Part shown: one piece after another, positions 1 to 64,000 of the stretch | How the letters are laid out: each line of letters starts with the position of its first letter | How positions within the stretch are numbered: the stretch's first letter is position 1 | Source: Escherichia phage dhaeg | Sequence record: MN850609.1 | Strand: one strand, 5' to 3' | Length of the DNA: 64,000 nucleotides | Program-made: the position numbers and the translations under genes | The notes under the pieces: generated by a model | The model's database searches: none | Told to the model about the DNA's origin: nothing | Seen by the model: the letters and a program-made list of their open reading frames with translations, nothing else

Positions 1-16
1 CATTTATCTAACCTTA

Positions 17-511
17 ATGCACGCCTTCGCTGAACGCGCCATTGAACGTTTAGACTCAGACCAATATACCTGGTATGAACCTACTTCAAGAATGCAAGAG
101 TTTGGTACTCTTCGACTTGACGGTGGGCGTCAAACAGGTAAAACAAGTGCCATTGCCCAGTTCGCAGCTGATTGGGTTTCCAAGGGTAATGATGTGATTG
201 TTATGTCAAGTTCTTCGCACCGGTCACGCGAAATTTGTAATGTAATAAAAAGGGTTTCTAAGGCCCAACCACACCTTCAAGTAGAAGGTCCTGGGTTTGT
301 TGTATATGATACCGTACGTTCATTTTTAGACGAAGATAACTTCCATAAGTATCGTGGTCTATCAGTTACTCGATTATTGATTATTATCGAAGAGCCAATG
401 CGCCTTCCAGCGATGGATAAGTTCTATGAAGCTTACCAGGTAATGATGAATAAATTTATGTGCCAGGGTTCTAAACCTCTGCCGCTGTTCTTTGTGATAG
501 GAATGCAATGA
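17..511 (+). CDS. hypothetical protein with Walker A-like motif (GGRQTGKTS); frame open to window edge so N-terminus may lie upstream
   Basis: 164-codon ORF; GxxxxGKT motif; stop overlaps next start. Confidence 0.45.
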   Translation: MHAFAERAIERLDSDQYTWYEPTSRMQEFGTLRLDGGRQTGKTSAIAQFAADWVSKGNDVIVMSSSSHRSREICNVIKRVSKAQPHLQVEGPGFVVYDTVRSFLDEDNFHKYRGLSVTRLLIIIEEPMRLPAMDKFYEAYQVMMNKFMCQGSKPLPLFFVIGMQ

Positions 512-804
512 TGACTGATGAAGAGCTTTTTGAGTTCTGTTATTTCTCACGTAAGGTTCGAAGAGAGGACCTTACTACAAATTTCGAATATGCTTATTTC
601 TATCCATTAGAATATGTATTCATGTCAGGGCCCTTTAAGGGCTCTCGTTTTAGATGTCATGCCCCAAGCATCCGATTAATGAAACAGGTTCCTTACTTCA
701 CTCTCGAGTTCATCTCTGGGCCGTGTAAGGGTATTATTACTCGCAGTCTCTTGACGTATGACCAAGAGATTCATATGATTTCTGACTGGAAAAAATATGT
801 CTAA
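508..804 (+). CDS. hypothetical protein
   Basis: 98-aa ORF, ATGA overlap with upstream ORF. Confidence 0.4.
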   Translation: MMTDEELFEFCYFSRKVRREDLTTNFEYAYFYPLEYVFMSGPFKGSRFRCHAPSIRLMKQVPYFTLEFISGPCKGIITRSLLTYDQEIHMISDWKKYV

Positions 805-1015
805 ATTGACAATTGAAGGCTCTGATGAAGCTCTGAAGAGATTTGTTGAATGGTTTAATGGGCCGGGTGAACAAGACTTTCTGGAAGTCTGGGACGGCGG
901 CCAATGGAATGGTAAAGAAATTGTTTACCCAACTACTTATATCTCCGTGCAAGGTTGGACTGAAGGCCTTCGTTTGGTGGAATATGATATCGCAACTGGC
1001 GAGGAAGTGAAATGA
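797..1015 (+). CDS. hypothetical protein
   Basis: 72-aa ORF, overlapping start/stop with neighbours. Confidence 0.4.
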   Translation: MSKLTIEGSDEALKRFVEWFNGPGEQDFLEVWDGGQWNGKEIVYPTTYISVQGWTEGLRLVEYDIATGEEVK

Positions 1016-1290
1016 TTGAAGACATCAAAGGTTACAAGCCACATACCGACGATAAAATAGGTAAAGTGAATGCCATTAAAGATGCTGAAGTTCGATTGGG
1101 CTTAATCTTTAAAGCATTAGAAGAAGAATATGTTGAAGCCTTTACATGCTCCGGTGTTGATAAAATGAGTGATGAAGAATTCGACCTTACTCATGAACGC
1201 CTCGCCCAGATTCGTACGGCAATCGAACGCTTGAAAGAAGCATCCATGTGGGCCTGTCGTTCCGTTTTCCAACCGGAAGAGAAATACTAA
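1012..1290 (+). CDS. hypothetical protein
   Basis: 92-aa ORF, coupled to neighbours. Confidence 0.4.
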   Translation: MIEDIKGYKPHTDDKIGKVNAIKDAEVRLGLIFKALEEEYVEAFTCSGVDKMSDEEFDLTHERLAQIRTAIERLKEASMWACRSVFQPEEKY

Positions 1291-1499
1291 TGAAAATCGA
1301 AAGTTTGCAAGAATTCCAACGTATCATCAGTGAAGCCTGTACTGGCTACCACAAATACTTGCTTGACGACCAAATGGCTTGTATTGAAGAAGGTGAATTG
1401 CAGTACGCAGCCCAGCGCCTTGAACAGGTGAAAGAGTTTTATCCGGTGCTGGTAGAAATTTGTTCTGCTGTCGGAAAACTTACCCCATTCCAAGAATAA
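1290..1499 (+). CDS. hypothetical protein (start moved to internal ATG at TAATG overlap)
   Basis: ORF 1248-1499; ATG at 1290 overlaps upstream stop. Confidence 0.4.
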   Translation: MKIESLQEFQRIISEACTGYHKYLLDDQMACIEEGELQYAAQRLEQVKEFYPVLVEICSAVGKLTPFQE

Positions 1500-1503
1500 A
1501 GCA

Positions 1504-1532
1504 GTTTACATCTCCTGTAGACGTGGTACTAT
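1504..1532 (+). promoter_or_regulatory. early sigma70-type promoter (GTTTAC -35, TACTAT -10) with spacer/SD inverted repeat CTCCTGTAG/CTACAGGAG
   Basis: GTTTAC, 17-bp spacer, TACTAT; conserved AGACCTATCAACT block downstream. Confidence 0.65.
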
Positions 1533-1560
1533 AGACCTATCAACTACAGGAGATTACAAA

Positions 1561-2019
1561 ATGTCAGAAATTAATTCAGAAGTATTCATCCGCCGCAACA
1601 AATTACGTCGTCAGTTCGAAACCGAATTTCGTGAACTTAACGCGTCCATCAAAAAAGCCGCCATTAAGAGCGGTGTCCCAGCTTTCTTTATTAAGTACTC
1701 TAATCACTTGTTGGACCGTGCTATCCAACGTGAAATTGACGAAAAATATGTTTTCTCTTTGTTCAAGAAGCTCCATAATCATGTTAAAGAAATCCATGAA
1801 TTTTTAATCCAGGAGCCTCTTCCTGACATAGAATCTGAAATTGTCCCAGGTAAAGTGTATCGTCCACTGCGTCTCGAGATTACCGATAAAACCTTATGGT
1901 TGGGTATGACCGTAGATCGTAAACATCCTGATAAAGGATATTCATTAAAATGTCGTATGGCATTTGTTAATTCTAAACGTTTAGAAGGTAAAACCAGCAC
2001 GAAAGTAATCTATCTTTAA
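1561..2019 (+). CDS. regB: RegB endoribonuclease (cleaves GGAG in early mRNA Shine-Dalgarno regions)
   Basis: 152 aa; close match from memory to T4 RegB (EVFIRRNKLRR, HLLDRAIQREIDE, RLEITD); synteny upstream of tk. Confidence 0.85.
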   Translation: MSEINSEVFIRRNKLRRQFETEFRELNASIKKAAIKSGVPAFFIKYSNHLLDRAIQREIDEKYVFSLFKKLHNHVKEIHEFLIQEPLPDIESEIVPGKVYRPLRLEITDKTLWLGMTVDRKHPDKGYSLKCRMAFVNSKRLEGKTSTKVIYL

Positions 2020-2031
2020 TAATGAGGTCTC

Positions 2032-2571
2032 ATGAAAAAAGTATTAGCCACTTTACTATTGACAGTTAGTATGTCTGCCTATAGCGTAGAGCCTACTTTC
2101 AGTAATGAACAACTCGATAATTTACATTATGCGTATGCTTTCGGTGAACAATACCAAAAGTCGGGAAAGTTCAAAGAAAACCCTAATCAAAAAGGATTAG
2201 GATATATAATGGCCGGATTATTATGGCAGGAATCATCTGCTGGAATTAATCAAGGTTTAAATAAAGATAAGCACCATGCTTATGGCATGTTCCAAAATTA
2301 CTTGCCTACGTTAAGAAGTCGTGTTCAACAGGTAGGTTGGAAGATGTCAGACAAAGAAATAATTCGCATGGTCCAAAAACGACAGAACAGTGCCTCTTGG
2401 GCCTACATTGAGCTGTCTTATTGGATTGATGTTCACAAAGGTGACCTGAGAAAAGCGATTGCTTCTTATAATGCGGGCTGGAATGTCAAAGCAGGCAGTA
2501 AATATGCTTCCGAAGTTCTAGAAAAGGCCAATTACCTAAAATCTAAAAAGATGTTTGAGGCGGTATATTAA
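2032..2571 (+). CDS. secreted lytic transglycosylase (SLT domain) protein
   Basis: N-terminal signal peptide; SLT-like motifs WQESS, GMFQ, SYNAGW. Confidence 0.55.
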   Translation: MKKVLATLLLTVSMSAYSVEPTFSNEQLDNLHYAYAFGEQYQKSGKFKENPNQKGLGYIMAGLLWQESSAGINQGLNKDKHHAYGMFQNYLPTLRSRVQQVGWKMSDKEIIRMVQKRQNSASWAYIELSYWIDVHKGDLRKAIASYNAGWNVKAGSKYASEVLEKANYLKSKKMFEAVY

Positions 2572-2928
2572 ATGATTAAACAGATGACTATAGCGCTTAT
2601 GTTGATTGCTCCGGGAGTATTAGCATCACAGGTTGATGATACAAATAATTCAATTGTCGAGTATGCCACCCGTACAGCAAAAGATTATTGTCATCCGAGT
2701 AATACTGAATGTGTTATTGAATTCAGTTCAAAAATAACAGCTGCTTTTAAAGATGGACAGAACGACGTCGAGCATCGCCGAATGAAAGAGAAAACTCTTT
2801 CTAAAAGATACGAGCAACGTCTAAACGTTACTGAATGTGTTCCGTCTGATAAAAAGTACAAAGAAATGTGCGCGTCTATGGTAGACAGACTCGTTGACTC
2901 TTACAACCGAGGGCTAAACTCTAAATGA
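2572..2928 (+). CDS. secreted hypothetical protein
   Basis: 118 aa, signal-peptide-like N-terminus, cysteines. Confidence 0.45.
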   Translation: MIKQMTIALMLIAPGVLASQVDDTNNSIVEYATRTAKDYCHPSNTECVIEFSSKITAAFKDGQNDVEHRRMKEKTLSKRYEQRLNVTECVPSDKKYKEMCASMVDRLVDSYNRGLNSK

Positions 2929-3404
2929 TTATTGATTATATTAAGGGCGATATCGTCGCCCTGTTTCTTCAAGGTAATATTATTGCACACGGGTGCAACT
3001 GTTTTCATACTATGGGTTCAGGTGTGGCTGGTCAATTAGCAAAGGCCTATCCTAAAATATTAGAAATTGATAAGACCACTACTGAATATGGTTCTCGTGA
3101 TAAATTGGGTGATATGTCTATTGTTTTTAAACATAAGCCTAATGGATTTGCAATGTGCTATAATTTATACACCCAATACGAACCAGGCCCTAATCTTGAT
3201 TACGGTGCTTTAGTAAACTGTATGATAGAATTAAATCTACAAGCAAATGACCTTTTGTTTAAACCAAGAATTTATATTCCTCGCATTGGTTGTGGTATTG
3301 CTGGTGGTGATTGGGACAAGGTTTCTAAATTAATCGACATGTTTACTCCTGATATTGATTTAATAGTGGTGGATTATGAAAGCACATTACCCACATCCGT
3401 TTGA
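2925..3404 (+). CDS. macro domain protein (ADP-ribose binding / ADP-ribosylhydrolase fold)
   Basis: 159 aa; Gly-rich macro motif NCFHTMGSGVAGQLAKAYP; ATGA overlap upstream. Confidence 0.6.
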   Translation: MIIDYIKGDIVALFLQGNIIAHGCNCFHTMGSGVAGQLAKAYPKILEIDKTTTEYGSRDKLGDMSIVFKHKPNGFAMCYNLYTQYEPGPNLDYGALVNCMIELNLQANDLLFKPRIYIPRIGCGIAGGDWDKVSKLIDMFTPDIDLIVVDYESTLPTSV

Positions 3405-3588
3405 CCCTAAAAATAAAGCTGAAATTATTCGGCGCTGGACTGAAACTCGAGTAACCAAATGCCCTATAAAAAGTCAGCATAACACCGATAAATGGTATAT
3501 TGGTGAATATGTTGAATATACTTTTATAGATAAAAATAAACGTAAACAGCATGTAGAAGAATATTGCTTAAAGGTACAATGGTTATGA
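3376..3588 (+). CDS. hypothetical protein
   Basis: 70-aa ORF overlapping macro gene end; GGTGG RBS. Confidence 0.3.
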   Translation: MKAHYPHPFDPKNKAEIIRRWTETRVTKCPIKSQHNTDKWYIGEYVEYTFIDKNKRKQHVEEYCLKVQWL

Positions 3589-3791
3589 GCCAAGCCCGAA
3601 TTCTTAAAACAGCCAAATGTGAAAAATGCGAATGGCCGGTAATCGCAGCTTTATGCAACGATGAAATGAATTGCGAATATGATTACTGGTGGTACTGTTC
3701 TAATAAAGGATGTTCTAATCATAAAGGTGAAGGTTTTCATTCTGGTTATTGCGAACATCCTAAATTTGTGCGATATGGTGAACCTAAATGA
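3585..3791 (+). CDS. Cys-rich small protein (putative zinc-binding)
   Basis: ATGA overlap at 3585; CxxC and several Cys/His. Confidence 0.4.
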   Translation: MSQARILKTAKCEKCEWPVIAALCNDEMNCEYDYWWYCSNKGCSNHKGEGFHSGYCEHPKFVRYGEPK

Positions 3792-3973
3792 GTTTGAGTA
3801 AAGAACAGAAAGACAAATTGTTTGAGCTTATCCATGAGCTTTTGGATGAACATGCCGAAGCAAACGCTTTTTACGATGAATATGGCCCGATAGATGCCGA
3901 CCATCAGGAAGAATTTGCTAATCGATTTGATGAGAAAGAAAACGAATTAATTGCTTATGTGAATAGTCTTTAA
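3788..3973 (+). CDS. hypothetical acidic protein
   Basis: 61-aa ORF, ATGA overlap. Confidence 0.4.
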   Translation: MSLSKEQKDKLFELIHELLDEHAEANAFYDEYGPIDADHQEEFANRFDEKENELIAYVNSL

Positions 3974-3982
3974 GAAGGTAAT

Positions 3983-4555
3983 ATGGCTCAACTTTATTTT
4001 CACTATGCGGCAATGAACTCAGGTAAGACAGCTTCATTGCTAACGGCGGCTCATAACTACAAAGAACGTGGTATGGGCGTGCTCCTTTTAAAGCCTGCGA
4101 TAGACAATAGAGAATCAAGCCATACCATTTCGTCTCGTATAGGGATTAGTCAAGAGGCTAATGCAGTGACTCCGGATATGGACCTATACGAGTTCTATCG
4201 TTGGGCTGAATCTCAAAAAGATATCCACTGTGTGTTTGTGGATGAAGCACAGTTCTTAGAACCTGCACAGATAAAACAACTGGCAAAGATAGTAGACAAT
4301 TATAATGTTCCAGTTATGTGTTATGGACTAAGAACTGATTTTCAGGGTAAACTGTTTCCTGGTTCTGCCGAATTACTCGCTACGGCAGATAAACTCGTTG
4401 AGTACAAAGGTGTGTGCCATTGTGGCCGTAAAGCTACTATGACTGCTAGGGTCCAAGATGGTATCGCAATTAAGGACGGAGCCCAAGTTTCTATAGGTGG
4501 CAACGATTCTTACGTGTCATTGTGCAGGAAGCACTGGATAGAAATAACGAGTTGA
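3983..4555 (+). CDS. tk: thymidine kinase
   Basis: 190 aa; P-loop MNSGKT; C-terminal Cys zinc motif; TK1-family signature. Confidence 0.9.
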   Translation: MAQLYFHYAAMNSGKTASLLTAAHNYKERGMGVLLLKPAIDNRESSHTISSRIGISQEANAVTPDMDLYEFYRWAESQKDIHCVFVDEAQFLEPAQIKQLAKIVDNYNVPVMCYGLRTDFQGKLFPGSAELLATADKLVEYKGVCHCGRKATMTARVQDGIAIKDGAQVSIGGNDSYVSLCRKHWIEITS

Positions 4556-4562
4556 GGGTACT

Positions 4563-4841
4563 ATGGACCTAAATTCAAAGATTTTAATTCTAGCGTTCGC
4601 TGTGGCCATCTCTTATATTGTTCTTTCGCCCATCATGGATGATGTGGCTTACAAAAGAGAGATAGAAGTTGTAGCAGCGACGTATAATGCTAATAATAAA
4701 GAATGTCCTAATAAAAATGGAATGGATTTAATTAAAGCGCATTATATGCTTTCCATTACCTCGCCTATACAGAGGAATTGGGTTGAATATAATTTTAACG
4801 ACGTGTTCTATTCTTATTGTCGTAAGCTTAAAAAGCTATAA
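4563..4841 (+). CDS. small membrane-anchored protein
   Basis: 92 aa, N-terminal transmembrane helix. Confidence 0.45.
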   Translation: MDLNSKILILAFAVAISYIVLSPIMDDVAYKREIEVVAATYNANNKECPNKNGMDLIKAHYMLSITSPIQRNWVEYNFNDVFYSYCRKLKKL

Positions 4842-4844
4842 ATA
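4837..4844 (+). promoter_or_regulatory. candidate T4-type late promoter TATAAATA
   Basis: exact TATAAATA octamer about 90 nt upstream of rI-like gene. Confidence 0.3.
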
Positions 4845-4934
4845 GTAATACTAACCGTAGAGCTTTAGCTTTTGGTAATCGCTATCGGTTAAGGCCGAAA
4901 GGCAAATTCGTATAAAATAACAAAGGACTTTTGT

Positions 4935-5228
4935 ATGGGTATTTTCCGTACAGTGGCTTGTATCCTTATGATTGGATGTTTAAGCCCGACATCTTCACTA
5001 GCAAACAAATCCGACCCTAAATTGATGGATGCCTTTGCTAGTAGTGCGATGCCAGTTTATGCGCAAATGAGTAAACCTAGTGTAAAGGCTTCCGAAGACT
5101 ACTGGGCTTATGTAACTGCTTCTTGGAAAATTTCAAATTGCAATACAATAGAGTCTTGCTCGATTGAAGGTCGGGCTATCGGAGAACGATACGCTAAACT
5201 AATGAAGGTAGATGATGAAATTCAATGA
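4935..5228 (+). CDS. rI: rI-like lysis inhibition regulator (periplasmic, signal-anchor)
   Basis: 97 aa; N-terminal TM/signal; C-terminal similarity recalled to T4 rI; synteny next to tk. Confidence 0.5.
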   Translation: MGIFRTVACILMIGCLSPTSSLANKSDPKLMDAFASSAMPVYAQMSKPSVKASEDYWAYVTASWKISNCNTIESCSIEGRAIGERYAKLMKVDDEIQ

Positions 5229-5598
5229 TTTCGTACTTAGTCGAGGGACTGAAGTAGATTCTTATATTGGCTGGCTGTTGGTTTCTTTAGCCTATTTTAA
5301 GTCAGCCCATTTGGAAACCAAAAGCTATGCAAGACACAAAGCATATGACTTCTATTATACAGAAGTTCAAGGACCACTAGACCAGTTCAGTGAACAGTAT
5401 TTAGGATTTAGTGGCAAAGAATATAAAGCATCACTACCGTCTGCTTCAGAACTGCCTAAAGACCCCATAGATTTTCTTGATGAACTTATTAAAGCGTCTG
5501 ATAAAATCTACAAAAATCTTCCTAAGGCCATCCAATCGACTTTGGACGACATCACTGGTGTCTTTTACCAGACTAAGTATTTGTTAACGTTAGAATAA
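5212..5598 (+). CDS. hypothetical protein
   Basis: 128-aa ORF followed by terminator. Confidence 0.45.
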   Translation: MMKFNDFVLSRGTEVDSYIGWLLVSLAYFKSAHLETKSYARHKAYDFYYTEVQGPLDQFSEQYLGFSGKEYKASLPSASELPKDPIDFLDELIKASDKIYKNLPKAIQSTLDDITGVFYQTKYLLTLE

Positions 5599-5603
5599 TC
5601 AAA

Positions 5604-5629
5604 GGTCTCACTTCGGTGGGACCTTTTTT
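5604..5629 (+). terminator. rho-independent terminator
   Basis: GGTCTCAC-TTCG-GTGGGACC hairpin plus T6. Confidence 0.75.
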
Positions 5630-5638
5630 CGTTTTAGT

Positions 5639-5667
5639 GTTTACATCCTCTAGGAACGTGATACTAT
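5639..5667 (+). promoter_or_regulatory. early promoter (GTTTAC / TACTAT)
   Basis: GTTTAC, 17-bp spacer, TACTAT, AGACCTATCAACT block. Confidence 0.65.
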
Positions 5668-5695
5668 AGACCTATCAACTAATGAGGAGAATAAA

Positions 5696-5926
5696 ATGAA
5701 AACCATCACCAACCTGAAAGTTATCGATATCGCTAAAGCTTCTAAAGCACTTAAAGTTAAAGCTGAAGATTTTGAAAACGCTACCTTTGCTATTATCGAA
5801 CAAAACGGTAAAGTAACTGGTTTAGAAGTTTATGAAGCTACTAAGTTCCAATCACAGCCTAAAATGGTTATTGGTACTAAATCTGTAGCTATCGAAAAAG
5901 CTTTGGCATTATTCGAAAAAATTTAA
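5696..5926 (+). CDS. hypothetical protein
   Basis: 76 aa; GAGGAG RBS. Confidence 0.5.
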   Translation: MKTITNLKVIDIAKASKALKVKAEDFENATFAIIEQNGKVTGLEVYEATKFQSQPKMVIGTKSVAIEKALALFEKI

Positions 5927-5939
5927 TGAGGAAAATATT

Positions 5940-6122
5940 ATGTTAACTACCGAACAGATTGAGAAAATTATCAAACTCGCCCAGCACATTGAAAACGCAT
6001 CCAATGACCTGGCTGTTGAATATTGTGAAGGTTATTCGTATTCCGGAATAGAGCAGTGTAAACGAGATTTGGCTAACTCTAAAGCAGCCTTGGTTGAGTA
6101 TCTTAATGGGTTGAAAGCATAG
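5940..6122 (+). CDS. hypothetical protein
   Basis: 60 aa; GAGGAAAA RBS. Confidence 0.45.
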   Translation: MLTTEQIEKIIKLAQHIENASNDLAVEYCEGYSYSGIEQCKRDLANSKAALVEYLNGLKA

Positions 6123-6379
6123 TGGCCGTTGGATTTGCTAAGGACGGGGCCGAACAGCTCGAAATGGAAGCGGTCGTACAGGCCGCTATAGTACACGCCC
6201 GTAAGCAAGTAGCAGTTGAACGTGAATCGGCTAAATATTGTTTTGATTGTGATGAAGAGATTCCTGAAGCACGACGTCAAGCTATTAAGGGTGTGATATA
6301 CTGTGTAGGTTGTCAGTCAATGCATGATGAAATTTTTAAACGTGAGCCACGTAACTGTTGGCATAGGAGCATGAGATGA
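6122..6379 (+). CDS. TraR/DksA-family C4 zinc-finger protein (likely RNA polymerase secondary-channel binder)
   Basis: CFDCDEEIPEARRQAIKGVIYCVGCQ matches TraR/DksA zinc-finger signature; GTG start overlapping upstream stop. Confidence 0.6.
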   Translation: MAVGFAKDGAEQLEMEAVVQAAIVHARKQVAVERESAKYCFDCDEEIPEARRQAIKGVIYCVGCQSMHDEIFKREPRNCWHRSMR

Positions 6380-6470
6380 TTTACTATCTTGAACCTTGGG
6401 CTTGGCTTACAATGCTTATTGGTCCAGTTTTAATAGGTTTATTCTTTTCACGGTTAGCGAGGAAACTGTA

Positions 6471-6680
6471 ATGTTATACGACCCGAGTGGTAATTCTGAA
6501 GATGGTGTTATTGTTTTGAAACCTGAAACATTAGCAGGTTCAGGTGATGATATGACTGTTGAAGTGGTAGAGTGGAATCTTATTAAAGGCGGAATTGTCC
6601 TGGAACAAGATGACGAGGTCATTTATCTGGATGCAAGCCAAGTCGAAGAGCTTTATAGTATTTTAAAACATAACCGGTGA
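6471..6680 (+). CDS. hypothetical protein
   Basis: internal ATG with GAGGAA RBS in ORF 6396-6680. Confidence 0.4.
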   Translation: MLYDPSGNSEDGVIVLKPETLAGSGDDMTVEVVEWNLIKGGIVLEQDDEVIYLDASQVEELYSILKHNR

Positions 6681-6683
6681 TTT

Positions 6684-6866
6684 ATGAAAACCAAAGAAAA
6701 GCACTTAAAGCTTGAAGAGCTTATCGAGGCCTATGCTGGTACAGTTGCCAGATTCGAAACAGCATTTTGTCACCATTACTCGGTTGATGATTGTACTAGG
6801 CTTTCTAAAGAAGAAGATAAAGCCCTTAAAGAATTGCTAAATTTTATTAAACAAAATGTGAAATGA
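6684..6866 (+). CDS. hypothetical protein
   Basis: 60-aa ORF. Confidence 0.4.
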   Translation: MKTKEKHLKLEELIEAYAGTVARFETAFCHHYSVDDCTRLSKEEDKALKELLNFIKQNVK

Positions 6867-6876
6867 GGAACGGAAA

Positions 6877-7437
6877 ATGATTATTGAAACATCTGGGCTG
6901 TTTGGTGACCTGACTGCTGAAGTAGTTGATAATGCAATTGTGCTTTCACAAGAAGACGATAAAATCGTACTGACTATCCAAGATATCAAGCCGCTTTATG
7001 ATTTAAAGGTTTTGGACAAACACGAATATCTTAATGGCAGATTTAGAGGTGTATTTGATATTAATGATGGTTTATGGGCCCAGATTTATAACCATGACAA
7101 AGGGTTTAATTTGGAAACAGACGGAGAATGTCTGAGCATTAGCGATTCTAGTAATTTCTTTAAATGTATTTTTAAACTGTTCCAGGAAGAATGCAAGCCG
7201 GAAGTTGAATGGAAAGTCCCTGGTCAAGATGCCGTAATTCGTTCTAGTGAAACATTTGAAGGTGATGAAGAAGAAATGGATTATGATACCGAACTAACCG
7301 TGTATCAACACCAGGGCCGTGATTTGCTATCCTTGGTCCAAAGACACGACGGTGAAAATGAAGTTGTATTTACGAAGGACGAGCTAAAAGTTTTAGTATC
7401 TTATCTGAACTCTGTTATCCCAACTATGAACTCTTAA
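6877..7437 (+). CDS. hypothetical acidic protein
   Basis: 186-aa ORF with GAGGAACGGAAA RBS. Confidence 0.5.
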   Translation: MIIETSGLFGDLTAEVVDNAIVLSQEDDKIVLTIQDIKPLYDLKVLDKHEYLNGRFRGVFDINDGLWAQIYNHDKGFNLETDGECLSISDSSNFFKCIFKLFQEECKPEVEWKVPGQDAVIRSSETFEGDEEEMDYDTELTVYQHQGRDLLSLVQRHDGENEVVFTKDELKVLVSYLNSVIPTMNS

Positions 7438-7446
7438 GGAAATATT

Positions 7447-7899
7447 ATGATTATCAATGAAAACTCTTGGCATGTTAAATTACATGACCGCTTTTATGCC
7501 AGTTATTCGCGTCCGCGATCATTATGCGCATACTTCTGGAAAATGGTTTGGGTGTGCTTTATGTGTTCTGTGCTTGCAGGTAGTACTATTTTCGGCTTAA
7601 CTGTTGCAGGTGCCGGTATATTGGAGCAGTTCTTTGTATTGAGTACTCCTGTTGGTTTAAGTTTAGGTTTTATTTTAGGACTGATTATAATAGCCCTTAT
7701 TCTAGCGGTAGCTTTTGGTTTGGTGTATGGTCTAATGAATTTATGGGCCCGGTACGATTTACGTAAAGAAGAAAAAGAATGGGAACGCATTAAAGCTAAA
7801 CGTGAAGGAAAGGAAATTAAAGAAAATGTTTTCATTCAATATATTAAAGCTCGTAAATCTAAGATGTGTCCGGTAATCCATTTTGAGGCTAAGAAATGA
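7447..7899 (+). CDS. integral membrane protein
   Basis: 150 aa, two or three hydrophobic helices, basic C-terminus. Confidence 0.5.
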   Translation: MIINENSWHVKLHDRFYASYSRPRSLCAYFWKMVWVCFMCSVLAGSTIFGLTVAGAGILEQFFVLSTPVGLSLGFILGLIIIALILAVAFGLVYGLMNLWARYDLRKEEKEWERIKAKREGKEIKENVFIQYIKARKSKMCPVIHFEAKK

Positions 7900-8906
7900 G
7901 AACAGTTATGAAAGGCTACTTCGGTAGCCACCTTTATGGAACAAGTACTCCGGAATCTGATGTCGATTTTAAAGAAATCTTTGTTCCACATCCGCGTGAT
8001 ATTCTGTTAGGTACGGCAATGAACCATACCAACCTGAACACGAATAACACTGCTTCCAAAAACACTAAAGATGATGTTGACCATGAGCTTTACAGTCTGA
8101 AATATTTCTTTAAACTAGCTGCTGAAGGCGAAACCGTTGCTCTGGATATGCTCCACACTCCGCCTGAAATGGTGGTTAAATCTGATTTACCTGATGTATG
8201 GAAATTTATCCAAGATAACCGTTCGCGTTTCTATACAACCAACATGAAAGCCTATTTAGGGTACGTCCGTAAGCAAGCTTCTAAATATGGTGTTAAGGGT
8301 TCTCGACTGGCTGCTTTACGTGGTGTACTGGCAATTGTTAACCAGATTCCTGAACAGTGGGTTGATTATCAAGAAGATGGTTCTACTAAGCAACGACGTA
8401 CTAAGGTAGAAGATATTAAGCACCGGCTCCCTGAAAATGAGTTCTGTGAATGGGTATTTCATAACCACGAGAAAACAGGTCCTCAAACGTTCTATACCGT
8501 CCTCGGTCGTAAATACCAAACTACTTTGTCATTAATCGAGCTCAAGCAATCTCTGAATAAACTTGATGCCGAATATGGTGAACGTGCTCGTAAGGCCGAA
8601 GCCAATGAAGGTATTGACTGGAAAGCTCTGAGCCACGCTTATCGTGCTGGATATCAGTTGAAGGAAATCTATCAAACAGGCGATTTGGTTTATCCACTTA
8701 AAAATGCTTCTATTATTAAAGCAATAAAAGCAGGTGATATGCCTTTTAAAGTGGTCCAAGGGCTGCTAGAAAACATTGTTGATGAAGTTGAAGTCCTGGC
8801 TGTACAAGCTCATAAGAACGGTATACCTGAGAAGGTGGACATGAAGTTCTGGGACAAGTTCGTCGAAGAGGTGTATCTTGACAACCACAACTCTTATTAC
8901 CGCTAA
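7896..8906 (+). CDS. nucleotidyltransferase-fold protein (Pol-beta superfamily motif GS...DVD)
   Basis: 336 aa; GSHLYGTSTPESDVDF motif; ATGA overlap upstream. Confidence 0.5.
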   Translation: MRTVMKGYFGSHLYGTSTPESDVDFKEIFVPHPRDILLGTAMNHTNLNTNNTASKNTKDDVDHELYSLKYFFKLAAEGETVALDMLHTPPEMVVKSDLPDVWKFIQDNRSRFYTTNMKAYLGYVRKQASKYGVKGSRLAALRGVLAIVNQIPEQWVDYQEDGSTKQRRTKVEDIKHRLPENEFCEWVFHNHEKTGPQTFYTVLGRKYQTTLSLIELKQSLNKLDAEYGERARKAEANEGIDWKALSHAYRAGYQLKEIYQTGDLVYPLKNASIIKAIKAGDMPFKVVQGLLENIVDEVEVLAVQAHKNGIPEKVDMKFWDKFVEEVYLDNHNSYYR

Positions 8907-9102
8907 AGAAGAAATCAAGGTTTTCCTGTCATATGGAAGACCTCATAAAACCTGTCGTTGGTATCTTGAAGTAGTTTGTAGAGAAACCGGTAGACGAATC
9001 AATTTCAAGTACGTATGCAAGCCTACGTCTAAGCAGATAAGACGGTGTATTAACTGGGCTATCAATAATATCCGCTTCCATAATTATTGGAGCGCAATTT
9101 AG
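8878..9102 (+). CDS. hypothetical basic Cys-containing protein
   Basis: 74-aa ORF overlapping end of upstream gene; stop abuts terminator. Confidence 0.3.
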   Translation: MTTTTLITAKEEIKVFLSYGRPHKTCRWYLEVVCRETGRRINFKYVCKPTSKQIRRCINWAINNIRFHNYWSAI

Positions 9103-9124
9103 GAACCTTCGGGTTCCTTTTTTT
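9102..9124 (+). terminator. rho-independent terminator (GGAACC-TTCG-GGTTCC + T7), copy 1 of repeated cassette
   Basis: perfect hairpin plus T-tract; identical hairpin at about 43401 and 63909. Confidence 0.8.
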
Positions 9125-9143
9125 GGGTTCAGCACAAAAAAGT

Positions 9144-9172
9144 GTTTACAACCTAGTAGAGCATGTTATTAT
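9144..9172 (+). promoter_or_regulatory. early promoter (GTTTAC / TATTAT)
   Basis: AAAAAAGTGTTTAC, 17-bp spacer, TATTAT. Confidence 0.6.
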
Positions 9173-9209
9173 GGACCTATCAAATCTACTGAGTGAAACG
9201 GAGAATATA

Positions 9210-10190
9210 ATGTTAACTATCAAAATCAACAAAGGTATCTATCGAGGTAATGAAATCTCTGGTACGTTCATGAGTTCAGGTAAAACCTGGTTCCCTAATA
9301 AAATTCATGAATCCGAAGCTCACCTCGGTGACGGCAAGGTATTTGTACAGATTGATGGTGTTGAACGTGGTGTGTGGGTGTTCAAATGTGACATCGAAAT
9401 GGAAGGTGCTGAAGCTCCTGCAATGGTCACCGAATCCGCTGAAGAAATGAAACACCGCATCAACAAACGTTTTAAAGTAATGAACATGATGACTAACGGA
9501 ATCATCGATGGTAAAATTCGTTCCCTTATCATCTCTGGTGCCGCAGGTATTGGTAAAACATACTCTTTGGATAAAGCATTACAAAATGCCCATGAAAATG
9601 AAACTATCGAATATAAATCAATCAACGGAAAGATTAGTGGAATCGGTCTTTACGAGCAGCTTTGGAATAACCGCGGCCCTAATAGTGTTCTTCTTATTGA
9701 TGATGTTGATGTATTCTCTGACATGGATATCCTGAACCTTCTGAAAGCCGCATTGGATACTGGTGAAAAACGTAAGGTGTGTTGGAGCACTTCAAGTTCT
9801 TACCTCGACGATAAAAATATCGATAAAGAATTCGAATACGAAGGCACCATCGTGTTCATCACCAACGTTGATATTGACCGTGAATTAGAGCGTGGAACTA
9901 AACTTGCTCCACACCTCCAGGCTTTAGTATCTCGTTCCGTTTATCTCGACTTGGGTGTTCACTCAAACGAAGAGATTATGGTTCGGGTTGAAGACGTTAT
10001 CCTGTCCACTGATATGATGCAAAACCGAGGTCTGACCGATGCCGAGACTTATCAAGCTTTAGCATGGATGAAGGCTAATGTATCTCGTCTTCGTAACGTA
10101 TCATTACGTACAGCTCTTTATCTGGCGGACTTCATTGCCACCGATAAAAATGACTGGAGCGAAATCGCTGAAGTTACACTTCTGAAATAA
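9210..10190 (+). CDS. AAA+/P-loop ATPase
   Basis: Walker A GAAGIGKT, Walker B LLIDDVD; start placed at ATG after promoter (listed ORF start 9087 spans terminator and promoter). Confidence 0.6.
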   Translation: MLTIKINKGIYRGNEISGTFMSSGKTWFPNKIHESEAHLGDGKVFVQIDGVERGVWVFKCDIEMEGAEAPAMVTESAEEMKHRINKRFKVMNMMTNGIIDGKIRSLIISGAAGIGKTYSLDKALQNAHENETIEYKSINGKISGIGLYEQLWNNRGPNSVLLIDDVDVFSDMDILNLLKAALDTGEKRKVCWSTSSSYLDDKNIDKEFEYEGTIVFITNVDIDRELERGTKLAPHLQALVSRSVYLDLGVHSNEEIMVRVEDVILSTDMMQNRGLTDAETYQALAWMKANVSRLRNVSLRTALYLADFIATDKNDWSEIAEVTLLK

Positions 10191-10200
10191 AGGTGAAATT

Positions 10201-10542
10201 ATGTTCGAACAATTTAGTTATGACCTTATAAAAACAGAGTTGAAATACTCTAATGCCATGAAACAGTCTATTGAAGACTATGATAATGAATTTAAACACC
10301 AATTCGCCGAGAAGGTTTACAAAACCGATTGTGAAGAAGGAGACTACAAGAGACTGGCCTTGGCCGCGAAGACCCAAGCCTTAATAAATCTAGACCGTAA
10401 GCAGGTTAAGTTGGCAGGCGACTTCAGAGATGAACTCTGCGCCATCAGGAACGAATACCTTATTCGTATTAAACACCAACGGAAAGAGAACACCCAATCC
10501 GCATGGTTTAGTGGGCAAGCCGGTGAAAAAAGTTTTTATTAG
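10201..10542 (+). CDS. hypothetical protein
   Basis: 113-aa ORF. Confidence 0.45.
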   Translation: MFEQFSYDLIKTELKYSNAMKQSIEDYDNEFKHQFAEKVYKTDCEEGDYKRLALAAKTQALINLDRKQVKLAGDFRDELCAIRNEYLIRIKHQRKENTQSAWFSGQAGEKSFY

Positions 10543-10544
10543 TT

Positions 10545-10573
10545 GTTTACATCTCCAGTAGAAATGATACTAT
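10545..10573 (+). promoter_or_regulatory. early promoter (GTTTAC / TACTAT) with spacer/SD inverted repeat
   Basis: GTTTAC, 17 bp, TACTAT; CTCCAGTAG vs CTAATGGAG. Confidence 0.65.
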
Positions 10574-10599
10574 AGACCTATCAACTAATGGAGGTTATC

Positions 10600-11124
10600 A
10601 TGAACGCTAAAGATATTTTTTCACTGATTAATTTTAACAATGGTAATTTCAAATCTGAAAAACAAAGCAAGTTCTTTAACGACGTTGCTTGTGGTAATGA
10701 GATTACCGTATCTGGAGGAGAGATTTACAAAAGCCGTTGGAACTGGATTGTTATCATCGATTCAGTTGGTATTGTAGAGCTCTATAAAAACACTAACAAA
10801 AAACGTACTCTTCACTGGAGTCGTGAAACCAATCAAGCTTATCAAGCCGAGCGTAATAAACGTTTAATGCCTACTGAATCTGACCTGGCAAACGTTAAAT
10901 CAGATATCGCTTATTTTGATAACTTGATTGCCGAACAACAAGCGGTTATTGATAAGTTTGACGAAATCAAAGCTTGTAAAGAGATTCCTGAATTTATGCG
11001 GGAATCAGTAAACGAACAGTATGCCCTCACTTCAGGTCGTATCGAGCAGTACAAATCACAACGAGCTGAACGCCAAGCTCTGCTTCAGAAATTTGAAGAG
11101 CGTTTAAAGACGGTTCTCGCATAA
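10600..11124 (+). CDS. hypothetical protein with C-terminal coiled-coil tail
   Basis: ATG after GGAGG RBS; heptad-like C-terminus. Confidence 0.5.
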   Translation: MNAKDIFSLINFNNGNFKSEKQSKFFNDVACGNEITVSGGEIYKSRWNWIVIIDSVGIVELYKNTNKKRTLHWSRETNQAYQAERNKRLMPTESDLANVKSDIAYFDNLIAEQQAVIDKFDEIKACKEIPEFMRESVNEQYALTSGRIEQYKSQRAERQALLQKFEERLKTVLA

Positions 11125-11125
11125 A

Positions 11126-11150
11126 CGCTTTATACCAAGGATGGTATAAT
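11126..11150 (+). promoter_or_regulatory. candidate middle-type promoter (MotA-box-like CGCTTTA, 12 bp, TATAAT)
   Basis: GCTTTA motif 12 nt upstream of TATAAT. Confidence 0.35.
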
Positions 11151-11187
11151 GGTTCTAGGTTCTTAATTACTTACTGAGGAAATTATT

Positions 11188-12033
11188 ATGTCACAAGCAA
11201 TTAATCAAATTCGTTCTGAAGTTAAAAAAGTTGTTAAATTTGGTCGTATTCCTAGTTCTAAAGAAGTGGTTGAAAAGGTCCTATATATGATGTGGGACAA
11301 GTTCAATGTTTGTACTGTTAAAGATGACTTTATTAAAATCTTTGACAAGACTAAAGGTTCGTTTACGTTAGAAGACCGGGTCATGAAAACTCTTCGTAAA
11401 ACAGGTATGTTGTCTCGTGCTAATGCCAAAATTATTCTTAAAAATTATAACAAAGGCTACGACCTTTATGGTCGTTTAATCCCGGCGATGTCATTTGGTG
11501 AAGTTGTTCAAGACCTTCATGCCAACCAACGACGTTTACTGGCTCTTGGCGCTCGACTTGCAAAAGGTCTTGATAAACAAATGACATTTAAGACTAACGG
11601 TTCAGGTGATTGGATTATCTTTAATATTGTTAACCACCCTGGAAATGAAAATGAGTATACCATTTCGACTTTTAGTGGTTGTCAATACGACAACTGGAAG
11701 TTCCATCTGCGCTTGGCCCTGTCTGAATTAGAACAACACGGTGTTCTTAGTTTTGGTGATGCTGAAACTGGAGTAGGTCAGCGTATTAAACTTTATAAAA
11801 TTAAAGACCTGGCTGAAGAGCATTCAGAACAAGCTCCTAAAATGGAACCTGTACCAGTGCGCAGCAATGAGAAACATCAGGCCCAGATTGAGTATTTTAG
11901 CAATTTGCTTACTTGCTTGAATGTTACAATCCAACAACAAGATGATGAGATTTTCCGACTCTCTGGTCTTAATGCCAAAGCTAAGGCTGAACGCCAGAAA
12001 TATATCGATATCCTAAATCTTCTTAAGGATTAA
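11188..12033 (+). CDS. hypothetical protein with C-terminal coiled-coil tail
   Basis: 281 aa; conserved TIR ACTGAGGAAATTATTATG. Confidence 0.5.
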   Translation: MSQAINQIRSEVKKVVKFGRIPSSKEVVEKVLYMMWDKFNVCTVKDDFIKIFDKTKGSFTLEDRVMKTLRKTGMLSRANAKIILKNYNKGYDLYGRLIPAMSFGEVVQDLHANQRRLLALGARLAKGLDKQMTFKTNGSGDWIIFNIVNHPGNENEYTISTFSGCQYDNWKFHLRLALSELEQHGVLSFGDAETGVGQRIKLYKIKDLAEEHSEQAPKMEPVPVRSNEKHQAQIEYFSNLLTCLNVTIQQQDDEIFRLSGLNAKAKAERQKYIDILNLLKD

Positions 12034-12117
12034 TTATGGAATGGCTCGCTGTTCTTGGTTATGTAATCGTAGCCACGGGTGTTCTGTGGCTAATTTTCTC
12101 AAACATTATAGGTTAAT

Positions 12118-12333
12118 ATGGAAATCTTAGGTTTTATTCTCCTTTACTTTGTGCTAGGATTTATGACGACCTTTATCATTCATAAATCAGGTGATTGGAA
12201 TCCGATCGAAATTGAATCAAGCTATGATGCAGTATTCATTACACTAGTATGGCCCCTACTTTGGGTTGTTTTGGTCATTATGATGGTGTTTTGGCCTATC
12301 GCTAAATTCTATGAAAAATTATTTGGACTTTAA
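12118..12333 (+). CDS. small membrane protein
   Basis: 71 aa, two hydrophobic helices. Confidence 0.45.
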   Translation: MEILGFILLYFVLGFMTTFIIHKSGDWNPIEIESSYDAVFITLVWPLLWVVLVIMMVFWPIAKFYEKLFGL

Positions 12334-12334
12334 T

Positions 12335-13204
12335 ATGAACATTAAAACACGTAAAGAATACTCTATATACGACCATGACACAACTCGTCGTATCGCTATT
12401 GACAGGTTAGCCGACTTTGGTCATATTTGTAATGGTAATTATACTTATGGCGTAGGTCGTAAAGGAACTTATATTTCTTCTTTGAACGATTATTGCCGTC
12501 GCCCAGCCCACCTGTTTGGTGCAACATTACGAGCTAATATCAAAGACCTCTTGGCTACTGCAGGACGTATTTCTACGGTTCCTGTTAATATCAAGAATAT
12601 TAATTTTACGGCCCGTAACCTAGTCATTAATATTCTGTCTGACGGTATTCAAGTTCGTTTTCGCCCCACCTCAAAAGGTAATAAGGCCCTTCGTGAAGCA
12701 TTCGAAACCTTATTCAGAGAAGCAATGACTCGTATTAAGGCCGTAGAATCATATAAAGTTACAACCGATGAATATGCTGATTGTTCCGGGCAAGCCGATG
12801 CAGTGTATATCAGAGTTAAACTAACTAGCGAATATCTTTTATCTTATGCCCCTTATCAACCCCAACAAAAGGACCCACAAATGGAACGTCGTATCTCTGC
12901 AGTATCATGTGACAGCGTAGGCCAGTATGCAGCCTATGACAAATTCAAAACCACCGCTGTGCCTAGTCCATTCAATTCCGAACCGTATCATTGGAAAATT
13001 AAACCTGATAATTCTTTGGTTGTTACTAACCCTACGATGAAACCTATTGAGACCTATTATGCAGATAGCATTCAGGAATCAATCCATCGTTTAAATGGTC
13101 AGATTGAAGATGAGAAAAAGAGCATTCAAGACGTTCTTAATCGCATCAAGAATATGGAAAACCAGCGTGACAAGCTTCGCGCGGCACTATTAGCTCTAAA
13201 ATAA
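12335..13204 (+). CDS. hypothetical protein with C-terminal coiled-coil tail
   Basis: ATG immediately after upstream stop. Confidence 0.5.
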   Translation: MNIKTRKEYSIYDHDTTRRIAIDRLADFGHICNGNYTYGVGRKGTYISSLNDYCRRPAHLFGATLRANIKDLLATAGRISTVPVNIKNINFTARNLVINILSDGIQVRFRPTSKGNKALREAFETLFREAMTRIKAVESYKVTTDEYADCSGQADAVYIRVKLTSEYLLSYAPYQPQQKDPQMERRISAVSCDSVGQYAAYDKFKTTAVPSPFNSEPYHWKIKPDNSLVVTNPTMKPIETYYADSIQESIHRLNGQIEDEKKSIQDVLNRIKNMENQRDKLRAALLALK

Positions 13205-13205
13205 T

Positions 13206-13235
13206 GTTTACATCCAAGGACGGATGGAGTATAAT
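13206..13235 (+). promoter_or_regulatory. early promoter (GTTTAC / TATAAT)
   Basis: GTTTAC, 18-bp spacer, TATAAT. Confidence 0.55.
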
Positions 13236-13263
13236 CCTTTTATCAACTACTGAGGAGAATATC

Positions 13264-14274
13264 ATGACCCGTACTGAATACATCAATGCCTTTACTACGT
13301 ATATCACTGACAATACCCCTCCATTAACCCCATATGAGGTGATAGTTTCCAATATCAATAAATGGGTAGACCAAATTGATGAAGATTTGTCGCTGTATTT
13401 TAAATCTGAAATAGAAAAGATTGCAGGGCGTTTGTTTATCCCTGATATCATAGATACATTTAAAGGTTCTCGACTTCTTTCGCGGCTGGTTAATAAGGAT
13501 ATCCTTTCAGAGTTTGGCAAAGAGAAACACCCAGGTTCCAGCCACGTTGTTAGCTACCAATGGTTTGGTGATGTTTTAAAAAGCTATATCAAAATGAAAG
13601 GTATGGATCCTAGTGGTCTATTTCCACAGCGTTGGACTAGTGAATTTAAGGCTAACTCTGCATTAATTCTCAAAGCGGCCTCTAAAACCATAGTTTCTGG
13701 TGATTCCCGTACTATTCACCCTATGGCTAATTGCATGATTAAAACAAATAGTTATAAAGGAAAAGCAATTATTTCTGTTATTTGGTCACCTAATAGGAAA
13801 CCTAAAGATGACGCGGAAGTTGTAAAGTATCAAGATATTGCTTACGACACCTTGAATATTATCGAACAAGCCTTAGCTTTTATGGATACAGTAGAGAAAT
13901 ATGAGACTCAAGAAGTAAAACATTTCTATGGCTGGAAAGGATACGAGGTCTTAGTAAAAGTTCGCGAAATCAAATGCCATGTTCCAAAAACTGACGCTGA
14001 AATTTACCAAGAAAAATGTGAGGAAATTGTGAACACTGATAAAGAGCCTGCTACATTAGAAGACTTGATTAACGACTTGAATAGCCCTATCATGGCTCCT
14101 ACACCAATTACTAAATCCAAGTTACCGGAAATCGTTGCCTTAGAAAAAGCGTATAAAGATGCCCTTGCTATTAACAAAAAACTGACTGGCCAATATACCG
14201 CTGCCAAGAAACTTTGGGAAGAGTCTACCAATCGTTTAGACCGTCTTGAACAAGCTCTGGAGCTGTTGAAATGA
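13264..14274 (+). CDS. hypothetical protein with C-terminal coiled-coil tail
   Basis: start at ATG after promoter and GAGGAG RBS (listed ORF start spans promoter). Confidence 0.5.
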   Translation: MTRTEYINAFTTYITDNTPPLTPYEVIVSNINKWVDQIDEDLSLYFKSEIEKIAGRLFIPDIIDTFKGSRLLSRLVNKDILSEFGKEKHPGSSHVVSYQWFGDVLKSYIKMKGMDPSGLFPQRWTSEFKANSALILKAASKTIVSGDSRTIHPMANCMIKTNSYKGKAIISVIWSPNRKPKDDAEVVKYQDIAYDTLNIIEQALAFMDTVEKYETQEVKHFYGWKGYEVLVKVREIKCHVPKTDAEIYQEKCEEIVNTDKEPATLEDLINDLNSPIMAPTPITKSKLPEIVALEKAYKDALAINKKLTGQYTAAKKLWEESTNRLDRLEQALELLK

Positions 14275-14492
14275 AATATCAATTAGCCGATGATATCGAC
14301 CAAACTATTCCTGATTGGAATCAAATTATTAAAATTGTCGAACGTCGTGAAAAAGCTTCTAAGAACGTTCCTAACTGTCCTGAGTGCGGAACTGAACAAG
14401 TCCAGTTGACTCAATGGCGTCATAATCCGCTTCAGTATAAATGCCGTCATTGTAAACACCGATTTGAGCGAGATGAAAATGGCAAAGCGTAA
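14271..14492 (+). CDS. zinc-ribbon protein
   Basis: 73 aa; CPECG ... CRHCKH motif. Confidence 0.45.
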
Positions 14493-14715
14493 AGAATATG
14501 TAGAGGCCGCTGATAAGGCGGTCCGTGAACTTACTTTGGCTTATTATAAAGAGCACGGTAAATTTCCGGACAGTTATTCAGTATTGAAATCTGCTTTAAC
14601 TCGTTCGTATAATAATATACTATCTGATGTATATGATTTAAAATACGAACACCTCGAAAAATACGGAACAGAACTTGACCGTTCTGAAGCATTCAAACAA
14701 GTATTAGGAATTTAA
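14464..14715 (+). CDS. hypothetical protein
   Basis: 83-aa ORF, start ambiguous (ATGs at 14464/14473/14479). Confidence 0.4.
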
Positions 14716-14716
14716 A

Positions 14717-14980
14717 ATGTTTAAAGTTTATGGTTACGATTCAAATATTCACCGTTGTGTTTTCTGTGATAATGCCAAACGTCTACTTGATGTTAAGAAA
14801 CAACCTTACGAATTCATTAACGTGATGCCGGAAAAAGGTGTATTTGATGATAAGAAGATTGCTGAACTCTTGGCTGCTCTTGGTCGTGAATCTCAAGTAG
14901 GTTTGACCATGCCTCAGGTATTTGCTCCTGACGGAACTTCTATTGGTGGCTTTGACCAACTGCGAGCATATTTCAAATGA
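14717..14980 (+). CDS. nrdC: glutaredoxin (NrdC-like)
   Basis: 87 aa; CVFC active site; C-terminal GGFDQL typical of glutaredoxins. Confidence 0.75.
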   Translation: MFKVYGYDSNIHRCVFCDNAKRLLDVKKQPYEFINVMPEKGVFDDKKIAELLAALGRESQVGLTMPQVFAPDGTSIGGFDQLRAYFK

Positions 14981-15144
14981 TTGAATTATTGTTGGGTATT
15001 TTGTATCTTATCATCGGTATTGGTTATGCTAAGACCCTAGCTAAATTAGATGATTTCGGTGCAGGTGACTTTTGTTGGTGGCTGACGTCTATGATTTGTT
15101 GGCCTTTATTTCTGGTTGGTGCTTCATTCTGGAACTTTAAATGA
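14977..15144 (+). CDS. small hydrophobic membrane protein (unlisted ORF)
   Basis: 55 codons read by hand; ATGA overlaps at both ends. Confidence 0.35.
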   Translation: MIELLLGILYLIIGIGYAKTLAKLDDFGAGDFCWWLTSMICWPLFLVGASFWNFK

Positions 15145-15449
15145 TTGGATTAAATGAACAGACCATTTTTCTAGGTGATGGTACTGAAGACGACCTAGAA
15201 TATAAACTATACGAATATATGGTTTGGTTGGCTAAAGCAGAAGGTATTGATTTTGTTGTGGCTAACCCGTATGGCGAGAATACTGTTGTAATCGGTGGCA
15301 CTGCTTATGAAGTCCAATGGCAATACGTTGGGCTAGAATCTGAAGAATTTGAAGAAGATGAGCATGGTGATTGGCATCCGGTTGGCCCTTGGTATTGGGA
15401 AAACGGCGAGCCTGATTTTGAAGTAAGTAGTTGGTGGTGTGACCGTTAA
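15141..15449 (+). CDS. hypothetical acidic protein
   Basis: 102-aa ORF. Confidence 0.45.
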   Translation: MIGLNEQTIFLGDGTEDDLEYKLYEYMVWLAKAEGIDFVVANPYGENTVVIGGTAYEVQWQYVGLESEEFEEDEHGDWHPVGPWYWENGEPDFEVSSWWCDR

Positions 15450-15495
15450 GCCATGGTATGTCGCTCGGTGGGAAACTACCGAGCCAGAGGAACCG

Positions 15496-15525
15496 GTTTA
15501 CAACGATTCCGAAATAGAGTATAAT
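15496..15525 (+). promoter_or_regulatory. early promoter (GTTTAC / TATAAT)
   Basis: GTTTAC, 18 bp, TATAAT. Confidence 0.5.
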
Positions 15526-15565
15526 GAACCTTCAAACAATGATTTAATCGATATGGAGTTTGGAT

Positions 15566-15739
15566 ATGAGTACCAAAATTGAAGTTGGCCGTCACAAAGG
15601 CCGTCTGATTGAGCATTCGCTTTACGAGTTGTCGGATTCGGGTTCTTTACCTGACCTAGAATCCGATTTGATTAAAGCTGCTGCTGACTATATCCATTGG
15701 CTTGAAGCTCAACTTCGCTTTGCTGATAAGGCGTTCTGA
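15566..15739 (+). CDS. hypothetical small protein (unlisted ORF)
   Basis: 57 codons read by hand; GGAG RBS. Confidence 0.35.
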   Translation: MSTKIEVGRHKGRLIEHSLYELSDSGSLPDLESDLIKAAADYIHWLEAQLRFADKAF

Positions 15740-15815
15740 TGAAAACTTCTACTGTAATCTTGTGCTTATGGGGAATTTTTAATTTGGGTATGCTTGTTTA
15801 CTTGGTGGGTCAATT

Positions 15816-15992
15816 ATGAAAACTAAATTAGTCTATACTGAAAAGTTAAATGGTGACAAGGTCTGGAAACTTCTTATCAAAGGAAGTCCTACCGACCAGT
15901 TTATGGCCACCTGTATAGGGTTGTATACCCGTCCTACCAAAAAGATGATTCGTCAATTTAAACGGTTGCATCGCTCATTTTATAATGTTTAA
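15816..15992 (+). CDS. hypothetical small basic protein (unlisted ORF)
   Basis: 58 codons read by hand; coupled via 26-codon hydrophobic mini-ORF 15739-15819. Confidence 0.3.
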   Translation: MKTKLVYTEKLNGDKVWKLLIKGSPTDQFMATCIGLYTRPTKKMIRQFKRLHRSFYNV

Positions 15993-15998
15993 TAAATA

Positions 15999-16021
15999 CC
16001 CTTATCTAATAATGGTAAGGG
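15999..16021 (+). promoter_or_regulatory. RNA hairpin sequestering the gene 49 Shine-Dalgarno
   Basis: CCCTTA / TAAGGG stem with AAGGG SD in the 3' arm, 6 nt before ATG; TAATAAATA just upstream. Confidence 0.5.
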
Positions 16022-16027
16022 TTTATT

Positions 16028-16501
16028 ATGTTGCTGACTGGCAAATTATACAAAGAAGAAAAACAAAATCTTTATGATGCACAACATGGTAAGTGTTTGA
16101 TTTGTAAACGTGAATTAAACCCTGATGTTCAAAGTAACCACCTTGACCACGACCATGAATTGAATGGGCCAAAAGCCGGTAAGGTTCGTGGTTTACTATG
16201 TAATCTGTGCAATGCTGCAGAAGGACAAATGAAGCATAAGTTCAACCGTTCTGGTTTGAAAGGTCAAAACGTTGACTACCTCGAATGGTTAGAGAATTTG
16301 CTGGTCTATCTGAAAGCTGATTATACCGAAAATAATATCCATCCTAATTTCGTTCCTGATAAAACCAAAGAGTTCAGTAGATTAGGTAAGGAAGAAATGA
16401 TTGCTGAAATGCTTTCACATGGAATGACTTATAATGAATCTGACACAAAGAAACAAATGGTCGATTCATTTAAAAAACAACTGAGGAAATCGCTTAAATG
16501 A
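16028..16501 (+). CDS. 49: endonuclease VII (Holliday-junction resolvase, gp49)
   Basis: 157 aa; CLIC ... HLDHDHELNG ... CNLCN motif typical of T4 Endo VII. Confidence 0.8.
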   Translation: MLLTGKLYKEEKQNLYDAQHGKCLICKRELNPDVQSNHLDHDHELNGPKAGKVRGLLCNLCNAAEGQMKHKFNRSGLKGQNVDYLEWLENLLVYLKADYTENNIHPNFVPDKTKEFSRLGKEEMIAEMLSHGMTYNESDTKKQMVDSFKKQLRKSLK

Positions 16502-16610
16502 TTAATTTTTATGGCTACACATTCTATGCTTTAGCCGAATCAGTGAATGATGCTGTACGTCTTATGGGTGTTGAGTATCCTGCTCAATGGTTATTTGTTG
16601 TAACTAACAT

Positions 16611-16838
16611 GTGGGTTCTTTAATGAATAAATTTCGTAATGCAGTTTCTGATATCTTGGCCAATATTACATTTGTCTTGTTTATTGTGTGCCTTTTAATC
16701 CTAGTCATCCCATTTGGATTGCTGTTCGTTATTATTGGTGCGCTGAGTACTGAAAAGGGTCTCGAAGAGTCTGAGTTCGAAAAACGAATCCAGTCTGTCC
16801 ATAGTGTTATTTCTAAAATGATGAAGGTGAAAGAATGA
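16611..16838 (+). CDS. small membrane protein
   Basis: 75 aa, one long hydrophobic segment. Confidence 0.45.
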   Translation: MGSLMNKFRNAVSDILANITFVLFIVCLLILVIPFGLLFVIIGALSTEKGLEESEFEKRIQSVHSVISKMMKVKE

Positions 16839-17131
16839 AACGTTTTGAAGAATATGTAGCTACTGATTGGGGTGCCTGGGACAAGTTCGGTCAAGAATGG
16901 TATTTCCATGATTGCGACCTTAACCCGGAATTCTTTAAAGATAAGGAAGATGACCTCAAGGACATCTATGCTCTATCAGAGATTCACGGTATTAAACCTA
17001 CTGTCTACTTCTCTTTTGATGATATGGGATTCCTTATCCAGATTTACGTCCCGTATGGAACTAATGAAGACGAAGTTATCAAAACTTGGGACTACCAAGG
17101 AGTTATTTCCTGTGGACCAAAAGTTAACTAA
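16835..17131 (+). CDS. hypothetical acidic protein
   Basis: 98-aa ORF, ATGA overlap. Confidence 0.45.
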   Translation: MKRFEEYVATDWGAWDKFGQEWYFHDCDLNPEFFKDKEDDLKDIYALSEIHGIKPTVYFSFDDMGFLIQIYVPYGTNEDEVIKTWDYQGVISCGPKVN

Positions 17132-17429
17132 AATTGAGATTTACGGTATCCCTGAGACAGTCATGCGCTGTCCAGGGTGCATTGCAGTTCTATCGCTCCT
17201 AAATTCCCTTTCTATCCCACATACTTTCTATCCTGTGATTAACCAGACGCCGTCAGGCGCAGTATATGACAAGCCTCTTATAGTATCATTGGCCAAACGC
17301 GCCGGCTTCAAGAGCTTAGCTATACGCTATCCTGTCATCTTTGTTGATAATAAGAAAATAGAAAATATTCCTGCTTTTAAAGCACTTTTGATTGAACTTG
17401 GTTATGACCGAGATTTAATTGAAGATTAG
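17112..17429 (+). CDS. glutaredoxin/NrdH-like redoxin (CPGC), proposed GTG start
   Basis: C-terminal 105 codons of ORF 16872-17429 have a thioredoxin-fold pattern; AAGGAG 9 nt upstream of GTG. Confidence 0.35.
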   Translation: MDQKLTKIEIYGIPETVMRCPGCIAVLSLLNSLSIPHTFYPVINQTPSGAVYDKPLIVSLAKRAGFKSLAIRYPVIFVDNKKIENIPAFKALLIELGYDRDLIED

Positions 17430-17430
17430 T

Positions 17431-17459
17431 GTTTACTTCCTCTCCTCACGTGTTATAGT
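17431..17459 (+). promoter_or_regulatory. early promoter (GTTTAC / TATAGT) with 13-bp spacer/SD inverted repeat
   Basis: TCTCCTCACGTGT vs ACACATGAGGAGA. Confidence 0.6.
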
Positions 17460-17488
17460 CTATCCTATCAACACATGAGGAGAACATT

Positions 17489-17665
17489 ATGACTATCCAA
17501 GATAAAGAAATTAAAGTCCACCAGTATTATTCAATCAACGGCAAAGCTGTTCTAGTAACTGAAATATCTAGCCTGGACGTGTGGTATACCATAATTGACC
17601 TTAATATTAAAATGATTTGTGACCGTGGTGTATTTTGTTCGATAGCTAAGGAAATTAAATTATGA
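17489..17665 (+). CDS. hypothetical small protein (unlisted ORF)
   Basis: 58 codons read by hand; GAGGAG RBS; ATGA overlap downstream. Confidence 0.4.
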   Translation: MTIQDKEIKVHQYYSINGKAVLVTEISSLDVWYTIIDLNIKMICDRGVFCSIAKEIKL

Positions 17666-17916
17666 GCCTGAAATTACATTCAATGAAAAATGTCATCACC
17701 CTTAATCTGGATGATGAGCGCCTAATTTTTCTCACCGTCACTGATAAGAATATTGAAATTGCAAATGGTCCTAAGACTTATTGCTGCCCAGTGAAGAATT
17801 GGAAGCATGTAACCTTTTTGACCCTGGCCGACCGTCTGAAAGACCTTAAGTTGGATTTGGATATCAAAGATATCCAGTACATTAAAAATCTTATTGGATA
17901 CAAACTGTTGAGGTAA
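17662..17916 (+). CDS. hypothetical protein
   Basis: 84-aa ORF. Confidence 0.45.
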   Translation: MSLKLHSMKNVITLNLDDERLIFLTVTDKNIEIANGPKTYCCPVKNWKHVTFLTLADRLKDLKLDLDIKDIQYIKNLIGYKLLR

Positions 17917-17918
17917 CT

Positions 17919-18212
17919 ATGGGTAAAACTATCCGTCGTAAAGAATTGCCTGTAAAAGATTTTTATTATTCCGGACGCCGTAAAGCACCATACGGCGTAA
18001 GTCAGGAAAGAGTTGAAGAAAATATCTTCCGTTCTGACAAGTGGAAACGTATGCGTGGCGTTGATTCTGAAGTTAAGAATGAAATGAACCGCCAACTTCG
18101 TAAAGAAGTAAGAAAACTGAAAAAAGATGTTTACAGCGACGATGAACCTGATTACAATACTTCTCATCGAGTTGCAAAACGTAAATCAAACGAATGCTAT
18201 CGTTACAGCTGA
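17919..18212 (+). CDS. hypothetical basic protein
   Basis: 97 aa, Lys/Arg-rich. Confidence 0.45.
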   Translation: MGKTIRRKELPVKDFYYSGRRKAPYGVSQERVEENIFRSDKWKRMRGVDSEVKNEMNRQLRKEVRKLKKDVYSDDEPDYNTSHRVAKRKSNECYRYS

Positions 18213-18219
18213 GGAAAAT

Positions 18220-18351
18220 ATGAATATCAAACGTATGCTTTTTAAACAAGGATTATACACTTTAAATGTTGCTCCAAAAGGCGATACGACTAAGTGGTCA
18301 GTAAATGACTGGATTGAATTTATTGATGAAAACGGTAACTGGAAAATTTAA
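18220..18351 (+). CDS. hypothetical small protein
   Basis: internal ATG with GAGGAAAA RBS in ORF 18127-18351. Confidence 0.35.
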   Translation: MNIKRMLFKQGLYTLNVAPKGDTTKWSVNDWIEFIDENGNWKI

Positions 18352-18552
18352 ATGAATCCTGAATCTAAATTATCACAACGAATTGCTGAAGCCCGTCGTC
18401 AGTTCTTTGAAAATATGATAGCCCAAGGTATTGATGACGAAGTTTTTCTAAACTGGTTTTGGAATAACAAATATTCAAAATGCTCAGGAGCAATATTGAT
18501 ATCAGCCGCGATGATGTATGAAGGCTGGAAAGGCGCCAAAGCACAAAAATAG
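18352..18552 (+). CDS. hypothetical protein
   Basis: 66-aa ORF. Confidence 0.4.
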   Translation: MNPESKLSQRIAEARRQFFENMIAQGIDDEVFLNWFWNNKYSKCSGAILISAAMMYEGWKGAKAQK

Positions 18553-18581
18553 TTTACAAACTCTTGGGACCAGAGTATAAT
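18552..18581 (+). promoter_or_regulatory. early promoter (GTTTAC / TATAAT) with palindrome GGGACCA/TGGTCCC bracketing the -10
   Basis: GTTTAC, 18 bp, TATAAT; perfect 7-bp inverted repeat. Confidence 0.6.
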
Positions 18582-18620
18582 GGTCCCACGGATTATAAAT
18601 TTTAAACTGAGGAAATTATT

Positions 18621-18950
18621 ATGTCACAAGCTATTAAAAACGTACTGAACTCTTTCGCTTTCGATAAAGTTAACGAACTGATGAAAACCGGCTTTGTAAC
18701 TCCTCAGGTTCTTGACCAATGGGTTGCTGAACTGTTACCAATCATGCACTCTAAAGACCAAAAAATTGGTAAGAACGGTATTCGTGAAATCCTGGTTCAA
18801 TATATTCTCGACGAGTTTGATGTGGCCGCCTTTGGTGTCGAATCTAAAGCTTGGCAGCCGGGTGAAATCACAGACAAAACCATCCGTCGTATGAAGAATC
18901 AACGTAAGAAAAAATTCGTTGACCTGAAAATTGTTAAGGCTGCTAAATGA
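18621..18950 (+). CDS. hypothetical protein
   Basis: 109 aa; shares TIR and first codons (MSQAI) with gene at 11188. Confidence 0.5.
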   Translation: MSQAIKNVLNSFAFDKVNELMKTGFVTPQVLDQWVAELLPIMHSKDQKIGKNGIREILVQYILDEFDVAAFGVESKAWQPGEITDKTIRRMKNQRKKKFVDLKIVKAAK

Positions 18951-19195
18951 GTAATTTGCCTGAAGATGTATCGGTTATAATAGTCCTTAAAGCTTTAGCC
19001 GGTTTCCAACGTACCCCTATGATGAATAATAGCGAAACTATTATAAAAGCGGCTAATATGTTAAGTGGAAGTCATCGCGATTTCAGGATATTTCCTATAA
19101 GCTCTAAGACCACTTATATGAAAATGCCCGATCCTAAAATAGCTTGGGACGAAGGCATGACATTAAATGAATTTGAGGATTATTTAAATGATTAA
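18947..19195 (+). CDS. hypothetical protein
   Basis: 82-aa ORF, ATGA overlap. Confidence 0.4.
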   Translation: MSNLPEDVSVIIVLKALAGFQRTPMMNNSETIIKAANMLSGSHRDFRIFPISSKTTYMKMPDPKIAWDEGMTLNEFEDYLND

Positions 19196-19454
19196 AATAA
19201 AACTCTCTAATTACGATAAAAACTTGGAAATGATTGCTATGAAAGAAGAACTCCTGAATGATGTCCGCTTTACTGGTTATGCAGTTCAATTTAATAGTGA
19301 TGGGGTTCTCCAGATTGAGGGTGACCACTTTATTATTGAATATGAATTTAAACAGTACTGGCTATACGCTAAAGATGAGGTCGGCGGTATTGATTACGTT
19401 GATGAGTTTGATAATCTTGATGATGCACTAGAAGGAGCCCGATTCCTACAATGA
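19188..19454 (+). CDS. hypothetical acidic protein
   Basis: 88-aa ORF. Confidence 0.4.
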   Translation: MIKIKLSNYDKNLEMIAMKEELLNDVRFTGYAVQFNSDGVLQIEGDHFIIEYEFKQYWLYAKDEVGGIDYVDEFDNLDDALEGARFLQ

Positions 19455-19714
19455 CGCCTGTATCCATAACATTAGCTTATGAAGGCTTAGGATTTTTCTT
19501 AATAGATAACTATATGAATGTTGAGTTTATTTGCGGAGAGACTTCTGAAGTGTGGAAGTCTCATATTTCCAAATACAACCAATCCGAATATTTAGTCCTT
19601 TACCAACAATTCTGCCTTTATATTCAAAGCCAAGGATTTGAAGGAGCCCCTTCCTTCGAAGAGTTCAAAAAAATTCTTGAAACAGTATTTCAGGCTTATT
19701 GCTTACTCCGTTGA
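19451..19714 (+). CDS. hypothetical protein
   Basis: 87-aa ORF. Confidence 0.4.
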   Translation: MTPVSITLAYEGLGFFLIDNYMNVEFICGETSEVWKSHISKYNQSEYLVLYQQFCLYIQSQGFEGAPSFEEFKKILETVFQAYCLLR

Positions 19715-19741
19715 TGCTTTAAACGGGTCTTCAAATACTAT
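19715..19741 (+). promoter_or_regulatory. candidate middle-type promoter (TGCTTTA box + TACTAT)
   Basis: MotA-box-like TGCTTTA about 14 nt upstream of TACTAT. Confidence 0.35.
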
Positions 19742-19780
19742 GATATAATAGACCTATGATTTGAGTTATCTGAGGTAACA

Positions 19781-20338
19781 ATGACCGAAATTAAACTGAC
19801 TAAAAATAACTATGTAAATAATAAGGAGCTTCTGAAAGCCATTACCCAGTGGAAAACAGAGCTCCGAGAAAATACCGATCCTAATAAAATAGTTCGTCAG
19901 AACGATGTTATCGGCTTGGCTATTATGCTCATTGCTGAAGGCCTTTCTAAGCGTTTCAACTTCTCCGGGTATACCCAATCTTGGAAGCAAGAAATGATTG
20001 CTGATGGAATCGAAGCTTCTATTAAAGGCCTTCACAACTTCGACGAAACAAAATACGACAACCCACATGCATATATCACTATGGCTTGTTTTAATGCCTT
20101 TGTTCAGCGTATCAAGAAAGAACGTAAAGAAATGGCAAAGAAATACAGCTACTTCGTCCATAACGTTTATGACGCTAATGACGACGACATGGTAGGTATC
20201 GCAGATGAAACTTTTATCCAGGATATTTACGACAAAATGACTCAGTATGAAACCTCTTTAGTTAAAGCGCCAGGGTCTGATAAGAGCGCCGAATCTAAAG
20301 TTGGTGAGCTGGATTTTTTATATGGAACTCAAGATTAA
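19781..20338 (+). CDS. 55: late-transcription sigma factor gp55
   Basis: 185 aa; near-identity recalled to T4 gp55 ([34 protein letters not shown]). Confidence 0.85.
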
Positions 20339-20549
20339 CCTGGTAGGCCTTTTAGAAGAAGTAGATGGAGAGTATTCGGCAATTCCTTATGTTCTTAAAA
20401 TGTATCTTAAGGATATTGCCAAGCTTCCTATTGTAATAGACCCAAAACACCCTGATTCGGTAGAAATTAAAGCTGAAAAAGGAACATTAACTTATAACTA
20501 TCACGTTACCGACGAAGATTTTTATATAAAACTGAATTACAAGGATTAA
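20322..20549 (+). CDS. hypothetical protein
   Basis: internal ATG of ORF 20301-20549, overlaps gp55 end. Confidence 0.4.
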
Positions 20550-20550
20550 T

Positions 20551-20862
20551 ATGCAAAGCACCGACATTTCTCAATTGACCGAAGAGCAAATTGAAGAAGC
20601 CCAGAAGCGTTTAGAAGAGAATAATGCTAAAGAAGCCGCTTCTCAAGCTGCCAAAATTCTTAAAAAGAATGCCCGTGAAATTAAGCGTCTTAATACACAT
20701 GCTCAGGGCGCTGTTCTCGAAAACAATTTCGAAGCTTACAAATATGCTATAATTAAATTACGTGGTATTTACCGTCAACCAACTACTGACGAAATCGTTA
20801 GAGTTATGTGGGAAACTACGCGTAAACAGATTTGGGAAATTATCAATGGCGCTAGTAAATAA
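20551..20862 (+). CDS. hypothetical protein
   Basis: 103-aa ORF. Confidence 0.45.
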   Translation: MQSTDISQLTEEQIEEAQKRLEENNAKEAASQAAKILKKNAREIKRLNTHAQGAVLENNFEAYKYAIIKLRGIYRQPTTDEIVRVMWETTRKQIWEIINGASK

Positions 20863-21049
20863 ACCCTTTAAACGGCTTCTTATTGGAGCCGCCTTCAGAC
20901 TTCGCTCATACGGTAATATTTGTATTAAGCAGACTGAAACCGAATATAAAATGGTTGGGCAATATTCCGATGAAATTTTTCGGATTGAGCCTGTAGCCAA
21001 GGTTTGGGTGGATTCTCATCAACTTAAGAAATGGTGGAAACGATGGTAG
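20846..21049 (+). CDS. hypothetical basic protein
   Basis: internal ATG of ORF 20762-21049. Confidence 0.35.
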   Translation: MALVNKPFKRLLIGAAFRLRSYGNICIKQTETEYKMVGQYSDEIFRIEPVAKVWVDSHQLKKWWKRW

Positions 21050-21151
21050 GATTTTATGAAAGCGGATGTAACGAAGACGAACATCCGGATTTTTAAGCTT
21101 ATGAATGACGAATACGAAAAAGTTTAAGAGGTCGTATGAATGACGAATTCG

Positions 21152-21313
21152 ATGGATTTTGATAAGATTAAATCTGACAAAAATGAGATGATACTTAAAT
21201 TTGAAGCTGCTCGTATTAAAGCGGAAAATGAAGGTACTATTACTTATAAGAAAATCAAGTTCAGGTCTTCTCATGAACCTCTGTATGGCGTATTAATTGG
21301 TAAAGGAGCTTAG
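21152..21313 (+). CDS. hypothetical small protein (unlisted ORF), preceded by two tandem 8-codon mini-ORFs
   Basis: 53 codons read by hand; stop lies in terminator stem. Confidence 0.3.
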   Translation: MDFDKIKSDKNEMILKFEAARIKAENEGTITYKKIKFRSSHEPLYGVLIGKGA

Positions 21314-21324
21314 GCTCCTTTTTT
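21303..21324 (+). terminator. rho-independent terminator
   Basis: GGAGC-TTAG-GCTCC plus T6. Confidence 0.7.
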
Positions 21325-21337
21325 GCTTTCTGAATGG
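21314..21337 (+). promoter_or_regulatory. candidate middle-type promoter for gene 47 (TGCTTTC box + TAAAAT)
   Basis: MotA-box-like motif 11 nt upstream of TAAAAT. Confidence 0.3.
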
Positions 21338-21370
21338 ATGATAAAATAGATTTAATTAAGCGAGGATATT

Positions 21371-22393
21371 ATGAAAATATTAAACACAGGTGACTGGCAC
21401 CTTGGAGTTAAGAACGACGACCCTTGGGTCCAAAACATTCAATTGACCGGCATTAAAGATGCTATCAATTATTCTAAAGCAAATGGTATTACTGTATGGA
21501 TTCAATACGGTGATATTTTTGATGTCCGTAAAGCCATTACTCATAAGTGTATGGAATTTGCTAGACATATTTCAGATTTGCTTAAAGAAAACGGCATTAC
21601 CATGTATACCGTTGTTGGTAACCATGATGCCCACTACAAAAATACCTTGACTCCTAATGCTGCTTCTGAAGTTCTCGGTAAATATGACCATATCAAGGTT
21701 ATTGAAAAACCTACTACGGTTAACTTTGATGGCACCGAAATTGATTTGATTCCATGGATGTGTGAAGAAAACACGACTGATATCATGGACCATATCAAAA
21801 ATACCACAGCAGATTTCTGTGTTGGTCATTGGGAATTAAATGGTTTCTATTTCTATAAAGGAATGAAATCCCATGGTTTAGAACCTGATTTCCTTAAAAA
21901 GTATAAGCAAGTTTGGTCTGGTCACTTCCACACTATTTCTGATGCAGCAAATGTTAAGTACATTGGTACTCCATGGACCCTGACTGCAGGTGATGAGAAC
22001 GACCCTCGTGGTTTCTGGATTTTCGATACCGAAACCCATAAAATGGATTTCATCATTAATGAAACCTGTTGGCATCGTAAGATTCATTATCCTAATGCGA
22101 CTATCGATTACAAAGATTTTACCAACATAGCAGTTCGTGTTATAGTCGATAAAATTGATGATGGCCTTACTAAGTTCGAATCAGAGCTTGAAAAGGTTGT
22201 TCACTCTTTACGTATTGTGTCTAAGGTAGATAATAGTGTTGATATCGATGATTCTGAAGAGGAAGATGAAGTTAAATCTCTCTTGGATATGATGTATGAT
22301 TATATCGACGCCCTTCCTGATGGCCACACTGAAGCCGATGTTAAAGCCCTTAAGACTATGGCTGCACAACTTTATAATGAGGTTACACGATGA
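21371..22393 (+). CDS. 47: recombination endonuclease subunit gp47 (Mre11-like)
   Basis: 340 aa; phosphoesterase motifs GDWHLG, GNHD, GHWE; strong similarity recalled to T4 gp47. Confidence 0.85.
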   Translation: MKILNTGDWHLGVKNDDPWVQNIQLTGIKDAINYSKANGITVWIQYGDIFDVRKAITHKCMEFARHISDLLKENGITMYTVVGNHDAHYKNTLTPNAASEVLGKYDHIKVIEKPTTVNFDGTEIDLIPWMCEENTTDIMDHIKNTTADFCVGHWELNGFYFYKGMKSHGLEPDFLKKYKQVWSGHFHTISDAANVKYIGTPWTLTAGDENDPRGFWIFDTETHKMDFIINETCWHRKIHYPNATIDYKDFTNIAVRVIVDKIDDGLTKFESELEKVVHSLRIVSKVDNSVDIDDSEEEDEVKSLLDMMYDYIDALPDGHTEADVKALKTMAAQLYNEVTR

Positions 22394-22653
22394 CTTTAGA
22401 TGAATTCAAAAAATCGGGACTTGAACTGGAACACGACTGTATAGTTATTGATGATGATGGTCAACCTAGTACAATTAAGTTCTGGTTTGAAGCCGTGAGC
22501 ACTCGTGATACCGGCGAGCTTATTAAAGTTTATGTTGCTACCGATTGGGCTGTAGAATTTAGTTTTAATGTAATGGAAGATGATACTCCAGAGGCATTAA
22601 TTCATATGGCTGAATCATGCATCAAGGATGCTTATAACGATGAAGACTTTTAA
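22390..22653 (+). CDS. hypothetical acidic protein
   Basis: 87-aa ORF between 47 and 46. Confidence 0.4.
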   Translation: MTLDEFKKSGLELEHDCIVIDDDGQPSTIKFWFEAVSTRDTGELIKVYVATDWAVEFSFNVMEDDTPEALIHMAESCIKDAYNDEDF

Positions 22654-24322
22654 GTTAAAGAAAGTAACGTATAAAAATATTATGTCGGTAGGGCAGCAGC
22701 CTATTACAATCCAACTTGACAAGGTCCAAAAGACCTTAGTCACTGGTAAAAATGGTGCAGGGAAATCAACATTCCTTGAAGCTGTAACATTTGCTCTGTT
22801 CGGTAAGCCTTTTCGCGATGTTAAGAAAGGGCAGTTGATTAACTCAAGTAACAAGAAAGACCTTTTGGTCGAACTGTGGATGGAATATGATGGCAAAGAA
22901 TACTATATCAAACGCGGGCAAAAACCCAACGTTTTTGAAATCTCTTGTGACGGTGAACGTCTTGATGAATCTGCCAGCAGTAAAGACTTCCAAGCGGAAT
23001 TTGAACAGCTTATCGGAATGTCCTACGCAAGCTTTAAACAAATTGTCGTACTCGGCACAGCTGGATATACCCCTTTTATGGGCCTATCCACTCCTGCAAG
23101 AAGAAAACTCGTCGAAGACCTCTTAGAGGTTTCTGTATTAGCGGATATGGATAAGTTGAACAAATCTTTGATTCGTGAGACTAATAGCCAAATCCAAGTA
23201 ATAGACGTTAAGCAAGATTCTATTACCCAACAAATTAAAATTTATAACGACAACGAAGAACGTCAACGTAAATTATCCGGCGAGAACGCTGCCCGTCTAC
23301 AATTAATGTATGATGAGCTCGTTAAAGAAGCCAGGACTGCGAAGGCGAGCATAGAATCCCTGACTGATGAATTACTCAATGTTATCGTAGATGATGACCC
23401 TAGCAACTCCATGAGTGACCTGAGTAATAAAGGATTTGCAATCAAAAATGATATGGCAACCTTTACAAAGGTAATTAAGTTATACGAAACCGGTGGCCAT
23501 TGTCCTACGTGTATGCAAGGGTTAGAAGAGCATGGTAATATCCTTACTAAAATTAAGGATAAAAACTTTGAGCTTCAAAAATCTTTGGATAAGATTAATG
23601 AGCAATACCAAGAACTCAAGCTCATTAAAGACCAAGTAACCGAACAACGCAATAAAGCTTTGGCTATTAAATCTCAGATAGCTACTCATAAGCAGCAAGC
23701 CATTACTGCTGTAGAGAAAGCTAAAAAGGTTAAGGTATTAATTGACCAGGCAGCAGCTGAGTTCGTAAGTAATGCCGAAGAGATTGCTGCGCTTCAAGCA
23801 GAGCTTGATAAAATCGTCTCTACCAAATCGTCCTTGGTAATGGAAAAATATCATCGTGGAATTCTGACAGAAATGTTGAAGGATACTGGTATTAAAGGTT
23901 CCATTATTAAGAAATACATTCCTATCTTTAATAAGCAGATTAATTCTTATTTGAAGATTATGGAAGCGGACTACGTCTTTACCCTAGACGAAGAATTCAA
24001 TGAGACGATTAAATCACGTGGACGTGAAGACTTTAGTTATGCTTCATTTTCACAGGGTGAGAAAGCACGTATTGATATCGCACTACTTTTTACATGGCGT
24101 GATATTGCTTCTAGGGTATCAGGTGTTAATATATCCACACTGATTCTTGATGAGGTATTTGACAGTGCAACTGACGCTGAAGGCGTTAAGAGCATTGCAA
24201 CCATCTTGAATAGCCTTGAGGATACGAACGTGTTCATTATCTCTCACCGAGACCATGACCCACAAGCTTATGGCCAACATCTTCAAATGAAGAAAGTTGG
24301 ACGATTCACGGTGATGGAATGA
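22640..24322 (+). CDS. 46: recombination endonuclease subunit gp46 (Rad50/SbcC-like ATPase)
   Basis: Walker A GKNGAGKST, coiled-coil middle with CPTC zinc hook, Walker B LILDE; start at MKTFKL by alignment with T4. Confidence 0.85.
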   Translation: MKTFKLKKVTYKNIMSVGQQPITIQLDKVQKTLVTGKNGAGKSTFLEAVTFALFGKPFRDVKKGQLINSSNKKDLLVELWMEYDGKEYYIKRGQKPNVFEISCDGERLDESASSKDFQAEFEQLIGMSYASFKQIVVLGTAGYTPFMGLSTPARRKLVEDLLEVSVLADMDKLNKSLIRETNSQIQVIDVKQDSITQQIKIYNDNEERQRKLSGENAARLQLMYDELVKEARTAKASIESLTDELLNVIVDDDPSNSMSDLSNKGFAIKNDMATFTKVIKLYETGGHCPTCMQGLEEHGNILTKIKDKNFELQKSLDKINEQYQELKLIKDQVTEQRNKALAIKSQIATHKQQAITAVEKAKKVKVLIDQAAAEFVSNAEEIAALQAELDKIVSTKSSLVMEKYHRGILTEMLKDTGIKGSIIKKYIPIFNKQINSYLKIMEADYVFTLDEEFNETIKSRGREDFSYASFSQGEKARIDIALLFTWRDIASRVSGVNISTLILDEVFDSATDAEGVKSIATILNSLEDTNVFIISHRDHDPQAYGQHLQMKKVGRFTVME

Positions 24323-24510
24323 GTGATTTTATAACAGGCCAGCATTTGTTGGCCGTTCCAGAAATAAAGAGATACGTTTTAGTTAACAACTTCTCTGGAG
24401 ATGAACATCTTGTTACTGAAGAATATCTCCAAAATGCTTTTAAGTCAGAATATGATAAAATCATGTCAAATAGAAATCCAGCATGGTTTGTCTACGAGTA
24501 CTTTGATTAA
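24319..24510 (+). CDS. hypothetical protein
   Basis: 63-aa ORF, ATGA overlap. Confidence 0.4.
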   Translation: MSDFITGQHLLAVPEIKRYVLVNNFSGDEHLVTEEYLQNAFKSEYDKIMSNRNPAWFVYEYFD

Positions 24511-24512
24511 AT

Positions 24513-24536
24513 TGCTTTAAAATATTGATTTATAAT
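24513..24536 (+). promoter_or_regulatory. candidate middle-type promoter (TTGCTTTA box, 11 bp, TATAAT)
   Basis: MotA-box consensus-like motif with canonical spacing. Confidence 0.4.
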
Positions 24537-24566
24537 ACATTTACCAACCAAATGAGAGAAAATATT

Positions 24567-24986
24567 ATGTTTGCTACTTCTAATGGCGTTACCGTTAAAG
24601 ATATCCAAGTTAAAACCATCCGTACTGATTCCAACCCACATAATCAGAACCGTATTCGTAAATCATGGGTACTGAATATTGATACCAACTCTGCACGTCG
24701 ATTGCAGTCTCTTCCACAAGAAACTAAGTTCATGCTCTACGGTATTATTGATAACGACGTATCTGATAAGTGGGTAGAAATCATGCGTCGCCATTATAAT
24801 GATTCACTGGCTGCAGGTGCTAAACTTGTTATCGACCGCGACGGTTCTGAACGTTTAGAAGATGATTATTGCGTCGACCCTGATGAGCAGTTGCTTGAAG
24901 CCGGTGCTATTGTTGCTTCCCAGATTCCAGAGTATATTGAATCTCTGCCTGAATCCATTCGTAAACAAATGATCGTAATTGCTTAA
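24567..24986 (+). CDS. hypothetical protein at the rpbA position between 46 and 45
   Basis: internal ATG of ORF 24525-24986; identity by position only. Confidence 0.3.
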   Translation: MFATSNGVTVKDIQVKTIRTDSNPHNQNRIRKSWVLNIDTNSARRLQSLPQETKFMLYGIIDNDVSDKWVEIMRRHYNDSLAAGAKLVIDRDGSERLEDDYCVDPDEQLLEAGAIVASQIPEYIESLPESIRKQMIVIA

Positions 24987-25011
24987 TAATTTGACTTGAT
25001 AAGGAAACATT

Positions 25012-25710
25012 ATGAAATTCTCTAAAGAAACCCTGAATATTCTTAAAAACTTCTCCGGTATTAACCCAGGCATTATGCTTAAACCAGGTAACACCATTCT
25101 GACCCGATCTGTTACCGGTGCAAGTTATGGTGAAGCTACTGTAAGTGATACATTCGATATCGAAGCAGCCATCTATGATTTGAACGGCTTCTTAAGTATT
25201 CTGTCTTTGGTATCGGAAAGTGCTGAAGTTTCAGTAAGTGAAGACCAAACCACATTAATTATTAAAGACCAACGTTCAACAATTAAGTGGCCTATTGCTG
25301 ACCCAAGCACAATCGCATTCCCAAGTAAAGCTATCCCGTTCCCTGTGGCTGAAGTTATTTTCGATTTGAAAGCCGAAGATTATCAACAGTTGATGCGTGT
25401 GTCCTCTGGTCTGAGTATTGATACATTTGCAATCACTGTAGACGATGGTAAAATTGTTATCAACGGTTATAAACAAGTCGACGATAAAGAATTAACTCGT
25501 CCATTGTATTCTCTGGTCGTGGCTGACCATGATGGTCCTGACTTTAAGTTCATCATTAACAAAACCAATATGAAAATGATGCCAGCCGATTATCATGTAT
25601 TGCTATGGGCGCGCGGTGAAGGTCAGGATGCTCGATTTGCAGCTAAGTTTGAAGGTACACAAGCTTCTTATGTATTAGCTATGGAAGCAGGCTCAAGCCA
25701 CTCGTTCTAA
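25012..25710 (+). CDS. 45: sliding clamp gp45
   Basis: 232 aa; high similarity recalled to T4 gp45 throughout. Confidence 0.9.
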   Translation: MKFSKETLNILKNFSGINPGIMLKPGNTILTRSVTGASYGEATVSDTFDIEAAIYDLNGFLSILSLVSESAEVSVSEDQTTLIIKDQRSTIKWPIADPSTIAFPSKAIPFPVAEVIFDLKAEDYQQLMRVSSGLSIDTFAITVDDGKIVINGYKQVDDKELTRPLYSLVVADHDGPDFKFIINKTNMKMMPADYHVLLWARGEGQDARFAAKFEGTQASYVLAMEAGSSHSF

Positions 25711-25716
25711 AGCATA

Positions 25717-25733
25717 GGGAGGAATTTCCTCCC
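25717..25733 (+). other. stem-loop GGGAGGA-ATT-TCCTCCC between clamp and clamp-loader genes
   Basis: perfect 7-bp inverted repeat, no T-tract, directly before TATAAT. Confidence 0.45.
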
Positions 25734-25771
25734 TTGGAGTATAATGTAAAAACAAACCTGAGGAAATTAAT

Positions 25772-26731
25772 ATGCTTACAGTAAATAATAATGAATTCAT
25801 GTTCGAACAGAAATATCGTCCAGGTACTTTATCTGAATGTATTCTGCCTGCTCATGATAAAGAAACTCTCCAAGCCATTGTTAATAAGGGCCTAATCCCT
25901 AACATTATCCTAGTCTCTGCTTCACCAGGCACAGGTAAAACTACCGTGGCTAAAGCATTGTGTGCTGATACAAATTCAGACATGTTGTTTGTTAACGGTT
26001 CCGACTGTCGTATTGATTTCGTTCGTAACGAACTTACTCGTTTTGCATCTTCTAAATCTATCGAAGGTAAACGTAAGGTAATTGTTATTGACGAATTCGA
26101 CCGTGCTGGTGTAGCTGAAGCTCAACGCCACCTTCGTTCATTCTTAGAGGCCTATTCCTCAAACTGTTCTGTAATTATTACAGCAAACAATATTGATGGT
26201 ATCATCGGTCCACTTCAATCTCGTTGTCGCGTAATTAAATTTGGTGAAGCCACTCCAGCTGACCAAACAGCCATGATGAAAGAAATGATTCATCGTGCTG
26301 TAGCAATTTGTAAAAACGAAAATATCGAAGTCGAAGACCTTAAAGTTATTGCTGCTTTAGTTAAACAAAACTTCCCTGACTTCCGTAAAACAGTTAACCA
26401 ACTAGACCGTTATTCCTCAAGTGGTAAAATCGATGCAGGCATTTTGAGTATTGTAATGAATACCAATTCGCCTATTGATGAAGTAGTGGCTGCACTGAAA
26501 GATAAAAACTTTAAAGAACTCCGTGCATTAGCTCCTCGTCATGTCAATGATTACGCCAACTTTATTATGGCACTGGCTAACGAACTCTATGGTAAATTGC
26601 CTGGACCGAGCATTGTTAGAATGTATGAAATCGTCGGTGAAAATAACCAATACCATGGTATTGCTGCTAACCCAGAAATTCACCTGACTTATCTTTTTAT
26701 CCAACTTGCTCTGGAGCTCCAATGGCTATAA
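25772..26731 (+). CDS. 44: clamp loader large subunit gp44 (AAA+)
   Basis: 319 aa; Walker A SPGTGKTT; near-identity recalled to T4 gp44. Confidence 0.9.
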   Translation: MLTVNNNEFMFEQKYRPGTLSECILPAHDKETLQAIVNKGLIPNIILVSASPGTGKTTVAKALCADTNSDMLFVNGSDCRIDFVRNELTRFASSKSIEGKRKVIVIDEFDRAGVAEAQRHLRSFLEAYSSNCSVIITANNIDGIIGPLQSRCRVIKFGEATPADQTAMMKEMIHRAVAICKNENIEVEDLKVIAALVKQNFPDFRKTVNQLDRYSSSGKIDAGILSIVMNTNSPIDEVVAALKDKNFKELRALAPRHVNDYANFIMALANELYGKLPGPSIVRMYEIVGENNQYHGIAANPEIHLTYLFIQLALELQWL

Positions 26732-27294
26732 GTCTTTTTGATGATGACGTTGAACTGAATGAACATGAAGTTGCTTGGAAACAACGTAACGACGCTGCTA
26801 TTCAAGCCTTAGCCGATTCATTTAAAGAAAAGGCTGAAAACGAATTGTTTGCCATTATGAACGATATCACATACGGTAAAAAACAACGTAACTTAGCTCA
26901 ATCAGAAAACTATAATCAATTTTGGCTAGATAATAGTTTGAGCCAACACGTAGATTGCATTATGCAAGCCGCGATGGTTAACTGTCTTAAACTTGACGAC
27001 CAAAGCCACTTCAACTATCTTTTACATGCTGTTCCTAAGGGTAAGAGATTTGGTAAATGGGCTAAGGCCCATGATGATGAAGTTAGTGTAGTTTTTATTA
27101 CTCGTTTATTAATGAAATACCATTCAATTAATAATGATGACGCTTATCGTTATCTCGAGACTTATAAAATTAAAGGCCATCTTCCGGCGATGCTTAAGAA
27201 GATGAAAGGGTTGGTTACGGACGAGTTCCTGAAATCCGTAACTAAAAATGTGAAAGAACAAAAAGACTTGAAAAAGAAAGCATTGGAATGGTAA
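26722..27294 (+). CDS. 62: clamp loader small subunit gp62
   Basis: 190 aa; similarity recalled to T4 gp62; overlaps gp44 stop. Confidence 0.85.
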   Translation: MAISLFDDDVELNEHEVAWKQRNDAAIQALADSFKEKAENELFAIMNDITYGKKQRNLAQSENYNQFWLDNSLSQHVDCIMQAAMVNCLKLDDQSHFNYLLHAVPKGKRFGKWAKAHDDEVSVVFITRLLMKYHSINNDDAYRYLETYKIKGHLPAMLKKMKGLVTDEFLKSVTKNVKEQKDLKKKALEW

Positions 27295-27300
27295 ATTAAA

Positions 27301-27663
27301 ATGATTGAAATTACTCTGAAGCAACCTGAAGACTTCCTAAAAGTGAAAGAGACCCTGACTCGTATGGGTATCGCTAATAATAAAGAAAAGAAACTATATC
27401 AATCCTGCCACATTTTGCAAAAGCAAGGACGGTATTATATTGTCCACTTTAAAGAGATGTTGCGTATGGACGGTCGCCAGGTAGATATCGATGGTGAAGA
27501 CTACCAACGCCGCGATTCTATCGCCCAGCTTCTTAAGGATTGGGGACTTATTGATATTGTAGACGATTCTGAATTGTTCGAAATTACTAATAATTTCCGT
27601 GTCATTTCCTTTAAACAGAAAAATGACTGGGAACTATTGTCTAAGTATACCATTGGTAATTAA
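27301..27663 (+). CDS. regA: translational repressor RegA
   Basis: 120 aa; similarity recalled to T4 RegA. Confidence 0.85.
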   Translation: MIEITLKQPEDFLKVKETLTRMGIANNKEKKLYQSCHILQKQGRYYIVHFKEMLRMDGRQVDIDGEDYQRRDSIAQLLKDWGLIDIVDDSELFEITNNFRVISFKQKNDWELLSKYTIGN

Positions 27664-27664
27664 T

Positions 27665-27880
27665 ATGATTCTTGAAATTGAAATGTGTGAACGTCTTAAA
27701 GAGGTGTACGGGCTTTCACCAACTCAAACTGTTTTTGACCTTTCCGAAGAGCTCCAAATAGAATTTCAAAAGGACCTCCATAAGTTACTACATCCAGGTC
27801 AGCAAGTCTTCCAGGCTATGATTAGAACTAAAGGCGAAGATGGCAATCCGACTATTAAACGTTTGACAATAGAAATTTAA
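27665..27880 (+). CDS. hypothetical protein
   Basis: internal ATG of ORF 27599-27880 directly after regA stop. Confidence 0.35.
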   Translation: MILEIEMCERLKEVYGLSPTQTVFDLSEELQIEFQKDLHKLLHPGQQVFQAMIRTKGEDGNPTIKRLTIEI

Positions 27881-27884
27881 GCAA

Positions 27885-27905
27885 AGGGACTTCGGTCCCT
27901 TTTTT
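27885..27905 (+). terminator. rho-independent terminator
   Basis: AGGGAC-TTCG-GTCCCT plus T5; overlaps -35 region of polymerase promoter. Confidence 0.7.
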
Positions 27906-27963
27906 GGAGTATAATGATTCATCAACAAACAAAAGACAATCACTCGTCTATAAAGGAAATGAA

Positions 27964-30675
27964 ATGCAAGAATTCTATTTGACAGTCGAACAAATCGGTG
28001 ATAATATTCTCGAACGTTACATCGATAAAAATGGTAACGAACGTAGTCGTGAAGTTCCTTACAAGCCTACAATGTTTATGCATGCTAACCCAGAGCAAGC
28101 CGTAAAATATATTGACATCTACGGTAAGGGCTGTGTTAAGAAAGAATTCGATTCAATGCGCGATGCTTCTCAGTGGATGAAGCGCATGGACGATATGGGT
28201 CTCGAAGCCCTTGGTATGGATGACTATAAATTAGCCTATTTGTCTGATACCTATCGTAAAGAAATCAAGTATGATTCTTCTAAGATTCGTATTGCTAACT
28301 TCGACATCGAGGTAACATCTCCTGATGGATTCCCTGAACCTGCCCAGGCTAAACATCCTATCGATGCCATTACTCACTACGACTCGATTGATGATAAATT
28401 CTATGTATTCGACCTTTTAGTTTCACCTTATGGTACGGTCGAAGAGTGGTCGATTAAAATCGCTGAGAAACTCCAAGACGAAGGTGGTGACGAAGTTCCA
28501 CAGGAAATCATTGACAAAATCGTTTATCTTCCGTTTAATTCTGAAGAAGAAATGATGCTTGAGTATCTTAATTTCTGGCAACAAAAAACTCCTGTGATTT
28601 TGACTGGATGGAACGTTGAATCATTTGACGTGCCATACGTTTATAACCGTCTGAAAAATCTGTTTGGTGAGAACACTGCTAAGCGATTAAGCCCGCATCG
28701 TAAGACTCGTGTTAAAGTTATCGAGAACATGTACGGCGCTCGCGAAATTATTACACTGTTCGGTATCTCTGTTCTGGATTATATCGACCTTTATAAAAAA
28801 TTCAGCTTTACTAACCAGCCTTCTTATTCTCTGGATTACGTTTCTGAATATGAATTGAAAGTAGGTAAGTTGAAATATGATGGTCCTATCTCCAAGTTAC
28901 GTGAGACGAACCACCAACGATATATTTCCTATAACATTATCGACGTATATCGTGTTGTGCAGATTGATATGAAACGCCAGTTCATTCTTCTTAGTCTGGA
29001 CATGGGTTACTATGCCAAGATGCAGATTCAGTCGGTGTTCAGTCCAATTAAGACTTGGGACGCTATTATCTTTAATAGCCTTAAAGAACAGGGTAAAGTT
29101 ATTCCTCAGGCCAAATCGCATGCGGTTCAACCTTATCCAGGCGCTTTCGTTAAGGAACCTATTCCTAACGCGTACAAATATGTAATGAGTTTCGACCTTA
29201 CATCTCTGTACCCGAGTATCATTCGACAAGTGAATATAAGCCCAGAGACCATCGCAGGGACATTCGCAAACGCGCCGATACATGAATATATTGCCGGAAC
29301 TGCTCCGCGTCCTAGCGACACCTACAGTTGCTCTCCTAACGGCATGATGTACTATAAAGACCGTGATGGTGTGATTCCTACAGAAATCACGAAGGTGTTC
29401 TTACAACGTAAAGAACATAAAGGTTATATGCTTGCAGCTCAACGTAATGGTGAGTTAATTAAAGAAGCATTAGAAAATCCTAATCTGTCTGTTGATAGTC
29501 CATTGGATGTTGATTATCGTTTCGACTTCTCTGACGAAGTCAAAGCCCAGATTAAAAAATTGTCAGCCTCTTCTTTAAAAGAAATGTTGTTCAAAGCCGA
29601 ACGTACTGAAGTCGCAGGTATGACTGCTCAGATTAACCGTAAATTGCTTATCAACTCCCTTTATGGTGCACTTGGTAACGTATGGTTCCGTTACTATGAC
29701 CTCAGGAACGCAACTGCAATAACATTGTTTGGTCAAATGGCCCTCCAATGGATTGAACGTAAGGTTAACGAATATCTGAATGGTGTGTGCAAGACTGAAA
29801 ACCAGAAGTTCGTGCTCTATGGTGATACCGACTCCATTTATGTTAAGGCCGATGCAATCATCAATAAAGTAGGCGAAGACAAATTCCGTGATACCAACCA
29901 CTGGGTCGACTTCTTAGATAAATTTGCACGTGAACGTATGGAACCAGCTATTGATGCAGGCTTCCGTGAGATGTGTGAATACATGAACAATAAACAGCAC
30001 TTGATGTTCATGGACCGAGAAGCTATCGCTGGTCCTCCACTTGGTTCTAAAGGTCTTGGTGGATTCTGGACAGGCAAGAAACGTTATGCACTGAACGTTT
30101 GGGACATGGAAGGTACTCGCTATGCCGAACCACACTTGAAAATCATGGGTCTCGAAACCCAGAAATCAAGTACACCTAAAGCGGTTCAGAAAGCTCTGAA
30201 AGAATGTATCCGACGTATGCTTCAAGAAGGCGAGGCCTCTTTGCAAGAATATTTCAAACAGTTTAATAAGGAATTTAACGAACTAGACTATGTAAGCATT
30301 GCTGCAGTATCCAGTGCTAACAACATCGAGAAATATAATGAAGGCGGTTTCCCTGGTTCTAAATGTCCGTACCACATCAAAGGTTGCTTAGCTTACATGC
30401 GTGCTTCTGCCGGTGATTTGACTATGCCTCGTATCGTTGATGGTGAAAAGGTATATGTACTGCCACTTAAAGAAGGCAACCCGTTCGGTGAAGCTTGTAT
30501 GGCATGGCCGTCAGGTATTGAACTTCCGATTCAGATTCGTGACCAAGTCCTCCGTTGGATGGACTACAATGTACTGTTCCAAAAGACCTTTATCAAACCT
30601 CTGACCGGTTTTACTGAGTCTGCTAAAATCGACTACGAGAAAAAAGCAACATTATTTGACATGTTTGACTTTTAA
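27964..30675 (+). CDS. 43: DNA polymerase gp43 (family B, 3'-5' exonuclease proofreading)
   Basis: 903 aa from MQEFYLTVEQIG; Exo motifs, KxxxNSxYG, YGDTDS; listed ORF start 27904 spans the TATAAT. Confidence 0.95.
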   Translation: MQEFYLTVEQIGDNILERYIDKNGNERSREVPYKPTMFMHANPEQAVKYIDIYGKGCVKKEFDSMRDASQWMKRMDDMGLEALGMDDYKLAYLSDTYRKEIKYDSSKIRIANFDIEVTSPDGFPEPAQAKHPIDAITHYDSIDDKFYVFDLLVSPYGTVEEWSIKIAEKLQDEGGDEVPQEIIDKIVYLPFNSEEEMMLEYLNFWQQKTPVILTGWNVESFDVPYVYNRLKNLFGENTAKRLSPHRKTRVKVIENMYGAREIITLFGISVLDYIDLYKKFSFTNQPSYSLDYVSEYELKVGKLKYDGPISKLRETNHQRYISYNIIDVYRVVQIDMKRQFILLSLDMGYYAKMQIQSVFSPIKTWDAIIFNSLKEQGKVIPQAKSHAVQPYPGAFVKEPIPNAYKYVMSFDLTSLYPSIIRQVNISPETIAGTFANAPIHEYIAGTAPRPSDTYSCSPNGMMYYKDRDGVIPTEITKVFLQRKEHKGYMLAAQRNGELIKEALENPNLSVDSPLDVDYRFDFSDEVKAQIKKLSASSLKEMLFKAERTEVAGMTAQINRKLLINSLYGALGNVWFRYYDLRNATAITLFGQMALQWIERKVNEYLNGVCKTENQKFVLYGDTDSIYVKADAIINKVGEDKFRDTNHWVDFLDKFARERMEPAIDAGFREMCEYMNNKQHLMFMDREAIAGPPLGSKGLGGFWTGKKRYALNVWDMEGTRYAEPHLKIMGLETQKSSTPKAVQKALKECIRRMLQEGEASLQEYFKQFNKEFNELDYVSIAAVSSANNIEKYNEGGFPGSKCPYHIKGCLAYMRASAGDLTMPRIVDGEKVYVLPLKEGNPFGEACMAWPSGIELPIQIRDQVLRWMDYNVLFQKTFIKPLTGFTESAKIDYEKKATLFDMFDF

Positions 30676-30677
30676 GT

Positions 30678-30707
30678 GTTTACATACCACATGGAACGTG
30701 GTAGTAT
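30678..30707 (+). promoter_or_regulatory. early promoter (GTTTAC / TAGTAT)
   Basis: GTTTAC, 18 bp, TAGTAT, CCTATCAACT block. Confidence 0.55.
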
Positions 30708-30737
30708 CCTTCCTATCAACTACATGAGGAAATTATA

Positions 30738-30974
30738 ATGGAAGCTTTAATCGTTAGTGCTGGTGTTTTAGGATTCGGTTCTCTGGTTATTATGTTCATT
30801 GGTTACTTTTTACCATGGATTCTGGCTCTTCTGCGAGGCACTCGTAGCAATGTCGGAATCTTCTTCCTTAATCTCCTGTTAGGATGGACGATGATTGGTT
30901 GGGTAGTGGCTTTAATCTGGGCTATCGTCGCTGAACGTAAATCAAACGCACAAATCATTATCGTTAAACAATGA
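30738..30974 (+). CDS. imm: superinfection immunity protein Imm (membrane)
   Basis: 78 aa; two TM helices; LLGWT.IGW..ALIWA motif; position after gene 43. Confidence 0.65.
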   Translation: MEALIVSAGVLGFGSLVIMFIGYFLPWILALLRGTRSNVGIFFLNLLLGWTMIGWVVALIWAIVAERKSNAQIIIVKQ

Positions 30975-31108
30975 AGATAATTATTTTATTTCTTATAATG
31001 GTTGCCTTTACCATTTATTGGGCAGTGGCAATTCCTCCAATGATTCCAACATTAATCATGGGATGGATTATTCTTATAGCACAAATTAAGTATAACTGTT
31101 TTAATTGA
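30971..31108 (+). CDS. small hydrophobic membrane peptide (unlisted ORF)
   Basis: 45 codons read by hand; ATGA overlap with imm. Confidence 0.35.
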   Translation: MKIIILFLIMVAFTIYWAVAIPPMIPTLIMGWIILIAQIKYNCFN

Positions 31109-31115
31109 GGATATT

Positions 31116-31616
31116 ATGAAAAAGTTAATTATCGCAATGAGTATGCTCCTATCAGGTTGCGCGGTCCAATACGGCGATGCAGTTTCGGCTGATGAAGTTG
31201 GTAAAGCTCGTATTGCAGCTGAACAGAAACAATTCGACGGCGAAATGAAATTCCGTGCTGGTTCTGGACTTGTGTATACCCGAGCTAATAATCAATGTGG
31301 TAATAACTGTGCAAAATATGCTCAAAGGGAAATCGAATTCCAACGTGAACAAGAGTCTAAGCGTGAAGCGGTACTAGCCAAACACCAGGCAGAAATGAAG
31401 CGCCAAGATGATTTGTACAAAAAGCAGAAACTGTACGCGATGTGTGTAAACCATATCAATCTACAGATTTCCGTCCACGAGGCCCGTTATTACGAAATGC
31501 TCGAAACCGAGAGCTTCGATAAGGCGCGCGATTATAAGAAACAAATCAACAAGCTTAAGACCAAAGTGCCTGCTGCAGTAGAACAGTGCATGGAATACGG
31601 TAAAGATAAGATTTAA
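31116..31616 (+). CDS. lipoprotein
   Basis: 166 aa; signal peptide with lipobox LLSGC. Confidence 0.5.
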   Translation: MKKLIIAMSMLLSGCAVQYGDAVSADEVGKARIAAEQKQFDGEMKFRAGSGLVYTRANNQCGNNCAKYAQREIEFQREQESKREAVLAKHQAEMKRQDDLYKKQKLYAMCVNHINLQISVHEARYYEMLETESFDKARDYKKQINKLKTKVPAAVEQCMEYGKDKI

Positions 31617-31676
31617 GCAATAGAAATTTATTAAAAATAGTGTATAATGTATCTACATTCACTTGAGGAACAGATA

Positions 31677-33350
31677 ATGAAAAAGGTTGTTATTTTAGGC
31701 GCAGGTCTTGGCTCACGGTTGTATCCAATTACTAACGAAATCCCGAAGGTATTGGTTAACTACAAACAACATACTGTATTAAAACATTTGTATGATTTGT
31801 ATAGTAACCAATCAGATGAAATTATTCTGGTTATCCACAGCAAATTTAACGACCTCGTTAAAGGCTATATTAAATCCATTAACATGATTACTGGCGATAA
31901 GCCTAAATTCACTATTCGTAACGTTGATGTTGCTAATGGTTCGGCCCATGCTATCGATTGCATTGCCGAAGATATCATTGGCCATAATGTCTTGTTTAAC
32001 TGGTGTGACATCATTCCTATCGGTCATAAAGTTGAATGGGGTAACGACTACTGTTATACCTATGGAACCGACTGTCGTTTTACATTCGAAGAACCATATT
32101 TACGTGAAATTGGTACTGGTGGTGGCGTAGTTGGTTTGTATCAGGTGGCTAACTGGACAGGTTTCGACCGTTCTAATTATGGTGAAGACCTTGCTGATAA
32201 CCTGGATTCAATGGTCTATTTGACCGAACGTAAACTAGACTTTGTAGTTGATGTCGGTGACAAATTGAAACTGGCTAAGGCCCATGAAGAATCTGAAATC
32301 AATCGTGAATTTAATAAATTAGAATTCACTGAGAATCTGGCCATTAAAGTACCAACTAACGAATTAGGTAAAGAAATTCAATCTAAAGAAATCAATTGGT
32401 ATAATTCTATTGATTCTGAATTTGTTCCTAGTATTGTGGACTTTTCTCCAGGCGAATTCATTAAAATGGAACGTATCTTTGGTCGTACCATGGCAGATGC
32501 CTACCGCTTTATGTCCAAAGAAACTAAAGTCCTCATGGTTTATAAGGTCATTAGTGCATTACGTTCATTTGGTGGAACTATCGATAATCCGTCCGATGAA
32601 CAATGGTATTCTGATGTTAAGAAAGAAGTATTGGACAAGGTCCTTATTCGTAATGCTTCTATTGCTGGATTGATTGAAGGCTTTGCTCCACAAGGCATTA
32701 CCCACGTTAACGATTTCAAAGTAGGCGACCCTGAAAAACTTCTCCGCCATGCACTAGAAATTCTGTCTGAACATAAAGAACCATACCAACTTATTCATGG
32801 CGACCCGCACTACAGTAATATTATGCTGTCGGACGAAGGTGATATTAAAATCATCGACCCACGCGGTTATTTCGGTAATAGTTCTAAAGGCCCTGCGATT
32901 TATGATGAAGCTAAGGTGCTTTATTCTATCGATGGCTATGATAAATTTAACTCAGACCCTCTATGGGGTGGATTAACTCGTAACGGAACTCGTGTATTCG
33001 TTGATATCGAAAAGGTTATGCCTTTAGACGATATCCCTATGTGCACATTTAAGCACAAGCTCTGGATTGCCGTTATTTGGATGGCTCTGGCAGGTTACTT
33101 TAAGAATAACCCTCTGAAAGCTCTGGGTGCTTATTATAATGGTTTGTATCAACTGAGTGTGCTGCTGAAGCGGCATCCTCGTAAGCGTAAGCTTATTACG
33201 GGTGAATTTGTCGATGAAGTTCGTGACCCTATTACGGCTCAAATTATTACTCGTTGTCCTGATAAGTGGGTTTTGCTTGACCAGGAAACTGGTGTAAAAT
33301 ATAAACCTACAGGTTCTACTGAACTCCACAAACAATGGAAGAAAATTTAA
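31677..33350 (+). CDS. bifunctional LicC-like nucleotidyltransferase / APH(LicA)-like kinase fusion
   Basis: N-terminal ILGAGLGSRLYPITNEIPKVLV (sugar- or alcohol-phosphate NTP-transferase G-loop); C-terminal HGDPHYSNIML...IKIIDPRG (kinase catalytic loop); GAGGAA RBS; extended -10 TGTATAAT upstream. Confidence 0.65.
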   Translation: MKKVVILGAGLGSRLYPITNEIPKVLVNYKQHTVLKHLYDLYSNQSDEIILVIHSKFNDLVKGYIKSINMITGDKPKFTIRNVDVANGSAHAIDCIAEDIIGHNVLFNWCDIIPIGHKVEWGNDYCYTYGTDCRFTFEEPYLREIGTGGGVVGLYQVANWTGFDRSNYGEDLADNLDSMVYLTERKLDFVVDVGDKLKLAKAHEESEINREFNKLEFTENLAIKVPTNELGKEIQSKEINWYNSIDSEFVPSIVDFSPGEFIKMERIFGRTMADAYRFMSKETKVLMVYKVISALRSFGGTIDNPSDEQWYSDVKKEVLDKVLIRNASIAGLIEGFAPQGITHVNDFKVGDPEKLLRHALEILSEHKEPYQLIHGDPHYSNIMLSDEGDIKIIDPRGYFGNSSKGPAIYDEAKVLYSIDGYDKFNSDPLWGGLTRNGTRVFVDIEKVMPLDDIPMCTFKHKLWIAVIWMALAGYFKNNPLKALGAYYNGLYQLSVLLKRHPRKRKLITGEFVDEVRDPITAQIITRCPDKWVLLDQETGVKYKPTGSTELHKQWKKI

Positions 33351-33733
33351 TGTCGCATCGAGTAGAAAATAAGCCACATTTATGTTTTGATATCGATAAC
33401 ACAATCACGATTTGGAACCATGACCGTGATTATGAGAACTTTAAACCGGACACCGAAATGGTGTCCATGATTAATAAGCTTTATGATGAAGGGTACGAGA
33501 TTACATTGTTCACTGCCCGTGGCATGACTTCATGTGGCCCAGGTCGAATCTTGGTTGAAGTAGTTCCTGCATTGGTTAAGAATCTTGAAAAAATTGGATT
33601 GAAATATCACAATTTGCTTACACACAAGCCGAGTTATACTTTTATCATCGATGACCGAGCAATCCGTCCTGACCACTTTAAAGAATTGGTTCGTGAAGGA
33701 ACTCTTGATAGTTATAAGGCCTATCATCCATGA
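33335..33733 (+). CDS. small cap-less HAD-superfamily phosphatase
   Basis: motif I CFDIDNTIT, motif II ITLFTAR, motif III/IV K...IIDDR; start may be 33335 or 33350. Confidence 0.6.
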   Translation: MEENLMSHRVENKPHLCFDIDNTITIWNHDRDYENFKPDTEMVSMINKLYDEGYEITLFTARGMTSCGPGRILVEVVPALVKNLEKIGLKYHNLLTHKPSYTFIIDDRAIRPDHFKELVREGTLDSYKAYHP

Positions 33734-34266
33734 ATCCAAAAATCATTGTTATAGACGGCCCGGATAATTCCGGGAAGTCCACTTTAATTAAAAATCTGTT
33801 ATCCAATAAGAAATACCGCCTTATTGATTTTCCTAAAAAGATTAATGGCAAGTGTATTTCATTAGGAACTGATAACGATAAGGCTTTAGTTGAAACTCTG
33901 TATAAGTTTTTAGACCCTAATTTCGTTTATATCCTTGACCGTGGTTATCCAAGTAATATTGTTTACTCAGGATTCCTTCGTGGTGAAATGGACCCTTATG
34001 TAGAACTGGAAGATTGGAAAGGGTTTAAATCTGAATTTAACGTTATCGAGGTTATTTTAACTCGCAACCCATTAGACGAAGACTTCGAAGATGACCTTAT
34101 TAAATTAACCAAAGATGAGTTCAACCTAACTATCCAGCAATACGAAACATGTTTTGAAAACGTGTTTAAAATCTTAAATCATGACGGTCATAATAATTTG
34201 CTTAATGTTGATATGGTAGAATTAAAACGTCTGAACGAATATATTGAAAATAAGGTGAATAAATGA
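33730..34266 (+). CDS. thymidylate-kinase-like P-loop (d)NMP kinase
   Basis: IVIDGPDNSGKST P-loop and LDRGYPSNIVYSG (TMPK DRY-like motif); ATGA overlap. Confidence 0.55.
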   Translation: MNPKIIVIDGPDNSGKSTLIKNLLSNKKYRLIDFPKKINGKCISLGTDNDKALVETLYKFLDPNFVYILDRGYPSNIVYSGFLRGEMDPYVELEDWKGFKSEFNVIEVILTRNPLDEDFEDDLIKLTKDEFNLTIQQYETCFENVFKILNHDGHNNLLNVDMVELKRLNEYIENKVNK

Positions 34267-34961
34267 AACACATTACCGCTGTTAGTTTTGAAAACGCATT
34301 TAAACAAATGAACGAAGAAATCCTGGAAGCTCCACAGTTTGCAGTTGATTCTCGTATCGGACGCTGTTATGAAATTGGTTCTGCTTCAGTAGAAGTACTG
34401 GATGCCAGCACCTATAAATTCACCGACCCACGTATCAATCGTATCAGTTATGAATATGCCGAATCCTTTTGGAAATTTATGATTTCTGGTGGTACTGACG
34501 CTGCCGAAGCATTTAAGGAATACCCTAATGTTGCTAAGTTCATTGATAAGCCGAAAAGTGACGTATTGCCTGCAAACTTCAACACTTTCTATGGACCTCG
34601 AATTGTGGCCCAGCTCCCAGCCCTACTTAAAGAGCTTAAAGAAAAGGCTAACTCGCGAAGAGTTGTGTTCCAGATTCTCCAAGAACAAGACCAAGCCCTC
34701 CTTGATTCTGACGAATCCTTAGAATACCCGTGCACCGATTCAGTAACGTATTATATTCGTGATGGTCGTTTGTATGCACATACCCATATGCGTTCACAAA
34801 ACTGCGCTGTTGTTATGCAGCTGGATTTCTATCTGCAGGGTAAACTGATGGCATTTATTGCCGAACAGTGTGGTGTCGGTTTAGGTACGTATTCCCACAC
34901 CATGGTAAGTGCACACGTGTTTGAACGTGATTTTGACTACGTCCGAGGTTTCCTGAAATGA
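34263..34961 (+). CDS. 42: dCMP hydroxymethylase (thymidylate-synthase fold; gene 42 homolog)
   Basis: 232 aa; TS/dCMP-HMase family motifs (HMRSQN-like); synteny with imm and uvsX. Confidence 0.75.
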   Translation: MKHITAVSFENAFKQMNEEILEAPQFAVDSRIGRCYEIGSASVEVLDASTYKFTDPRINRISYEYAESFWKFMISGGTDAAEAFKEYPNVAKFIDKPKSDVLPANFNTFYGPRIVAQLPALLKELKEKANSRRVVFQILQEQDQALLDSDESLEYPCTDSVTYYIRDGRLYAHTHMRSQNCAVVMQLDFYLQGKLMAFIAEQCGVGLGTYSHTMVSAHVFERDFDYVRGFLK

Positions 34962-35851
34962 GTTTGTTTATCGTTCCTATTTTCAGTATGCGTAGTTACG
35001 AAACAGGTGAATATGCCGTCCTTAAGGACGGTAATTTTCAACTCCATTTAAATCGTGCTCGTCCAGGTGATTATCTGGCTTATCCTAGAAATTCGAGCGA
35101 TATCAAAGAATGCATTGAATTATTCCCAGAACTGAATTTCGTACCACTTTGGTATAAAGAAAATGCTTATGAAACCCGTAAACATTTCTGGTCCGAAAAT
35201 GAGTTTGTAGTCGATTCACTAATCGAATACTATGATTGCTCAGGACTGGTAACCGATATCACCGGTTATGATGGTGCTCATACTGTACAATTCAACTTTA
35301 ATATCACAATGGACCCTGAAGTTCCTCGTTATTATATCGACGAGTTCATTGATATTGATGTGGCTTCAGTTGAACGTTCACTTTATACTACAGTCCTGAA
35401 TCAATGCCAGAAAGACGTCCTGGTGTCACGAGGTGCATCCTCTGATAAGATTTTTGTAGACCAAAAGGTAATTAATCCTGCAGTAATTGAGCGTTACTCT
35501 GATGGTCTAGCGCCTATTAAAATTGATGGTATTTTCCATCCATTCCGTATTTCGGATAAGTGCTATCAATTCGAAAGAGTTGTAGACCAAGCTGCCGCTG
35601 AAGGTGCTCGTCTTTATATCACCGACCCGAATGATTCATTTAAGCGTGAAGACTATCGTCCTGATGTAGAGATTGTTAAATTCAAACCGAGTAAGGTTGA
35701 ATATTATCAGATTCTGAAATCAAGACCACATATCATTTATCATGAGAACCCAGGTTTAGTATTCCATCCTGGTCTGGCTGAATTCATTTATTTCGGTGCC
35801 CATATTCATTCTGAGTACGAAATGCCACGTTATGAGGACGTAGTATGCTAG
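34958..35851 (+). CDS. hypothetical protein at the beta-glucosyltransferase position; putative DNA base glycosyltransferase
   Basis: 297 aa; occupies beta-gt locus between 42 and uvsX; coupled to 42 by ATGA; no clear similarity to T4 beta-gt recalled. Confidence 0.35.
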   Translation: MSLFIVPIFSMRSYETGEYAVLKDGNFQLHLNRARPGDYLAYPRNSSDIKECIELFPELNFVPLWYKENAYETRKHFWSENEFVVDSLIEYYDCSGLVTDITGYDGAHTVQFNFNITMDPEVPRYYIDEFIDIDVASVERSLYTTVLNQCQKDVLVSRGASSDKIFVDQKVINPAVIERYSDGLAPIKIDGIFHPFRISDKCYQFERVVDQAAAEGARLYITDPNDSFKREDYRPDVEIVKFKPSKVEYYQILKSRPHIIYHENPGLVFHPGLAEFIYFGAHIHSEYEMPRYEDVVC

Positions 35852-35976
35852 GTCCTCTATTGCTTTTTATAGGTTTGTTATTATTCTCTTTCGGAGCCCT
35901 TCTAGTATTATGCTGGCTCGAGAAACGAGAAGTTCGGAAGATAGTCGATAAGGCTATCAACCGAGGAATTAAGTAA
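35845..35976 (+). CDS. small membrane peptide (unlisted ORF)
   Basis: 43 codons read by hand; hydrophobic N-terminus. Confidence 0.3.
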   Translation: MLGPLLLFIGLLLFSFGALLVLCWLEKREVRKIVDKAINRGIK

Positions 35977-36001
35977 TGCTATAGCTGTGAAGTGATATAA
36001 T
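35977..36001 (+). promoter_or_regulatory. candidate middle-type promoter for uvsX (TGCTATA box, 12 bp, extended -10 TGATATAAT)
   Basis: MotA-box-like motif plus TGnTATAAT. Confidence 0.4.
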
Positions 36002-36054
36002 TACCCTATCTTAAAAACGTGAGAAAAATATAATGGTGCCTATGGAAAAATATA

Positions 36055-37227
36055 ATGTCCGATTTAAAATCCCGTTTGATTAAAGCTTCTACTTCTAAAA
36101 TGACTGCCGATCTGACCAAATCTAAATTGTTTAATGGTCGTGACGAAGTTCCTACTCGTATTCCTATGCTTAATATTGCATTGGGTGGTGCGTTGAATGC
36201 AGGCTTACAATCAGGTTTGACAATCTTTGCTGCACCGTCTAAACACTTTAAAACGTTGTTTGGATTAACTATGGTTGCGGCATATATGAAGAAATATCCA
36301 GACGCAATTTGCTTGTTCTATGACTCTGAGTTCGGTGCTTCAGAATCTTATTTCCGTTCAATGGGTGTTGACCTGGAACGTGTGGTTCATACGCCAATCC
36401 AGTCAGTCGAACAACTGAAGGTTGACATGACCAACCAATTAGAAGAAATTACTCGTGGCGAAAAGGTTATTATCTTTATCGACTCCATCGGTAATACTGC
36501 TTCTAAGAAAGAAACCGAAGATGCTTTGAACGAGAAAGTTGTAGGTGATATGACTCGTGCTAAGTCTCTGAAATCTCTGTTCCGTATCGTAACACCTTAT
36601 TTGACTATCAAGGATATTCCTTGCGTAGCAATTAACCATACGGCTATGGAAATTGGTGGAATGTATCCTAAAGAGATTATGGGTGGTGGTACTGGTATTC
36701 TGTACTCTGCTTCTACCGTATTCTTTATCTCTAAACGTCAGGTTAAAGATGGTACCGAGCTCACTGGTTATGACTTCACCCTTAAGGCCGAAAAATCTCG
36801 TACTGTTAAAGAGAAATCAACGTTCCCAATTACTGTGAACTTTGAAGGTGGTATCGACCCGTTTAGTGGTCTGCTCGAAATGGCTACTGATATTGGCTTT
36901 GTCGTGAAACCTAAAGCTGGTTGGTATAATCGTGCATTCCTTGACGAAACTACAGGTGAAATGGTTCAAGAAGAAAAATCATGGCGTGCTAAAGCTACCG
37001 ATTGTGTCGAGTTCTGGGGACCGCTGTTTAAACATGCCCCGTTCCGTGAAGCAATCGAGAATAAGTATAAGCTTGGTGCAATTAATTCTATTAAAGAAGT
37101 CGATGATGCCGTGAACGACCTTATTAACTCTCGTGTCTCTAAGAACGTTGCAGTTAAATTGAGTGGTGACGCTCAAAGTGCTGCTGATATCGAAAACGAT
37201 TTAGAAGAGATGGATTTAGATGACTGA
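36055..37227 (+). CDS. uvsX: UvsX recombinase (RecA-like)
   Basis: 390 aa; N-terminus MSDLKSRLIKASTSK as recalled for T4 UvsX; RecA-fold motifs. Confidence 0.9.
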   Translation: MSDLKSRLIKASTSKMTADLTKSKLFNGRDEVPTRIPMLNIALGGALNAGLQSGLTIFAAPSKHFKTLFGLTMVAAYMKKYPDAICLFYDSEFGASESYFRSMGVDLERVVHTPIQSVEQLKVDMTNQLEEITRGEKVIIFIDSIGNTASKKETEDALNEKVVGDMTRAKSLKSLFRIVTPYLTIKDIPCVAINHTAMEIGGMYPKEIMGGGTGILYSASTVFFISKRQVKDGTELTGYDFTLKAEKSRTVKEKSTFPITVNFEGGIDPFSGLLEMATDIGFVVKPKAGWYNRAFLDETTGEMVQEEKSWRAKATDCVEFWGPLFKHAPFREAIENKYKLGAINSIKEVDDAVNDLINSRVSKNVAVKLSGDAQSAADIENDLEEMDLDD

Positions 37228-37549
37228 TTTATCTGATTTAGATAATTTTGTTAAAGATACTGAAGAGGGTCCTAGTGACCCTCGTTATTATGAGAAATCG
37301 TTAGATATAATCCGTAAGTCAATGGGTTCTGTTAAGCAGGAAATTATGCTTACATTACCCGATGGCACTGCTCACATCATTTATGTGATGAATATTGTTA
37401 TTGAGAAAGATGGAAAAGTGTCGGTTGATTTCGGAACTCCTTCCGAAGACCGAAAAGAAGAGCTAGCGCTTCATGTAGAAAAATGTGTTACAATGCAAAT
37501 ACAAGAAGAACTGGATAAAATTAAATCTAAGAGGTGGTGGAAGTGGTAG
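37220..37549 (+). CDS. gene 40-like protein (by position between uvsX and 41)
   Basis: 109 aa; synteny only. Confidence 0.35.
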   Translation: MTDLSDLDNFVKDTEEGPSDPRYYEKSLDIIRKSMGSVKQEIMLTLPDGTAHIIYVMNIVIEKDGKVSVDFGTPSEDRKEELALHVEKCVTMQIQEELDKIKSKRWWKW

Positions 37550-38973
37550 AAACTATTTTGGCTCAACTGCTAGGCAATAGTGATTATTTCACTAAGGTCT
37601 GGCCTTATATGAATGATTCTTATTTTGACCAGGGTCCGGCAAAGACCCTTTTCAAAGAAATAAAAAAACATGTCAATGAATATAATGCGGTGCCTTCTAA
37701 AAATGCTTTGAGTATTGCATTAGATAACAGCACCCTTTCAGAAGTTGAACACCAAGGAGCTAAAGAGCTTTTAAATTCTCTGAATGCAGGCCCTGAAGAC
37801 CAAGAATGGTTGGTTAAAGAGACAGAGAAATATGTTCAGAAGGCAGCGATGTATAATGCCACTTCAAAAATTATTGAAATTCAAACTAATGCCGACCTTC
37901 CGGTTGAGCAACAAAATAGAAAACTCCCAGGTATTGGTGCCATTCCGGATATCATGCGCGATGCATTATCGATTTGTTTCGATTCTGAATTAGGCCATGA
38001 CTGGATGGATGACTATGAAGAACGTTTTAAAAGTTATTCTGATAAAGCCCGTAAGGTTCCATTCCGTCTTAATATTCTGAATAAGATTACCAAGGGTGGC
38101 GCTGAGTTTGGTACTGAAAACGTATTGTTGGCAGGAACAAACGTAGGTAAGTCTCTTGGACTATGTTCATTGGCTGCTGATTACCTTCAATCCGGTTATG
38201 ATGTTCTTTATATCTCCATGGAGATGGCAGAGGAAGTATGTGCTAAGCGTATCGATGCCAACCTTCTGGATGTATCACTGGATGATATTGATGATGGTCA
38301 CGTCTCATGGCCTGAATATAAAGCTAAGATGGATAAGTGGCGTTCAACTGCTACTTTAGGTCGTTTAAAGATTAAACAGTACCCTACTGGTGGTGCTAAT
38401 GCCGATACATTCCGTGCATTATTAAACGAATACAAGCTCAAACAAAACTTTGTCCCACAGGTCGTTATCGTCGACTACTTGGCTATCTGTGCTTCATCTC
38501 GTACGAAAGTTTTCTCTGAAAACAGTTACGGATTGATTAAGATGGTTGCCGAAGAACTACGTGGCCTTGCAGTAGAGAAGAAATTATTGCTGTGGACTGC
38601 AGCCCAGACTACTCGTGGTGCGAATGTTGCGGCCGAAATCGATATGGCCGATATTGCTGAATCCTTTGGTATTGCACATACGGCAGACTTCATGTTAGGT
38701 GTGGTCGAGACAGAAGAGTTTGCTCAGATGGGTATGCAGATGGTTAAGCAGCTTAAATCTCGTTATGGCGATAAGAGCTACTACAACAAATTTAAGATTG
38801 GTGTTAAGAAAGGAAACCAGCGTTGGTATGAAGTTGAAGACGATTCTAACCCAGGTCCAGTGAACACCGTTCGTGAGGCTACAGGTGAAATGAACCGCCA
38901 AGCAGAGGTCAATCGCCAGTCGCGTGTTAATAGAAGCGATTTAGACGATTTAGCAGCATCTATCAAATTTTAA
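37543..38973 (+). CDS. 41: replicative DNA helicase gp41 (DnaB-like)
   Basis: Walker A GTNVGKS; similarity recalled to T4 gp41; GTG start after GAGGTGG RBS (listed ORF begins 37534). Confidence 0.85.
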   Translation: MVETILAQLLGNSDYFTKVWPYMNDSYFDQGPAKTLFKEIKKHVNEYNAVPSKNALSIALDNSTLSEVEHQGAKELLNSLNAGPEDQEWLVKETEKYVQKAAMYNATSKIIEIQTNADLPVEQQNRKLPGIGAIPDIMRDALSICFDSELGHDWMDDYEERFKSYSDKARKVPFRLNILNKITKGGAEFGTENVLLAGTNVGKSLGLCSLAADYLQSGYDVLYISMEMAEEVCAKRIDANLLDVSLDDIDDGHVSWPEYKAKMDKWRSTATLGRLKIKQYPTGGANADTFRALLNEYKLKQNFVPQVVIVDYLAICASSRTKVFSENSYGLIKMVAEELRGLAVEKKLLLWTAAQTTRGANVAAEIDMADIAESFGIAHTADFMLGVVETEEFAQMGMQMVKQLKSRYGDKSYYNKFKIGVKKGNQRWYEVEDDSNPGPVNTVREATGEMNRQAEVNRQSRVNRSDLDDLAASIKF

Positions 38974-38993
38974 GGAGCTTCGGCTCCTTTTTT
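38974..38993 (+). terminator. rho-independent terminator
   Basis: GGAGC-TTCG-GCTCC plus T6. Confidence 0.75.
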
Positions 38994-39002
38994 GTTTTAA
39001 GG

Positions 39003-39031
39003 GTTTACTTCTCCTGTAGGCATGATACTAT
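39003..39031 (+). promoter_or_regulatory. early promoter (GTTTAC / TACTAT)
   Basis: GTTTAC, 17 bp, TACTAT, AGACCTATCAACT. Confidence 0.65.
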
Positions 39032-39055
39032 AGACCTATCAACTTGGAGAACAAA

Positions 39056-39373
39056 ATGAAAACCATCGACTGTAAAGCAGAATATAAAGTGTATTATCAT
39101 GGAAGTTGTAGTGTTGCTAATATTGGTAATATGCTTTGTCCTCCTGAGGAAACAGGAGTTCTGTCTGAAACTGGTCGTAAGAAAAACCTAAATCGTGTGT
39201 TCTTTACTGAGGACATTGGTTTGGCTAAGATTTATGCTGGACGAGCTGCTCGTTCGGTGGGAGGAGAACCTCGTCTTTATCGTGTAATTGCTCCGGTAGA
39301 TGTGGTTTGTTTAAATGATACCAAAGGCGCTACGGTTTATCACGCTGAATGGGCCTTCTGTGAGGAAATCTAA
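39056..39373 (+). CDS. hypothetical protein
   Basis: internal ATG with GGAG RBS in ORF 39044-39373. Confidence 0.45.
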   Translation: MKTIDCKAEYKVYYHGSCSVANIGNMLCPPEETGVLSETGRKKNLNRVFFTEDIGLAKIYAGRAARSVGGEPRLYRVIAPVDVVCLNDTKGATVYHAEWAFCEEI

Positions 39374-39577
39374 ATGTATAAATTAGAGAACGTAGTGTTT
39401 ATTGGTTGGTTTGAAAACGGTAATATGTTTACCAAAGAAACTGCGCTGGATGTTAGTGACCAAAAAATGATTGAATGGGTTACAGTGCAGTATGCAGAAG
39501 TGAATAATGCACTGGTGAAAGCCTTTGTTAATGACAATAAAGTTTTTGAATATGATGCCCGCATTGAGGAAATCTAA
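39374..39577 (+). CDS. hypothetical protein
   Basis: 67-aa ORF, TAAATG junction. Confidence 0.4.
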   Translation: MYKLENVVFIGWFENGNMFTKETALDVSDQKMIEWVTVQYAEVNNALVKAFVNDNKVFEYDARIEEI

Positions 39578-39718
39578 ATGGAAGAGGTTGAATGTGTAGT
39601 ATGTGGTTGTTCGGTATGTGAAGACCAGGCGGTATTTGATGCTTGGGACAACGCAACTTGTTTAGACTGCGATAGCGAATACGAAGAAATTGCTCATAAA
39701 CATGAAGACGAGGAATAA
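39578..39718 (+). CDS. small acidic zinc-ribbon-like protein (unlisted ORF)
   Basis: 46 codons read by hand; CVVCGC...CLDC; GAGGAA RBS. Confidence 0.4.
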   Translation: MEEVECVVCGCSVCEDQAVFDAWDNATCLDCDSEYEEIAHKHEDEE

Positions 39719-39958
39719 ATGAATATCGTACTAATGAAGCCAACCCCTAGCTCTTTTTGGAATAAATCTTTTGGTAAGCATAATATGTTTATCCAACGCA
39801 CCGTAAGCAGCTGGGAACTAGTTCTTTCAGTCGGTCACAACGATTATGAACAAGAATATGTAGAGTTCTTCGAATTTCCTGTGAAGCCTACTAAGCGTCA
39901 GATTCGTCAGACCAAACGTAAATTCCGTAAAATTTATTTGGAAGATTCGTTAAAATAA
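39719..39958 (+). CDS. hypothetical basic protein
   Basis: 79-aa ORF. Confidence 0.4.
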   Translation: MNIVLMKPTPSSFWNKSFGKHNMFIQRTVSSWELVLSVGHNDYEQEYVEFFEFPVKPTKRQIRQTKRKFRKIYLEDSLK

Positions 39959-39959
39959 A

Positions 39960-39989
39960 GTTTACATCGGTCTATGGTAGTGATACTAT
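39960..39989 (+). promoter_or_regulatory. early promoter (GTTTAC / TACTAT)
   Basis: GTTTAC, 18 bp, TACTAT, AGACCTATCAACT. Confidence 0.65.
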
Positions 39990-40017
39990 AGACCTATCAA
40001 CTAATGAGGAGTTAAAA

Positions 40018-40311
40018 ATGAAAAAGTTATTAATCGCAGCAATCCTTACAGTAGCATCATGTGGCACGGCTCCGGTAACTGCCGGATTGGATAAAGACCT
40101 TTGTGAATGGTCTATGACTGCAGACCAAGAGTCAGTTGAACATCAGATTTACGCTGATATCATGAACATCACTAAACGCGACCGTCCTGATATGGTTAAA
40201 GAAGTATCTGACCAATTGGCTTCTAGTGGTGTTATGCAGTATAACTATGTTCTGTACTGTGATGCTAATTTCGATAACAAAAATATTGTTAAAGAGGTGA
40301 CAGGTGAATAA
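40018..40311 (+). CDS. sp: periplasmic lipoprotein, spackle (Sp)-like superinfection exclusion candidate
   Basis: 97 aa; signal peptide with lipobox VASC; position between 41 and 61; resemblance to T4 Sp recalled with uncertainty. Confidence 0.4.
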   Translation: MKKLLIAAILTVASCGTAPVTAGLDKDLCEWSMTADQESVEHQIYADIMNITKRDRPDMVKEVSDQLASSGVMQYNYVLYCDANFDNKNIVKEVTGE

Positions 40312-40744
40312 GATTAACAGAAATTTAGTTATCAAAAAGCTTCGTTGTAAAAATCCAAATGCACAAGCATACAGGATGTTTTGGAGCGACGACCACCAGT
40401 ACCTAGGTTATTTTCTTGTTGATAGTGATGATAGGATTATATTTGCCCATAAACTTCTTAATAGAGAATTAAACCACTGGGAAGAACTTATTGCAGTGAA
40501 GTCTAAATTATTTTCATGTAATACAATGCACCAATTGGTTTATTTTTTCTCTGATGGTATTCCTGACAAGGTTGAGTTTGAAGGGTTTGAATTTAAAGAT
40601 ATCCTCCGGGACAACGAATTGAATGATGCCGTTAATATGGATATCCCTAGCAAGTATATCAAAAACAGTCTGTTGAAAATTCTGGAAGCTCCGGTTTATT
40701 CAATCGACGACCAGATTTTTAATGCCTTTATGAACCGAGGTTAA
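40304..40744 (+). CDS. hypothetical protein
   Basis: 146-aa ORF. Confidence 0.45.
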   Translation: MNKINRNLVIKKLRCKNPNAQAYRMFWSDDHQYLGYFLVDSDDRIIFAHKLLNRELNHWEELIAVKSKLFSCNTMHQLVYFFSDGIPDKVEFEGFEFKDILRDNELNDAVNMDIPSKYIKNSLLKILEAPVYSIDDQIFNAFMNRG

Positions 40745-40745
40745 T

Positions 40746-40937
40746 ATGACTGCAATGTGTACAGGCTCTAAGATTTCTGTATTCGAACTGTTCGAAGAAT
40801 ATGAAATCGTATCAAAAGACCAAGAAGCTATCCATATTATTGCAGGTGATGGCTTAACTTGGATTATTCCACTTTACCACGAAGATACGTATGAAGTCAC
40901 TGATGCAAATGGTGATAAAGCTATTTTCGTAATATAA
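40746..40937 (+). CDS. hypothetical acidic protein
   Basis: 63-aa ORF. Confidence 0.4.
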   Translation: MTAMCTGSKISVFELFEEYEIVSKDQEAIHIIAGDGLTWIIPLYHEDTYEVTDANGDKAIFVI

Positions 40938-40940
40938 ATA
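40933..40940 (+). promoter_or_regulatory. candidate T4-type late promoter TATAAATA
   Basis: exact TATAAATA octamer 13 nt upstream of small ORF 40954. Confidence 0.35.
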
Positions 40941-40953
40941 AGGCCAGGAGCCT

Positions 40954-41115
40954 ATGAAATCTTTTAAAGAAGTTATGAACGAAGATATGGTCGCAGGCGA
41001 TGCTGATGGAAATCCATCTAATATTGCCTCCGGAACTACCTCAGGCGCAGTCGTCAACAAAGGGCCTGAACAAATCCCATCTAAAAAGCGTAAAGAAAAA
41101 TCCGAAAACGAATGA
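40954..41115 (+). CDS. hypothetical small protein (unlisted ORF)
   Basis: 53 codons read by hand; AGGAG RBS. Confidence 0.35.
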   Translation: MKSFKEVMNEDMVAGDADGNPSNIASGTTSGAVVNKGPEQIPSKKRKEKSENE

Positions 41116-41141
41116 TATAATGGCTCTATTAATTTAGAGCC
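41116..41141 (+). promoter_or_regulatory. extended -10 promoter (TGATATAAT) followed by hairpin GGCTCTA/TAGAGCC upstream of primase
   Basis: TGnTATAAT then 7-bp inverted repeat. Confidence 0.45.
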
Positions 41142-41153
41142 CAAGGAAAAATA

Positions 41154-42182
41154 ATGTCATATGTCGATAGAGAATTTGCTGTACGTGCCTTGAATTACCA
41201 ACCTAAATTCAGACAAGTAACTGGTAGTGATTTTAAATTAAACTGTCGTTGCCGTGTATGTGGTGACTCCCAAAAAGATGAAAACAAAGCTCGATTCTGG
41301 GCCTATCCGGCCAATGACGGCTCTGTAATGCTACACTGTTTTAACTGTGATTATTCGGCAGGAATTAAGAAGTACCTATACGAATACGAACCTGATTTAT
41401 ATCGGGAATATATTCTTGAGAAACATAAAGAGCAATCGTTCGGGAGACAAGCTGCACCTAAGGTGGAGATATCTGAAAAAATTAAAGCTAAGATGCCTGT
41501 AATCGAAAAGCTTAATTTCTGTGAACGATTAGATAGAATGCCGAAGGACCATCCTATTATCAAATATGTGACGTTACGTTGCATTCCTGAAAATAAATGG
41601 AATCGTCTATGGTTTACTAAAGAATGGCCTGCATTGGTTAACTCAGTTAATCCAGGAACCTATTCTAAAGAAATGCCTGAGCCCCGTTTGGTTATTCCTA
41701 TTTTCAATAAGGATAAACAAATAGAAAGTTTCCAGGGTCGAGCCTTGCGTAAAGATGCCCCACAAAAATATATTACAATAAAAGCTCATGACCAAGCTAC
41801 AAAAATATATGGAATGGATACGGTTGACGAACGTCAATTGGTATGGGTTATGGAAGGGCCTATTGATTCTTTATTTGTCCCTAATGCCATAGCAATTACT
41901 GGTGGGTCATTAGACTTATCAGTAGTTCCATGTAAAGAAACAAGAGCGTGGGTAATGGACAATGAACCCCGTCATCCTGACACAATTAAGCGTATGCAAC
42001 GCCTAGTTGATGCTGGCGAAAGGGTTCTATTCTGGGACAAGGCTCCGTGGCCTTCTAAAGATATAAATGATATGGTTATGAAAGATAAAGCTGATATAAA
42101 TGATGTATTGGCATATATGAAAGCTAATATAGCCCAAGGGTTAATGGCAAAAATGAGGCTTTCAAAATATTCTAAAATTTAG
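41154..42182 (+). CDS. 61: DNA primase gp61 (zinc finger + Toprim)
   Basis: 342 aa; CRCRVCGDS...HCFNC zinc-binding region; Toprim-like EGPIDSL, DNEPR. Confidence 0.8.
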   Translation: MSYVDREFAVRALNYQPKFRQVTGSDFKLNCRCRVCGDSQKDENKARFWAYPANDGSVMLHCFNCDYSAGIKKYLYEYEPDLYREYILEKHKEQSFGRQAAPKVEISEKIKAKMPVIEKLNFCERLDRMPKDHPIIKYVTLRCIPENKWNRLWFTKEWPALVNSVNPGTYSKEMPEPRLVIPIFNKDKQIESFQGRALRKDAPQKYITIKAHDQATKIYGMDTVDERQLVWVMEGPIDSLFVPNAIAITGGSLDLSVVPCKETRAWVMDNEPRHPDTIKRMQRLVDAGERVLFWDKAPWPSKDINDMVMKDKADINDVLAYMKANIAQGLMAKMRLSKYSKI

Positions 42183-42379
42183 ACAGGAACTCCGCTAAAG
42201 AATCCAATTATGCTTAACACGTGTTCCATTGTAACCGCTGGTAAAATTACCCCTTGGCTAGCGGCTACAGGGACTACTAGAAGATTCCAAAGGAATACGT
42301 CTAGCGCAAGAAAACCTAACATCATTTTCTTGTCTTTCTTTTCTGCCAATTTCCAGATTTGGTAAAAAATACTGCCCAT
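42179..42379 (-). CDS. small membrane protein on the opposite strand (convergent with primase)
   Basis: 66 aa; AGGAGG RBS 6 nt upstream of ATG on minus strand; no competing + strand ORF across 42183-42470. Confidence 0.55.
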   Translation of the reverse strand: MGSIFYQIWKLAEKKDKKMMLGFLALDVFLWNLLVVPVAASQGVILPAVTMEHVLSIIGFFSGVPV

Positions 42380-42408
42380 GTTATCCTCCTGTTAAATTAA
42401 TATTTATT

Positions 42409-42432
42409 CGCTTTAGTCTAACAGTTTATAAT
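42409..42432 (+). promoter_or_regulatory. candidate middle-type promoter for gene 56 (CGCTTTA box, 11 bp, TATAAT)
   Basis: MotA-box-like motif and TATAAT. Confidence 0.35.
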
Positions 42433-42470
42433 TATCTAACTTATTAATGAATTGAAAAAGGAAAAATATA

Positions 42471-42992
42471 ATGGCTCATTTTAATGAATGTTCTCAACTT
42501 ATTGCTGGTGCTGATAAAGCTGAAGAAGCTTATTTTAATGCTCTGATTCACGAAGATAAAGACCCTCTGCAAGTTATGCTTGATATGCAGAAATCATTAC
42601 AGGTTCGTCTGGCCACTGAAAAATCGGAATTCAACACCAATCCTGATGAACTAGCTACAGCAGGTCAAGTTGTTGATTGGCTTCGCAACCAGAAAGATTA
42701 TATTGATGATGAATTCCGTGAACTGCTGACTTCTCTTGGCGGTATGAGTAATGGCGAAAAAGCTGCCTCTAGTGTGTGGAAGCCTTGGAAAGCCCAACAT
42801 GCTGAATTCCGTAATCGTCGTATTGACGAGTTGTCTCCTGAAGACCAGCTCGAAATCAAATTCGAGATGATTGATATTCTGCACTTTGTTCTTAATATGT
42901 TCCAGGGTCTTGGACTGACCGCTGAAGAAATCTTTAAACTGTATTATCTGAAAAATGCCGAGAACTTTGCTCGTCAAGACCGAGGTTATTAA
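42471..42992 (+). CDS. 56: dCTP pyrophosphatase (dCTPase/dUTPase, gp56, MazG-like)
   Basis: 173 aa; near-identity recalled to T4 gp56 at both termini. Confidence 0.85.
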   Translation: MAHFNECSQLIAGADKAEEAYFNALIHEDKDPLQVMLDMQKSLQVRLATEKSEFNTNPDELATAGQVVDWLRNQKDYIDDEFRELLTSLGGMSNGEKAASSVWKPWKAQHAEFRNRRIDELSPEDQLEIKFEMIDILHFVLNMFQGLGLTAEEIFKLYYLKNAENFARQDRGY

Positions 42993-43160
42993 TGCCTCGT
43001 TTAAATAAACGTCAACTCAAAAAGTTGAATAAGAAAAGGGCTTCGGCCGCTATTTTATTACGTAACGAAATAACTAAAGAAATAGACAGAGAAATCATTG
43101 AAGCTTTGGCGAATTCAAAGTAATAAATACGCCTGTAATTAAACAACAAAGGAGTTAATT

Positions 43161-43394
43161 ATGGGTGGTTTCGTTAATATAAAAACCTTTACGCATCCAG
43201 CTGGTGAAGGTAAAGAAGTTAAAGGTACTGAGGTTTCGGTTCCGTTTGAAATCTATTCTAATGAGCATCGTATCGCTAATTCTCATTATCAGACTTTCCC
43301 TTCTGCAGTTGCGGCCTACTCAACCGTAGTTACTGATGCTGCTGATTGGCGAACTAAGAACGCGGCGATGTTTACGCCAACTGATATTGTTTAA
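43161..43394 (+). CDS. soc: small outer capsid protein Soc
   Basis: 77 aa; GFVNIKTF...HYQTFPS...AAYSTV as recalled for T4 Soc. Confidence 0.7.
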   Translation: MGGFVNIKTFTHPAGEGKEVKGTEVSVPFEIYSNEHRIANSHYQTFPSAVAAYSTVVTDAADWRTKNAAMFTPTDIV

Positions 43395-43400
43395 TTATAA

Positions 43401-43422
43401 GGAACCTTCGGGTTCCTTTTTT
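43401..43422 (+). terminator. rho-independent terminator (GGAACC-TTCG-GGTTCC + T6), copy 2
   Basis: identical hairpin to those at 9102 and 63909. Confidence 0.8.
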
Positions 43423-43433
43423 CGTTTTTAATG

Positions 43434-43463
43434 GTTTACTTTCTTATTGGACCGAGTTAAGAT
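43434..43463 (+). promoter_or_regulatory. early promoter (GTTTAC, weak -10)
   Basis: GTTTAC, about 17 bp, TAAGAT; GAGGAG RBS downstream. Confidence 0.45.
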
Positions 43464-43489
43464 AGACCTATCTTATAGAGGAGAACACT

Positions 43490-43699
43490 ATGTTAAATCG
43501 TTGGATTAAACCAAATAAAACTTTGGATGAAATTATCGCTAATCACGTATTGAAAAAGTACTTCTATACTCCTTGGTATACCGAAGTTATTGTCCATTCA
43601 TTTATGATGCATGAAGACGGTTCTGTCGAATTTAATGCCGAAATCCGTCACGAGACTGATGATATTGATAAAGTTGAATTTAAACGAGGTTTCCTATGA
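43490..43699 (+). CDS. hypothetical protein
   Basis: 69-aa ORF. Confidence 0.45.
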   Translation: MLNRWIKPNKTLDEIIANHVLKKYFYTPWYTEVIVHSFMMHEDGSVEFNAEIRHETDDIDKVEFKRGFL

Positions 43700-44013
43700 T
43701 TCGTTGGCTTAAGAATTTTTTCAAGACCAAACCTGGTGAAGGGATGGTTCCTATCTCGGGCCCAAAGGAATACGTTTACATGGGTGATGGTATGATGGAA
43801 GAAGTTATCCGTCAGCCTGAAAAAGCAGGTAATGTTGGTGTTGGTGCGTTACCACTGAATTCTAAAAAGTTAAAAGAACACCTAGAAACTCGTCGTACAA
43901 ACCATATTGATACCACTCCTATTATGGTTGCGGCTGCCGTTAGTTCTTGGACCGGCGATTCGTCTTATTCTGACTCAGGAAGCTGTGACTCTTCGTCAAG
44001 CTCGTGTGATTAA
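43696..44013 (+). CDS. hypothetical protein with Ser/Cys-rich C-terminal tail
   Basis: 105 aa; low-complexity SSYSDSGSCDSSSSSCD end. Confidence 0.4.
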   Translation: MIRWLKNFFKTKPGEGMVPISGPKEYVYMGDGMMEEVIRQPEKAGNVGVGALPLNSKKLKEHLETRRTNHIDTTPIMVAAAVSSWTGDSSYSDSGSCDSSSSSCD

Positions 44014-44213
44014 TGAAACCTTTATCATGGCTTAAAGATTGGCTAGACCGTCCTGGTGATTATCTTGATGACGGTTGGTTAGACCAAGCTAACGCAGAAA
44101 TGAAACATGAATCTGAGGAATGGATTCTTAAAGGTATCCGTGAAGAACGCGAAAAGAAATTAGAACGCGAGGCCCTTAGGATTATGCGTGATATCTATGG
44201 GGATAAATCATGA
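44013..44213 (+). CDS. hypothetical protein
   Basis: 66-aa ORF. Confidence 0.4.
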
Positions 44214-44377
44214 CTATTGAAGAAGCTGAAGCACGTACTAAAGAGGCAATGGATTTGCTTCTTAAAATTGGTAGTAAAATGATGGAAGAAAACGAGAAAT
44301 ACATCCAGGAAAATAAAATTCCGGATGGCCCTTTAGTAGGTAAACTAAAAAGAGGAAAACATAATGAAAGTTTATGA
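44210..44377 (+). CDS. hypothetical small protein (unlisted ORF)
   Basis: 55 codons read by hand; ATGA overlap upstream. Confidence 0.3.
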
Positions 44378-44855
44378 ACTAGAATTCCATGTGCGTGATT
44401 CATCCGGTCAAACGCGGCCTTATGATGCCACGGCTGCCCTTATCCTTGTTGACAACGGCATGAATTCTATCACCCAATTAGAAACACGATTAAAAGATAT
44501 TAAGCTGCCAGAAAATATTCTAATGAAGGCATATCATAATAAAAATGTTGATGTTGCTGAGGGGTGTCCTTTTAGCCTGGCTGAAGCATTACATATCAAG
44601 GGTTATCGTTATCCGGCGGACCCATATGCCGAAGGAACAATGGATATTTTCTATAAAGATACTGATAGAATGTCCAACGAACGTCTTAAAGGTCGTACAT
44701 ATTTGATTTCCACCACCGAAGACCTTACTGAAGTCGAACGACAGATTTGGAAACACTTTGATATTGGCTTACGTTTTACTATGACTGAAGAAGCTATTCG
44801 TGATGCTAAGTTACGAGCTCGTATGTATGGTTATGGTCCTATCGGTGGTTACTAA
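44364..44855 (+). CDS. hypothetical protein
   Basis: 163 aa; AGAGGAAAA RBS. Confidence 0.5.
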
Positions 44856-45043
44856 TGGACTTATTTGATATGTTCGTCATTCCGGACCCTGAGCCTGAAA
44901 CAACTCAGGAGCCGCCTATTGACCTTGTCAATGAACTTGATATGATTATACAGAAGCACGGCTTTAAGTTGCCTAAAGATGCCCTGGCCGACCTAGCTTC
45001 TTACTATCAAGACCCTCCACCATGGGCACCTTGGGTAAAATAA
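44855..45043 (+). CDS. hypothetical acidic protein
   Basis: 62-aa ORF. Confidence 0.4.
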   Translation: MDLFDMFVIPDPEPETTQEPPIDLVNELDMIIQKHGFKLPKDALADLASYYQDPPPWAPWVK

Positions 45044-45276
45044 TGAATTGGCTAACAAATATACCTACATCGGCATTAGATATAGACCGTAAACAAGCTC
45101 GTAAGGAAATCGAGCAAAAAAATATTCAGGCAAAAGCTCCTAAGATTATGACCAAGGCGCCGGAAATAAAAAGCTCTTATCAACCAAAAAGCTCTTATAC
45201 TTCATATACCCAATCCTTAACAGGCCAAGCTGCTGACATTGCAGTGTTTGGCGTCCCACTTGGTGTGTTTAAGTAG
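45043..45276 (+). CDS. hypothetical protein
   Basis: internal ATG at TAATG junction of ORF 45022-45276. Confidence 0.4.
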   Translation: MNWLTNIPTSALDIDRKQARKEIEQKNIQAKAPKIMTKAPEIKSSYQPKSSYTSYTQSLTGQAADIAVFGVPLGVFK

Positions 45277-45304
45277 TTTACACCTCCTCCCTTCATGTTA
45301 TAAT
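45276..45304 (+). promoter_or_regulatory. early promoter (GTTTAC / TATAAT)
   Basis: GTTTAC, 17 bp, TATAAT; ACCTCC in spacer complementary to downstream GGAGGT SD. Confidence 0.6.
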
Positions 45305-45328
45305 GACCTCTAAATCACTGGAGGTCAT

Positions 45329-45898
45329 ATGAACATCGAACAAAAATGTCTTTATCAAGACCGAATCAATTCTAAATTTTCAAAATCTGAACAAGCGTTG
45401 TTAGAGAAATGTCTGGATGCCAAAAAAGACCCTAACTTCCATTATGACCTAGACAAACTAGTTCGTAAGCATGTTACTTCGGTCGTTCCGGTAGAGCTTT
45501 ATCGTGGGATTACTCCAAGAGAACTTGAGCAACTTGAAGTTCTTTCTGTCGGATGCCAGTGGTCTCCCGGCCGTGTTACTTCTTTTAGTACACAATACTC
45601 TCAGGCTCGTCAGTTCGCAGGGGCGTGGGAATATGGAACTAAAACCATCTTAAGTCTCAGGAATGCACCGTTCATTTTCGACTACTACAATCATGCTATC
45701 GACCTTGTTCTTGCAGGGAATGTGGACGAACTTGAAATAGATGAAACCCGGATAGACCTCTATGATATGGTCGAAACTGAATGTGAGTTCATGGTCTCTA
45801 GTCTATCACGGTTCGAGATTGTGGAAATCGAAACTATCAAAAGAGACCCATACGAAATCGAGTACAAAATAATTCATTTAAAAATGTTAGATTTTTAG
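45329..45898 (+). CDS. modB: mono-ADP-ribosyltransferase, Mod family (modB position)
   Basis: 189 aa; R-S-ExE class motifs LYRG, SFS, ECEF; paralog of next gene; synteny between soc and dda. Confidence 0.6.
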   Translation: MNIEQKCLYQDRINSKFSKSEQALLEKCLDAKKDPNFHYDLDKLVRKHVTSVVPVELYRGITPRELEQLEVLSVGCQWSPGRVTSFSTQYSQARQFAGAWEYGTKTILSLRNAPFIFDYYNHAIDLVLAGNVDELEIDETRIDLYDMVETECEFMVSSLSRFEIVEIETIKRDPYEIEYKIIHLKMLDF

Positions 45899-45927
45899 TT
45901 TACAGGCAAGGATGCTTGTGGTACTAT
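45898..45927 (+). promoter_or_regulatory. early promoter (GTTTAC / TACTAT)
   Basis: GTTTAC, 18 bp, TACTAT. Confidence 0.6.
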
Positions 45928-45952
45928 CTTTCTATCAACTGAGGAGAATAAT

Positions 45953-46567
45953 ATGTTATATCCAAATCATAAATTATCAGAGTTCTATGACAATGTTAAA
46001 TGTGATGATTTCCGTGAAAACATTCAGGGTGAAATAGACGGGCAGTACTCTGATTTAGAACAGAGTGTCCTCTGGCAGTGCATGGAAAATAAACCTGATT
46101 CTATCCAAGAAACTTTGAACAAAATCATTCGTAAGAATCTAACTTCTGTAGTGCCTGACAAACTGTACCGTGGAATTTCTAAGAAAACTTTGAAATACCT
46201 CGAATCGGTAGGATGTGTTGGTGCCACAATTGAATTTGACAGAGTAATGAGCTTCTCTAAAGATTTTAAGGTGGCCCGTAACTTTGCTTCATATAATTTT
46301 TACGGAACCAAAAATATTTTCTGTATTAATGATGCACCTTTTGCATTTGATTACCAGGAAGCAATCTTTAAAATGATTTGTGGCGCTCCTCCCGAAGAGT
46401 TCAACGGGCCATATCCAGAAATAACTCGTACTTCAAACTTGCAATTAGTAAACGATGAAGATGAGATGATGTTCCCTGCGGGAACTACGCTACGCGTAGA
46501 CTCTATTGAGAGAGTTTGTGGATGGCAAGATTATACATTATGGAATCTTTCCGTTCTTTCTTACTGA
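45953..46567 (+). CDS. modA: mono-ADP-ribosyltransferase, Mod family (modA position)
   Basis: 204 aa; LYRG, SFS, EDEMMF; paralog of upstream gene. Confidence 0.6.
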   Translation: MLYPNHKLSEFYDNVKCDDFRENIQGEIDGQYSDLEQSVLWQCMENKPDSIQETLNKIIRKNLTSVVPDKLYRGISKKTLKYLESVGCVGATIEFDRVMSFSKDFKVARNFASYNFYGTKNIFCINDAPFAFDYQEAIFKMICGAPPEEFNGPYPEITRTSNLQLVNDEDEMMFPAGTTLRVDSIERVCGWQDYTLWNLSVLSY

Positions 46568-46636
46568 ACCACCCGGTTTAATTGAAAGGCAAAGTCCTTG
46601 ATTCATTATACCGTCGAAAATTTAAAGCAAAAAAGT

Positions 46637-46665
46637 GTTTACTTTATTAAGCAACATGATACTAT
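46637..46665 (+). promoter_or_regulatory. early promoter (GTTTAC / TACTAT)
   Basis: AAAAAAGTGTTTAC, 17 bp, TACTAT, AGACCTATCAACT. Confidence 0.65.
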
Positions 46666-46705
46666 AGACCTATCAACTAATCGTCCGTAAGATGAGAAAA
46701 ATATC

Positions 46706-47455
46706 ATGCCTACTATTAAAACTAACGATGAATTTGAGTTAAAGGTTTACAACCGCCGCAAACACACCAAAGCTTCTGCTTGTAAACGCGGTAAGGACTT
46801 CAATCTGTCTAGTAAGTATGTTCGTAGACTTCTCGAACAAAAAGTGTGCGCTTATTCGGGCGAGTACTTTGATGAAAATTCAGTTAATGACAAGATTTCA
46901 TTTGAACGTTTTAACAACGATATCGGCTATATTGAGGGTAATGTAATCCCAGTTAAAGTTAAGTATAACAGCTTACGTGCCGATTTGTCCCTTGATGAAC
47001 TGAAACGTGCTCAGACTCGTTTAGCAGTTCGTATTTCAGGTAGTTCTAAAATGCCTAATAGTTTTAAAGTTACTCCTGATAACTATTATAAAATCCGTAA
47101 AATCGTTAAAAATATAAAAGATACCCAAAGAGGTCTTAAAAAACGTGAAAAACGTCTTAAAGACCTTATTAAATCAGGAGCTACTGATAAGACTCCTTCT
47201 GTTATCGCAGTTAAGGCCCGTATCCACGGTTCTAACGCTTCAATCGGTACTATGGAAAAAGGTCTTAAATCTTTAATTGGTGGGCCTGATTGGCGTGTCA
47301 AGTTTAAATTGTCTGAAGCAGAAACGCGTTACGATATGTATGATAAAATTATTCAAGGTCTGGAGCGTTTAGAACACCTTTCTTTTATTGACAAATTGAA
47401 GTTGAAAAAAGGTCTTCCATTGAATGCTTCAATTTTTTCACTGATTAGAGGTTAA
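46706..47455 (+). CDS. Srd-like protein (by position between mod genes and dda)
   Basis: 249 aa; basic C-terminal half; synteny and size match T4 srd as recalled. Confidence 0.35.
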   Translation: MPTIKTNDEFELKVYNRRKHTKASACKRGKDFNLSSKYVRRLLEQKVCAYSGEYFDENSVNDKISFERFNNDIGYIEGNVIPVKVKYNSLRADLSLDELKRAQTRLAVRISGSSKMPNSFKVTPDNYYKIRKIVKNIKDTQRGLKKREKRLKDLIKSGATDKTPSVIAVKARIHGSNASIGTMEKGLKSLIGGPDWRVKFKLSEAETRYDMYDKIIQGLERLEHLSFIDKLKLKKGLPLNASIFSLIRG

Positions 47456-47456
47456 C

Positions 47457-47756
47457 GTGATGTACTATGCATACGTATTAGTTCACAAAGACAAAGATGG
47501 GTACGAACATCCGCTAGAATATGACGGAAAGGTGACCTTATACACCACAAAAGCGGGCGCAGAATATGAACTTGCCAACTATTCATATACTACAAACCGA
47601 TATTTACGCATGGGACGTATTGAAACAGTATGCACACCTAGAAAATGGTGGTTTGATAAGTGGGAAACAAAAACTGTTTTTCCGACTGAAGAACATGCAC
47701 GAGAATTGAAATTAGTTTTAGACACTTTATATGTTAAGCGAGTAAAATTGGCATGA
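47457..47756 (+). CDS. hypothetical protein
   Basis: 99-aa ORF. Confidence 0.45.
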   Translation: MMYYAYVLVHKDKDGYEHPLEYDGKVTLYTTKAGAEYELANYSYTTNRYLRMGRIETVCTPRKWWFDKWETKTVFPTEEHARELKLVLDTLYVKRVKLA

Positions 47757-49084
47757 TTACATTTGAAGACTTGAACATCGGCCAGAGGACGGCCTTTAAA
47801 GAAATCATTGAAGCTATTAAACGACGTAAGGGCGAATGGATTACATTGAATGGTCCTGCCGGTACAGGTAAAACGACCCTTACTAAATTTATTCTTGACC
47901 ACTTAGTCAAGAATGGCGAACTCGGAGTTATTTTGACCGCACCCACACACGCGGCCAAGAAGGTATTGTCGAAACTCGCAGGCCAAGAAGCATCGACAAT
48001 CCACCGAATCTTAAAGATTAACCCGACTACATACGAAGACCAGGATATTTTTGAACAGCGTGAAGCTCCTGACTTGAGCAAATGTAATGTTCTTGTGGTC
48101 GACGAAGGCTCAATGATTGACGGTAAGTTGTTTAAGATTATCGAAGCATCGGTTCCACCATGGTGCACTGTACTAGGGATTGGCGACCGAGCTCAGTTAC
48201 AGCCAGTAGAACCTGGAAGTGATGGTAGTCCTCAGTTGTCTCCATTCTTTACCCACCCTAAAATTAAACAGCTACACCTTACTGAAGTAATGCGTAGTAA
48301 TGCTCCTATCATTGAGGTTGCTACTGAAATCCGTAATGGTGGATGGTTCCGAGATTGTATATTCGAAGGCCATGGTGTCCATGGTTTCAAATCTCAAACA
48401 GCCTTAAAAGATTTTATGATGAATTATTTTTCCATCGTAAAAGATGCCGATGCCTTGTTTGAGAACCGGATGTTTGCTTATACGAATAAATCGGTTGAAA
48501 AGCTGAATAGCATTATTCGTAAAAAGCTTTATGAAACCGATGCGCCTTATATCAAGGGTGAAATCCTCGTGATGCAAGAGCCTTTTATGAAGGAGCTTGA
48601 ATACGACGGTAAGAAATTCTCTGAAACCATTTTTAATAACGGGCAAATGGTTCGTATTTTAGATGTGAACCATACCTCATTGTTCTTGTCTGCCAAGGAT
48701 GTAGGCACTCGCCAGATGATTAATTACTGGGACCTCCAGGTTGAATCTATCGATGAAGATGACGAGTACTACGTAGAACACTTGAAAGTTATTGATGAGG
48801 CTTCAGTTGAGAAGTTCCATTATTTCTTGGCTAAGGTGGCTACTGAGTACAAGGCTATGCGTGGAACCGGTAAGAAACCTAAGTGGGCTGATTTCTGGAA
48901 AGCCAAGAGAATGTTCACTAAGGTTAGAGCTCTTCCGGTGAGCACTGTTCATAAATCACAAGGCCTTACTGTCCAAAACAGTTTCATCTATACTCCGTGC
49001 ATGCACATGGCTGATGCGAATTTAGCTTCACAGCTGGCTTATGTTAGTATTACCCGTGCTCGTACTGATGCCTATTATGTTTGA
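47753..49084 (+). CDS. dda: Dda DNA helicase (SF1B)
   Basis: 443 aa; Walker A GPAGTGKTT; strong similarity recalled to T4 Dda throughout. Confidence 0.9.
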   Translation: MITFEDLNIGQRTAFKEIIEAIKRRKGEWITLNGPAGTGKTTLTKFILDHLVKNGELGVILTAPTHAAKKVLSKLAGQEASTIHRILKINPTTYEDQDIFEQREAPDLSKCNVLVVDEGSMIDGKLFKIIEASVPPWCTVLGIGDRAQLQPVEPGSDGSPQLSPFFTHPKIKQLHLTEVMRSNAPIIEVATEIRNGGWFRDCIFEGHGVHGFKSQTALKDFMMNYFSIVKDADALFENRMFAYTNKSVEKLNSIIRKKLYETDAPYIKGEILVMQEPFMKELEYDGKKFSETIFNNGQMVRILDVNHTSLFLSAKDVGTRQMINYWDLQVESIDEDDEYYVEHLKVIDEASVEKFHYFLAKVATEYKAMRGTGKKPKWADFWKAKRMFTKVRALPVSTVHKSQGLTVQNSFIYTPCMHMADANLASQLAYVSITRARTDAYYV

Positions 49085-49091
49085 GGAAAAT

Positions 49092-49331
49092 ATGATTAAA
49101 GTAACTAAAGACCAGTTTTATAAGTTGAAATTTGAGACGGAATATATTATTAAGGTCAATCAAGACAATACCAATATCCGTGGCAAGGCTCATAAGGTCT
49201 TGCATTCACTTAAAGAGATTGAAAGTGATTTTATTGCAGTGCAAAAACTGATGGACGACAATATCTCTTCGGTTTATATTGAAGACTATACGGTCGGCCA
49301 AATCCGAGACCTTATGAGGTATGTTAAATGA
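49092..49331 (+). CDS. hypothetical protein
   Basis: internal ATG with GAGGAAAA RBS in ORF 49041-49331. Confidence 0.45.
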   Translation: MIKVTKDQFYKLKFETEYIIKVNQDNTNIRGKAHKVLHSLKEIESDFIAVQKLMDDNISSVYIEDYTVGQIRDLMRYVK

Positions 49332-50002
49332 AAGATATAATTATTGACTTCGAAACCTTTGCTACTACTCAAAATGCGGCGGTTATTGACCTCGCCGTAA
49401 TTGCTTATGACCCCAATCCAGAGGTAGTAGAATCTTTTGAAGAGCTTACACAACGCGGCCTTCGTATTAAATTCGATTTGGCTTCTCAACGTGATAAACG
49501 TCTGTTCTCTAAAAGCACATTGCAGTGGTGGAAAGAACAAGGACCTGAAGCACGTAAAAACCTGGCTCCGTCTGAAATTGATGTGAGTACTTCTATCGGC
49601 CTTGGTAATTTCTTGGAATACTGCCGTAAAAACGAAGTGGACCAATGGAAATCCCAGATGTGGTGCCGTGGAATGTCCTTTGACTTTCCGATCTTAGTGG
49701 ACCTTATTCGCGATGCTTATCGTTCTGAAGGTGTTCCTGAGAACGAAATCGATACAACTAAGTTGGAACCGGTTAAATTCTGGAACCAACGTGATATCCG
49801 TACAGCTATTGAAGCGTATTCACTGACACGCGGATTGAGCATGTGCCCTCTGCCTAACGGAACCTTGAATGGCTTTGTTGCTCACGACTCTATCCATGAC
49901 TGTGCTAAGGATATCTTGATGCTGAAATATGCCCAACGATATGCTTTAAACCTGGAAGATGTTCCTGAGTATCCAGACCCATTAAGTATAAAAAATCGGT
50001 AA
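49328..50002 (+). CDS. dexA: exonuclease A DexA (DnaQ-like 3'-5' exonuclease)
   Basis: 224 aa; DEDD-type motifs FETF, HDSIHDC; synteny after dda. Confidence 0.7.
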   Translation: MKDIIIDFETFATTQNAAVIDLAVIAYDPNPEVVESFEELTQRGLRIKFDLASQRDKRLFSKSTLQWWKEQGPEARKNLAPSEIDVSTSIGLGNFLEYCRKNEVDQWKSQMWCRGMSFDFPILVDLIRDAYRSEGVPENEIDTTKLEPVKFWNQRDIRTAIEAYSLTRGLSMCPLPNGTLNGFVAHDSIHDCAKDILMLKYAQRYALNLEDVPEYPDPLSIKNR

Positions 50003-50006
50003 AAGT

Positions 50007-50035
50007 GTTTACTTCTCCTCATGACATGATACTAT
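50007..50035 (+). promoter_or_regulatory. early promoter (GTTTAC / TACTAT) with perfect spacer/SD inverted repeat CTCCTCATG/CATGAGGAG
   Basis: GTTTAC, 17 bp, TACTAT; 9-bp inverted repeat. Confidence 0.65.
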
Positions 50036-50061
50036 AACCCTATCAACATGAGGAGAACAAA

Positions 50062-50565
50062 ATGAAAATTTATCGAGTCGAGTCATCGTTCAGTATCTTA
50101 GATAATAGTGATGCTATCGCAATTACTCGCCAGCAATGCCGCCAATTAACACCTTATAGAGGCTCATTTGATGAATGGAGCGAAGGCTGGTTATTGGAAG
50201 TAGGTTTTGACAGGCCTAATTTTAGACACCATCATACTAATAATAAAAGCATCCCACTACCAAGTCAAGATGAATTGTTGGTTAAAAATTCTAATGCAGT
50301 AATTAAAACCAAATTCGAACATGAAGATTATAAAGGTGTAGATAACTATATCCCTGGTTGGTTTGTTAACCTCTACCATTTTGCTTTTGCCAGCGAGTAT
50401 GATATGATGCGCTGGTTCACTCGTGAAGAGCGTGCGGAATTATCTTCTAAAGGATTCTACCTTGCTGTTTACGAAATCCCTGAAGATGAGGTTGTCATTG
50501 GTGACCGCCAAGTAATGTTCCGCAAATCCCATGCTGAACTCGTAGATTTTATTGAAATGAGATAA
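50062..50565 (+). CDS. hypothetical protein
   Basis: 167-aa ORF. Confidence 0.5.
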   Translation: MKIYRVESSFSILDNSDAIAITRQQCRQLTPYRGSFDEWSEGWLLEVGFDRPNFRHHHTNNKSIPLPSQDELLVKNSNAVIKTKFEHEDYKGVDNYIPGWFVNLYHFAFASEYDMMRWFTREERAELSSKGFYLAVYEIPEDEVVIGDRQVMFRKSHAELVDFIEMR

Positions 50566-50567
50566 TT

Positions 50568-51119
50568 ATGAAATTTAATTATAATCCTAAATACACACCG
50601 AACCCAGCAGCCAAATTGATTGATTTTGATGTTTTAAGCACTTATGTGGCCCCTATTGAACCATTAGAAATTAAGGAAACCACTATGACTACTCAGACTA
50701 TCGAAATCGGCAAAACCTACAAACTGGTTGAACCTGAAATTAAAACTAAGGCCTTGATTTCTGGTTATAAAACTCTGACTGATGTTTTTGGCGAAGGCGA
50801 ATTTATTGTTGAAGAATTCGCCAAAAGTGACTGGTTTACTAAATCTTACGTAATCCACGGCCGCCGGTTAGATAATAATAGAATAGAGAAAACCCTAGTC
50901 TATGAAGCTGAATTTGGGCTTTTCCGTGAAGTCAGAGTCGAACAAGACCCTACCGACCTGTTGTGTGCTGCTGTGGCTATCCGTCGTCCTTTTGATAATC
51001 CTATCTGTGGTTGGGTAACAGACCAATGGATTGAAGATGGTGTTGAACTGCTGAACGTTGTACATGCTGGTGATTTTAGCATAGTACCTCGTAGTGCAGT
51101 GGTTAATGTATTGAATTAA
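50568..51119 (+). CDS. hypothetical protein, paralog family member A
   Basis: 183 aa; C-terminal TDQWIEDGVELLNVVHAGDF shared with next gene. Confidence 0.5.
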   Translation: MKFNYNPKYTPNPAAKLIDFDVLSTYVAPIEPLEIKETTMTTQTIEIGKTYKLVEPEIKTKALISGYKTLTDVFGEGEFIVEEFAKSDWFTKSYVIHGRRLDNNRIEKTLVYEAEFGLFREVRVEQDPTDLLCAAVAIRRPFDNPICGWVTDQWIEDGVELLNVVHAGDFSIVPRSAVVNVLN

Positions 51120-51121
51120 TA

Positions 51122-51150
51122 GTTTACTTTATCGAGAGCCATGTTATAAT
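51122..51150 (+). promoter_or_regulatory. early promoter (GTTTAC / TATAAT) with palindrome GAGAGCCAT/ATGGCTCTC bracketing the -10
   Basis: GTTTAC, 17 bp, TATAAT; perfect 9-bp inverted repeat. Confidence 0.6.
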
Positions 51151-51192
51151 GGCTCTCATGGATTATAAACCTTTAACCAAGAGAGAAAAATT

Positions 51193-51759
51193 ATGATTAC
51201 TATTTCCGATATCGGCAGTATCGTTCGTGTATCCAAAAAGTCTCGTTCAAAAGCTGCGGGCAGTTTAGTTGAAGTTGTTAGCATCCAACTTAAAGAAGGT
51301 GTCAGTGAAGAAAATTATGAAGTAAAAGTTCGTATCATTCCTAAAAATCGCCAGACTGAAACTCAATTCGGTTATGTGCGTGCTAAATTCTTGGAATCGA
51401 CTGAATTTACCGGATACATCGCTCCTGTAGTTGAAGAAGTTGAATCCCATGATGGGTATGTATGTGAAAGCAATGATATCCGTGGCGTAGTAGCTCAAGA
51501 CATTGAAACTATTGACCAATCTCATGTCGGCGTTGATTTCAAATGGAAATTAGGTCGAGGAGTGTGTTTTAATACTCCTAAACCGTTCAAATATGTTGAC
51601 GAACCTTTTGGTACTTACGAAACCAGTAGCATGTCTGGTTACATCACAGACCAGTGGGTTGAAGGTGGCGTTAAGCTCTATAACATCGTGTTCCTTGGAA
51701 CCTTTAAAGTGGTTCCTGAAAGCTTTATTGTTGAATATGCTAATATTCATCGTGCATAA
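51193..51759 (+). CDS. hypothetical protein, paralog family member B
   Basis: 188 aa; C-terminal TDQWVEGGVKLYNIVFLGTF shared with upstream gene. Confidence 0.5.
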   Translation: MITISDIGSIVRVSKKSRSKAAGSLVEVVSIQLKEGVSEENYEVKVRIIPKNRQTETQFGYVRAKFLESTEFTGYIAPVVEEVESHDGYVCESNDIRGVVAQDIETIDQSHVGVDFKWKLGRGVCFNTPKPFKYVDEPFGTYETSSMSGYITDQWVEGGVKLYNIVFLGTFKVVPESFIVEYANIHRA

Positions 51760-51772
51760 AGTTTAAAAACAG

Positions 51773-51801
51773 TATACAATACGGTAGGGTAGTGATACTA
51801 T
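51773..51801 (+). promoter_or_regulatory. early-type promoter with degenerate -35 and conserved TGATACTAT -10 block
   Basis: GTGATACTATTACCCTATCAAC. Confidence 0.35.
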
Positions 51802-51831
51802 TACCCTATCAACAAATGAGAGGAAAATAAA

Positions 51832-52050
51832 ATGGCTAAAGTTACTGTGAACTCGACTCGTGAAGAATTTGAAGATGTTCTGTTCAACCCTGATTTAATC
51901 GTGGTTCAAAAGGAACATTCTGATACGTTTTCTCATTTATCGTCGGTTTATGTATACGAAAATCAAGGTGATAAAAACCCTATATATGCAGTGTTCCGTG
52001 AAATCACTGCTGAAGGCACCGACTTCTGGAAGGAAACTTACAATGCTTAA
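51832..52050 (+). CDS. hypothetical protein
   Basis: 72-aa ORF. Confidence 0.45.
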   Translation: MAKVTVNSTREEFEDVLFNPDLIVVQKEHSDTFSHLSSVYVYENQGDKNPIYAVFREITAEGTDFWKETYNA

Positions 52051-52480
52051 TCAAGAACTCGAATTTGAAAAAGGTAAATGGTACTATTTTAAAGATGATG
52101 CTGCAGAAGCTGAATTCCGTAAGCTGAATTCCCATAATATTAGGACTCCTAATAATTCTTCTATAGCAGATATTATTGTCAATTCTGAAGGTTTTTGCCC
52201 TGTTAGATTAGCGGCAGGATATGTGATGAACGTAGACTTGGCTTATGGCGATAACATTGATATGGTTTTATATCCAAGCGAGCGTAAATTCTTTACGGAA
52301 ATGGTTGTAGTTGACAGTGAAGACGAATGGGCCGAAGATGGTTTCTCTGAAGACGAAGACCAGTCTGAAGATGCGGCTCCATTTGAACCGAGTGATTTCC
52401 CTTTGACTAAAATCACTATCTCTAATAATTCTGAAGCCTGGACTGTTTACCAGATGCTAAAAGCTCACTTTAAGGAATAA
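52043..52480 (+). CDS. hypothetical acidic protein
   Basis: internal ATG (ATGCTTAA overlap) of ORF 51950-52480. Confidence 0.45.
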   Translation: MLNQELEFEKGKWYYFKDDAAEAEFRKLNSHNIRTPNNSSIADIIVNSEGFCPVRLAAGYVMNVDLAYGDNIDMVLYPSERKFFTEMVVVDSEDEWAEDGFSEDEDQSEDAAPFEPSDFPLTKITISNNSEAWTVYQMLKAHFKE

Positions 52481-52481
52481 T

Positions 52482-52658
52482 ATGCCACTTTATGATTACA
52501 AATGCCAATCCGAAGACTGTGCAAAAGAATACGAAAAAATCAAGAAAATCTCTGAAAGAGATAATGATATTTGTCCTGATTGCCATAGGCTGGCTGTTCG
52601 GTTAGTCTCGGCCCCTAAACATGTTAATGGCGGTTTTTACGACCTGCTGACTAAGTGA
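52482..52658 (+). CDS. FmdB-family zinc-ribbon protein (unlisted ORF)
   Basis: 58 codons read by hand; MPLYDYKCQ...C...CPDC. Confidence 0.45.
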   Translation: MPLYDYKCQSEDCAKEYEKIKKISERDNDICPDCHRLAVRLVSAPKHVNGGFYDLLTK

Positions 52659-52664
52659 GAAATT

Positions 52665-52925
52665 ATGAAATACGTTAATCGTTCTATTGCAGCTCTGGTA
52701 CTAGCAGTTTCGTTGGTTGGTTGTACTGATGCCGATAATGCCGCCCGTGTATTGGATGCAAATGGCTACAAACAAATCCAAATCACAGGATACAACCTAT
52801 TTGGCTGTTCTGAAGATGATTTCCAACGTACAGGCTTTATTGCTGTAGGTCCGACAGGTAAAAGGGTTGAAGGAACAGTTTGTTCTGGGTTATTCTTTAA
52901 AAAGTCGACCATCCGATTTGATTAA
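52665..52925 (+). CDS. lipoprotein
   Basis: 86 aa; signal peptide with lipobox LVGC. Confidence 0.5.
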   Translation: MKYVNRSIAALVLAVSLVGCTDADNAARVLDANGYKQIQITGYNLFGCSEDDFQRTGFIAVGPTGKRVEGTVCSGLFFKKSTIRFD

Positions 52926-52941
52926 GGGCTTCGGCCCTTTT
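52926..52941 (+). terminator. terminator-like hairpin (GGGC-TTCG-GCCC + T4)
   Basis: short GC stem, UUCG loop, short T-tract. Confidence 0.5.
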
Positions 52942-52991
52942 ATGCTTTAAGTGAAATGGGATAATATTCTCCTACTACATGAGGAAATAAC

Positions 52992-54809
52992 ATGATTAAG
53001 AATGAAATTAAAGTACTGTCCGACATTGAACATATCAAAAAACGTAGTGGGATGTATATTGGCTCTAGTGCTAATGAAGCCCATGGTCGATTCCTGTTCG
53101 GTAATTTTACACAGGTGAACTATGTTCCAGGGCTAGTTAAATTAATTGATGAAATCATTGATAACTCTGTCGATGAAGCTATTCGTACTAATTTTAAATT
53201 CGCAAACAAAATTGATGTCCGAATTAAGAATAATCAGGTTTCAGTTTCTGATAATGGCCGTGGTATTCCACAAGCAATGGTTACTGACCAAAACGGTGAA
53301 CAAATTCCAGGTCCTGTAGCTGCATGGACTATTCCAAAGGCTGGTGGTAACTTTGGAGATGACGCAGAGCGTAAGACAGGTGGCATGAATGGTGTCGGTA
53401 GTAGTTTAACTAATATCTTCTCCGTTTTGTTCACAGGCATCACCTCTGATGGTGAGAATGAGATTACTGTTAACTGTTCTAACGGAATGGAAAACAAAGG
53501 TTGGACTACTAAGAAATCCAAAGATAAAGGCACTTCGGTTATATTCACTCCAGACTTTAACCATTTCGAAGAAAATAGTTTGACCCAAATTTATCTGGAT
53601 ATTACTTTAGATCGTCTTAAAACCCTAGCTGTAATTTATCCTAGTATCCAATTTACTTTTAATGGTAAAAAAGTAGATGGTAACTTTAAAAAGTATGCTA
53701 ATCAATTTGGTAAAGATGTAGTAATTCAAGAAACCGATAATGTCTCAATGGCATTTACTACATCTCCAGATGGTTTCCGTCAACTGACTTATGTAAACAA
53801 TATCCACACTAAGAATGGTGGTCACCACGTTGAATGCGTATTCGATGATATTTGTGAACACCTTCTGCCAGGCATTAAAAAGAAATATAGAGGAATTGAA
53901 GTAACAAAGGCTCGTGTTAAAGAATGCCTTACGATGGTAATGTTCATTCGTGATATGAGTAATATGCGTTTTGATTCCCAGACTAAAGAGCGTTTGACGT
54001 CACCATTCGGTGAAATTCGTAATCATATTCAAATTGATGCAAAGAAAATCTCACAGTATATTCTTAAAGACGAAGGGCTTATTATGCCTATCGTCGAAGC
54101 TGCTTTAGCACGTAAATTGGCAGCCGAAAAAGCAGCAGAAACAAAAGCCGCTAAGAAAGCTTTGAAAGCTAAGGTCCATAAGCATATTAAAGCCAATATG
54201 TACGGTAAAGATGCCGATACAACTCTGTTCTTGACTGAAGGTGATTCGGCGATGGGTCCTTTCATTGAAGTACGTAATAAAGACCTTCAAGGTGGTTATC
54301 CATTACGTGGTAAGGTTATGAATACCTGGGGTATGCCTGCAGTTGATATCATGAAGAACAAAGAATTGTTTGATATCTGTGCAATCACTGGACTGGTTAT
54401 TGGCGAACCTGCAGATAAAACTAACTATCGTAATATCGCTATTATGACCGATGCCGATGTGGATGGTACAGGCTCGATTTATCCATCATTGTTAGCCTTC
54501 TTTAGTCAATGGCCTGAATTATTCGAACAAGGCCGAGTACGATTCTGTAAAACTCCTGTAATTATTGCTCAGATTGGTAAAGAACAAGAATGGTTTTATG
54601 ATGTCCCTAGTTATACCAAAGCTAAGGACTCTCTACCAAAACATTCTATTCGTTATATCAAAGGACTAGGTTCTCTTGAGAAGGCTGAATACCGTCGAAT
54701 GATTCAAGACCCTAAATTTGATGTAGTTCAATTGCCTGAAGATTGGAAAGAACAGTTCGAAATGCTCCTCGGGAACGACCCTCAACTCCGTAAGGCCTGG
54801 ATGTCGTAA
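52992..54809 (+). CDS. 39: DNA topoisomerase II large subunit (gp39 with gp60-equivalent C-terminus as a single ORF)
   Basis: 605 aa; GHKL ATPase and Toprim motifs; N-terminus MIKNEIK.LSDIEHIKKRSGMYIGS as recalled for T4 gp39; continuous frame. Confidence 0.9.
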   Translation: MIKNEIKVLSDIEHIKKRSGMYIGSSANEAHGRFLFGNFTQVNYVPGLVKLIDEIIDNSVDEAIRTNFKFANKIDVRIKNNQVSVSDNGRGIPQAMVTDQNGEQIPGPVAAWTIPKAGGNFGDDAERKTGGMNGVGSSLTNIFSVLFTGITSDGENEITVNCSNGMENKGWTTKKSKDKGTSVIFTPDFNHFEENSLTQIYLDITLDRLKTLAVIYPSIQFTFNGKKVDGNFKKYANQFGKDVVIQETDNVSMAFTTSPDGFRQLTYVNNIHTKNGGHHVECVFDDICEHLLPGIKKKYRGIEVTKARVKECLTMVMFIRDMSNMRFDSQTKERLTSPFGEIRNHIQIDAKKISQYILKDEGLIMPIVEAALARKLAAEKAAETKAAKKALKAKVHKHIKANMYGKDADTTLFLTEGDSAMGPFIEVRNKDLQGGYPLRGKVMNTWGMPAVDIMKNKELFDICAITGLVIGEPADKTNYRNIAIMTDADVDGTGSIYPSLLAFFSQWPELFEQGRVRFCKTPVIIAQIGKEQEWFYDVPSYTKAKDSLPKHSIRYIKGLGSLEKAEYRRMIQDPKFDVVQLPEDWKEQFEMLLGNDPQLRKAWMS

Positions 54810-54852
54810 TAAATATGTATGGTACATGAGTGCCATACAATTAGGAGACTTT

Positions 54853-55005
54853 ATGAGAAAGTACTGGATAACGCTAGCCACCGGTGAATTTGGATACCTC
54901 TGGGCCGAGAAGAGACCTTTGTTCGCAGAGTATGTGACCATTATGGTAGAAACCTGGGAAGGCGAATTTTATCAAGTTCGAGGTCAAGTCTACAAAATTG
55001 AATAA
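54853..55005 (+). CDS. hypothetical small protein (unlisted ORF)
   Basis: 50 codons read by hand; AGGAGA RBS. Confidence 0.35.
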   Translation: MRKYWITLATGEFGYLWAEKRPLFAEYVTIMVETWEGEFYQVRGQVYKIE

Positions 55006-55009
55006 TTAA

Positions 55010-55027
55010 GGGCCTACGGGCCCTTTT
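55010..55027 (+). terminator. terminator-like hairpin (GGGCC-TACG-GGCCC + T4)
   Basis: GC-rich stem plus short T-tract. Confidence 0.55.
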
Positions 55028-55031
55028 CGGG

Positions 55032-55061
55032 GTTTACAACGGATTAAAAGTGTGATATGAT
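55032..55061 (+). promoter_or_regulatory. early promoter (GTTTAC, weak -10)
   Basis: GTTTAC, about 17 bp, GATATGA. Confidence 0.4.
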
Positions 55062-55079
55062 TCTCTAAGAGGTGAGAAT

Positions 55080-55403
55080 ATGATTATGCAAGATAACAGT
55101 ATAGTGAACACTGATAACTTGGCTTTATCCTTTATGGAAACCGCTATTCGTAACTGTAAAGATGAAGGAGTAGTGATTACAAGCGGTAAGGGGCTAGAAT
55201 ATCTTAAGGCTGTAAAATCTATTGCCTTAAAGATTAAAGATAACCAGGCGCTCTCTCCTGTTGTCCAGGAAAAGGTTCTGGAGATATTGTATCGCCACAG
55301 AGAGCACAAAAGTACAATGGGTTCTATGAGAAGAATTCTGGCCGAACTAGGTTCTACCAGAGAATATGTTCAACATGAGGTAGTTAAAAATGACAAACTT
55401 TAA
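55080..55403 (+). CDS. hypothetical protein
   Basis: 107 aa; GAGGTGAGAA RBS. Confidence 0.45.
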   Translation: MIMQDNSIVNTDNLALSFMETAIRNCKDEGVVITSGKGLEYLKAVKSIALKIKDNQALSPVVQEKVLEILYRHREHKSTMGSMRRILAELGSTREYVQHEVVKNDKL

Positions 55404-55593
55404 AGTCAACATTGATTTGTTCGATAAAGCTGTCCACAAAGAATTCCGGCTAATCCAGAGATTTTTTGATATCAATGCAGCCGAAGATTTTAAAGAACGC
55501 TTTAAGGAAATACGGTATAAAATACTCAACGACATCGCTACTAAGGAAGAGCTCCTTGAAGTAGCAGATATTTTTAAACGTAACCTGAATTGA
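55390..55593 (+). CDS. hypothetical protein
   Basis: 67-aa ORF. Confidence 0.4.
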   Translation: MTNFKVNIDLFDKAVHKEFRLIQRFFDINAAEDFKERFKEIRYKILNDIATKEELLEVADIFKRNLN

Positions 55594-55600
55594 GAAAAAT

Positions 55601-57811
55601 ATGATTATTGAAACCGAAAAAGAACAAATCATTGGTAATGGTGCTAAGTCCACAGGATTTACTATCCAGGCCTCGCCTAAGGTCTTTAAAATTCTTTCAT
55701 CAGACCTTTATAGTAATAAGGTGCGTGCTGTAGTTCGTGAACTAATTACCAACATGATTGATGCTCATATTCTGAACGGTAATAAAGAACGTTGGAAAGT
55801 GCAGGTTCCTGGTAAGCTAGACCCGCGTTTCGTATGTCGTGATTTCGGGCCGGGTATGAGTGATTTCCAGATTCGTGGTGATGAAAACGAAACGGGTTTG
55901 TATAACTCTTATTTCGCATCATCTAAAACTGCTTCTAACGATTTCATTGGTGGATTTGGACTTGGTTCTAAATCCCCGTTCAGTTATACAGAAACGTTTA
56001 ATATTACATCCTGGCATAATGGTGAAGTTCGCGGTTATGTAGCTTATATGGATGGTGACGGGCCGCAGATTAAACCCACATTCGTTGAACCGATGCAACC
56101 AGGCGACAAAACAGGTATCGAAATCACGGTTCCTGTCGACGAAGAAGATTTCCGTAAGTTTGAAACCGAAGTTCGTTATATCATGCGACCGTTCATTGGG
56201 CTTGGCGATGTTGATGGGGCCGAAGTTGATTATTTCCCTGAATTTGATGACTACTATGCTGTAACCGATACTGGTTACGGTGATTTTGAACGTTCAGGAC
56301 TTTATGCCGTTTATGGTGGTATTGTTTATCCATTGGATTCGGCTTATATTAAAGGCACATGGATGCGTACTCGCCATGATGTAGTTTATATTAAGTTCCC
56401 TATGGGTTCGTTAGATATTGCTCCATCTCGTGAAGTGTTGTCTCTTGATAAACGCACAATGGAAAATATTGCAACTCGTATCGAAGCCTTGGATGCCTTG
56501 GTCTTTAAAAACGATACACAGGAATGGGTTGAATCTGATAATCCACGTCATGTTTATCGTGACCTTTCTAACCTAGGTTATAGTGCTCGCGACTATCTTT
56601 CTAAAAGAGGCGTTACTAAAGAGTTCACAACTGAAAAATTAACATACGAGAAATTGTACCAACGTTATACACTTCAAAACGACCTTATTAATTTGGGTGT
56701 TGTTTACGAAGTTTGTATGGACCCACGTTTGAAACGAATTAAGCCGAGTGGTAATACTTCTTCGGTAGCAGGACTTAGTGGTTTATTAGGCATTAATAAT
56801 AAAGAAATCCATATTGTTTATGATGATGAAAAGGGTCGTGTGCCATTAGTTCGAGGACTTTGGGCTTTAGCAATGGACAATAGTGCTTCGGCTAAGAAAA
56901 TTGTTAAAGAGAACAATATTCCTAAATACAGAACAGACCTTATTTTCGTTGACCCGAATTCAATGTTGCAAATGCAACAACTTGAAAAGGTTAAAGAACT
57001 TTTTAAAGGCGATACAATTCATTTTTATAAAGTCTCTGAACTGAATAAAATTGTTAAACCATGGATTCCGGTTACTGTTCGTTCATCCGAACCTCGTCCT
57101 AAAACACCAAGTGCTTATCGTTGGTTCATTAAAGATGGGCGTTGGCAACAAGAGACCTTATACTTAACTGCTGCAGAAGCAGAAGAAATTACAGGGTACG
57201 TATTGTTTGGTAGTCGTTCTGATATCATGGGAATGGACGAAGCTTATGGTATCTTTGACATCAACACCACTACCATGTGCCGTATGGCTAATTTGATTGG
57301 TGCTACCGAATTCCATATCATTCGCCCTCAGATTGCCAAAAAGATTAAAAAGTTAGGCCAATGTGAATGCTTGATGGAAACCACATTAGAAGCTTATGCC
57401 GAAGCACTAGATGCTGTAGATATTGATGAATATATTGGTAGTAATACCCGTGCAAGGTATTATCTTGAAATCATTGCTAAGTTCCCTGAGCTTGGTTTTA
57501 TGACTAAATATTTCAGTGATAAGCCGGTGTCTGAAGCATATACTCGTCTGAGCAATTTCTATGATATATTCCGTTATATGAATTTCCATGGGTATATCAC
57601 TGATGACAAACTTTCTGTTATCAAGAAAATCTGTAACACGACGTTCAATACGTTAACCAATAATGCTTCAAGTAACAATGATAAAATGACTGTACAGTTT
57701 GAATCTGATTATCATTTAGTTTCGGACTACATGTATCGCCGTGGAACATCCATTACCGAGGCTTCTGTAGCTCAAATCGTTAAATTCATGAAAGCCGTGG
57801 AAGCGGCTTAA
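55601..57811 (+). CDS. rIIA: rIIA protein
   Basis: 736 aa; strong N-terminal similarity recalled to T4 rIIA (GHKL-like ATPase region). Confidence 0.9.
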   Translation: MIIETEKEQIIGNGAKSTGFTIQASPKVFKILSSDLYSNKVRAVVRELITNMIDAHILNGNKERWKVQVPGKLDPRFVCRDFGPGMSDFQIRGDENETGLYNSYFASSKTASNDFIGGFGLGSKSPFSYTETFNITSWHNGEVRGYVAYMDGDGPQIKPTFVEPMQPGDKTGIEITVPVDEEDFRKFETEVRYIMRPFIGLGDVDGAEVDYFPEFDDYYAVTDTGYGDFERSGLYAVYGGIVYPLDSAYIKGTWMRTRHDVVYIKFPMGSLDIAPSREVLSLDKRTMENIATRIEALDALVFKNDTQEWVESDNPRHVYRDLSNLGYSARDYLSKRGVTKEFTTEKLTYEKLYQRYTLQNDLINLGVVYEVCMDPRLKRIKPSGNTSSVAGLSGLLGINNKEIHIVYDDEKGRVPLVRGLWALAMDNSASAKKIVKENNIPKYRTDLIFVDPNSMLQMQQLEKVKELFKGDTIHFYKVSELNKIVKPWIPVTVRSSEPRPKTPSAYRWFIKDGRWQQETLYLTAAEAEEITGYVLFGSRSDIMGMDEAYGIFDINTTTMCRMANLIGATEFHIIRPQIAKKIKKLGQCECLMETTLEAYAEALDAVDIDEYIGSNTRARYYLEIIAKFPELGFMTKYFSDKPVSEAYTRLSNFYDIFRYMNFHGYITDDKLSVIKKICNTTFNTLTNNASSNNDKMTVQFESDYHLVSDYMYRRGTSITEASVAQIVKFMKAVEAA

Positions 57812-57825
57812 TCTAAGGAAATATT

Positions 57826-58794
57826 ATGTACAATATTAAGTGTCTGTCTAAATCCGAACAAGCCGATATCGTTGACCTTTATGCCACAGGTAATTATACT
57901 CAACAGGAACTAGCCGATTGGCATAGTGTTTCGGTTGACACCATCCGTAAAGTCCTGAAAAATGCTGAAGAAGCTAAACGTTCTCAAGTGGTTATTACCG
58001 GAAATATCAAAGTAACGGTTCCTAACGAACCTCGATTTGTTCCGGTGGATATTACTATCGGCGGTTCTCGTCCAGAAATTATCTGGAACGCCAGTTCTAA
58101 ATTCGTATCCATCACTGAAGGTCGTACAGTATGGAACACTACTAATAAGAACAAACATTTTGATGCCATCGTACAGGCTCTTAAAGAATCCCGTTTTGAT
58201 GATGCGATTAAACTGATTTCCATTAAAGAAGCTGTCAAGGCTTTCGTTAAAGGTAACGTTCGTATTGAAGGTGGACGTCTGGTTTATCAAGGTATTGAAT
58301 TACGTTCAGGGTTGATTGACCGTATTATCACCTCAATGGAAAATGGCGAAGATTTTGAATTCTACCTGCCGTTCCTTGAGAATCTGTTAGAAAACCCAAG
58401 CGAAAAAGCCGTACAGCGTCTGTTCGACTTCCTGGTCGCGAACGATATCAAAATCACTGAAGACGGCCATTTTATCACATGGAAAGTTGTTAACTCCGAT
58501 TACACCGACTGCCGTACCGGTACGTTTGATAACTCGCCAGGTAAGCCAGTTAAAATGCCTCGTTCGCGTGTAAATGATGACGACGAAGTAACTTGTTCAA
58601 CGGGTCTGCATGTTTGCTCTCGTAGCTATATCGGTCATTTTGGTAACTCTAACTGTAAAGTAGTTTCATGTAAAGTTAACCCACGTGATGTTGTTAGTAT
58701 CCCGGTCGATTACGGTGATGCTAAAATGCGTGTATGTTATTATGAAGTTCTGGAAGACGTCACTGAACAGTTCGCAAACGAATACAAATACTAA
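57826..58794 (+). CDS. rIIB: rIIB protein
   Basis: 322 aa; position and size match rIIB. Confidence 0.75.
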   Translation: MYNIKCLSKSEQADIVDLYATGNYTQQELADWHSVSVDTIRKVLKNAEEAKRSQVVITGNIKVTVPNEPRFVPVDITIGGSRPEIIWNASSKFVSITEGRTVWNTTNKNKHFDAIVQALKESRFDDAIKLISIKEAVKAFVKGNVRIEGGRLVYQGIELRSGLIDRIITSMENGEDFEFYLPFLENLLENPSEKAVQRLFDFLVANDIKITEDGHFITWKVVNSDYTDCRTGTFDNSPGKPVKMPRSRVNDDDEVTCSTGLHVCSRSYIGHFGNSNCKVVSCKVNPRDVVSIPVDYGDAKMRVCYYEVLEDVTEQFANEYKY

Positions 58795-58804
58795 ATTAAT
58801 AAAT

Positions 58805-58820
58805 GGAGGCTTCGGCCTCC
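58805..58820 (+). other. GC-rich UUCG stem-loop without T-tract directly abutting next RBS
   Basis: GGAGGC-TTCG-GCCTCC followed by TAATGAGGAATTATG. Confidence 0.5.
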
Positions 58821-58832
58821 TAATGAGGAATT

Positions 58833-59030
58833 ATGTTAGGTTTCCAAGCACGTGTAATTGAAGAATACGACCAACTGGTCTTGAAAATTAATGCTCTCGA
58901 AGAGTTTATTAAAGGTGGTGTTTTTGAAACTCTTGATATCCGTCAACAAGGGTTACTGATTGCACAACTGGATGCGATGGGTGCATATGCGCATTGTTTA
59001 GAGGTTCGTATTTCTTATTTCGGTGAGTAA
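58833..59030 (+). CDS. hypothetical protein
   Basis: 65-aa ORF. Confidence 0.45.
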   Translation: MLGFQARVIEEYDQLVLKINALEEFIKGGVFETLDIRQQGLLIAQLDAMGAYAHCLEVRISYFGE

Positions 59031-59331
59031 AATGATTAATTACCTAAATGTCGGTGAACGTGATATCAAGATTTCTAATTTGCGTGGGTTCCATCGAGCA
59101 GGTACTGTTTATTGTGCTAAGCTAGTTAAACATCCTGGCGATGTCCATTACGCTTTTCTAGAATGCGATGAGGTGGTCGAAGGTGAATTTCCTTTAATTG
59201 ATTCCGATATTTTAGAACCAAACGACCGGATTTATTATGGCGAACTTCATATTCGAGGCATTTATGGTGAAGACGAACCCGGGGTTACTCCGATTGGCAG
59301 CGATGCCGACATTTACCCTGAAGACATCTGA
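59023..59331 (+). CDS. hypothetical acidic protein
   Basis: 102-aa ORF. Confidence 0.45.
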   Translation: MSKMINYLNVGERDIKISNLRGFHRAGTVYCAKLVKHPGDVHYAFLECDEVVEGEFPLIDSDILEPNDRIYYGELHIRGIYGEDEPGVTPIGSDADIYPEDI

Positions 59332-59344
59332 TTTAACGGGTGAA

Positions 59345-59821
59345 ATGAAGGTCAAGATTAAGGATACAGTATTGTATTCCTTAAGCCAAGACCCATCCCA
59401 AGATAAGAAAGAAGTATTGACTAGGTGTGTTATTGCAACGTATGCAGAGTACATGGTTGCTGATTGGTTGAAAGGATACGTCAACAGTGGTCTGGAAGAC
59501 CATGACGACCCTTATACCTACGCCTGGGATGTTTTAGCCCATCCTATGTACTGTGGACTACGTGTAGAGGTCAAGACCCACCAATCTGATTCTAAGTGGA
59601 TTTCCTGCACTACAGGATACTCAGGTGACTTCCCTTATGGAACAGGGATAAACCTGGGACCGCTCTTGAATCATAAAGTTGCAGATTGTATAATTATATT
59701 CGACACTTCAGTAAATGAGGCAGGCGACGTCCTGTTCACTCCTAAGTTCTCTGGTGACAGAGAATCCATCAAAAAGCTAGTCCGTAAGAGTAATTACAAC
59801 GGCTGGTATCTCGCCTTATAA
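59345..59821 (+). CDS. hypothetical protein
   Basis: internal ATG of ORF 59237-59821 just after upstream stop. Confidence 0.4.
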   Translation: MKVKIKDTVLYSLSQDPSQDKKEVLTRCVIATYAEYMVADWLKGYVNSGLEDHDDPYTYAWDVLAHPMYCGLRVEVKTHQSDSKWISCTTGYSGDFPYGTGINLGPLLNHKVADCIIIFDTSVNEAGDVLFTPKFSGDRESIKKLVRKSNYNGWYLAL

Positions 59822-59835
59822 TTTTTAAAATAAGT

Positions 59836-59865
59836 GTTTACATACACCATGGATGGTGTTACTAT
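59836..59865 (+). promoter_or_regulatory. early promoter (GTTTAC / TACTAT) with internal palindrome ACACCATGGATGGTGT in spacer
   Basis: GTTTAC, 18 bp, TACTAT. Confidence 0.55.
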
Positions 59866-59893
59866 CTTCCTATCAACTAATGAGGAGAACAAA

Positions 59894-60160
59894 ATGGATA
59901 TCAAATTATATTACGCTAAACACAAAGTTACGGGTATGGTTGTTGCCGCTATGTATGATGCATCAGGTGAAGGTGATAATGTTACTACAGAGTTATCTCT
60001 TTCTGAATGTAAATTTCTTCGCCCGTTGATTGCATCAAAGGAAGATTTAAAAAAGCTTATTGATGGCAAGCTGGATAATGTTGATGGTATAGATATTCTT
60101 TATGACCTCCGCACTGCATTGCACCGTGGTTTGATTGAGATAAAAGAGGTTGTGTTTTGA
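59894..60160 (+). CDS. hypothetical protein
   Basis: ATG after promoter and GAGGAG RBS in ORF 59834-60160. Confidence 0.45.
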   Translation: MDIKLYYAKHKVTGMVVAAMYDASGEGDNVTTELSLSECKFLRPLIASKEDLKKLIDGKLDNVDGIDILYDLRTALHRGLIEIKEVVF

Positions 60161-60250
60161 GTAGCAAAACCTGGGGCTTTATTTGGATGACTTGTATTCC
60201 AATTATTTGTATATGCTTTAGTTTATTGTTGTGGAAATTAGCATAAATCA

Positions 60251-60280
60251 GTTTACATCTCAGATTTAGCATGTTATAGT
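60251..60280 (+). promoter_or_regulatory. early promoter (GTTTAC / TATAGT)
   Basis: GTTTAC, 18 bp, TATAGT. Confidence 0.55.
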
Positions 60281-60311
60281 ACTCATACACCAACAAACAA
60301 GGAACCCGAAA

Positions 60312-60503
60312 ATGATCCCAGTAACTATTATGATTTGGTTTGAACTTAACGGCGAACCACGTTATCGCGATTTAGAAACAAGGTTGTATGCTTTTGATGT
60401 TCAAGAAACTGCGGAGTTCTACGCATCCAGCCAGGTTAAAGGTCGGTGCAAAATCTTTGACAACCGCTCTAACCTTGAAATTGGGAGCGCAGGGTTTGAG
60501 TAG
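60312..60503 (+). CDS. hypothetical protein
   Basis: 63-aa ORF. Confidence 0.4.
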   Translation: MIPVTIMIWFELNGEPRYRDLETRLYAFDVQETAEFYASSQVKGRCKIFDNRSNLEIGSAGFE

Positions 60504-60558
60504 GTTCTGGCGCTTAATATGAGTGATATTATTTCCAGTAATAATGATAACAATCAAT

Positions 60559-60587
60559 GTTTACATCTCCATTAGACATGATATTAT
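60559..60587 (+). promoter_or_regulatory. early promoter (GTTTAC / TATTAT) with perfect spacer/SD inverted repeat CTCCATTAG/CTAATGGAG
   Basis: GTTTAC, 17 bp, TATTAT, AGACCTATCAACT. Confidence 0.65.
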
Positions 60588-60613
60588 AGACCTATCAACT
60601 AATGGAGATGATT

Positions 60614-60724
60614 ATGAAAAACTTACTTAAAGCAATTTGGAACATGTTTGTGTTATTGGTTGTATTGAGCATTTTCCCAATAGTTTTTATGATTGACCAT
60701 GTACGTGTATTCTTTAACTTCTGA
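60614..60724 (+). CDS. small membrane peptide (unlisted ORF)
   Basis: 36 codons read by hand; GGAG RBS. Confidence 0.35.
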   Translation: MKNLLKAIWNMFVLLVVLSIFPIVFMIDHVRVFFNF

Positions 60725-60734
60725 GGAAAATATT

Positions 60735-60980
60735 ATGAAACTTTTTAAAGATATCGCAGTTGGTGAAAAATTTGTCTTAGGTAATGGTCAACAATTGATT
60801 CGTATTTCTCCTTTAATGGATAATAGCGAGCGGCCTATTCGTACTGAAAACTGTTTGGATTATCCTTTTTATCAAAAGCGTTTTGCTATTGAAAATAATA
60901 CTGAGTGCTTCACAGTTGATGAACTGATGGAATCATCAGAAGAAGTTGACCTGTGGGATGGCGCAGTTGACCCTGAATAA
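60735..60980 (+). CDS. hypothetical protein
   Basis: internal ATG with CTGAGGAAAA RBS in ORF 60693-60980. Confidence 0.45.
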   Translation: MKLFKDIAVGEKFVLGNGQQLIRISPLMDNSERPIRTENCLDYPFYQKRFAIENNTECFTVDELMESSEEVDLWDGAVDPE

Positions 60981-60994
60981 TTGAGGAAATTATC

Positions 60995-61339
60995 ATGTCT
61001 AAAATCTTTTTTGGTAATGCTAAGGTAATGTTCTTTAAACAACTCAGCCTTCAGGATGCATCGGTGGCATTCAATCAAAGTATGATTCCCGGCGTACATT
61101 CAAAGATTATGACGAGTGCTGATTTCGTTTTCGTTCAAGACCCGGAAACAGGCTTTTATCGGTTCATTAAATTTCGTATGAGTATGGACCCTGGTTATCA
61201 TAGTGCTTACTACGTGAGTTATGAAAACGTTATCAAAGAACTACGTGATACTTACGGACAGGCTTTGAACCCACTGAACAAGGTTTATAATGCTCCCTTT
61301 TATACTAGCGGATTTATTTTAGAACAGCTACAAAAATAG
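60995..61339 (+). CDS. hypothetical protein
   Basis: 114 aa; GAGGAAATTATC RBS. Confidence 0.5.
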   Translation: MSKIFFGNAKVMFFKQLSLQDASVAFNQSMIPGVHSKIMTSADFVFVQDPETGFYRFIKFRMSMDPGYHSAYYVSYENVIKELRDTYGQALNPLNKVYNAPFYTSGFILEQLQK

Positions 61340-61367
61340 TTTACAACCTCGAGAATCATGTTATAAT
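61339..61367 (+). promoter_or_regulatory. early promoter (GTTTAC / TATAAT) with inverted repeat CGAGAATCAT/ATGGTTCTCG bracketing the -10
   Basis: GTTTAC, 17 bp, TATAAT; 10-bp repeat with one G-U-compatible mismatch. Confidence 0.6.
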
Positions 61368-61416
61368 GGTTCTCGTTGACTGGATAACAAAACATTAATC
61401 TACTGAGGAAATTGAT

Positions 61417-61866
61417 ATGAATACTTATATGACTCGTCGTAACGTTCTGTCTGCCGGTGCTACTACTGTTGCTTATGTTAAGAATGGCGAATACCAAAAT
61501 GGTAAGCCTTCTAAAGAAATCTCAGCCCAGCCAGGGTTCTACTTCTTTGTTAAAGGTGAAGCAGATTCTCGCGTCGTAGCTGCACGCTTTTATGTCGGCA
61601 ACCAACGTTCAGCTCAAGGTCTTGATGGTATCGTGGCTAACATTCGTAAGAAACGTTCACAATCAGCTCGCACTATGGCAGTGAATGGTGTTGTGTATGA
61701 AGTTCTTTATGTACCAGCTTCTAAAATGAAACCTCTGACTACAGGTTTTGGTAAGGGTCAAATTGCAATGGCTTTTACTCGCAACCATAGTTCCGACCTT
61801 CAGACACTGGAAGAAATGAACCGCATGTTGGCTGATAACTTTAAATTCGTTCTACAGAGTTATTAA
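61417..61866 (+). CDS. hypothetical protein
   Basis: 149 aa; conserved TIR ACTGAGGAAATTGATATG. Confidence 0.5.
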
Positions 61867-61867
61867 T

Positions 61868-62041
61868 ATGAGAACGTTCTTTGTAATGGGTTATCTATTT
61901 GTTTTAGCTTTATTAGTAGTTACCGGAGCCTTTATGGCTTTCGGTATGCCCTTTAATGATAAAGTTGCCGTCATGATGTGTTTATGTGGTGGTTATATCT
62001 GTTTTGAATGTTTATGCAAAATGTGTGGTATCTATGAGTAA
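61868..62041 (+). CDS. small Cys-rich membrane peptide (unlisted ORF)
   Basis: 57 codons read by hand. Confidence 0.3.
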
Positions 62042-62093
62042 TTTCCATAACGAACATGTGATGCAGTTCTATCGTAACAATCTTAAAACTAAA

Positions 62094-62108
62094 GGCGTCT
62101 TCGGACGC
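62094..62108 (+). other. UUCG stem-loop without T-tract abutting next RBS
   Basis: GGCGTC-TTCG-GACGC followed by TAATGAGGAAAATATG. Confidence 0.45.
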
Positions 62109-62121
62109 TAATGAGGAAAAT

Positions 62122-62286
62122 ATGGAACCGGTATTTAGATTCATTTATATGATTGCTGTAATGATATTGGTAATTCTTTTCGTCGCCGGTATTTTCGTTC
62201 CGCCTGTATGGTTTGCTTATTTCTTATGCGGATGGTTTACAATCGACGCTTTTGTTAAATTCATGGCTTCGTTGGTAGAAAAATGA
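62122..62286 (+). CDS. small membrane peptide (unlisted ORF)
   Basis: 54 codons read by hand; GAGGAAAA RBS. Confidence 0.35.
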   Translation: MEPVFRFIYMIAVMILVILFVAGIFVPPVWFAYFLCGWFTIDAFVKFMASLVEK

Positions 62287-62423
62287 TTAAGAAAATCTTG
62301 GGCTACTCTGTAGCCCTTGCTGCTTTATTAGTAGCGCTGTATTATGGAGTAATATTCGGTCTTATCCAAGTTGTGCTTTTTATTTCCGATGTTATTATGG
62401 TTATTCATTCACTAGTATGGTAA
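62283..62423 (+). CDS. small membrane peptide (unlisted ORF)
   Basis: 46 codons read by hand; ATGA overlap. Confidence 0.3.
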   Translation: MIKKILGYSVALAALLVALYYGVIFGLIQVVLFISDVIMVIHSLVW

Positions 62424-62427
62424 AATT

Positions 62428-63807
62428 ATGGCTGATGTAATTGATACCCTTTTTAAACAATCCTTAGATGTTTACGATGATGCTTTTACTCGTCGTGACT
62501 TAAAAAGCATTATCGACAATGAAGCGCTGGCTTATGCAATGTATACTGTCGAAAACCGCGCCATTCCAAATATGATTGATGGTTTTAAACCTGTACAACG
62601 TTTTGTAGTTGCTCGTTGTCTTGATATGGCTCGTGGTAATAAAGAAAAATTCCACAAACTAGCTTCTATTGCAGGTGGTGTAGCCGACCTTGGATATCAC
62701 CATGGTGAAGGTTCTGCTCAGGAAGCAGGGGCTTTGATGGCTAACACATGGAACAACAACTTCCCACTGTTGGATGGCCAAGGTAACTTTGGTTCTCGAT
62801 TAGTTCAAAAGGCTGCAGCCTCTCGTTATATTTTTGCACGAATTGGAACTAATTTCGCAAAGGTTTATAAGGATACAGAATATGCTCCGGTTCATGCGGA
62901 TGTCGAACATAAGCCACCAGCTTTTTATCTGCCTATTATTCCTACTGTTCTTCTTAATGGTATTTCCGGTATTGCAACTGGTTATGCAACTAATATTCTT
63001 CCTCATAGTTTTGATTCTGTTAAGAAAGCTGTATTGCAGGTTCTTCAAGAAAAACGCGTAACCAAGCCTAAGGTAGCTTATCCGGAATTCCTTGGTGAAG
63101 TTGTTGAGATTGAACCTGGAAGTTATGAGATTCGTGGAACGTATAAGTTCACCTCTCGAACCCAAATGCATATTACAGAAATCCCGTACAAATATGACCG
63201 TGAAACATACGTGGCTAAGGTGTTGGACCCTTTAGAAGACAAAGGGTATATCACGTATGATGACGACTGTGACGAGAATGGTTTCGGCTTCAAGGTTAAG
63301 ATTCGTAAAGAATATGAATTGCCTACTGAAGAAAATAAGAAGCACGAAAAAATCATGAAGGACTTCGGGTTAATCGAACGTCGTTCGCAAAACCTGACCG
63401 TCATTAATGAGAAAGGTAAACTTAAGGTTTACGAAGATGCAGTTGAACTGATTCGTGATTTCGTTGAGGTCCGTAAGACCTTTGTACAAAAACGTATTGA
63501 TGGTAAAATCATCGAAACCGAAGAAGCTTTCAAATTGGCACTGGCCAAAGCTACATTCATTAAAGATGTTATTGATGGCGTAGTGGTTATCCAAGGTAAG
63601 ACCCGTAAGGTTTTAACCGAAGAATTGGCCAGCAATAAAGTCTATGGTGAATATGCTGATAAACTCGTAACAATGAACATTTTCCATATCACTTCCGATG
63701 AAGCTAAGAAACTGGCTTTGGAAGCCAAGGCCAAGAAAGAAGAGCATCAATACTGGAAAACCACTGATGTTGTAACCGAGTATGTTAAAGATTTGGAGGC
63801 TTTATGA
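62428..63807 (+). CDS. 52: DNA topoisomerase II medium subunit gp52 (GyrA-like)
   Basis: 459 aa; strong similarity recalled to T4 gp52 (RDLKSIIDNEALAYAMYTVENRAIPNMIDGFKPVQRF). Confidence 0.9.
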   Translation: MADVIDTLFKQSLDVYDDAFTRRDLKSIIDNEALAYAMYTVENRAIPNMIDGFKPVQRFVVARCLDMARGNKEKFHKLASIAGGVADLGYHHGEGSAQEAGALMANTWNNNFPLLDGQGNFGSRLVQKAAASRYIFARIGTNFAKVYKDTEYAPVHADVEHKPPAFYLPIIPTVLLNGISGIATGYATNILPHSFDSVKKAVLQVLQEKRVTKPKVAYPEFLGEVVEIEPGSYEIRGTYKFTSRTQMHITEIPYKYDRETYVAKVLDPLEDKGYITYDDDCDENGFGFKVKIRKEYELPTEENKKHEKIMKDFGLIERRSQNLTVINEKGKLKVYEDAVELIRDFVEVRKTFVQKRIDGKIIETEEAFKLALAKATFIKDVIDGVVVIQGKTRKVLTEELASNKVYGEYADKLVTMNIFHITSDEAKKLALEAKAKKEEHQYWKTTDVVTEYVKDLEAL

Positions 63808-63908
63808 GCCTTGGAATCGAGTTCTTGTTACTCTGTATCTTTGCTGTTATCCTAGGCCTGGCGACAGGCTTAGCTATAGGTTTAATAGCAGCTCACTTTA
63901 AAAAGTAA
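63804..63908 (+). CDS. small membrane peptide (unlisted ORF)
   Basis: 34 codons read by hand; ATGA overlap with gp52. Confidence 0.3.
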   Translation: MSLGIEFLLLCIFAVILGLATGLAIGLIAAHFKK

Positions 63909-63931
63909 GGAACCTTCGGGTTCCTTTTTTT
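63909..63931 (+). terminator. rho-independent terminator (GGAACC-TTCG-GGTTCC + T7), copy 3
   Basis: identical to hairpins at 9102 and 43401. Confidence 0.8.
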
Positions 63932-63950
63932 GGGTTTAGTGCAAAAAAGT

Positions 63951-63979
63951 GTTTACTTCTGCTTTAAACATGATACTAT
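63951..63979 (+). promoter_or_regulatory. early promoter (GTTTAC / TACTAT)
   Basis: AAAAAAGTGTTTAC, 17 bp, TACTAT, AGACCTATCAA. Confidence 0.65.
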
Positions 63980-64000
63980 AGACCTATCAAAACAACAGAG

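Follow-up and report, generated by a model that had tools for sequence, protein, structure and literature searches.

A predicted base-proximal 5-hydroxycytosine arabinosyltransferase gene at the position of T4 beta-gt in a Dhakavirus

Genes at the locus

The window (the whole stretch of 64,000 nucleotides that was analysed) comes from a Dhakavirus, a JS98-type T4-like phage (Escherichia phage dhabil/JS98). The ORF under study lies on the plus strand at 34958-35851, begins with ATG and encodes a GT-B-fold product of 297 aa, which we list as a putative base-proximal 5-hydroxycytosine arabinosyltransferase. Its start codon and the TGA that ends the 232-aa ORF upstream (34263-34961, plus strand) share an ATGA at 34958-34961, and a Shine-Dalgarno-like GAGG is found 9 nt 5' of the start. 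Since the product matches PHROG 3891 over residues 1-296 (E 4.7e-159), has homologs along its full length in 352 phage records, and is encoded by an annotated gene of the 100%-identical phage dhabil (CDS dhabil_103, labelled 'hypothetical protein'), ORF 34958-35851 is no chance reading frame. The product is markedly acidic (pI 4.9, net charge -17; the family median pI is 5.2). Such acidity is not typical of an enzyme that binds DNA and counts against transfer onto DNA, but T4 alpha-GT (pI 6.1) and RB69 gp3 likewise have a pI of less than 6.5, and charge and pI therefore do not discriminate when used to gauge DNA binding.

The next large ORF downstream encodes UvsX (36055-37227; PF21134, E 1.4e-36). 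As the gene order in T4 is 42 / beta-gt / segA / uvsX, the positional analogy with beta-gt stands; the earlier note on this DNA had placed the gene between 42 and uvsX, which is right for the position and for uvsX but wrong for '42', a gene of the 5-hydroxy-dCMP synthase type (see below). T4 beta-glucosyltransferase belongs to CAZy family GT63 and T4 alpha-glucosyltransferase to GT72. That the product does not resemble T4 beta-gt was borne out: tblastn gave no match at E<1, either in the window or in the whole dhabil genome, and direct comparison with the ORF product gave a BLASTP E of 0.65 and a profile-profile (hhalign) probability of 0.2%. Profile-profile probabilities of the ORF family against RB69 gp3, T4 beta-gt and T4 alpha-gt are all <1%, so any kinship to these three enzymes is at the fold level only. 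We rejected two assignments of the ORF product, one as a T4 beta-glucosyltransferase (GT63), for which there is neither sequence homology nor a gp42-type hydroxymethylase, and the other as an RB69 gp3-type arabinosyltransferase 2 (HY126 glycosyltransferase, PDB 9iqz), with which no homology was detected.

The ORF belongs to a translationally coupled cassette of five genes, and a sigma-70-like promoter match (TAGAAA-16-TATAAT, 10/12, a consensus match only; 31621-31648, plus strand) lies directly 5' of it; in the promoter and terminator scan of the region the number of matches did not exceed the shuffled expectation. The first cassette gene (31647-33350, plus strand) encodes a bifunctional sugar-1-phosphate nucleotidyltransferase and APH-type kinase, homologous to RB69 gp53:52 and HY126 AfhE, with an N-terminal nucleotidyltransferase domain carrying a GAGLGSRL...PK motif (Pfam NTP_transferase, E 3.4e-8) and a C-terminal APH-type kinase domain (APH, E 9.5e-6). 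It shares 44% and 41% identity with RB69 gp53 and gp52, respectively, in an alignment that starts from 31677, which is probably the true start of the gene (the equivalent site is annotated in dhabil). As a homolog of these proteins, it is predicted to make UDP-arabinofuranose. It is followed by a HAD-type phosphatase (33335-33733, plus strand; 62% identity to RB69 gp51, homolog of HY126 AfhF; PHROG 1238, E 7.6e-42), which the dhabil annotation begins at 33350 rather than 33335, and whose proposed role, as cited from He et al. 2026 in PMC13326640, is to convert arabinofuranose-1,5-bisphosphate to arabinofuranose-1-phosphate. The ORF thus co-occurs with both UDP-arabinofuranose synthesis genes (AfhE-like and AfhF-like). 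Next comes a thymidylate-kinase-like (Tmk-like) P-loop kinase (33730-34266, plus strand; 38% identity to RB69 gp45; PHROG 761, E 6.8e-40), presumed to be the kinase for the modified nucleotide and additional to a gp1-type dNMP kinase (dhabil_206). Outside the cassette, a dCTPase (gp56 homolog; 42471-42992, plus strand; 94% identity to RB69 gp56) supplies dCMP and excludes dCTP, and is a member of the same modification pathway.

The upstream synthase and the acceptor base

The product of ORF 34263-34961 belongs to the thymidylate-synthase (TS) family (Pfam PF00303, E 3.6e-13), and shares 80% identity with RB69 gp48 as compared to only 24.5% with T4 gp42. At the position equivalent to ThyA 169 it carries Asn (D169N), together with Cys146, Glu143 and Asp177, and it matches PDB 9iqc/9iqu (E 2e-125); among the cassette proteins searched against the PDB (the ORF product, the kinase/nucleotidyltransferase, the Tmk-like kinase and the TS homolog), it is the only one with close solved relatives. 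Asn at ThyA 169 is the signature of 5-hydroxy-dCMP synthases, and RB69 gp48 has been demonstrated to make 5-hydroxy-dCMP (5hodCMP) (PMC13326640). Judged by these residues and identities, the gene encodes a 5-hydroxy-dCMP synthase (a flavin-dependent dCMP hydroxylase, the maker of the acceptor base) and not a dCMP hydroxymethylase. The ATGA coupling described in the earlier note is therefore real, but the partner is not a hydroxymethylase.

With an upstream enzyme of the 5-hydroxy-dCMP synthase type, the acceptor would be 5-hydroxycytosine (5hoC), with an ether-linked sugar, instead of hydroxymethylcytosine (hmC). That the ORF product is a divergent transferase acting on hmC DNA made by a gp42-type hydroxymethylase, as the earlier note had it, fits the position at the beta-gt locus and the GT-B fold, but is hardly tenable given the Asn at ThyA 169 and the 80% identity of the neighbour to the 5hodCMP-making RB69 gp48. 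Nor is there a gp42 ortholog elsewhere in the dhabil genome, in which the sole other TS-family gene is an ordinary td, and the 'arabinosyl-hmC' assignment for RB69 has since been corrected to arabinosyl-5-hydroxycytosine. Transfer of labelled sugar onto hmC-containing DNA, the assay suggested in the earlier note, would probably show nothing, and for a reason that does not bear on the enzyme: the acceptor would be 5-hydroxycytosine.

Family and fold of the ORF product

The ORF product shares 70% and 65% identity with RB69 gp47 and gp46, respectively (contiguous), and 52% with TH1_063 of the Shewanella phage Thanatos (full length, E 1e-99). By full-length homology it falls in the family of RB69 gp46:47, Acinetobacter phage DLP3 gp79 and TH1_063, and we consider it an ortholog of RB69 gp47+gp46, DLP3 gp79 and TH1_063. 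RB69 gp46:47 and DLP3 gp79 have been published as putative (alpha-)arabinosyltransferase 1 (Lee et al., NAR 2026, PMC13326640), where Dhakaviruses are listed among the syntenic groups, so the suggestion of a possibly novel DNA base glycosyltransferase does not hold; the dhabil gene is very probably a further member of a family and pathway described in 2025-2026, and not a new discovery. According to PMC13216743, 'Aat' arabinosyltransferases were named by Mahler et al. 2025, and the RB69 gp46:47 / DLP3 gp79 type is probably equivalent to one of these, as far as that citation goes.

As proposed in the earlier note, fold prediction (GT-B or another Rossmann-like GT) was used, and it gave a confident GT-B fold with UDP-sugar glycosyltransferases as the top structural matches. 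The nearest solved structures are GT4-type UDP-sugar transferases, in agreement with the fold of the family. No solved relatives of the ORF product, the kinase/nucleotidyltransferase or the Tmk-like kinase turned up when the PDB was searched by sequence. None of the 53 family members scanned matched a glycosyltransferase Pfam model at E<=1, so the ORF product cannot be placed in a named Pfam or CAZy family by sequence. Compared with GT4-type retaining GT-B enzymes (sucrose-phosphate synthase 6kih, BshA, PimA, WaaG and MshA), it has 8-15% identity, is about 60-100 residues shorter, and, like every member of its family, lacks the Pfam Glycos_transf_1 (PF00534) signal seen in the GT4 type. R197, K246 and H270 are invariant in the family, the first two being candidates for the Arg/Lys pair that binds the diphosphate in GT4 enzymes, and residues 263 and 275 are acidic in every member; the roles of the invariant residues may be suggested from their secondary-structure position only. 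The acidic residues are spaced E263...H270-P-G-x-x-E275 (E-x11-E), in contrast to the canonical E-x7-E of GT4, and the missing canonical spacing counts against a transferase reading of the ORF.

In Thanatos, which is reported to be mono-pentosylated and to have a single such gene, purified TH1_063 showed no transfer, with unmodified C substrates only, and yielded UDP-xylose from UTP and xylose-1-phosphate by LC-MS/MS (Brandt et al., AEM 2025, PMC12838424). Both TH1_063 and the dhabil ORF lie downstream of a TS homolog, and given their 52% full-length identity, the ORF product might be a UDP-pentose pyrophosphorylase (UTP + pentose-1-phosphate -> UDP-pentose), making the donor without transferring it. 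We regard this as very improbable: UDP-xylose formation is hard to reconcile with a GT-B fold, and all confident fold matches of the ORF product are GT-B and not nucleotidyltransferase. The cassette already has a protein with the Pfam NTP_transferase match and the GxGxR...PK motif (31647-33350), whereas the ORF product does not match NTP_transferase, and UDP-arabinose pyrophosphorylase activity has been reported for HY126 AfhE, a homolog of that cassette protein. The TH1_063 assay had a no-enzyme control only, so co-purified E. coli GalU-type activity may have contributed; and if the ORF encoded a pyrophosphorylase, dhabil would be left without any transferase.

A related possibility, which we also hold to be very slight, is that the ORF product is a GT-B enzyme that is not a transferase (e.g. 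an NDP-sugar 2-epimerase or a hydrolase), the real DNA transferase being encoded elsewhere and unrecognised. Tblastn found no homologs of RB69 gp3, gp55 and gp50 or of T4 beta-gt in the full dhabil genome, and Pfam and PHROG scans gave no transferase-like matches in the other mid-sized unassigned dhabil ORFs; ORFs 11188-12033 and 12311-13204 carry no assignment. The 356-aa ORF 13204-14274 was rejected as arabinosylation-specific, as it is also present in T4. ORF 34958-35851 is the only recognisable pathway transferase candidate in the whole phage genome and hence the best candidate for the transferase that uses the cassette-made donor, which, with the GT-B fold and the coupling to the cassette, upholds this part of the earlier note.

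More distantly, Rhizobium phage P9VFCI gp115 (Pootjesviridae) aligns with the ORF family (hhalign 99.2%, E 6e-20, 25% identity). It is the counterpart of RL38J1_215 ('galactosyltransferase 1') and adjoins a 5-hydroxy-dCMP synthase; the two share the motifs SMRSYETG-Y...DGN, YG-NA-E-R, PFR-SD-Y-F, TDPN-S and H-G, and the trio of TS-homolog, transferase and P-loop kinase genes is common to P9VFCI and dhabil. They differ in phage family and host, in protein length (gp115 is about 45 residues longer) and in the base-proximal sugar, which is galactose rather than arabinose in the P9VFCI type. The ORF family, in which adjacency to an Asn-169 TS homolog is also seen for ORF 34958-35851, thus appears to track the acceptor and not the sugar. 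Natural fusions are also found: the transferase domain is fused to the Tmk-like kinase in P0205, P0221, P0227, P0244 and P0217 (in both domain orders), and in other proteins to an N-terminal KdsC/YrbI-type HAD phosphatase. The latter has no detectable homology to the HAD phosphatase of the window (hhalign probability <1%) and appears to be an analogous, not orthologous, partner. Since fusions to sugar phosphatases also occur, a fusion tells that two proteins serve the same pathway, but not that they act on the same substrate.

Proposed reaction and what it means

We consider it probable that the ORF product is a compact GT-B glycosyltransferase that places the first (base-proximal) arabinofuranose on the 5-OH of 5-hydroxycytosine. 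The computed or observed support consists of orthology, the fold, the linkage of the genes, the hydroxylase signature in the neighbouring gene product and the lack of any other transferase of the pathway; the identity of the donor, DNA (rather than the nucleotide) as acceptor, alpha (retaining) stereochemistry and a mono-arabinosyl product are what we infer. In the proposed pathway, the phage dCTPase would yield dCMP, which the adjacent TS homolog would convert to 5-hydroxy-dCMP, and kinases and the phage polymerase would then have 5-hydroxycytosine replace cytosine in DNA. In parallel, host arabinose-5-phosphate would be turned into UDP-arabinofuranose by the kinase/nucleotidyltransferase and the HAD phosphatase. 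The ORF product would then take the sugar from its UDP carrier and attach it to the 5-OH, most likely with DNA as the acceptor and with base flipping like the T4 glucosyltransferases, and the resulting ether-linked arabinosyl-5-hydroxycytosine would shield the genome against nucleases.

In the literature searched, which did not include He et al. 2026 and Mahler et al. 2025, no demonstrated glycosyltransferase activity was found for any member of the family. With UDP-Araf or UDP-Arap as donor, the individual DLP3 transferases gave no arabinosylation of DNA that contained 5hoC, and Lee et al. state that their experiments cannot separate addition of the first sugar on the mononucleotide from addition on DNA (PMC13326640). 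With the question left open there, the same enzyme could use the same donor on a free nucleotide (5-hydroxy-dCMP or its di-/triphosphate) and not on DNA, which we think unlikely; equally unlikely is the order of events that it entails, in which the first arabinosylation precedes replication and the Tmk-like kinase phosphorylates a nucleotide that already bears the sugar, to give a product for the polymerase to incorporate. The Tmk-like kinase always adjoins the transferase despite the presence of the gp1-type dNMP kinase dhabil_206, whose RB69 ortholog already phosphorylates 5hodCMP (PMC13326640), and the kinase-transferase fusions in both domain orders and the acidity of the transferase family point the same way. 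On the other side, DLP3 gp76+gp77 act on DNA, and co-expression of the RB69 hydroxylase and gp1-type dNMP kinase suffices for 5hoC in plasmid DNA (PMC13326640), which means that the polymerase accepts 5hodCTP without a sugar. The kinase generally co-occurs with the hydroxylase, and hence may be a plain 5hodCMP kinase; a sugar phosphatase, too, occurs as a fusion partner of the transferase domain; and T4 gene 42 also adjoins beta-gt without glycosylation at the nucleotide level. To our knowledge, all characterised phage DNA glycosylations are post-replicative. If sugar addition to the free nucleotide were true, no earlier case would be known of a DNA precursor that is modified with a sugar ahead of replication; the Tmk-like kinase would then be a dedicated arabinosyl-5-hydroxy-dCMP kinase, and the phage polymerase would incorporate a glycosylated dNTP.

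Dhabil differs from RB69 in that it lacks the gp55 isomerase, gp50, gp49 and the second transferase gp3, and in that its Tmk-like kinase lies upstream of the synthase, whereas it is downstream of the transferase in RB69. With no gp3-type second transferase and no arabinose-5-phosphate isomerase, mono-arabinosylated DNA, a simpler product than that of RB69, is predicted for dhabil, and the absence of the isomerase (gp55) predicts dependence on host arabinose-5-phosphate. The literature search found no chemical analysis of any Dhakavirus DNA.

Arabinosyl-5-hydroxycytosine is a recently recognised hypermodification of phage DNA and a barrier to restriction enzymes, to Brig1-type glycosylases and to some CRISPR systems. 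DNA becomes committed to this chemistry at the step of the base-proximal transferase, which in the literature searched has been characterised less than any other enzyme of the pathway. As minimal systems (one transferase, no isomerase and no extender), dhabil/JS98 could provide a clean model for the first-sugar step, and their enzyme a possible tool for making mono-arabinosylated DNA. The GenBank labels ('hypothetical protein' for the transferase; 'dCMP hydroxymethylase' or 'thymidylate synthase' for its neighbour) are wrong or uninformative, and such labels span several hundred phage genomes, therapeutic candidates included. The family is apparently defined by its acceptor across sugars (arabinose and galactose), and this may help to bring new glycosyl-5-hydroxycytosine variants to light in metagenomes.

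The gene at the beta-glucosyltransferase locus

The putative transferase ORF (34958–35851, + strand) starts with ATG, preceded 9 nt 5' by GAGG, and encodes 297 aa; its ATG overlaps the TGA of an upstream 232-aa ORF in the ATGA at 34958–34961. It lies between an ORF of the thymidylate-synthase (TS) family and UvsX, the next large ORF downstream, which by comparison with the T4 order (42 / beta-gt / segA / uvsX) places it at the beta-gt locus. Coordinates, length and ATGA coupling are exactly as an earlier note had read them from the sequence, and its placement at the beta-gt locus holds as well. So does its impression that the product does not resemble T4 beta-gt (tblastn, nothing at E<1; BLASTP E 0.65; hhalign probability 0.2%). 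Identity in this region is 100% with Escherichia phage dhabil and 99% with JS98, two members of the genus Dhakavirus, in which the ORF is annotated only as 'hypothetical protein'. A 43-aa ORF (35845–35976, + strand; MLGPLLLFIGLLLFSFGALLVLCWLEKREVRKIVDKAINRGIK), which lacks a PHROG match and is absent from the dhabil annotation, encodes a single hydrophobic helix plus a basic tail; its ATG overlaps the transferase stop codon (ATGCTAG), so it may be a sixth, translationally coupled gene of the cassette described below.

Pfam gave no family match for the transferase, and its sole match in the Pfam and PHROG libraries is PHROG 3891 ('unknown function', E 4.7e-159). Full-length homologs are found in 352 phage records, at ~68% identity in RB69-like coliphages and ~49% in Klebsiella, Serratia, Yersinia, Proteus, Edwardsiella and Acinetobacter phages. 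In the work of Lee et al. (NAR 2026, PMC13326640), the role of first arabinosyltransferase is putatively assigned to RB69 gp46:47, a single ORF broken by a sequencing error, and to DLP3 gp79. Since our ORF aligns contiguously with gp47 (residues 1–179, 70% identity) and gp46 (1–113, 65%), its product is, judged by sequence, the counterpart of gp46:47 and thus of that putative enzyme. On every criterion testable by computation it clearly belongs to the RB69 gp46:47 / DLP3 gp79 / TH1_063 family. The earlier note had proposed a possibly novel DNA base glycosyltransferase; this novelty is lost, as the family is published and Dhakaviruses are named among its syntenic groups (PMC13326640), so that the ORF is a further member of a described kind.

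The fold prediction that the earlier note had suggested gives a GT-B, GT4-like model and not a non-transferase family. Invariant residues form two clusters, one per domain: M11-R12-S13, D24-G25-N26, Y66 and R74 in the N-terminal domain, and F193-x-P195-F196-R197, D200, Y203, T222-D223-P224-N225, K246 and H270-P-G in the C-terminal domain, where positions 263 and 275 are also acidic in every member. In GT4 enzymes the NDP-sugar is bound by an Arg/Lys pair together with an acidic side chain from the helix that follows strand four of the C-domain, and the corresponding residues of the ORF would sit at this place. The protein differs from GT4 enzymes, despite the similar fold, in having no Pfam match and an atypical spacing of the acidic residues; its predicted mode of action resembles that of the T4 glucosyltransferases, but it belongs to neither T4 family.

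Acceptor base and donor sugar

The transferase closes a translationally coupled cassette of five + strand genes (overlaps at 33335–33350, 33730–33733, 34263–34266 and 34958–34961), each with an RB69 homolog: a nucleotidyltransferase/APH-kinase fusion (31647 or 31677 to 33350; gp53:52; Pfam NTP_transferase and APH), a HAD phosphatase (33335–33733; gp51), a Tmk-like P-loop kinase (33730–34266; gp45), a predicted 5-hydroxy-dCMP synthase (34263–34961; gp48) and the transferase (34958–35851; gp46:47). For the first gene the mechanical start is 31647, but 31677 (MKKVVILGAG...) is favoured by the dhabil annotation, by the alignment with gp53 and by a promoter-like -10 sequence (31643–31648).

We aligned the TS homolog (34263–34961) with E. 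coli ThyA (its numbering agreeing with the residues named in PMC13326640), T4 gp42 and RB69 gp48. It has Cys146, Glu143, Asp177 and Asn169 (ThyA numbering), the last being Asp169 in T4 gp42; D169N is diagnostic of 5-hydroxy-dCMP synthases, as validated on nine diverse enzymes (PMC13326640). It shares 80% identity with RB69 gp48 but only 24.5%, over 159 residues, with T4 gp42, and matches PDB 9iqc/9iqu (E 2e-125), deposited as 'Thymidylate synthase' in the accession series of 9iqz, 'phage HY126 glycosyltransferase'. From these three lines of sequence evidence, the acceptor base of the phage is predicted to be 5-hydroxycytosine (5hoC), not hydroxymethylcytosine (hmC). Asn169 and the two identities rule out gene 42 (dCMP hydroxymethylase), so the hydroxymethylase neighbour and hmC acceptor of the earlier note must be given up. 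In the DNA of RB69 and of Acinetobacter phage DLP3, 5hoC bearing one, two or three arabinose units takes the place of cytosine; the sugar is ether-linked straight to C5, and the 5-hydroxyl is made on the mononucleotide by RB69 gp48, a TS homolog using flavin and O2 (PMC13326640).

The first two cassette genes correspond to AfhE and AfhF of phage HY126; by the account in PMC13326640, citing He et al. 2026, AfhE phosphorylates arabinose-5-phosphate at C1, AfhF removes the 5-phosphate, and AfhE later uridylylates arabinofuranose-1-phosphate, together yielding UDP-arabinofuranose (UDP-Araf). Given that TH1_063, 52% identical to our ORF, was reported to make UDP-xylose from UTP and xylose-1-phosphate (Brandt et al.), the ORF could instead be a pyrophosphorylase making a UDP-pentose. 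We regard this as very improbable: a GT-B fold does not fit, the cassette already holds a canonical nucleotidyltransferase domain, and the phage would be left with no transferase at all. The conflict between this fold and the published activity goes beyond the accessible literature.

Relatives, fusions and the step of transfer

We consider it likely that the ORF encodes a glycosyltransferase of GT-B fold, which would take arabinofuranose from UDP-Araf and attach it to 5hoC at the 5-OH, giving mono-arabinosylated DNA in dhabil; it would most likely act after replication, on DNA, by flipping out the target base as the T4 enzymes do. Its main competitor, placing the first arabinose on the mononucleotide before DNA synthesis, is allowed by Lee et al., who found single DLP3 transferases inactive on 5hoC-DNA (PMC13326640); the acidity of the family (pI 4.9 for the ORF product) and the Tmk-like kinase, always present and at times fused, are compatible with it. 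We give it a small chance, since the transferase domain is also fused to a phosphatase, unglycosylated 5hodC enters DNA in vivo (PMC13326640), and known phage sugar modifications are all post-replicative. It is also the most novel of the readings, and only if it were true would the finding gain much in interest.

The fusions come from searching 1.84 billion representative proteins with a profile of the family, which is small (236 proteins at E<=1e-3); all genomic contexts examined are viral. In four proteins (P0205, P0221, P0227, P0244) the transferase is followed by a C-terminal Tmk-like kinase that falls, like the kinase of the window, in PHROG 761, and P0217 has the reverse order (hhalign 91.7%, E 8e-7). 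Six representatives (P0131, P0142, P0151, P0156, P0166, P0171) have an N-terminal KdsC/YrbI-type sugar-phosphate phosphatase (profile vs PDB, E 1e-13 to 2e-10); one such fusion is found in the order TS homolog, fusion, SIS isomerase, 523-aa protein, and a fusion locus lies at 7001–8650 of viral DNA L013. Neither kind of fusion was found mentioned in the accessible pathway literature, which they thus extend.

Relatives at 37–40% identity on 356-kb and 383-kb contigs remain beside a TS homolog and Tmk-like kinase, with SIS-isomerase, APH-kinase and Flavodoxin_2 genes close by. On two jumbo-phage contigs (L011 5426–5932, L008 1–523) a Flavodoxin_2 (FMN-reductase-like) gene is directly upstream of the synthase homolog and plausibly supplies reduced flavin to the flavin-dependent hydroxylase; the window has no equivalent.

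A remote member is gp115 of Rhizobium phage P9VFCI (Pootjesviridae; L014 4597–5628; hhalign 99.2%, E 6e-20), which shares the motifs SMRSYETG-Y...DGN, PFR-SD-Y-F and TDPN-S. It overlaps the end of a TS homolog, with a P-loop kinase next (neighbours gp116 and gp114), so the set of three genes (synthase, transferase, P-loop kinase) is kept across two phage families. As the related phage RL38J1 carries galactose, not arabinose, on 5hoC (PMC13326640), the family appears to track the acceptor rather than the sugar, which is what an enzyme recognising 5hoC should do; this homology of putative arabinose- and galactose-attaching enzymes goes beyond the accessible literature. In other T4-like phages (Cronobacter phage vB_Cdu_VP8, Serratia phages PS2 and Muldoon) the same locus encodes a ~308-aa protein, 21–26% identical to the ORF and structurally similar (TM 0.75, BFVD hit A0A5P8PH66), a candidate for a sister family of transferases using another sugar or acceptor.

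A predicted minimal system in Dhakaviruses

Using tblastn, we found no homolog of RB69 gp55 (arabinose-5-phosphate isomerase), gp50 (U32-peptidase-like) or gp3, or of T4 beta-gt, in the whole dhabil genome, where these searches, with Pfam and PHROG scans of some of the other mid-sized ORFs, show one pathway transferase. With no gp55 isomerase, dhabil would depend on host KdsD/GutQ for arabinose-5-phosphate, and the absence of a gp3-type second arabinosyltransferase implies a mono-arabinosyl product. Records with the gp3-type enzyme number 212 (nearly all Mosigvirus-type coliphages and Acinetobacter phages) versus 352 for the ORF family, as expected if the latter adds the base-proximal sugar everywhere and the former extends it in some lineages; double arabinosylation is reported for Bas46 and Bas47.

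Upstream of genes 47/46, two + strand ORFs bear no relation to the transferase finding: 7896–8906 encodes a nucleotidyltransferase of RlaP type (336 aa; pol-beta family, RNA-repair pathway), and the 367-aa product of 9087–10190 weakly matches STAND/AAA NTPase and HTH_37. Three consecutive + strand ORFs with no assigned function (11188–12033, 12311–13204, 13204–14274; 281–356 aa) match PHROGs 2257, 2351 and 1435 and DUF7235; homologs 44% identical in T4 itself rule out 13204–14274 as an arabinosylation gene.

Beyond the accessible literature, the Dhakavirus system is thus predicted to be minimal, mono-arabinosyl and host-isomerase-dependent. The labels carried by several hundred phage genomes, 'hypothetical protein' or sometimes 'RNA polymerase binding protein' for the transferase and 'thymidylate synthase' or 'dCMP hydroxymethylase' for the 5-hydroxy-dCMP synthase, mislead the prediction of phage DNA chemistry.

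Follow-up and report, generated by a model that had tools for sequence, protein, structure and literature searches.

A minus-strand gene facing the primase gene of Escherichia phage dhaeg probably encodes a conserved late membrane protein of T-even-type phages

We analyzed a 64,000-nt (64-kb) stretch of DNA from Escherichia phage dhaeg (sequence record MN850609.1), referred to below as the window, and followed up a short open reading frame (ORF) found at 42179..42379 on its minus strand. This ORF is confirmed as a genuine gene, far beyond what chance would produce. We consider it likely that it is a conserved late gene of T-even-type phages which encodes a 66-residue inner-membrane protein of the family phrog_2024, the family that also contains T4T Dam.1 and RB69 ORF029w. 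About 800 T-even-type phages, including T4 itself, carry this strongly conserved protein, which is predicted to be late and membrane-embedded. An earlier reading, made from the sequence alone (the sequence-only reading), had suggested either antisense interference with the primase gene or a separately timed product such as an exclusion, holin-like or toxin-like peptide. Our results support this reading in part, in that the ORF very probably encodes a separately timed membrane protein but is not a dedicated antisense device, and the odd orientation of this gene, so far annotated as hypothetical, is explained by the normal architecture of T4 late genes.

Genomic context, coding evidence and family

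Over 41100-43100, the window matches Escherichia phage CLB_P2 (OL770107; Dhakavirus, Tevenvirinae, T4-like) with 100% identity and JS98-type phages with 92–94% identity. The window shows the gene order of the T4 early cluster, i.e. 41, dmd, 61.4, sp, 61.1, 61 (primase), 56 (dCTPase) and soc; imm, which we place from the T4 gene order, presumably also lies within the window. The ORF is situated between gene 61, its convergent neighbor (DNA primase; 41154..42182, plus strand; phrog_47, E=3.8e-97, and annotation), and gene 56, its divergent neighbor (dCTPase; 42471..42992, plus strand; phrog_173, E=1e-44, and annotation). The sequence-only reading had described a 66-codon ORF with an AGGAGG ribosome binding site, a stop codon overlapping that of primase tail to tail, and the only convincing minus-strand gene in 64 kb, and these descriptions hold. 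The coding sequence (66 aa; protein UNI73151.1) starts with the ATG at 42379, the Shine-Dalgarno (SD) motif AGGAGG lies at 42385..42390 on the minus strand, 5 nt 5' of this ATG, and the two coding sequences overlap by 4 nt (42179..42182), with interlocked stop codons that have 2 nt in common. In the deposited annotation, all coding sequences across the 64 kb are on the plus strand except this one, and in a crude census of the window it was also the sole minus-strand ATG ORF of at least 50 aa with an SD-like motif.

Comparison with relatives provides the coding evidence. The dN/dS values are 0.07–0.26 among close Dhakavirus pairs and 0.12–0.22 among Tequatrovirus pairs. Between the ORF and its Bp7 counterpart, synonymous differences amount to 33.7 at 41.7 sites and non-synonymous differences to 14.3 at 156 sites, and the differences at codon positions 1, 2 and 3 number 9, 4 and 35, respectively (35 of 48 at position 3). 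Comparison with Bp7, Marfa and Gaprivervirus shows saturation at synonymous sites, about 34 of 42 of which differ, against dN values of only 0.10–0.24. The frame of the minus-strand ORF is the only one that is free of stops across all relatives compared. The protein sequence is thus under strong purifying selection; the dN/dS values, the excess of changes at codon position 3 and the match to phrog_2024 together establish the gene that the sequence-only reading had proposed.

The ORF is already annotated in CLB_P2 (as hypothetical protein UNI73151.1 in the GenBank entry) and in hundreds of relatives, and it belongs to a catalogued orphan family. Its protein matches phrog_2024 with E=6.5e-28 over residues 1–64 of the 65-position profile; an HMM built from a 25-sequence alignment of the family (A4) finds it with E=1.7e-29, the window ORF itself being one row of that alignment. 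Members of phrog_2024 are 63–69 aa long and include T4T dam.1, RB69ORF029w and RB32ORF030w (the last tagged in the RB51 record). T4 has a 66-codon counterpart at the equivalent position (NC_000866, 17738..17938, plus strand), which is unannotated in both NC_000866 and AF158101. Since the T4 reference records omit this ORF, omics studies mapped to these records would miss it; and since T4 genetics is easy, knockout phenotyping offers a cheap route to the function of a widespread orphan family. A tblastn search with the CLB_P2 protein retrieved 121 phage records (of Dhaka-, Marfa-, Gapriver-, Kanagawa- and Gelderland-type), and one with the T4 protein retrieved 693, so that the family is carried by about 800 phage records. 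Scanning 1.84 billion representative proteins with the HMM yielded 18 clusters only, which makes the family a narrow one. The conservation in relatives that the sequence-only reading had proposed as a check is found, with the ORF intact across about 800 genomes, except that one of the two copies present in Gaprivervirus (the proximal one, see below) is truncated in several records.

Conservation is centered on a signature spanning codons 31–47 (42239..42289, minus strand), W31-N32-x4-P37-x-A39-x3-G43-x3-P47. M1, W31, N32, P37 and P47 are invariant in the 25-sequence alignment, A39 is nearly so, and G43 is invariant in a 12-sequence alignment (A2). The CLB_P2 protein forms a subfamily separate from that of T4, RB69 and the distal copy of Gaprivervirus, with 18–28% identity to these proteins over the full alignment; by BLASTP, CLB_P2 and T4 proteins align only over a 25-residue core, with 44% identity. 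The core common to both subfamilies is LWNxxxxPxAxxxGxxxPxV. T4T dam.1, RB69ORF029w and RB32ORF030w share the W-N-x4-P-x-A-x3-G-x3-P core with the CLB_P2 protein, are likewise arranged tail to tail with gene 61 by the same strand logic, and are preceded by a late-promoter-like element and a GGAGG-type SD as in the window. The two layouts differ in that dam lies between the ORF and gene 56 in T4, whereas gene 56 directly follows the ORF in CLB_P2.

Matches to Pfam models (for the single protein and for 25 family members) and to NCBIfam models (for the 25 members) were at chance level. Members are named 'hypothetical protein' in hundreds of source entries. We rejected the labels 'dCTP pyrophosphatase', 'DNA packaging ATPase' and 'Holin', which are isolated among these hundreds, as propagated or automatic names. 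A literature search found no published work or experiment on the family.

Upstream signals and time of expression

Directly upstream of the ORF is a putative T4-type late-promoter element, AATAAATA (42401..42408, minus strand; of the presumed gp55-dependent class), with 21 nt between its end and the ATG. T4 late promoters have the sequence TATAAATA and are used by the gp55/gp33 polymerase (PMC3014915); among the 50 sites listed for T4, 32 match it perfectly and 9 carry A(-13), the commonest variant (PMC2988020). The element in the window is this A(-13) variant, i.e. a -10 element of the TATAAATA type close upstream of the ORF, for which no -35 element is required. The heptamer ATAAATA is depleted in the window (6 observed versus 26.6±5.2 expected), and its single copy on the minus strand of the 64 kb is the one upstream of the ORF. 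Such avoidance of the heptamer offers a simple means of singling out likely functional late promoters among genomes of this type.

The element is retained among relatives. TAAATA ends 14–21 nt before the ATG in 12 lineages, in which the intergenic sequence is otherwise unalignable. Five lineages (Bp7, Marfa, pzk-kv8, ZX14 and CIP9) have a perfect TATAAATA upstream of the ORF, while CLB_P2, T4, RB69 and other lineages have single-base variants of it; the late-promoter-like element of T4 is GATAAATA (NC_000866, 17710-17717), upstream of the ORF at 17738..17938. Most of the lineages compared also retain GGAGG 5' of the ATG, the variants being AAGGAG in RB69 and GGTGG in the proximal Gaprivervirus copy, which has no promoter of its own.

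The same octamer AATAAATA also precedes soc, at 43122-43129. The soc gene is a T4 late gene within the early region, about 0.8 kb from the ORF in the same early cluster, and it resembles the ORF in having this octamer followed by a short leader with an SD. It differs from the ORF in that it lies on the early-gene strand and encodes a soluble capsid decoration protein, whereas the ORF, on the opposite strand, encodes a predicted membrane protein. Based on the conserved late-promoter element, the avoidance of the heptamer and the octamer at soc, we infer late expression: the product of the ORF is very probably made late in infection. The separately timed product that the sequence-only reading had envisaged is therefore in keeping with the conserved T4-type late-promoter element found directly upstream.

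Transcription would then start a few bases 3' of AATAAATA by RNA polymerase with gp55, gp33 and gp45 once DNA replication begins, and the resulting leader of less than 20 nt, with an exposed AGGAGG, would lead to late synthesis of the protein. Sigma-70-like matches upstream of the ORF are at chance level (9 found versus 6.8±2.4 expected). Back to back with the late promoter of the ORF is a middle-promoter-like site that would serve gene 56 (42410..42432, plus strand), composed of a MotA-box-like GCTTTA (42410-42415), an 11-nt spacer and TATAAT (42427-42432); the middle-promoter consensus is (a/t)(a/t)(a/t)TGCTTtA at 12±1 bp from TAtaaT (PMC2988021).

The predicted membrane protein and its possible role

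The sequence-only reading had predicted a small hydrophobic membrane protein with one or two transmembrane (TM) helices, and both Kyte-Doolittle analysis and AlphaFold2 agree with this, the former indicating one clear TM segment and a hydrophobic tail. The predicted TM helix covers codons 19–41 (42257..42325, minus strand). The best 19-residue Kyte-Doolittle window comprises residues 20–38 (mean 2.05), with the further hydrophobic tail after it. AlphaFold2, run with the family alignment, places helices at residues 3–12, 17–41 and 51–62 with moderate confidence (mean pLDDT 70), the helix at 17–41 having block pLDDT values of 79–84. The N-terminal segment contains five K/R residues; the C-terminal 19 residues contain no K or R and a single E. 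This pattern of a basic N-terminus and a hydrophobic C-terminus is also seen in T4, RB69 and distant members. No signal peptide or lipobox was found in the protein sequence.

By the positive-inside rule, the N-terminus would be cytoplasmic, and the protein would insert in this N-in orientation. Being too short to span the bilayer, the last helix is probably interfacial; a hairpin may be an alternative topology. The invariant Asn within the predicted TM helix, together with the conserved prolines, A39 and G43, suggests helix-helix association, and we propose that the buried Asn and the Pro/Gly pattern may mediate association of the protein with itself or with a partner membrane protein.

What the protein does late in infection can be put forward tentatively. 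A lysis-related or late envelope accessory role, such as in the timing of lysis, is a possibility in which we have low confidence, and it comes from the gene neighborhoods of distant relatives. Distant phrog_2024 members (E 1e-9 to 6e-11) are found in siphovirus-like contigs and in one prophage. They mostly follow a tail or tail-tip gene, a gene for a 94-aa TM/coiled-coil protein and an endonuclease VII gene, with overlapping start and stop codons, and conserved genes of about 180 and 106 aa often come after them. In one siphovirus-like lineage, a T4-type lysozyme gene closes a cluster of four genes that opens with the family member, whose product alone among the four has a predicted TM segment. 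In three further contexts, the distance from the distant member to a lysozyme or endolysin gene is 1–3.4 kb; in three other contexts, no lysozyme was found within the flanks covered. We note that late genes in small phage genomes are neighbors anyway, which weighs against a lysis link drawn from neighborhood. A tblastn search with the 180-aa siphovirus partner gene returned one record only, DCP80, and one with the siphovirus family member returned no records.

A more specific proposal is that the protein is itself a holin, an antiholin or a lysis-timing factor acting with holin T, RI or the spanins, and we regard this as unlikely. Holins and antiholins (T4 T, RI, and those of classes I–III) are likewise small late inner-membrane proteins, as the protein studied here is by prediction. 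Some distant phrog_2024 members also lie beside T4-type lysozyme genes: besides the member heading the four-gene lysozyme cluster, others are found about 1.3 kb from an endolysin gene (in the siphovirus part of DCP80) and about 1.5 kb from a lysozyme gene (at the prophage end). One member is named 'Holin' in UniRef; however, this is a single automatic name among hundreds, found alongside obviously wrong labels, and no holin model of Pfam or NCBIfam was matched by the 25 members scanned, even at E values up to 10. Holins are typified by a charged hydrophilic C-terminus, whereas the C-terminus of this protein is hydrophobic (no K/R, a single E) and its charged segment is N-terminal. When the AlphaFold2 model was searched with Foldseek against viral structures, only family members were found (E 0.01–0.03), the remaining hits being insignificant, and annotated holins outside the family scored E 0.95 or worse. 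Three short helices offer a fold search little to work with. In T4-like genomes the gene is not beside e, t, rI or rIII. The T4 lysis genes are scattered, and we know of no r-type locus at the map position of the ORF. The known lysis set of T4-like phages, which includes holin T, is already complete, and this counts against a role in lysis.

Another proposal, which seems to us quite unlikely, is that the protein is a late membrane component which has gone unrecognised in T-even phages and whose buried Trp-Asn/Pro helix partners with a lysis or envelope protein, and that its convergent late transcript might in addition pair with late 61.1-61 mRNA. Tuning of holin T triggering or of lysis inhibition can be given as an example of such a partner role.

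It is improbable that the protein is a superinfection-exclusion or toxin-like peptide that blocks phage entry or damages the membrane. It is a small hydrophobic protein, and in the siphovirus relatives its gene lies just after tail-tip genes, where exclusion genes, cor and llp among them, are often found. T4 Imm and Sp, which are membrane or periplasmic superinfection-exclusion proteins, are small envelope-located accessory proteins of the same phages, and sp lies about 2 kb upstream of the ORF in the same cluster. However, imm and sp of T4 are early genes on the early strand, and exclusion proteins need to act early, as Imm and Sp do; the ORF, in contrast, is on the other strand, its upstream signal is a late-type promoter, and sigma-70-like matches there do not exceed chance. 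The lack of a signal peptide or lipobox also argues against exclusion. The HMM built from the family alignment was searched against all ORFs of the window, which includes sp and presumably imm, and detected no paralogue or other similar protein. An antisense sRNA partner, as would be expected for a type I toxin, was not evident in Rfam searches of 41500-43000, and neither Pfam nor NCBIfam gave matches of the protein to holin, toxin or exclusion families.

Convergence on primase and the antisense question

To view the arrangement across phages, primase loci were retrieved by an alignment-based search for primase, without reference to the ORF, and their flanks were searched over 1.5 kb. In 23 of the 45 primase loci, a family member converges directly on primase, and within the 1.5-kb flanks members were found nowhere else. 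The T4-like loci examined span eight genera, with the family member placed tail to tail at the primase end of the early operon. Tail-to-tail placement is also seen in T4, RB69, Marfa, CIP9, PEi20 and two metagenomic T4-like contigs. The 4-nt overlap with primase occurs in Tequatro-, Mosig-, Dhaka-, Gapriver-, Marfa- and Kanagawavirus and in an unassigned lineage (L026/L027); the overlap is 24 nt in ZX14, and in CGG4-1 a gap of a few bases separates the two genes. In Bp7, where the two genes are separated by a homing endonuclease gene, the ORF remains intact and keeps its promoter. Opposite-strand, convergent placement of this kind is the ordinary way in which T4-like phages place late genes in early regions.

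Gaprivervirus carries two tandem copies. The distal copy is T4-like and has a promoter, and the proximal copy, a few bases downstream, is Dhaka-like. Truncated versions of the proximal copy occur in VR20, P896 and several further records; they are in keeping with redundancy between the two subfamilies and do not argue against coding. Several T4-like lineages lack the family, and in one of these, when examined, co-directional genes directly follow primase. The core life cycle can therefore proceed without it.

The sequence-only reading had also suggested that transcription converging on primase could act by antisense interference, and this did not hold up as a selected function. In its strongest form, the proposal is that the locus works at the RNA level, a late minus-strand transcript running antisense to primase and the early genes upstream of it and shutting them down by collision or dsRNA, with the ORF secondary; we find this very unlikely. 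Some observations are compatible with it: on the minus strand, prediction gave no intrinsic terminator from the ORF to 41000, which makes read-through into primase plausible; most genera retain the tail-to-tail overlap; in CLB_P2, 61.1-61 is preceded by a perfect TATAAATA at 40933-40940 (plus strand), so that late transcription of both strands, with formation of duplex RNA, is conceivable; and T4 transcribes both strands at several sites, at different times (PMC2988020). Against these stand the purifying selection on the protein, with invariant residues kept across about 20% overall identity, the retention of ORF and promoter in Bp7 despite the intervening homing endonuclease gene, the two tandem protein copies in Gaprivervirus, the siphovirus homologues without any primase neighbor, and the lack of any match to Rfam families in 41500-43000. 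In addition, an untranslated antisense tail is a likely target of Rho, which counts against the antisense proposal. Given the selection at the peptide level, the separation of the two genes in Bp7 and the primase-free homologues, we regard an effect of antisense transcription on primase mRNA as a possible by-product.

That the ORF is merely a chance frame in an untranslated spacer between primase and gene 56, as its short length, its lack of a Pfam family and its missing annotation in the JS98, PEi20 and T4 reference records might suggest, is practically impossible and is refuted by dN/dS values far below 1 with saturated synonymous sites, by a frame intact over about 800 genomes, by an SD and promoter kept across lineages, and by the closure of every other frame in at least one relative.

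The strand opposite the ORF is a read-through of the primase operon. The sequence-only reading had stated that no plus-strand ORF competes across 42183-42470; strictly, a 51-codon ATG ORF does exist there (42210..42365), and the statement stands in the sense that this frame is broken in relatives. We rejected it as a gene, as it is interrupted by stops in IME341 and Bp7 and its ATG is lost in Marfa and pzk-kv8.

Late-promoter core sequences in and around the primase region

The late-promoter core ATAAATA is depleted about four-fold across the whole 64-kb window, with six occurrences observed versus 26.6 ± 5.2 expected, and the T4 late-promoter octamer TATAAATA is found twice versus 6.9 expected. 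The ATAAATA sites are at 4838, 15992, 40934, 43123 and 54809 on the plus strand and at 42401 on the minus strand, the last belonging to the predicted late promoter of the 66-codon minus-strand ORF (42179-42379). Two of the plus-strand sites lie immediately 5' of gene starts (soc and 61.1), and the one at 54809 (+) is about 40 nt 5' of a 50-aa ORF. This depletion, together with the position of these three surviving sites near gene or ORF starts, suggests that stray late promoters are selected against in the early region.

The site ahead of gene 61.1 is a perfect TATAAATA at 40933-40940 (+), 13 nt 5' of the 61.1 start and just upstream of the primase gene (gene 61). Unlike CLB_P2, T4 has no TATAAATA ahead of 61.1. 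In CLB_P2, the 40933-40940 site could drive late plus-strand transcription of 61.1-61, and such transcription could run head-on into the predicted late transcript of the small ORF on the minus strand. On the other side of the ORF, a middle-promoter-like site for gene 56 at 42410-42432 (+), consisting of GCTTTA, 11 nt and TATAAT and fitting the MotA-box rule, adjoins the ORF's late promoter (42401-42408, minus strand). Two promoters belonging to different temporal classes thus seem to lie back to back within the 91-bp intergenic region.

Relatives of the small ORF in T4-like phages

The T4 homologue (17738-17938, plus strand, in NC_000866; 3239-3439 of the T4 locus L004) also has 66 codons and is located between dam and gene 61. 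Neither T4 reference record (NC_000866, AF158101) annotates it, and it would be invisible to any analysis that relies on the reference gene list; in T4T it is named dam.1, and it is annotated in hundreds of T4-like records. In Gaprivervirus phages the family is present as a tandem pair, with a distal T4-like copy and a proximal Dhaka-like copy (2526-2947 in loci L020-L022; 511-820 in L103). The proximal copy is frameshifted or lacks its N-terminal codons in VR20 and P896, as well as in several further records from Gaprivervirus or unclassified coliphages (SP18 and RZ among them), and these damaged copies retain the stop overlap with primase. In several Dhakavirus-type phages (Bp7 and nucleotide matches H4, H5 and H29) homing endonuclease genes interrupt the interval between primase and gene 56; the Bp7 insertion (808-1398 of its locus) separates the small ORF from primase.

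Distant family members and database records

Distant family members are carried by siphovirus-like contigs and one prophage (L104 3260-5082, L106 4237-6918, L109 4279-6089, L111 3980-5213, L112 4818-7714, and L114 and L115 4263-5160). Most lie directly 3' of an endonuclease VII gene. Often their companions include conserved, uncharacterised genes, about 180 and 106 aa in length, and in some cases a T4-type lysozyme. When the 180-aa companion was compared with 50,697 phage records by tblastn, a single one matched. The distant member P0124 (59 aa) comes from a short metagenomic contig (L110 129-1383), where the gene directly 3' of it encodes a 352-aa protein with a RelA_SpoT domain.

L112 is 17620-30129 of PQ671644 (Escherichia phage DCP80; 141 kb, classified as Gaprivervirus), whose family member, at about 5812-5985 of L112, is unannotated. 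This record combines a siphovirus-like tail-tip/endonuclease VII/endolysin block with T4-like sequence and is therefore suspected to be a chimeric assembly. The RASTtk annotation of OL770107 (CLB_P2) gives the name 'thioredoxin' to eleven consecutive CDS of very different sizes (window 7624-14707) and also uses names such as 'molybdenum ABC transporter' for a 62-aa protein at 44855-45043; these names look like propagated mislabels.

Follow-up and report, generated by a model that had tools for sequence, protein, structure and literature searches.

The stretch of DNA analysed here, a window of 64,000 nucleotides from Escherichia phage dhaeg (MN850609.1), contains two adjacent open reading frames that encode proteins of 189 and 204 amino acids (ORF1 and ORF2; Table 1), exactly where the first-pass annotation had placed them. 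Over the tested 1.9 kb around the pair, identity is 100% to Escherichia phage dhabil (MN850621.1; Straboviridae, Tevenvirinae, Dhakavirus), and JS98 is about 90% identical across the same 1.9-kb region. In GenBank, dhabil_79 is labelled 'ADP-ribosylase' and dhabil_78 'RNA polymerase ADP-ribosylase', while the counterparts of ORF1 and ORF2 in JS98, IME08 and JS10 carry the names modB and modA. The genes of these three Dhakavirus members and of dhabil are the same genes as ORF1 and ORF2, with no substantive difference. Both are therefore known, previously annotated genes, and their identification is an ordinary finding that mainly confirms annotation. The GenBank annotations of Dhakavirus mod genes do not, however, mention the promoters and the hairpin that are described below.

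Table 1. Genes, protein motifs and regulatory features at the mod locus (nucleotide positions are those of the window; motif positions are residues of the protein)
Feature	Position	Strand	Details
ORF1 early-type sigma-70 promoter	45276-45304	+	G + TTTACA (-35) 45277-45282; 16-nt spacer with TG; TATAAT (-10) 45299-45304
Predicted RNA hairpin	45299-45331	+	5′ arm 45299-45312 (-10 hexamer and 8 nt); 3′ arm 45319-45331 (SD and AUG)
ORF1 SD	45320-45324	+	GGAGG, inside the 3′ arm of the hairpin
ORF1, upstream Mod-family ADP-ribosyltransferase, ModB-type	45329-45898	+	189 aa; ATG start; dhabil_79
ORF1 motifs	57-60; 85-87; 151-154		LYRG; SFS; ECEF
ORF1 catalytic candidates	59; 85/87; 151/153		R59; S85/S87; E151/E153
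ORF2 early-type promoter and leader	45898-45939	+	G + TTTACA 45899-45904; 17-nt spacer with TG; TACTAT 45922-45927
ORF2 conserved leader	45932-45939	+	CTATCAAC
ORF2 SD	45941-45946	+	GAGGAG
ORF2, downstream Mod-family ADP-ribosyltransferase, probably ModA-type	45953-46567	+	204 aa; ATG start; dhabil_78
ORF2 motifs	71-74; 100-102; 169-174		LYRG; SFS; EDEMMF
ORF2 catalytic candidates	73; 100/102; 169/171		R73; S100/S102; E169/E171
Third early-type promoter, predicted to serve srd	46637-46665	+	GTTTACT-16-TACTAT; bounds the mod unit
srd	46706-47455		PHROG 1400 match, E = 1e-91

The neighbourhood is that of the early host-takeover region of a T4-like phage. The genes run in the order mrh.2, mrh.1, srh, a modA.4-like ORF, modA.3 (Mrh-like), modA.2, an 84-aa ORF, ORF1, ORF2, srd, dda.1 and dda, with Mrh, Srd and Dda identified by Pfam and PHROG, and T4 shows a matching order on the opposite strand. 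The pair is thus placed between modA.2 and srd-dda, and the proposal that it occupies the slot of T4 modB and modA is borne out by these neighbours.

ORF1 and ORF2 are paralogs with 35% identity (E = 3e-28), and both match PHROG 832, 'RNA polymerase ADP-ribosylase' (E = 7e-38 and 2e-41, respectively). By BLASTP, ORF1 is 33.5% identical to T4 ModB (E = 1e-24) and gives no match to T4 ModA. ORF2 matches both T4 enzymes, ModA over its full length (33%, E = 6e-22, 76 bits) and ModB over part of its length (37%, E = 5e-28, 92 bits); the two T4 proteins are themselves 30% identical. The precomputed domain PF26816 is recorded on all homologs. Searches of Pfam and NCBIfam returned no family above threshold for either protein, only weak matches to ADPrib_exo_Tox, DRAT and XopAI. 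For PF03496 (ADPrib_exo_Tox), with a gathering threshold of 23.4 bits, ORF2 reached 11.7 bits (E = 0.16) and ORF1 was not matched at all. Weak matches are found in 6 of 24 family members, with a best E of 0.0089, and members of the family also give weak matches to DRAT. In a survey of viral NAD/ADPr proteins, the 'Mod family of the RSE clade' is a family of its own (PMC9503650).

Taken alone, an R/S-x-S/E-x-E pattern could be due to chance, but homology could not. When both proteins are aligned with T4 ModA and ModB, four residues never vary: Arg in L(Y/W)RG, the leading Ser in S-x-S/T, and the two Glu of E-x-E. The motif elements R, G, S-x-S and E-x-E are likewise unchanged in a set of 24 homologs with identities down to 30%. 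Residues R59, S85, E151 and E153 of ORF1 fall in the same columns as R73, S99, E171 and E173 of T4 ModB, and G60 in that of G74. In T4 ModB, the R73A/G74A variant is catalytically dead in vitro and the phage that carries it is impaired (PMC10468400); in addition, a preprint describes E173 as essential, crediting this result to Tiemann 2004 (bioRxiv 10.1101/2025.07.11.664405). All of the motifs that the first-pass annotation quoted are present at these aligned catalytic columns. The same annotation had named loss of the catalytic glutamate motif as what would speak against its assignment; in the alignment with T4 ModA and ModB, the glutamates are retained. Its placement of both proteins among arginine-specific mono-ADP-ribosyltransferases agrees with the homology, the motif and the invariant columns, which together point to membership of the R-S-ExE Mod family.

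Selection on both genes can be seen within the genus. Between Dhakavirus members, synonymous and nonsynonymous codon differences stand at about 43:4 in ORF1 and at 41:22 to 66:34 in ORF2. The two proteins are intact Mod-family ADP-ribosyltransferase (ART) domains under purifying selection.

The predicted structures lead to the same family of folds. AlphaFold2 models, built on 24-sequence alignments, reach a pLDDT of 87.6 and a pTM of 0.83 for ORF1, and of 90.2 and 0.84 for ORF2; both proteins are thus confidently predicted to fold as complete ART domains. Foldseek searches of these models against the PDB gave more than 100 matches at E ≤ 0.001, and the 50 matches listed for each model are all R-S-E-type ART toxins or effectors. 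The best matches of the ORF1 model are C3, Certhrax, VIP2, CDTa and iota toxin (E about 3e-7, TM up to 0.59), and those of the ORF2 model are C3, Certhrax, XopAI, CDTa and VIP2 (E about 1e-7). C3bot, Certhrax, C3larvin, VIP2, CDTa, iota Ia, Tre1 and XopAI are among the top structural matches, with TM values of 0.43-0.59 and a probability of 1.00. Searches with single sequences and with a profile against the sequences of solved structures gave no significant ART; the link to known ART structures therefore comes from the fold search, the relation being undetectable by sequence. Matches to TrmB and PARP4 in the search against structure sequences were treated as chance.

The assignment of each copy to ModA or ModB is less direct. 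In a neighbor-joining tree (Kimura distances, 194 columns, 200 bootstraps), ORF2 and all other downstream copies cluster with T4 ModA with 78% bootstrap support, although the branch of T4 ModA is long and it is T4 ModB that gives ORF2 the higher score. ORF1 clusters with the upstream copy of Mosigvirus (100%); its next neighbours, with weaker support (58%), are single-copy genes from metagenomic contigs, including one Klebsiella phage protein (vB_KpnM_Potts1); T4 ModB lies in the same non-ModA grade at 20-25% bootstrap. The signatures NKPD, FD(R/K)V and M(I/F)PAG are common to ORF2 and T4 ModA and are absent from the upstream copies. The order of an upstream ModB-like gene followed by a downstream ModA-like gene is also constant in four genera. 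Since ORF2 groups with the downstream copies and T4 ModA, it is probably a ModA ortholog. ORF1 can be called ModB-like by its position and the architecture of its leader, a label that stops short of strict orthology to T4 ModB.

Mod-family genes were found by tblastn in 1,075 phage records, mainly from phages of Escherichia, Klebsiella, Shigella and other enterobacteria. A tandem pair is present in Tequatrovirus, Mosigvirus, Dhakavirus and Gaprivervirus, and a single copy in Karamvirus, Krischvirus and Jiaodavirus. The two slots have diverged to different degrees, and the upstream one is mosaic. Gaprivervirus SP18, for instance, shares 84% identity with ORF2 in its downstream gene but just 32% with ORF1 in its upstream gene. 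Within Dhakavirus the pattern is reversed, with 96-98% conservation of ORF1 and 82-89% of ORF2, and variable sites number 47 of 204 in ORF2 and 18 of 189 in ORF1. Those of ORF2 cluster in residues 1-40, among the N-terminal helices, and at the C-terminus, away from the motif residues. This pattern fits diverging target-recognition surfaces, without proving them.

The first-pass annotation had further proposed that each of the two genes has an early promoter of its own. The candidate promoter of ORF1 matches the consensus at 11 of 12 positions, and the spacing of its hexamers would set the start of transcription at about 45311-45313. The first mod gene is preceded by the same architecture in T4, Mosigvirus, Karamvirus, Jiaodavirus and Gaprivervirus, and T4 early promoters are known to be of the UP/-35/TGn/-10 type (PMC2988021). 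A generic sigma-70 scan of the region shows no enrichment, with 14 sites where shuffled sequences give 12.6. By contrast, the specific pattern GTTTAC[AT]-N16/17-TAnnnT has 24 sites on the plus strand and none on the minus strand, where Markov simulations predict about 2. A subclass of these, TAnnAT-N4-CTATCAAC, has 11 sites, all on the plus strand, against an expectation of 0.04, and includes the promoters of both ORF2 and srd. In the intergenic region before ORF2, the -35, TG, -10 and leader are kept in relatives from Dhakavirus, Mosigvirus and Gaprivervirus, while the sequence of the spacer varies.

T4 and every Tequatrovirus locus retrieved are organized differently, with modB and modA overlapping by 4 nt (ATGA) and no promoter between them. 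The proposal is thus upheld by a strand-specific, over-represented motif before each gene, with hexamers that are conserved in relatives, and a predicted early-type promoter for each mod gene is well supported as a real difference from T4. The intergenic segment 45900-45921 was also considered as a possible terminator or hairpin and rejected, as it folds no better than shuffled sequences (z = -1.27) and has no T-run.

The leader of ORF1 holds a further element. The segment that runs from the -10 hexamer to the AUG is predicted to fold into a hairpin of -15.9 kcal/mol (z = -5.3), and none of 200 shuffled sequences folds as well. By contrast, a leader that begins at the predicted start, about 45311, gives 0 kcal/mol and is unstructured. 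Conservation of the hairpin was assessed in 20 distinct leaders of first mod genes, including those of T4, Mosigvirus, Karamvirus, Jiaodavirus, Gaprivervirus and IMG/VR contigs. In this set, the 14-pair helix has 92.7% of its cells paired, compared with 37-55% in controls where the register was slid, and compensatory double changes are seen at 6 pairs (27 cells); the observed values were reached by none of 500 shuffles. As U-G pairs are frequent, the structure belongs to the sense strand, which is what is expected of an mRNA. A hairpin that sequesters the RBS was also sought for ORF2, and none was found there (z = 0.3 to 0.8). Elsewhere, a similar hairpin extends from promoter to AUG upstream of a MotB-like gene, whose promoter is at 51122; when the leader of T4 motB was compared, an equivalent pairing was not evident.

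The 5′ arm of the ORF1 hairpin lies upstream of the gene's own start site, and consequently it is present only in transcripts that begin upstream of the ORF1 promoter. Such read-through transcripts should exist, since there is no terminator-like site between an upstream promoter at 43434 and ORF1. In them, the RNA copy of the -10 box would pair with the SD and the AUG of ORF1, making the gene untranslatable. Transcripts from the gene's own promoter would lack the 5′ arm, and their leader would be open. In effect, ORF1 may be translated only from transcripts of its own promoter. If this gate is true, synthesis of the toxic ModB-type enzyme would be confined to these transcripts in the first minutes of infection, and the gene would stay silent on delayed-early read-through RNA. 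A joint reading can be proposed, in which the hairpin is a conserved translational gate in the Tequatro-, Mosig-, Dhaka-, Gapriver-, Karam- and Jiaodavirus members sampled, the mosaic upstream slot behaves as an exchangeable cassette, and the ModA-type gene has gained an independent promoter in some genera. Taken as a whole, this reading is tentative, somewhat short of probable.

Several other explanations might account for parts of these observations. One is that the element between the genes does not work as a promoter, its resemblance being incidental, and that expression of ORF2 depends wholly on read-through from the promoter of ORF1, just as T4 modA relies on that of modB. In its favor, only 4 of the 6 positions of TACTAT agree with the -10 consensus, and the score of the site in the generic scan, 9 of 12, is no better than that of the sites found in shuffled sequences. 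There is also no strong terminator between ORF1 and ORF2, so that co-transcription is expected in any case. Nevertheless, an incidental resemblance does not agree with the confinement of the motif and of its CTATCAAC subclass to one strand, far above expectation and with the ORF2 and srd sites included, nor with the retention of hexamers, TG and leader in relatives despite changes in the spacer. Thus, a silent element is unlikely, and a working promoter for ORF2 is preferred. A duplication that took place recently, within the Dhakavirus/Mosigvirus lineage, is less likely again; it would make the pair something other than T4 modB and modA, and its copies redundant rather than specialised. The slightly higher score of ORF2 against ModB than against ModA would agree with such an origin, as would the similarity between ORF1 and ORF2, which equals that of either to a T4 enzyme, and the single-copy Karamvirus protein, which is about equidistant from the two copies (44% and 41%). 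This origin is opposed by the tree, in which the downstream copies and T4 ModA are split from all upstream and single copies, by the signatures that ORF2 has in common with T4 ModA and that the upstream copies lack, and by the constant gene order across the four genera with a pair.

A further question is whether both copies are still protein arginine ADP-ribosyltransferases. One of them could be an ART-fold protein that is inactive or has been re-purposed, for instance as a decoy, a NAD-binding regulator or an enzyme that modifies nucleic acids. About 16 N-terminal residues of other family members are missing in ORF1, ORF2 evolves fast within the genus, with more than twice as many variable sites as ORF1, and the chemistry of T4 ModB is already unusual, as it includes RNAylation (PMC10468400). 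Yet neither copy, nor any of the 24 homologs, departs from the catalytic R, G, S-x-S and E-x-E, the variable sites of ORF2 lie away from these residues, and both models are confidently predicted to be complete ART domains. A change of this sort is very unlikely, the least probable of the explanations considered.

In view of these observations, ORF1 and ORF2 are very probably the Dhakavirus equivalents of two early genes of T4, modB (upstream) and modA (downstream), and would thus encode small NAD-dependent, arginine-specific Mod ARTs of the R-S-E type and be transcribed from early promoters. In the proposed mechanism, host sigma-70 RNA polymerase would transcribe each mod gene right after infection, using the strong, T4-early-like promoter in front of it; in T4, both ModA and ModB are found among the early proteins (PMC9697503). 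What the T4 enzymes do has been described (PMC2988021, PMC3014915, PMC10468400). By homology to T4 ModA, ORF2 would ADP-ribosylate Arg265 of both alpha subunits of RNA polymerase, and contacts with UP elements and activators would be lost as a result. T4 ModB ADP-ribosylates and RNAylates S1, L2, EF-Tu and trigger factor. By homology, ORF1 is expected to modify S1, EF-Tu and trigger factor, and it may also attach NAD-capped RNA to proteins, with RNAylation of S1 and L2. The activity, targets and timing of expression of ORF1 and ORF2 are thus inferred from their T4 relatives. At 33-37% identity to the T4 enzymes, these target assignments are plausible, and target specificity may differ. It is the analogy with T4 that suggests different targets for the two copies, a point that the first-pass annotation had drawn from their divergence.

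T4-like phages use two early ADP-ribosyltransferases to reprogram the transcription and translation of the host, and ModB has attracted renewed interest because of the attachment of RNA to proteins. To this background, the locus makes modest additions: a predicted ModA-type promoter that is absent from T4, a mosaic upstream slot, and a covarying leader hairpin. In Dhakavirus, Mosigvirus and Gaprivervirus, the separate ORF2-type promoter would uncouple the two mod genes, which in T4 are coupled by the 4-nt overlap. Between genera, the upstream slot has diverged far more than the ModA slot, and its natural variants may be useful in work on RNAylation and target specificity. Finally, the hairpin suggests a simple means of limiting when a toxic ModB-type enzyme is made.

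Comparison with known systems places both proteins close to their T4 counterparts. ORF2 is similar in length to T4 ModA (NP_049635; 204 and 200 aa), shows 33% identity to it from end to end, has the same R-S-ExE columns and, like modA, lies directly upstream of srd. It differs from T4 modA in that it is separated from the upstream gene by a 54-nt spacer with a candidate promoter, while modA overlaps modB and has no promoter of its own. ORF1, like T4 ModB (NP_049636), is encoded by the upstream gene of the pair, and the architecture of promoter and leader hairpin is shared between them. Nevertheless, ORF1 is 18 aa shorter (189 and 207 aa), with the missing residues mostly at the N-terminus. Beyond phages, both Mod models find their best structural matches in C3 exoenzyme, VIP2, iota toxin Ia, CDTa and Certhrax. 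These bacterial R-S-E ART toxins have 10-17% sequence identity to the Mod proteins with TM values of 0.43-0.59, and the Mod proteins miss the Pfam gathering scores. In addition, the toxins are secreted, whereas Mod proteins are intracellular early proteins of phages.

For the leader hairpin, no description for modB was found in the papers that were covered, and novelty is not claimed. Its closest parallels are the hairpins that sequester the RBS of the T4 genes e, soc, 49 and I-TevI (PMC3014915). In these, as predicted for ORF1, a helix sequesters the SD and AUG on long read-through transcripts, while a promoter inside the 5′ arm gives transcripts in which they are open. The embedded promoter is a late one in the T4 genes and an early one in ORF1. 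Consequently, the predicted effect of the ORF1 hairpin is to limit translation to immediate-early transcripts.

The upstream ModB-type gene (ORF1) is preceded by an RNA hairpin (-15.9 kcal/mol, z = -5.3 by RNA folding) in which the -10 box of its promoter is paired with the SD and AUG of the gene (see table). The hairpin is conserved, and shows compensatory changes, across a set of 20 distinct leaders that covers T4, Mosigvirus, Karamvirus, Jiaodavirus, Gaprivervirus and phages from metagenomes. The predicted effect is that ORF1 should be silenced on read-through transcripts only. A second pairing of this kind is found at the MotB-like gene, where the -10 region of the early-type promoter pairs with the SD and AUG (leader, -15.5 kcal/mol, z = -4.6 by RNA folding); on comparison with the T4 motB leader, this pairing was not obvious there.

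Some early promoters also have in common the sequence that follows the -10 box. The pattern TAnnAT-N4-CTATCAAC occurs 11 times in the window, always on the same strand, where 0.04 copies would be expected by chance. An identical AGACCTATCAAC leader is present in seven of these copies, six times as TACTATAGACCTATCAAC and once as TATTATAGACCTATCAAC. The motif looks like a conserved initial-transcribed leader common to a subclass of early promoters. It is present too in the intergenic regions of Mosigvirus and Gaprivervirus, but in T4 it is absent from the promoter regions examined, those of modB and srd.

Features of the mod region and related leaders
Feature	Position in window	Strand	Remarks
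T4 modA.4 counterpart	44210-44377		early ORF of 54-55 aa; dhabil_83 in the Dhakavirus phage dhabil; 1475-1639 in L003 (another phage locus)
84-aa ORF	45022-45276		PHROG 14077, function not known; adjoins ORF1 promoter upstream
RNA hairpin	45299-45331	+	-10 box of ORF1 promoter paired with ORF1 SD and AUG
srd 5′ leader	46680-46708		compared with srd leaders of L002, L003 and L007 (SP18)
Early-type promoter GTTTACT-16-TATAAT and leader fold	51122-51197		upstream of MotB-like gene
MotB-like gene	51193-51759		PHROG 1671
TAnnAT-N4-CTATCAAC (starts)	1527, 5662, 10568, 39026, 39984, 45922, 46660, 50030, 51796, 59860, 60582	+	

The two transferase genes themselves (45329-46567) are, in comparison with the Dhakavirus loci L008-L013, under unequal constraint. 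ORF1 is 96-98% identical within the genus, with synonymous and nonsynonymous differences at about 43:4, whereas the downstream ModA-type gene, ORF2, is 82-89% identical, with ratios from 41:22 to 66:34 and most variable sites in residues 1-40 and 187-196.

In MX01, JS10, LQ5 and E33, the DNA match begins only at query position 278, and therefore the 84-aa ORF or its region is absent or different in these phages. The modA.4 counterpart belongs to PHROG 2681, a family without known function, and is named in GenBank [quoted passage not shown]; this label appears to be an annotation error by name collision that has spread among T4-like phage records.

In Shigella phage SP18, the pair (L007, 1896-3115) is a mosaic: its downstream gene is 84% identical to ORF2, whereas the upstream gene has only 32% identity to ORF1, its nearest relative being the single-copy gene of Klebsiella phage JD18. 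These relationships suggest that the upstream cassette has been replaced. Finally, the srd leader, CGTCCGTAAGA(T/C)(G/A)(A/T)GAG(A/G)AAAATAT(C/T)ATG, is near-identical in dhabil, T4, AV112 and SP18 within flanking DNA that is divergent among them, and may serve as a translational operator or processing site.
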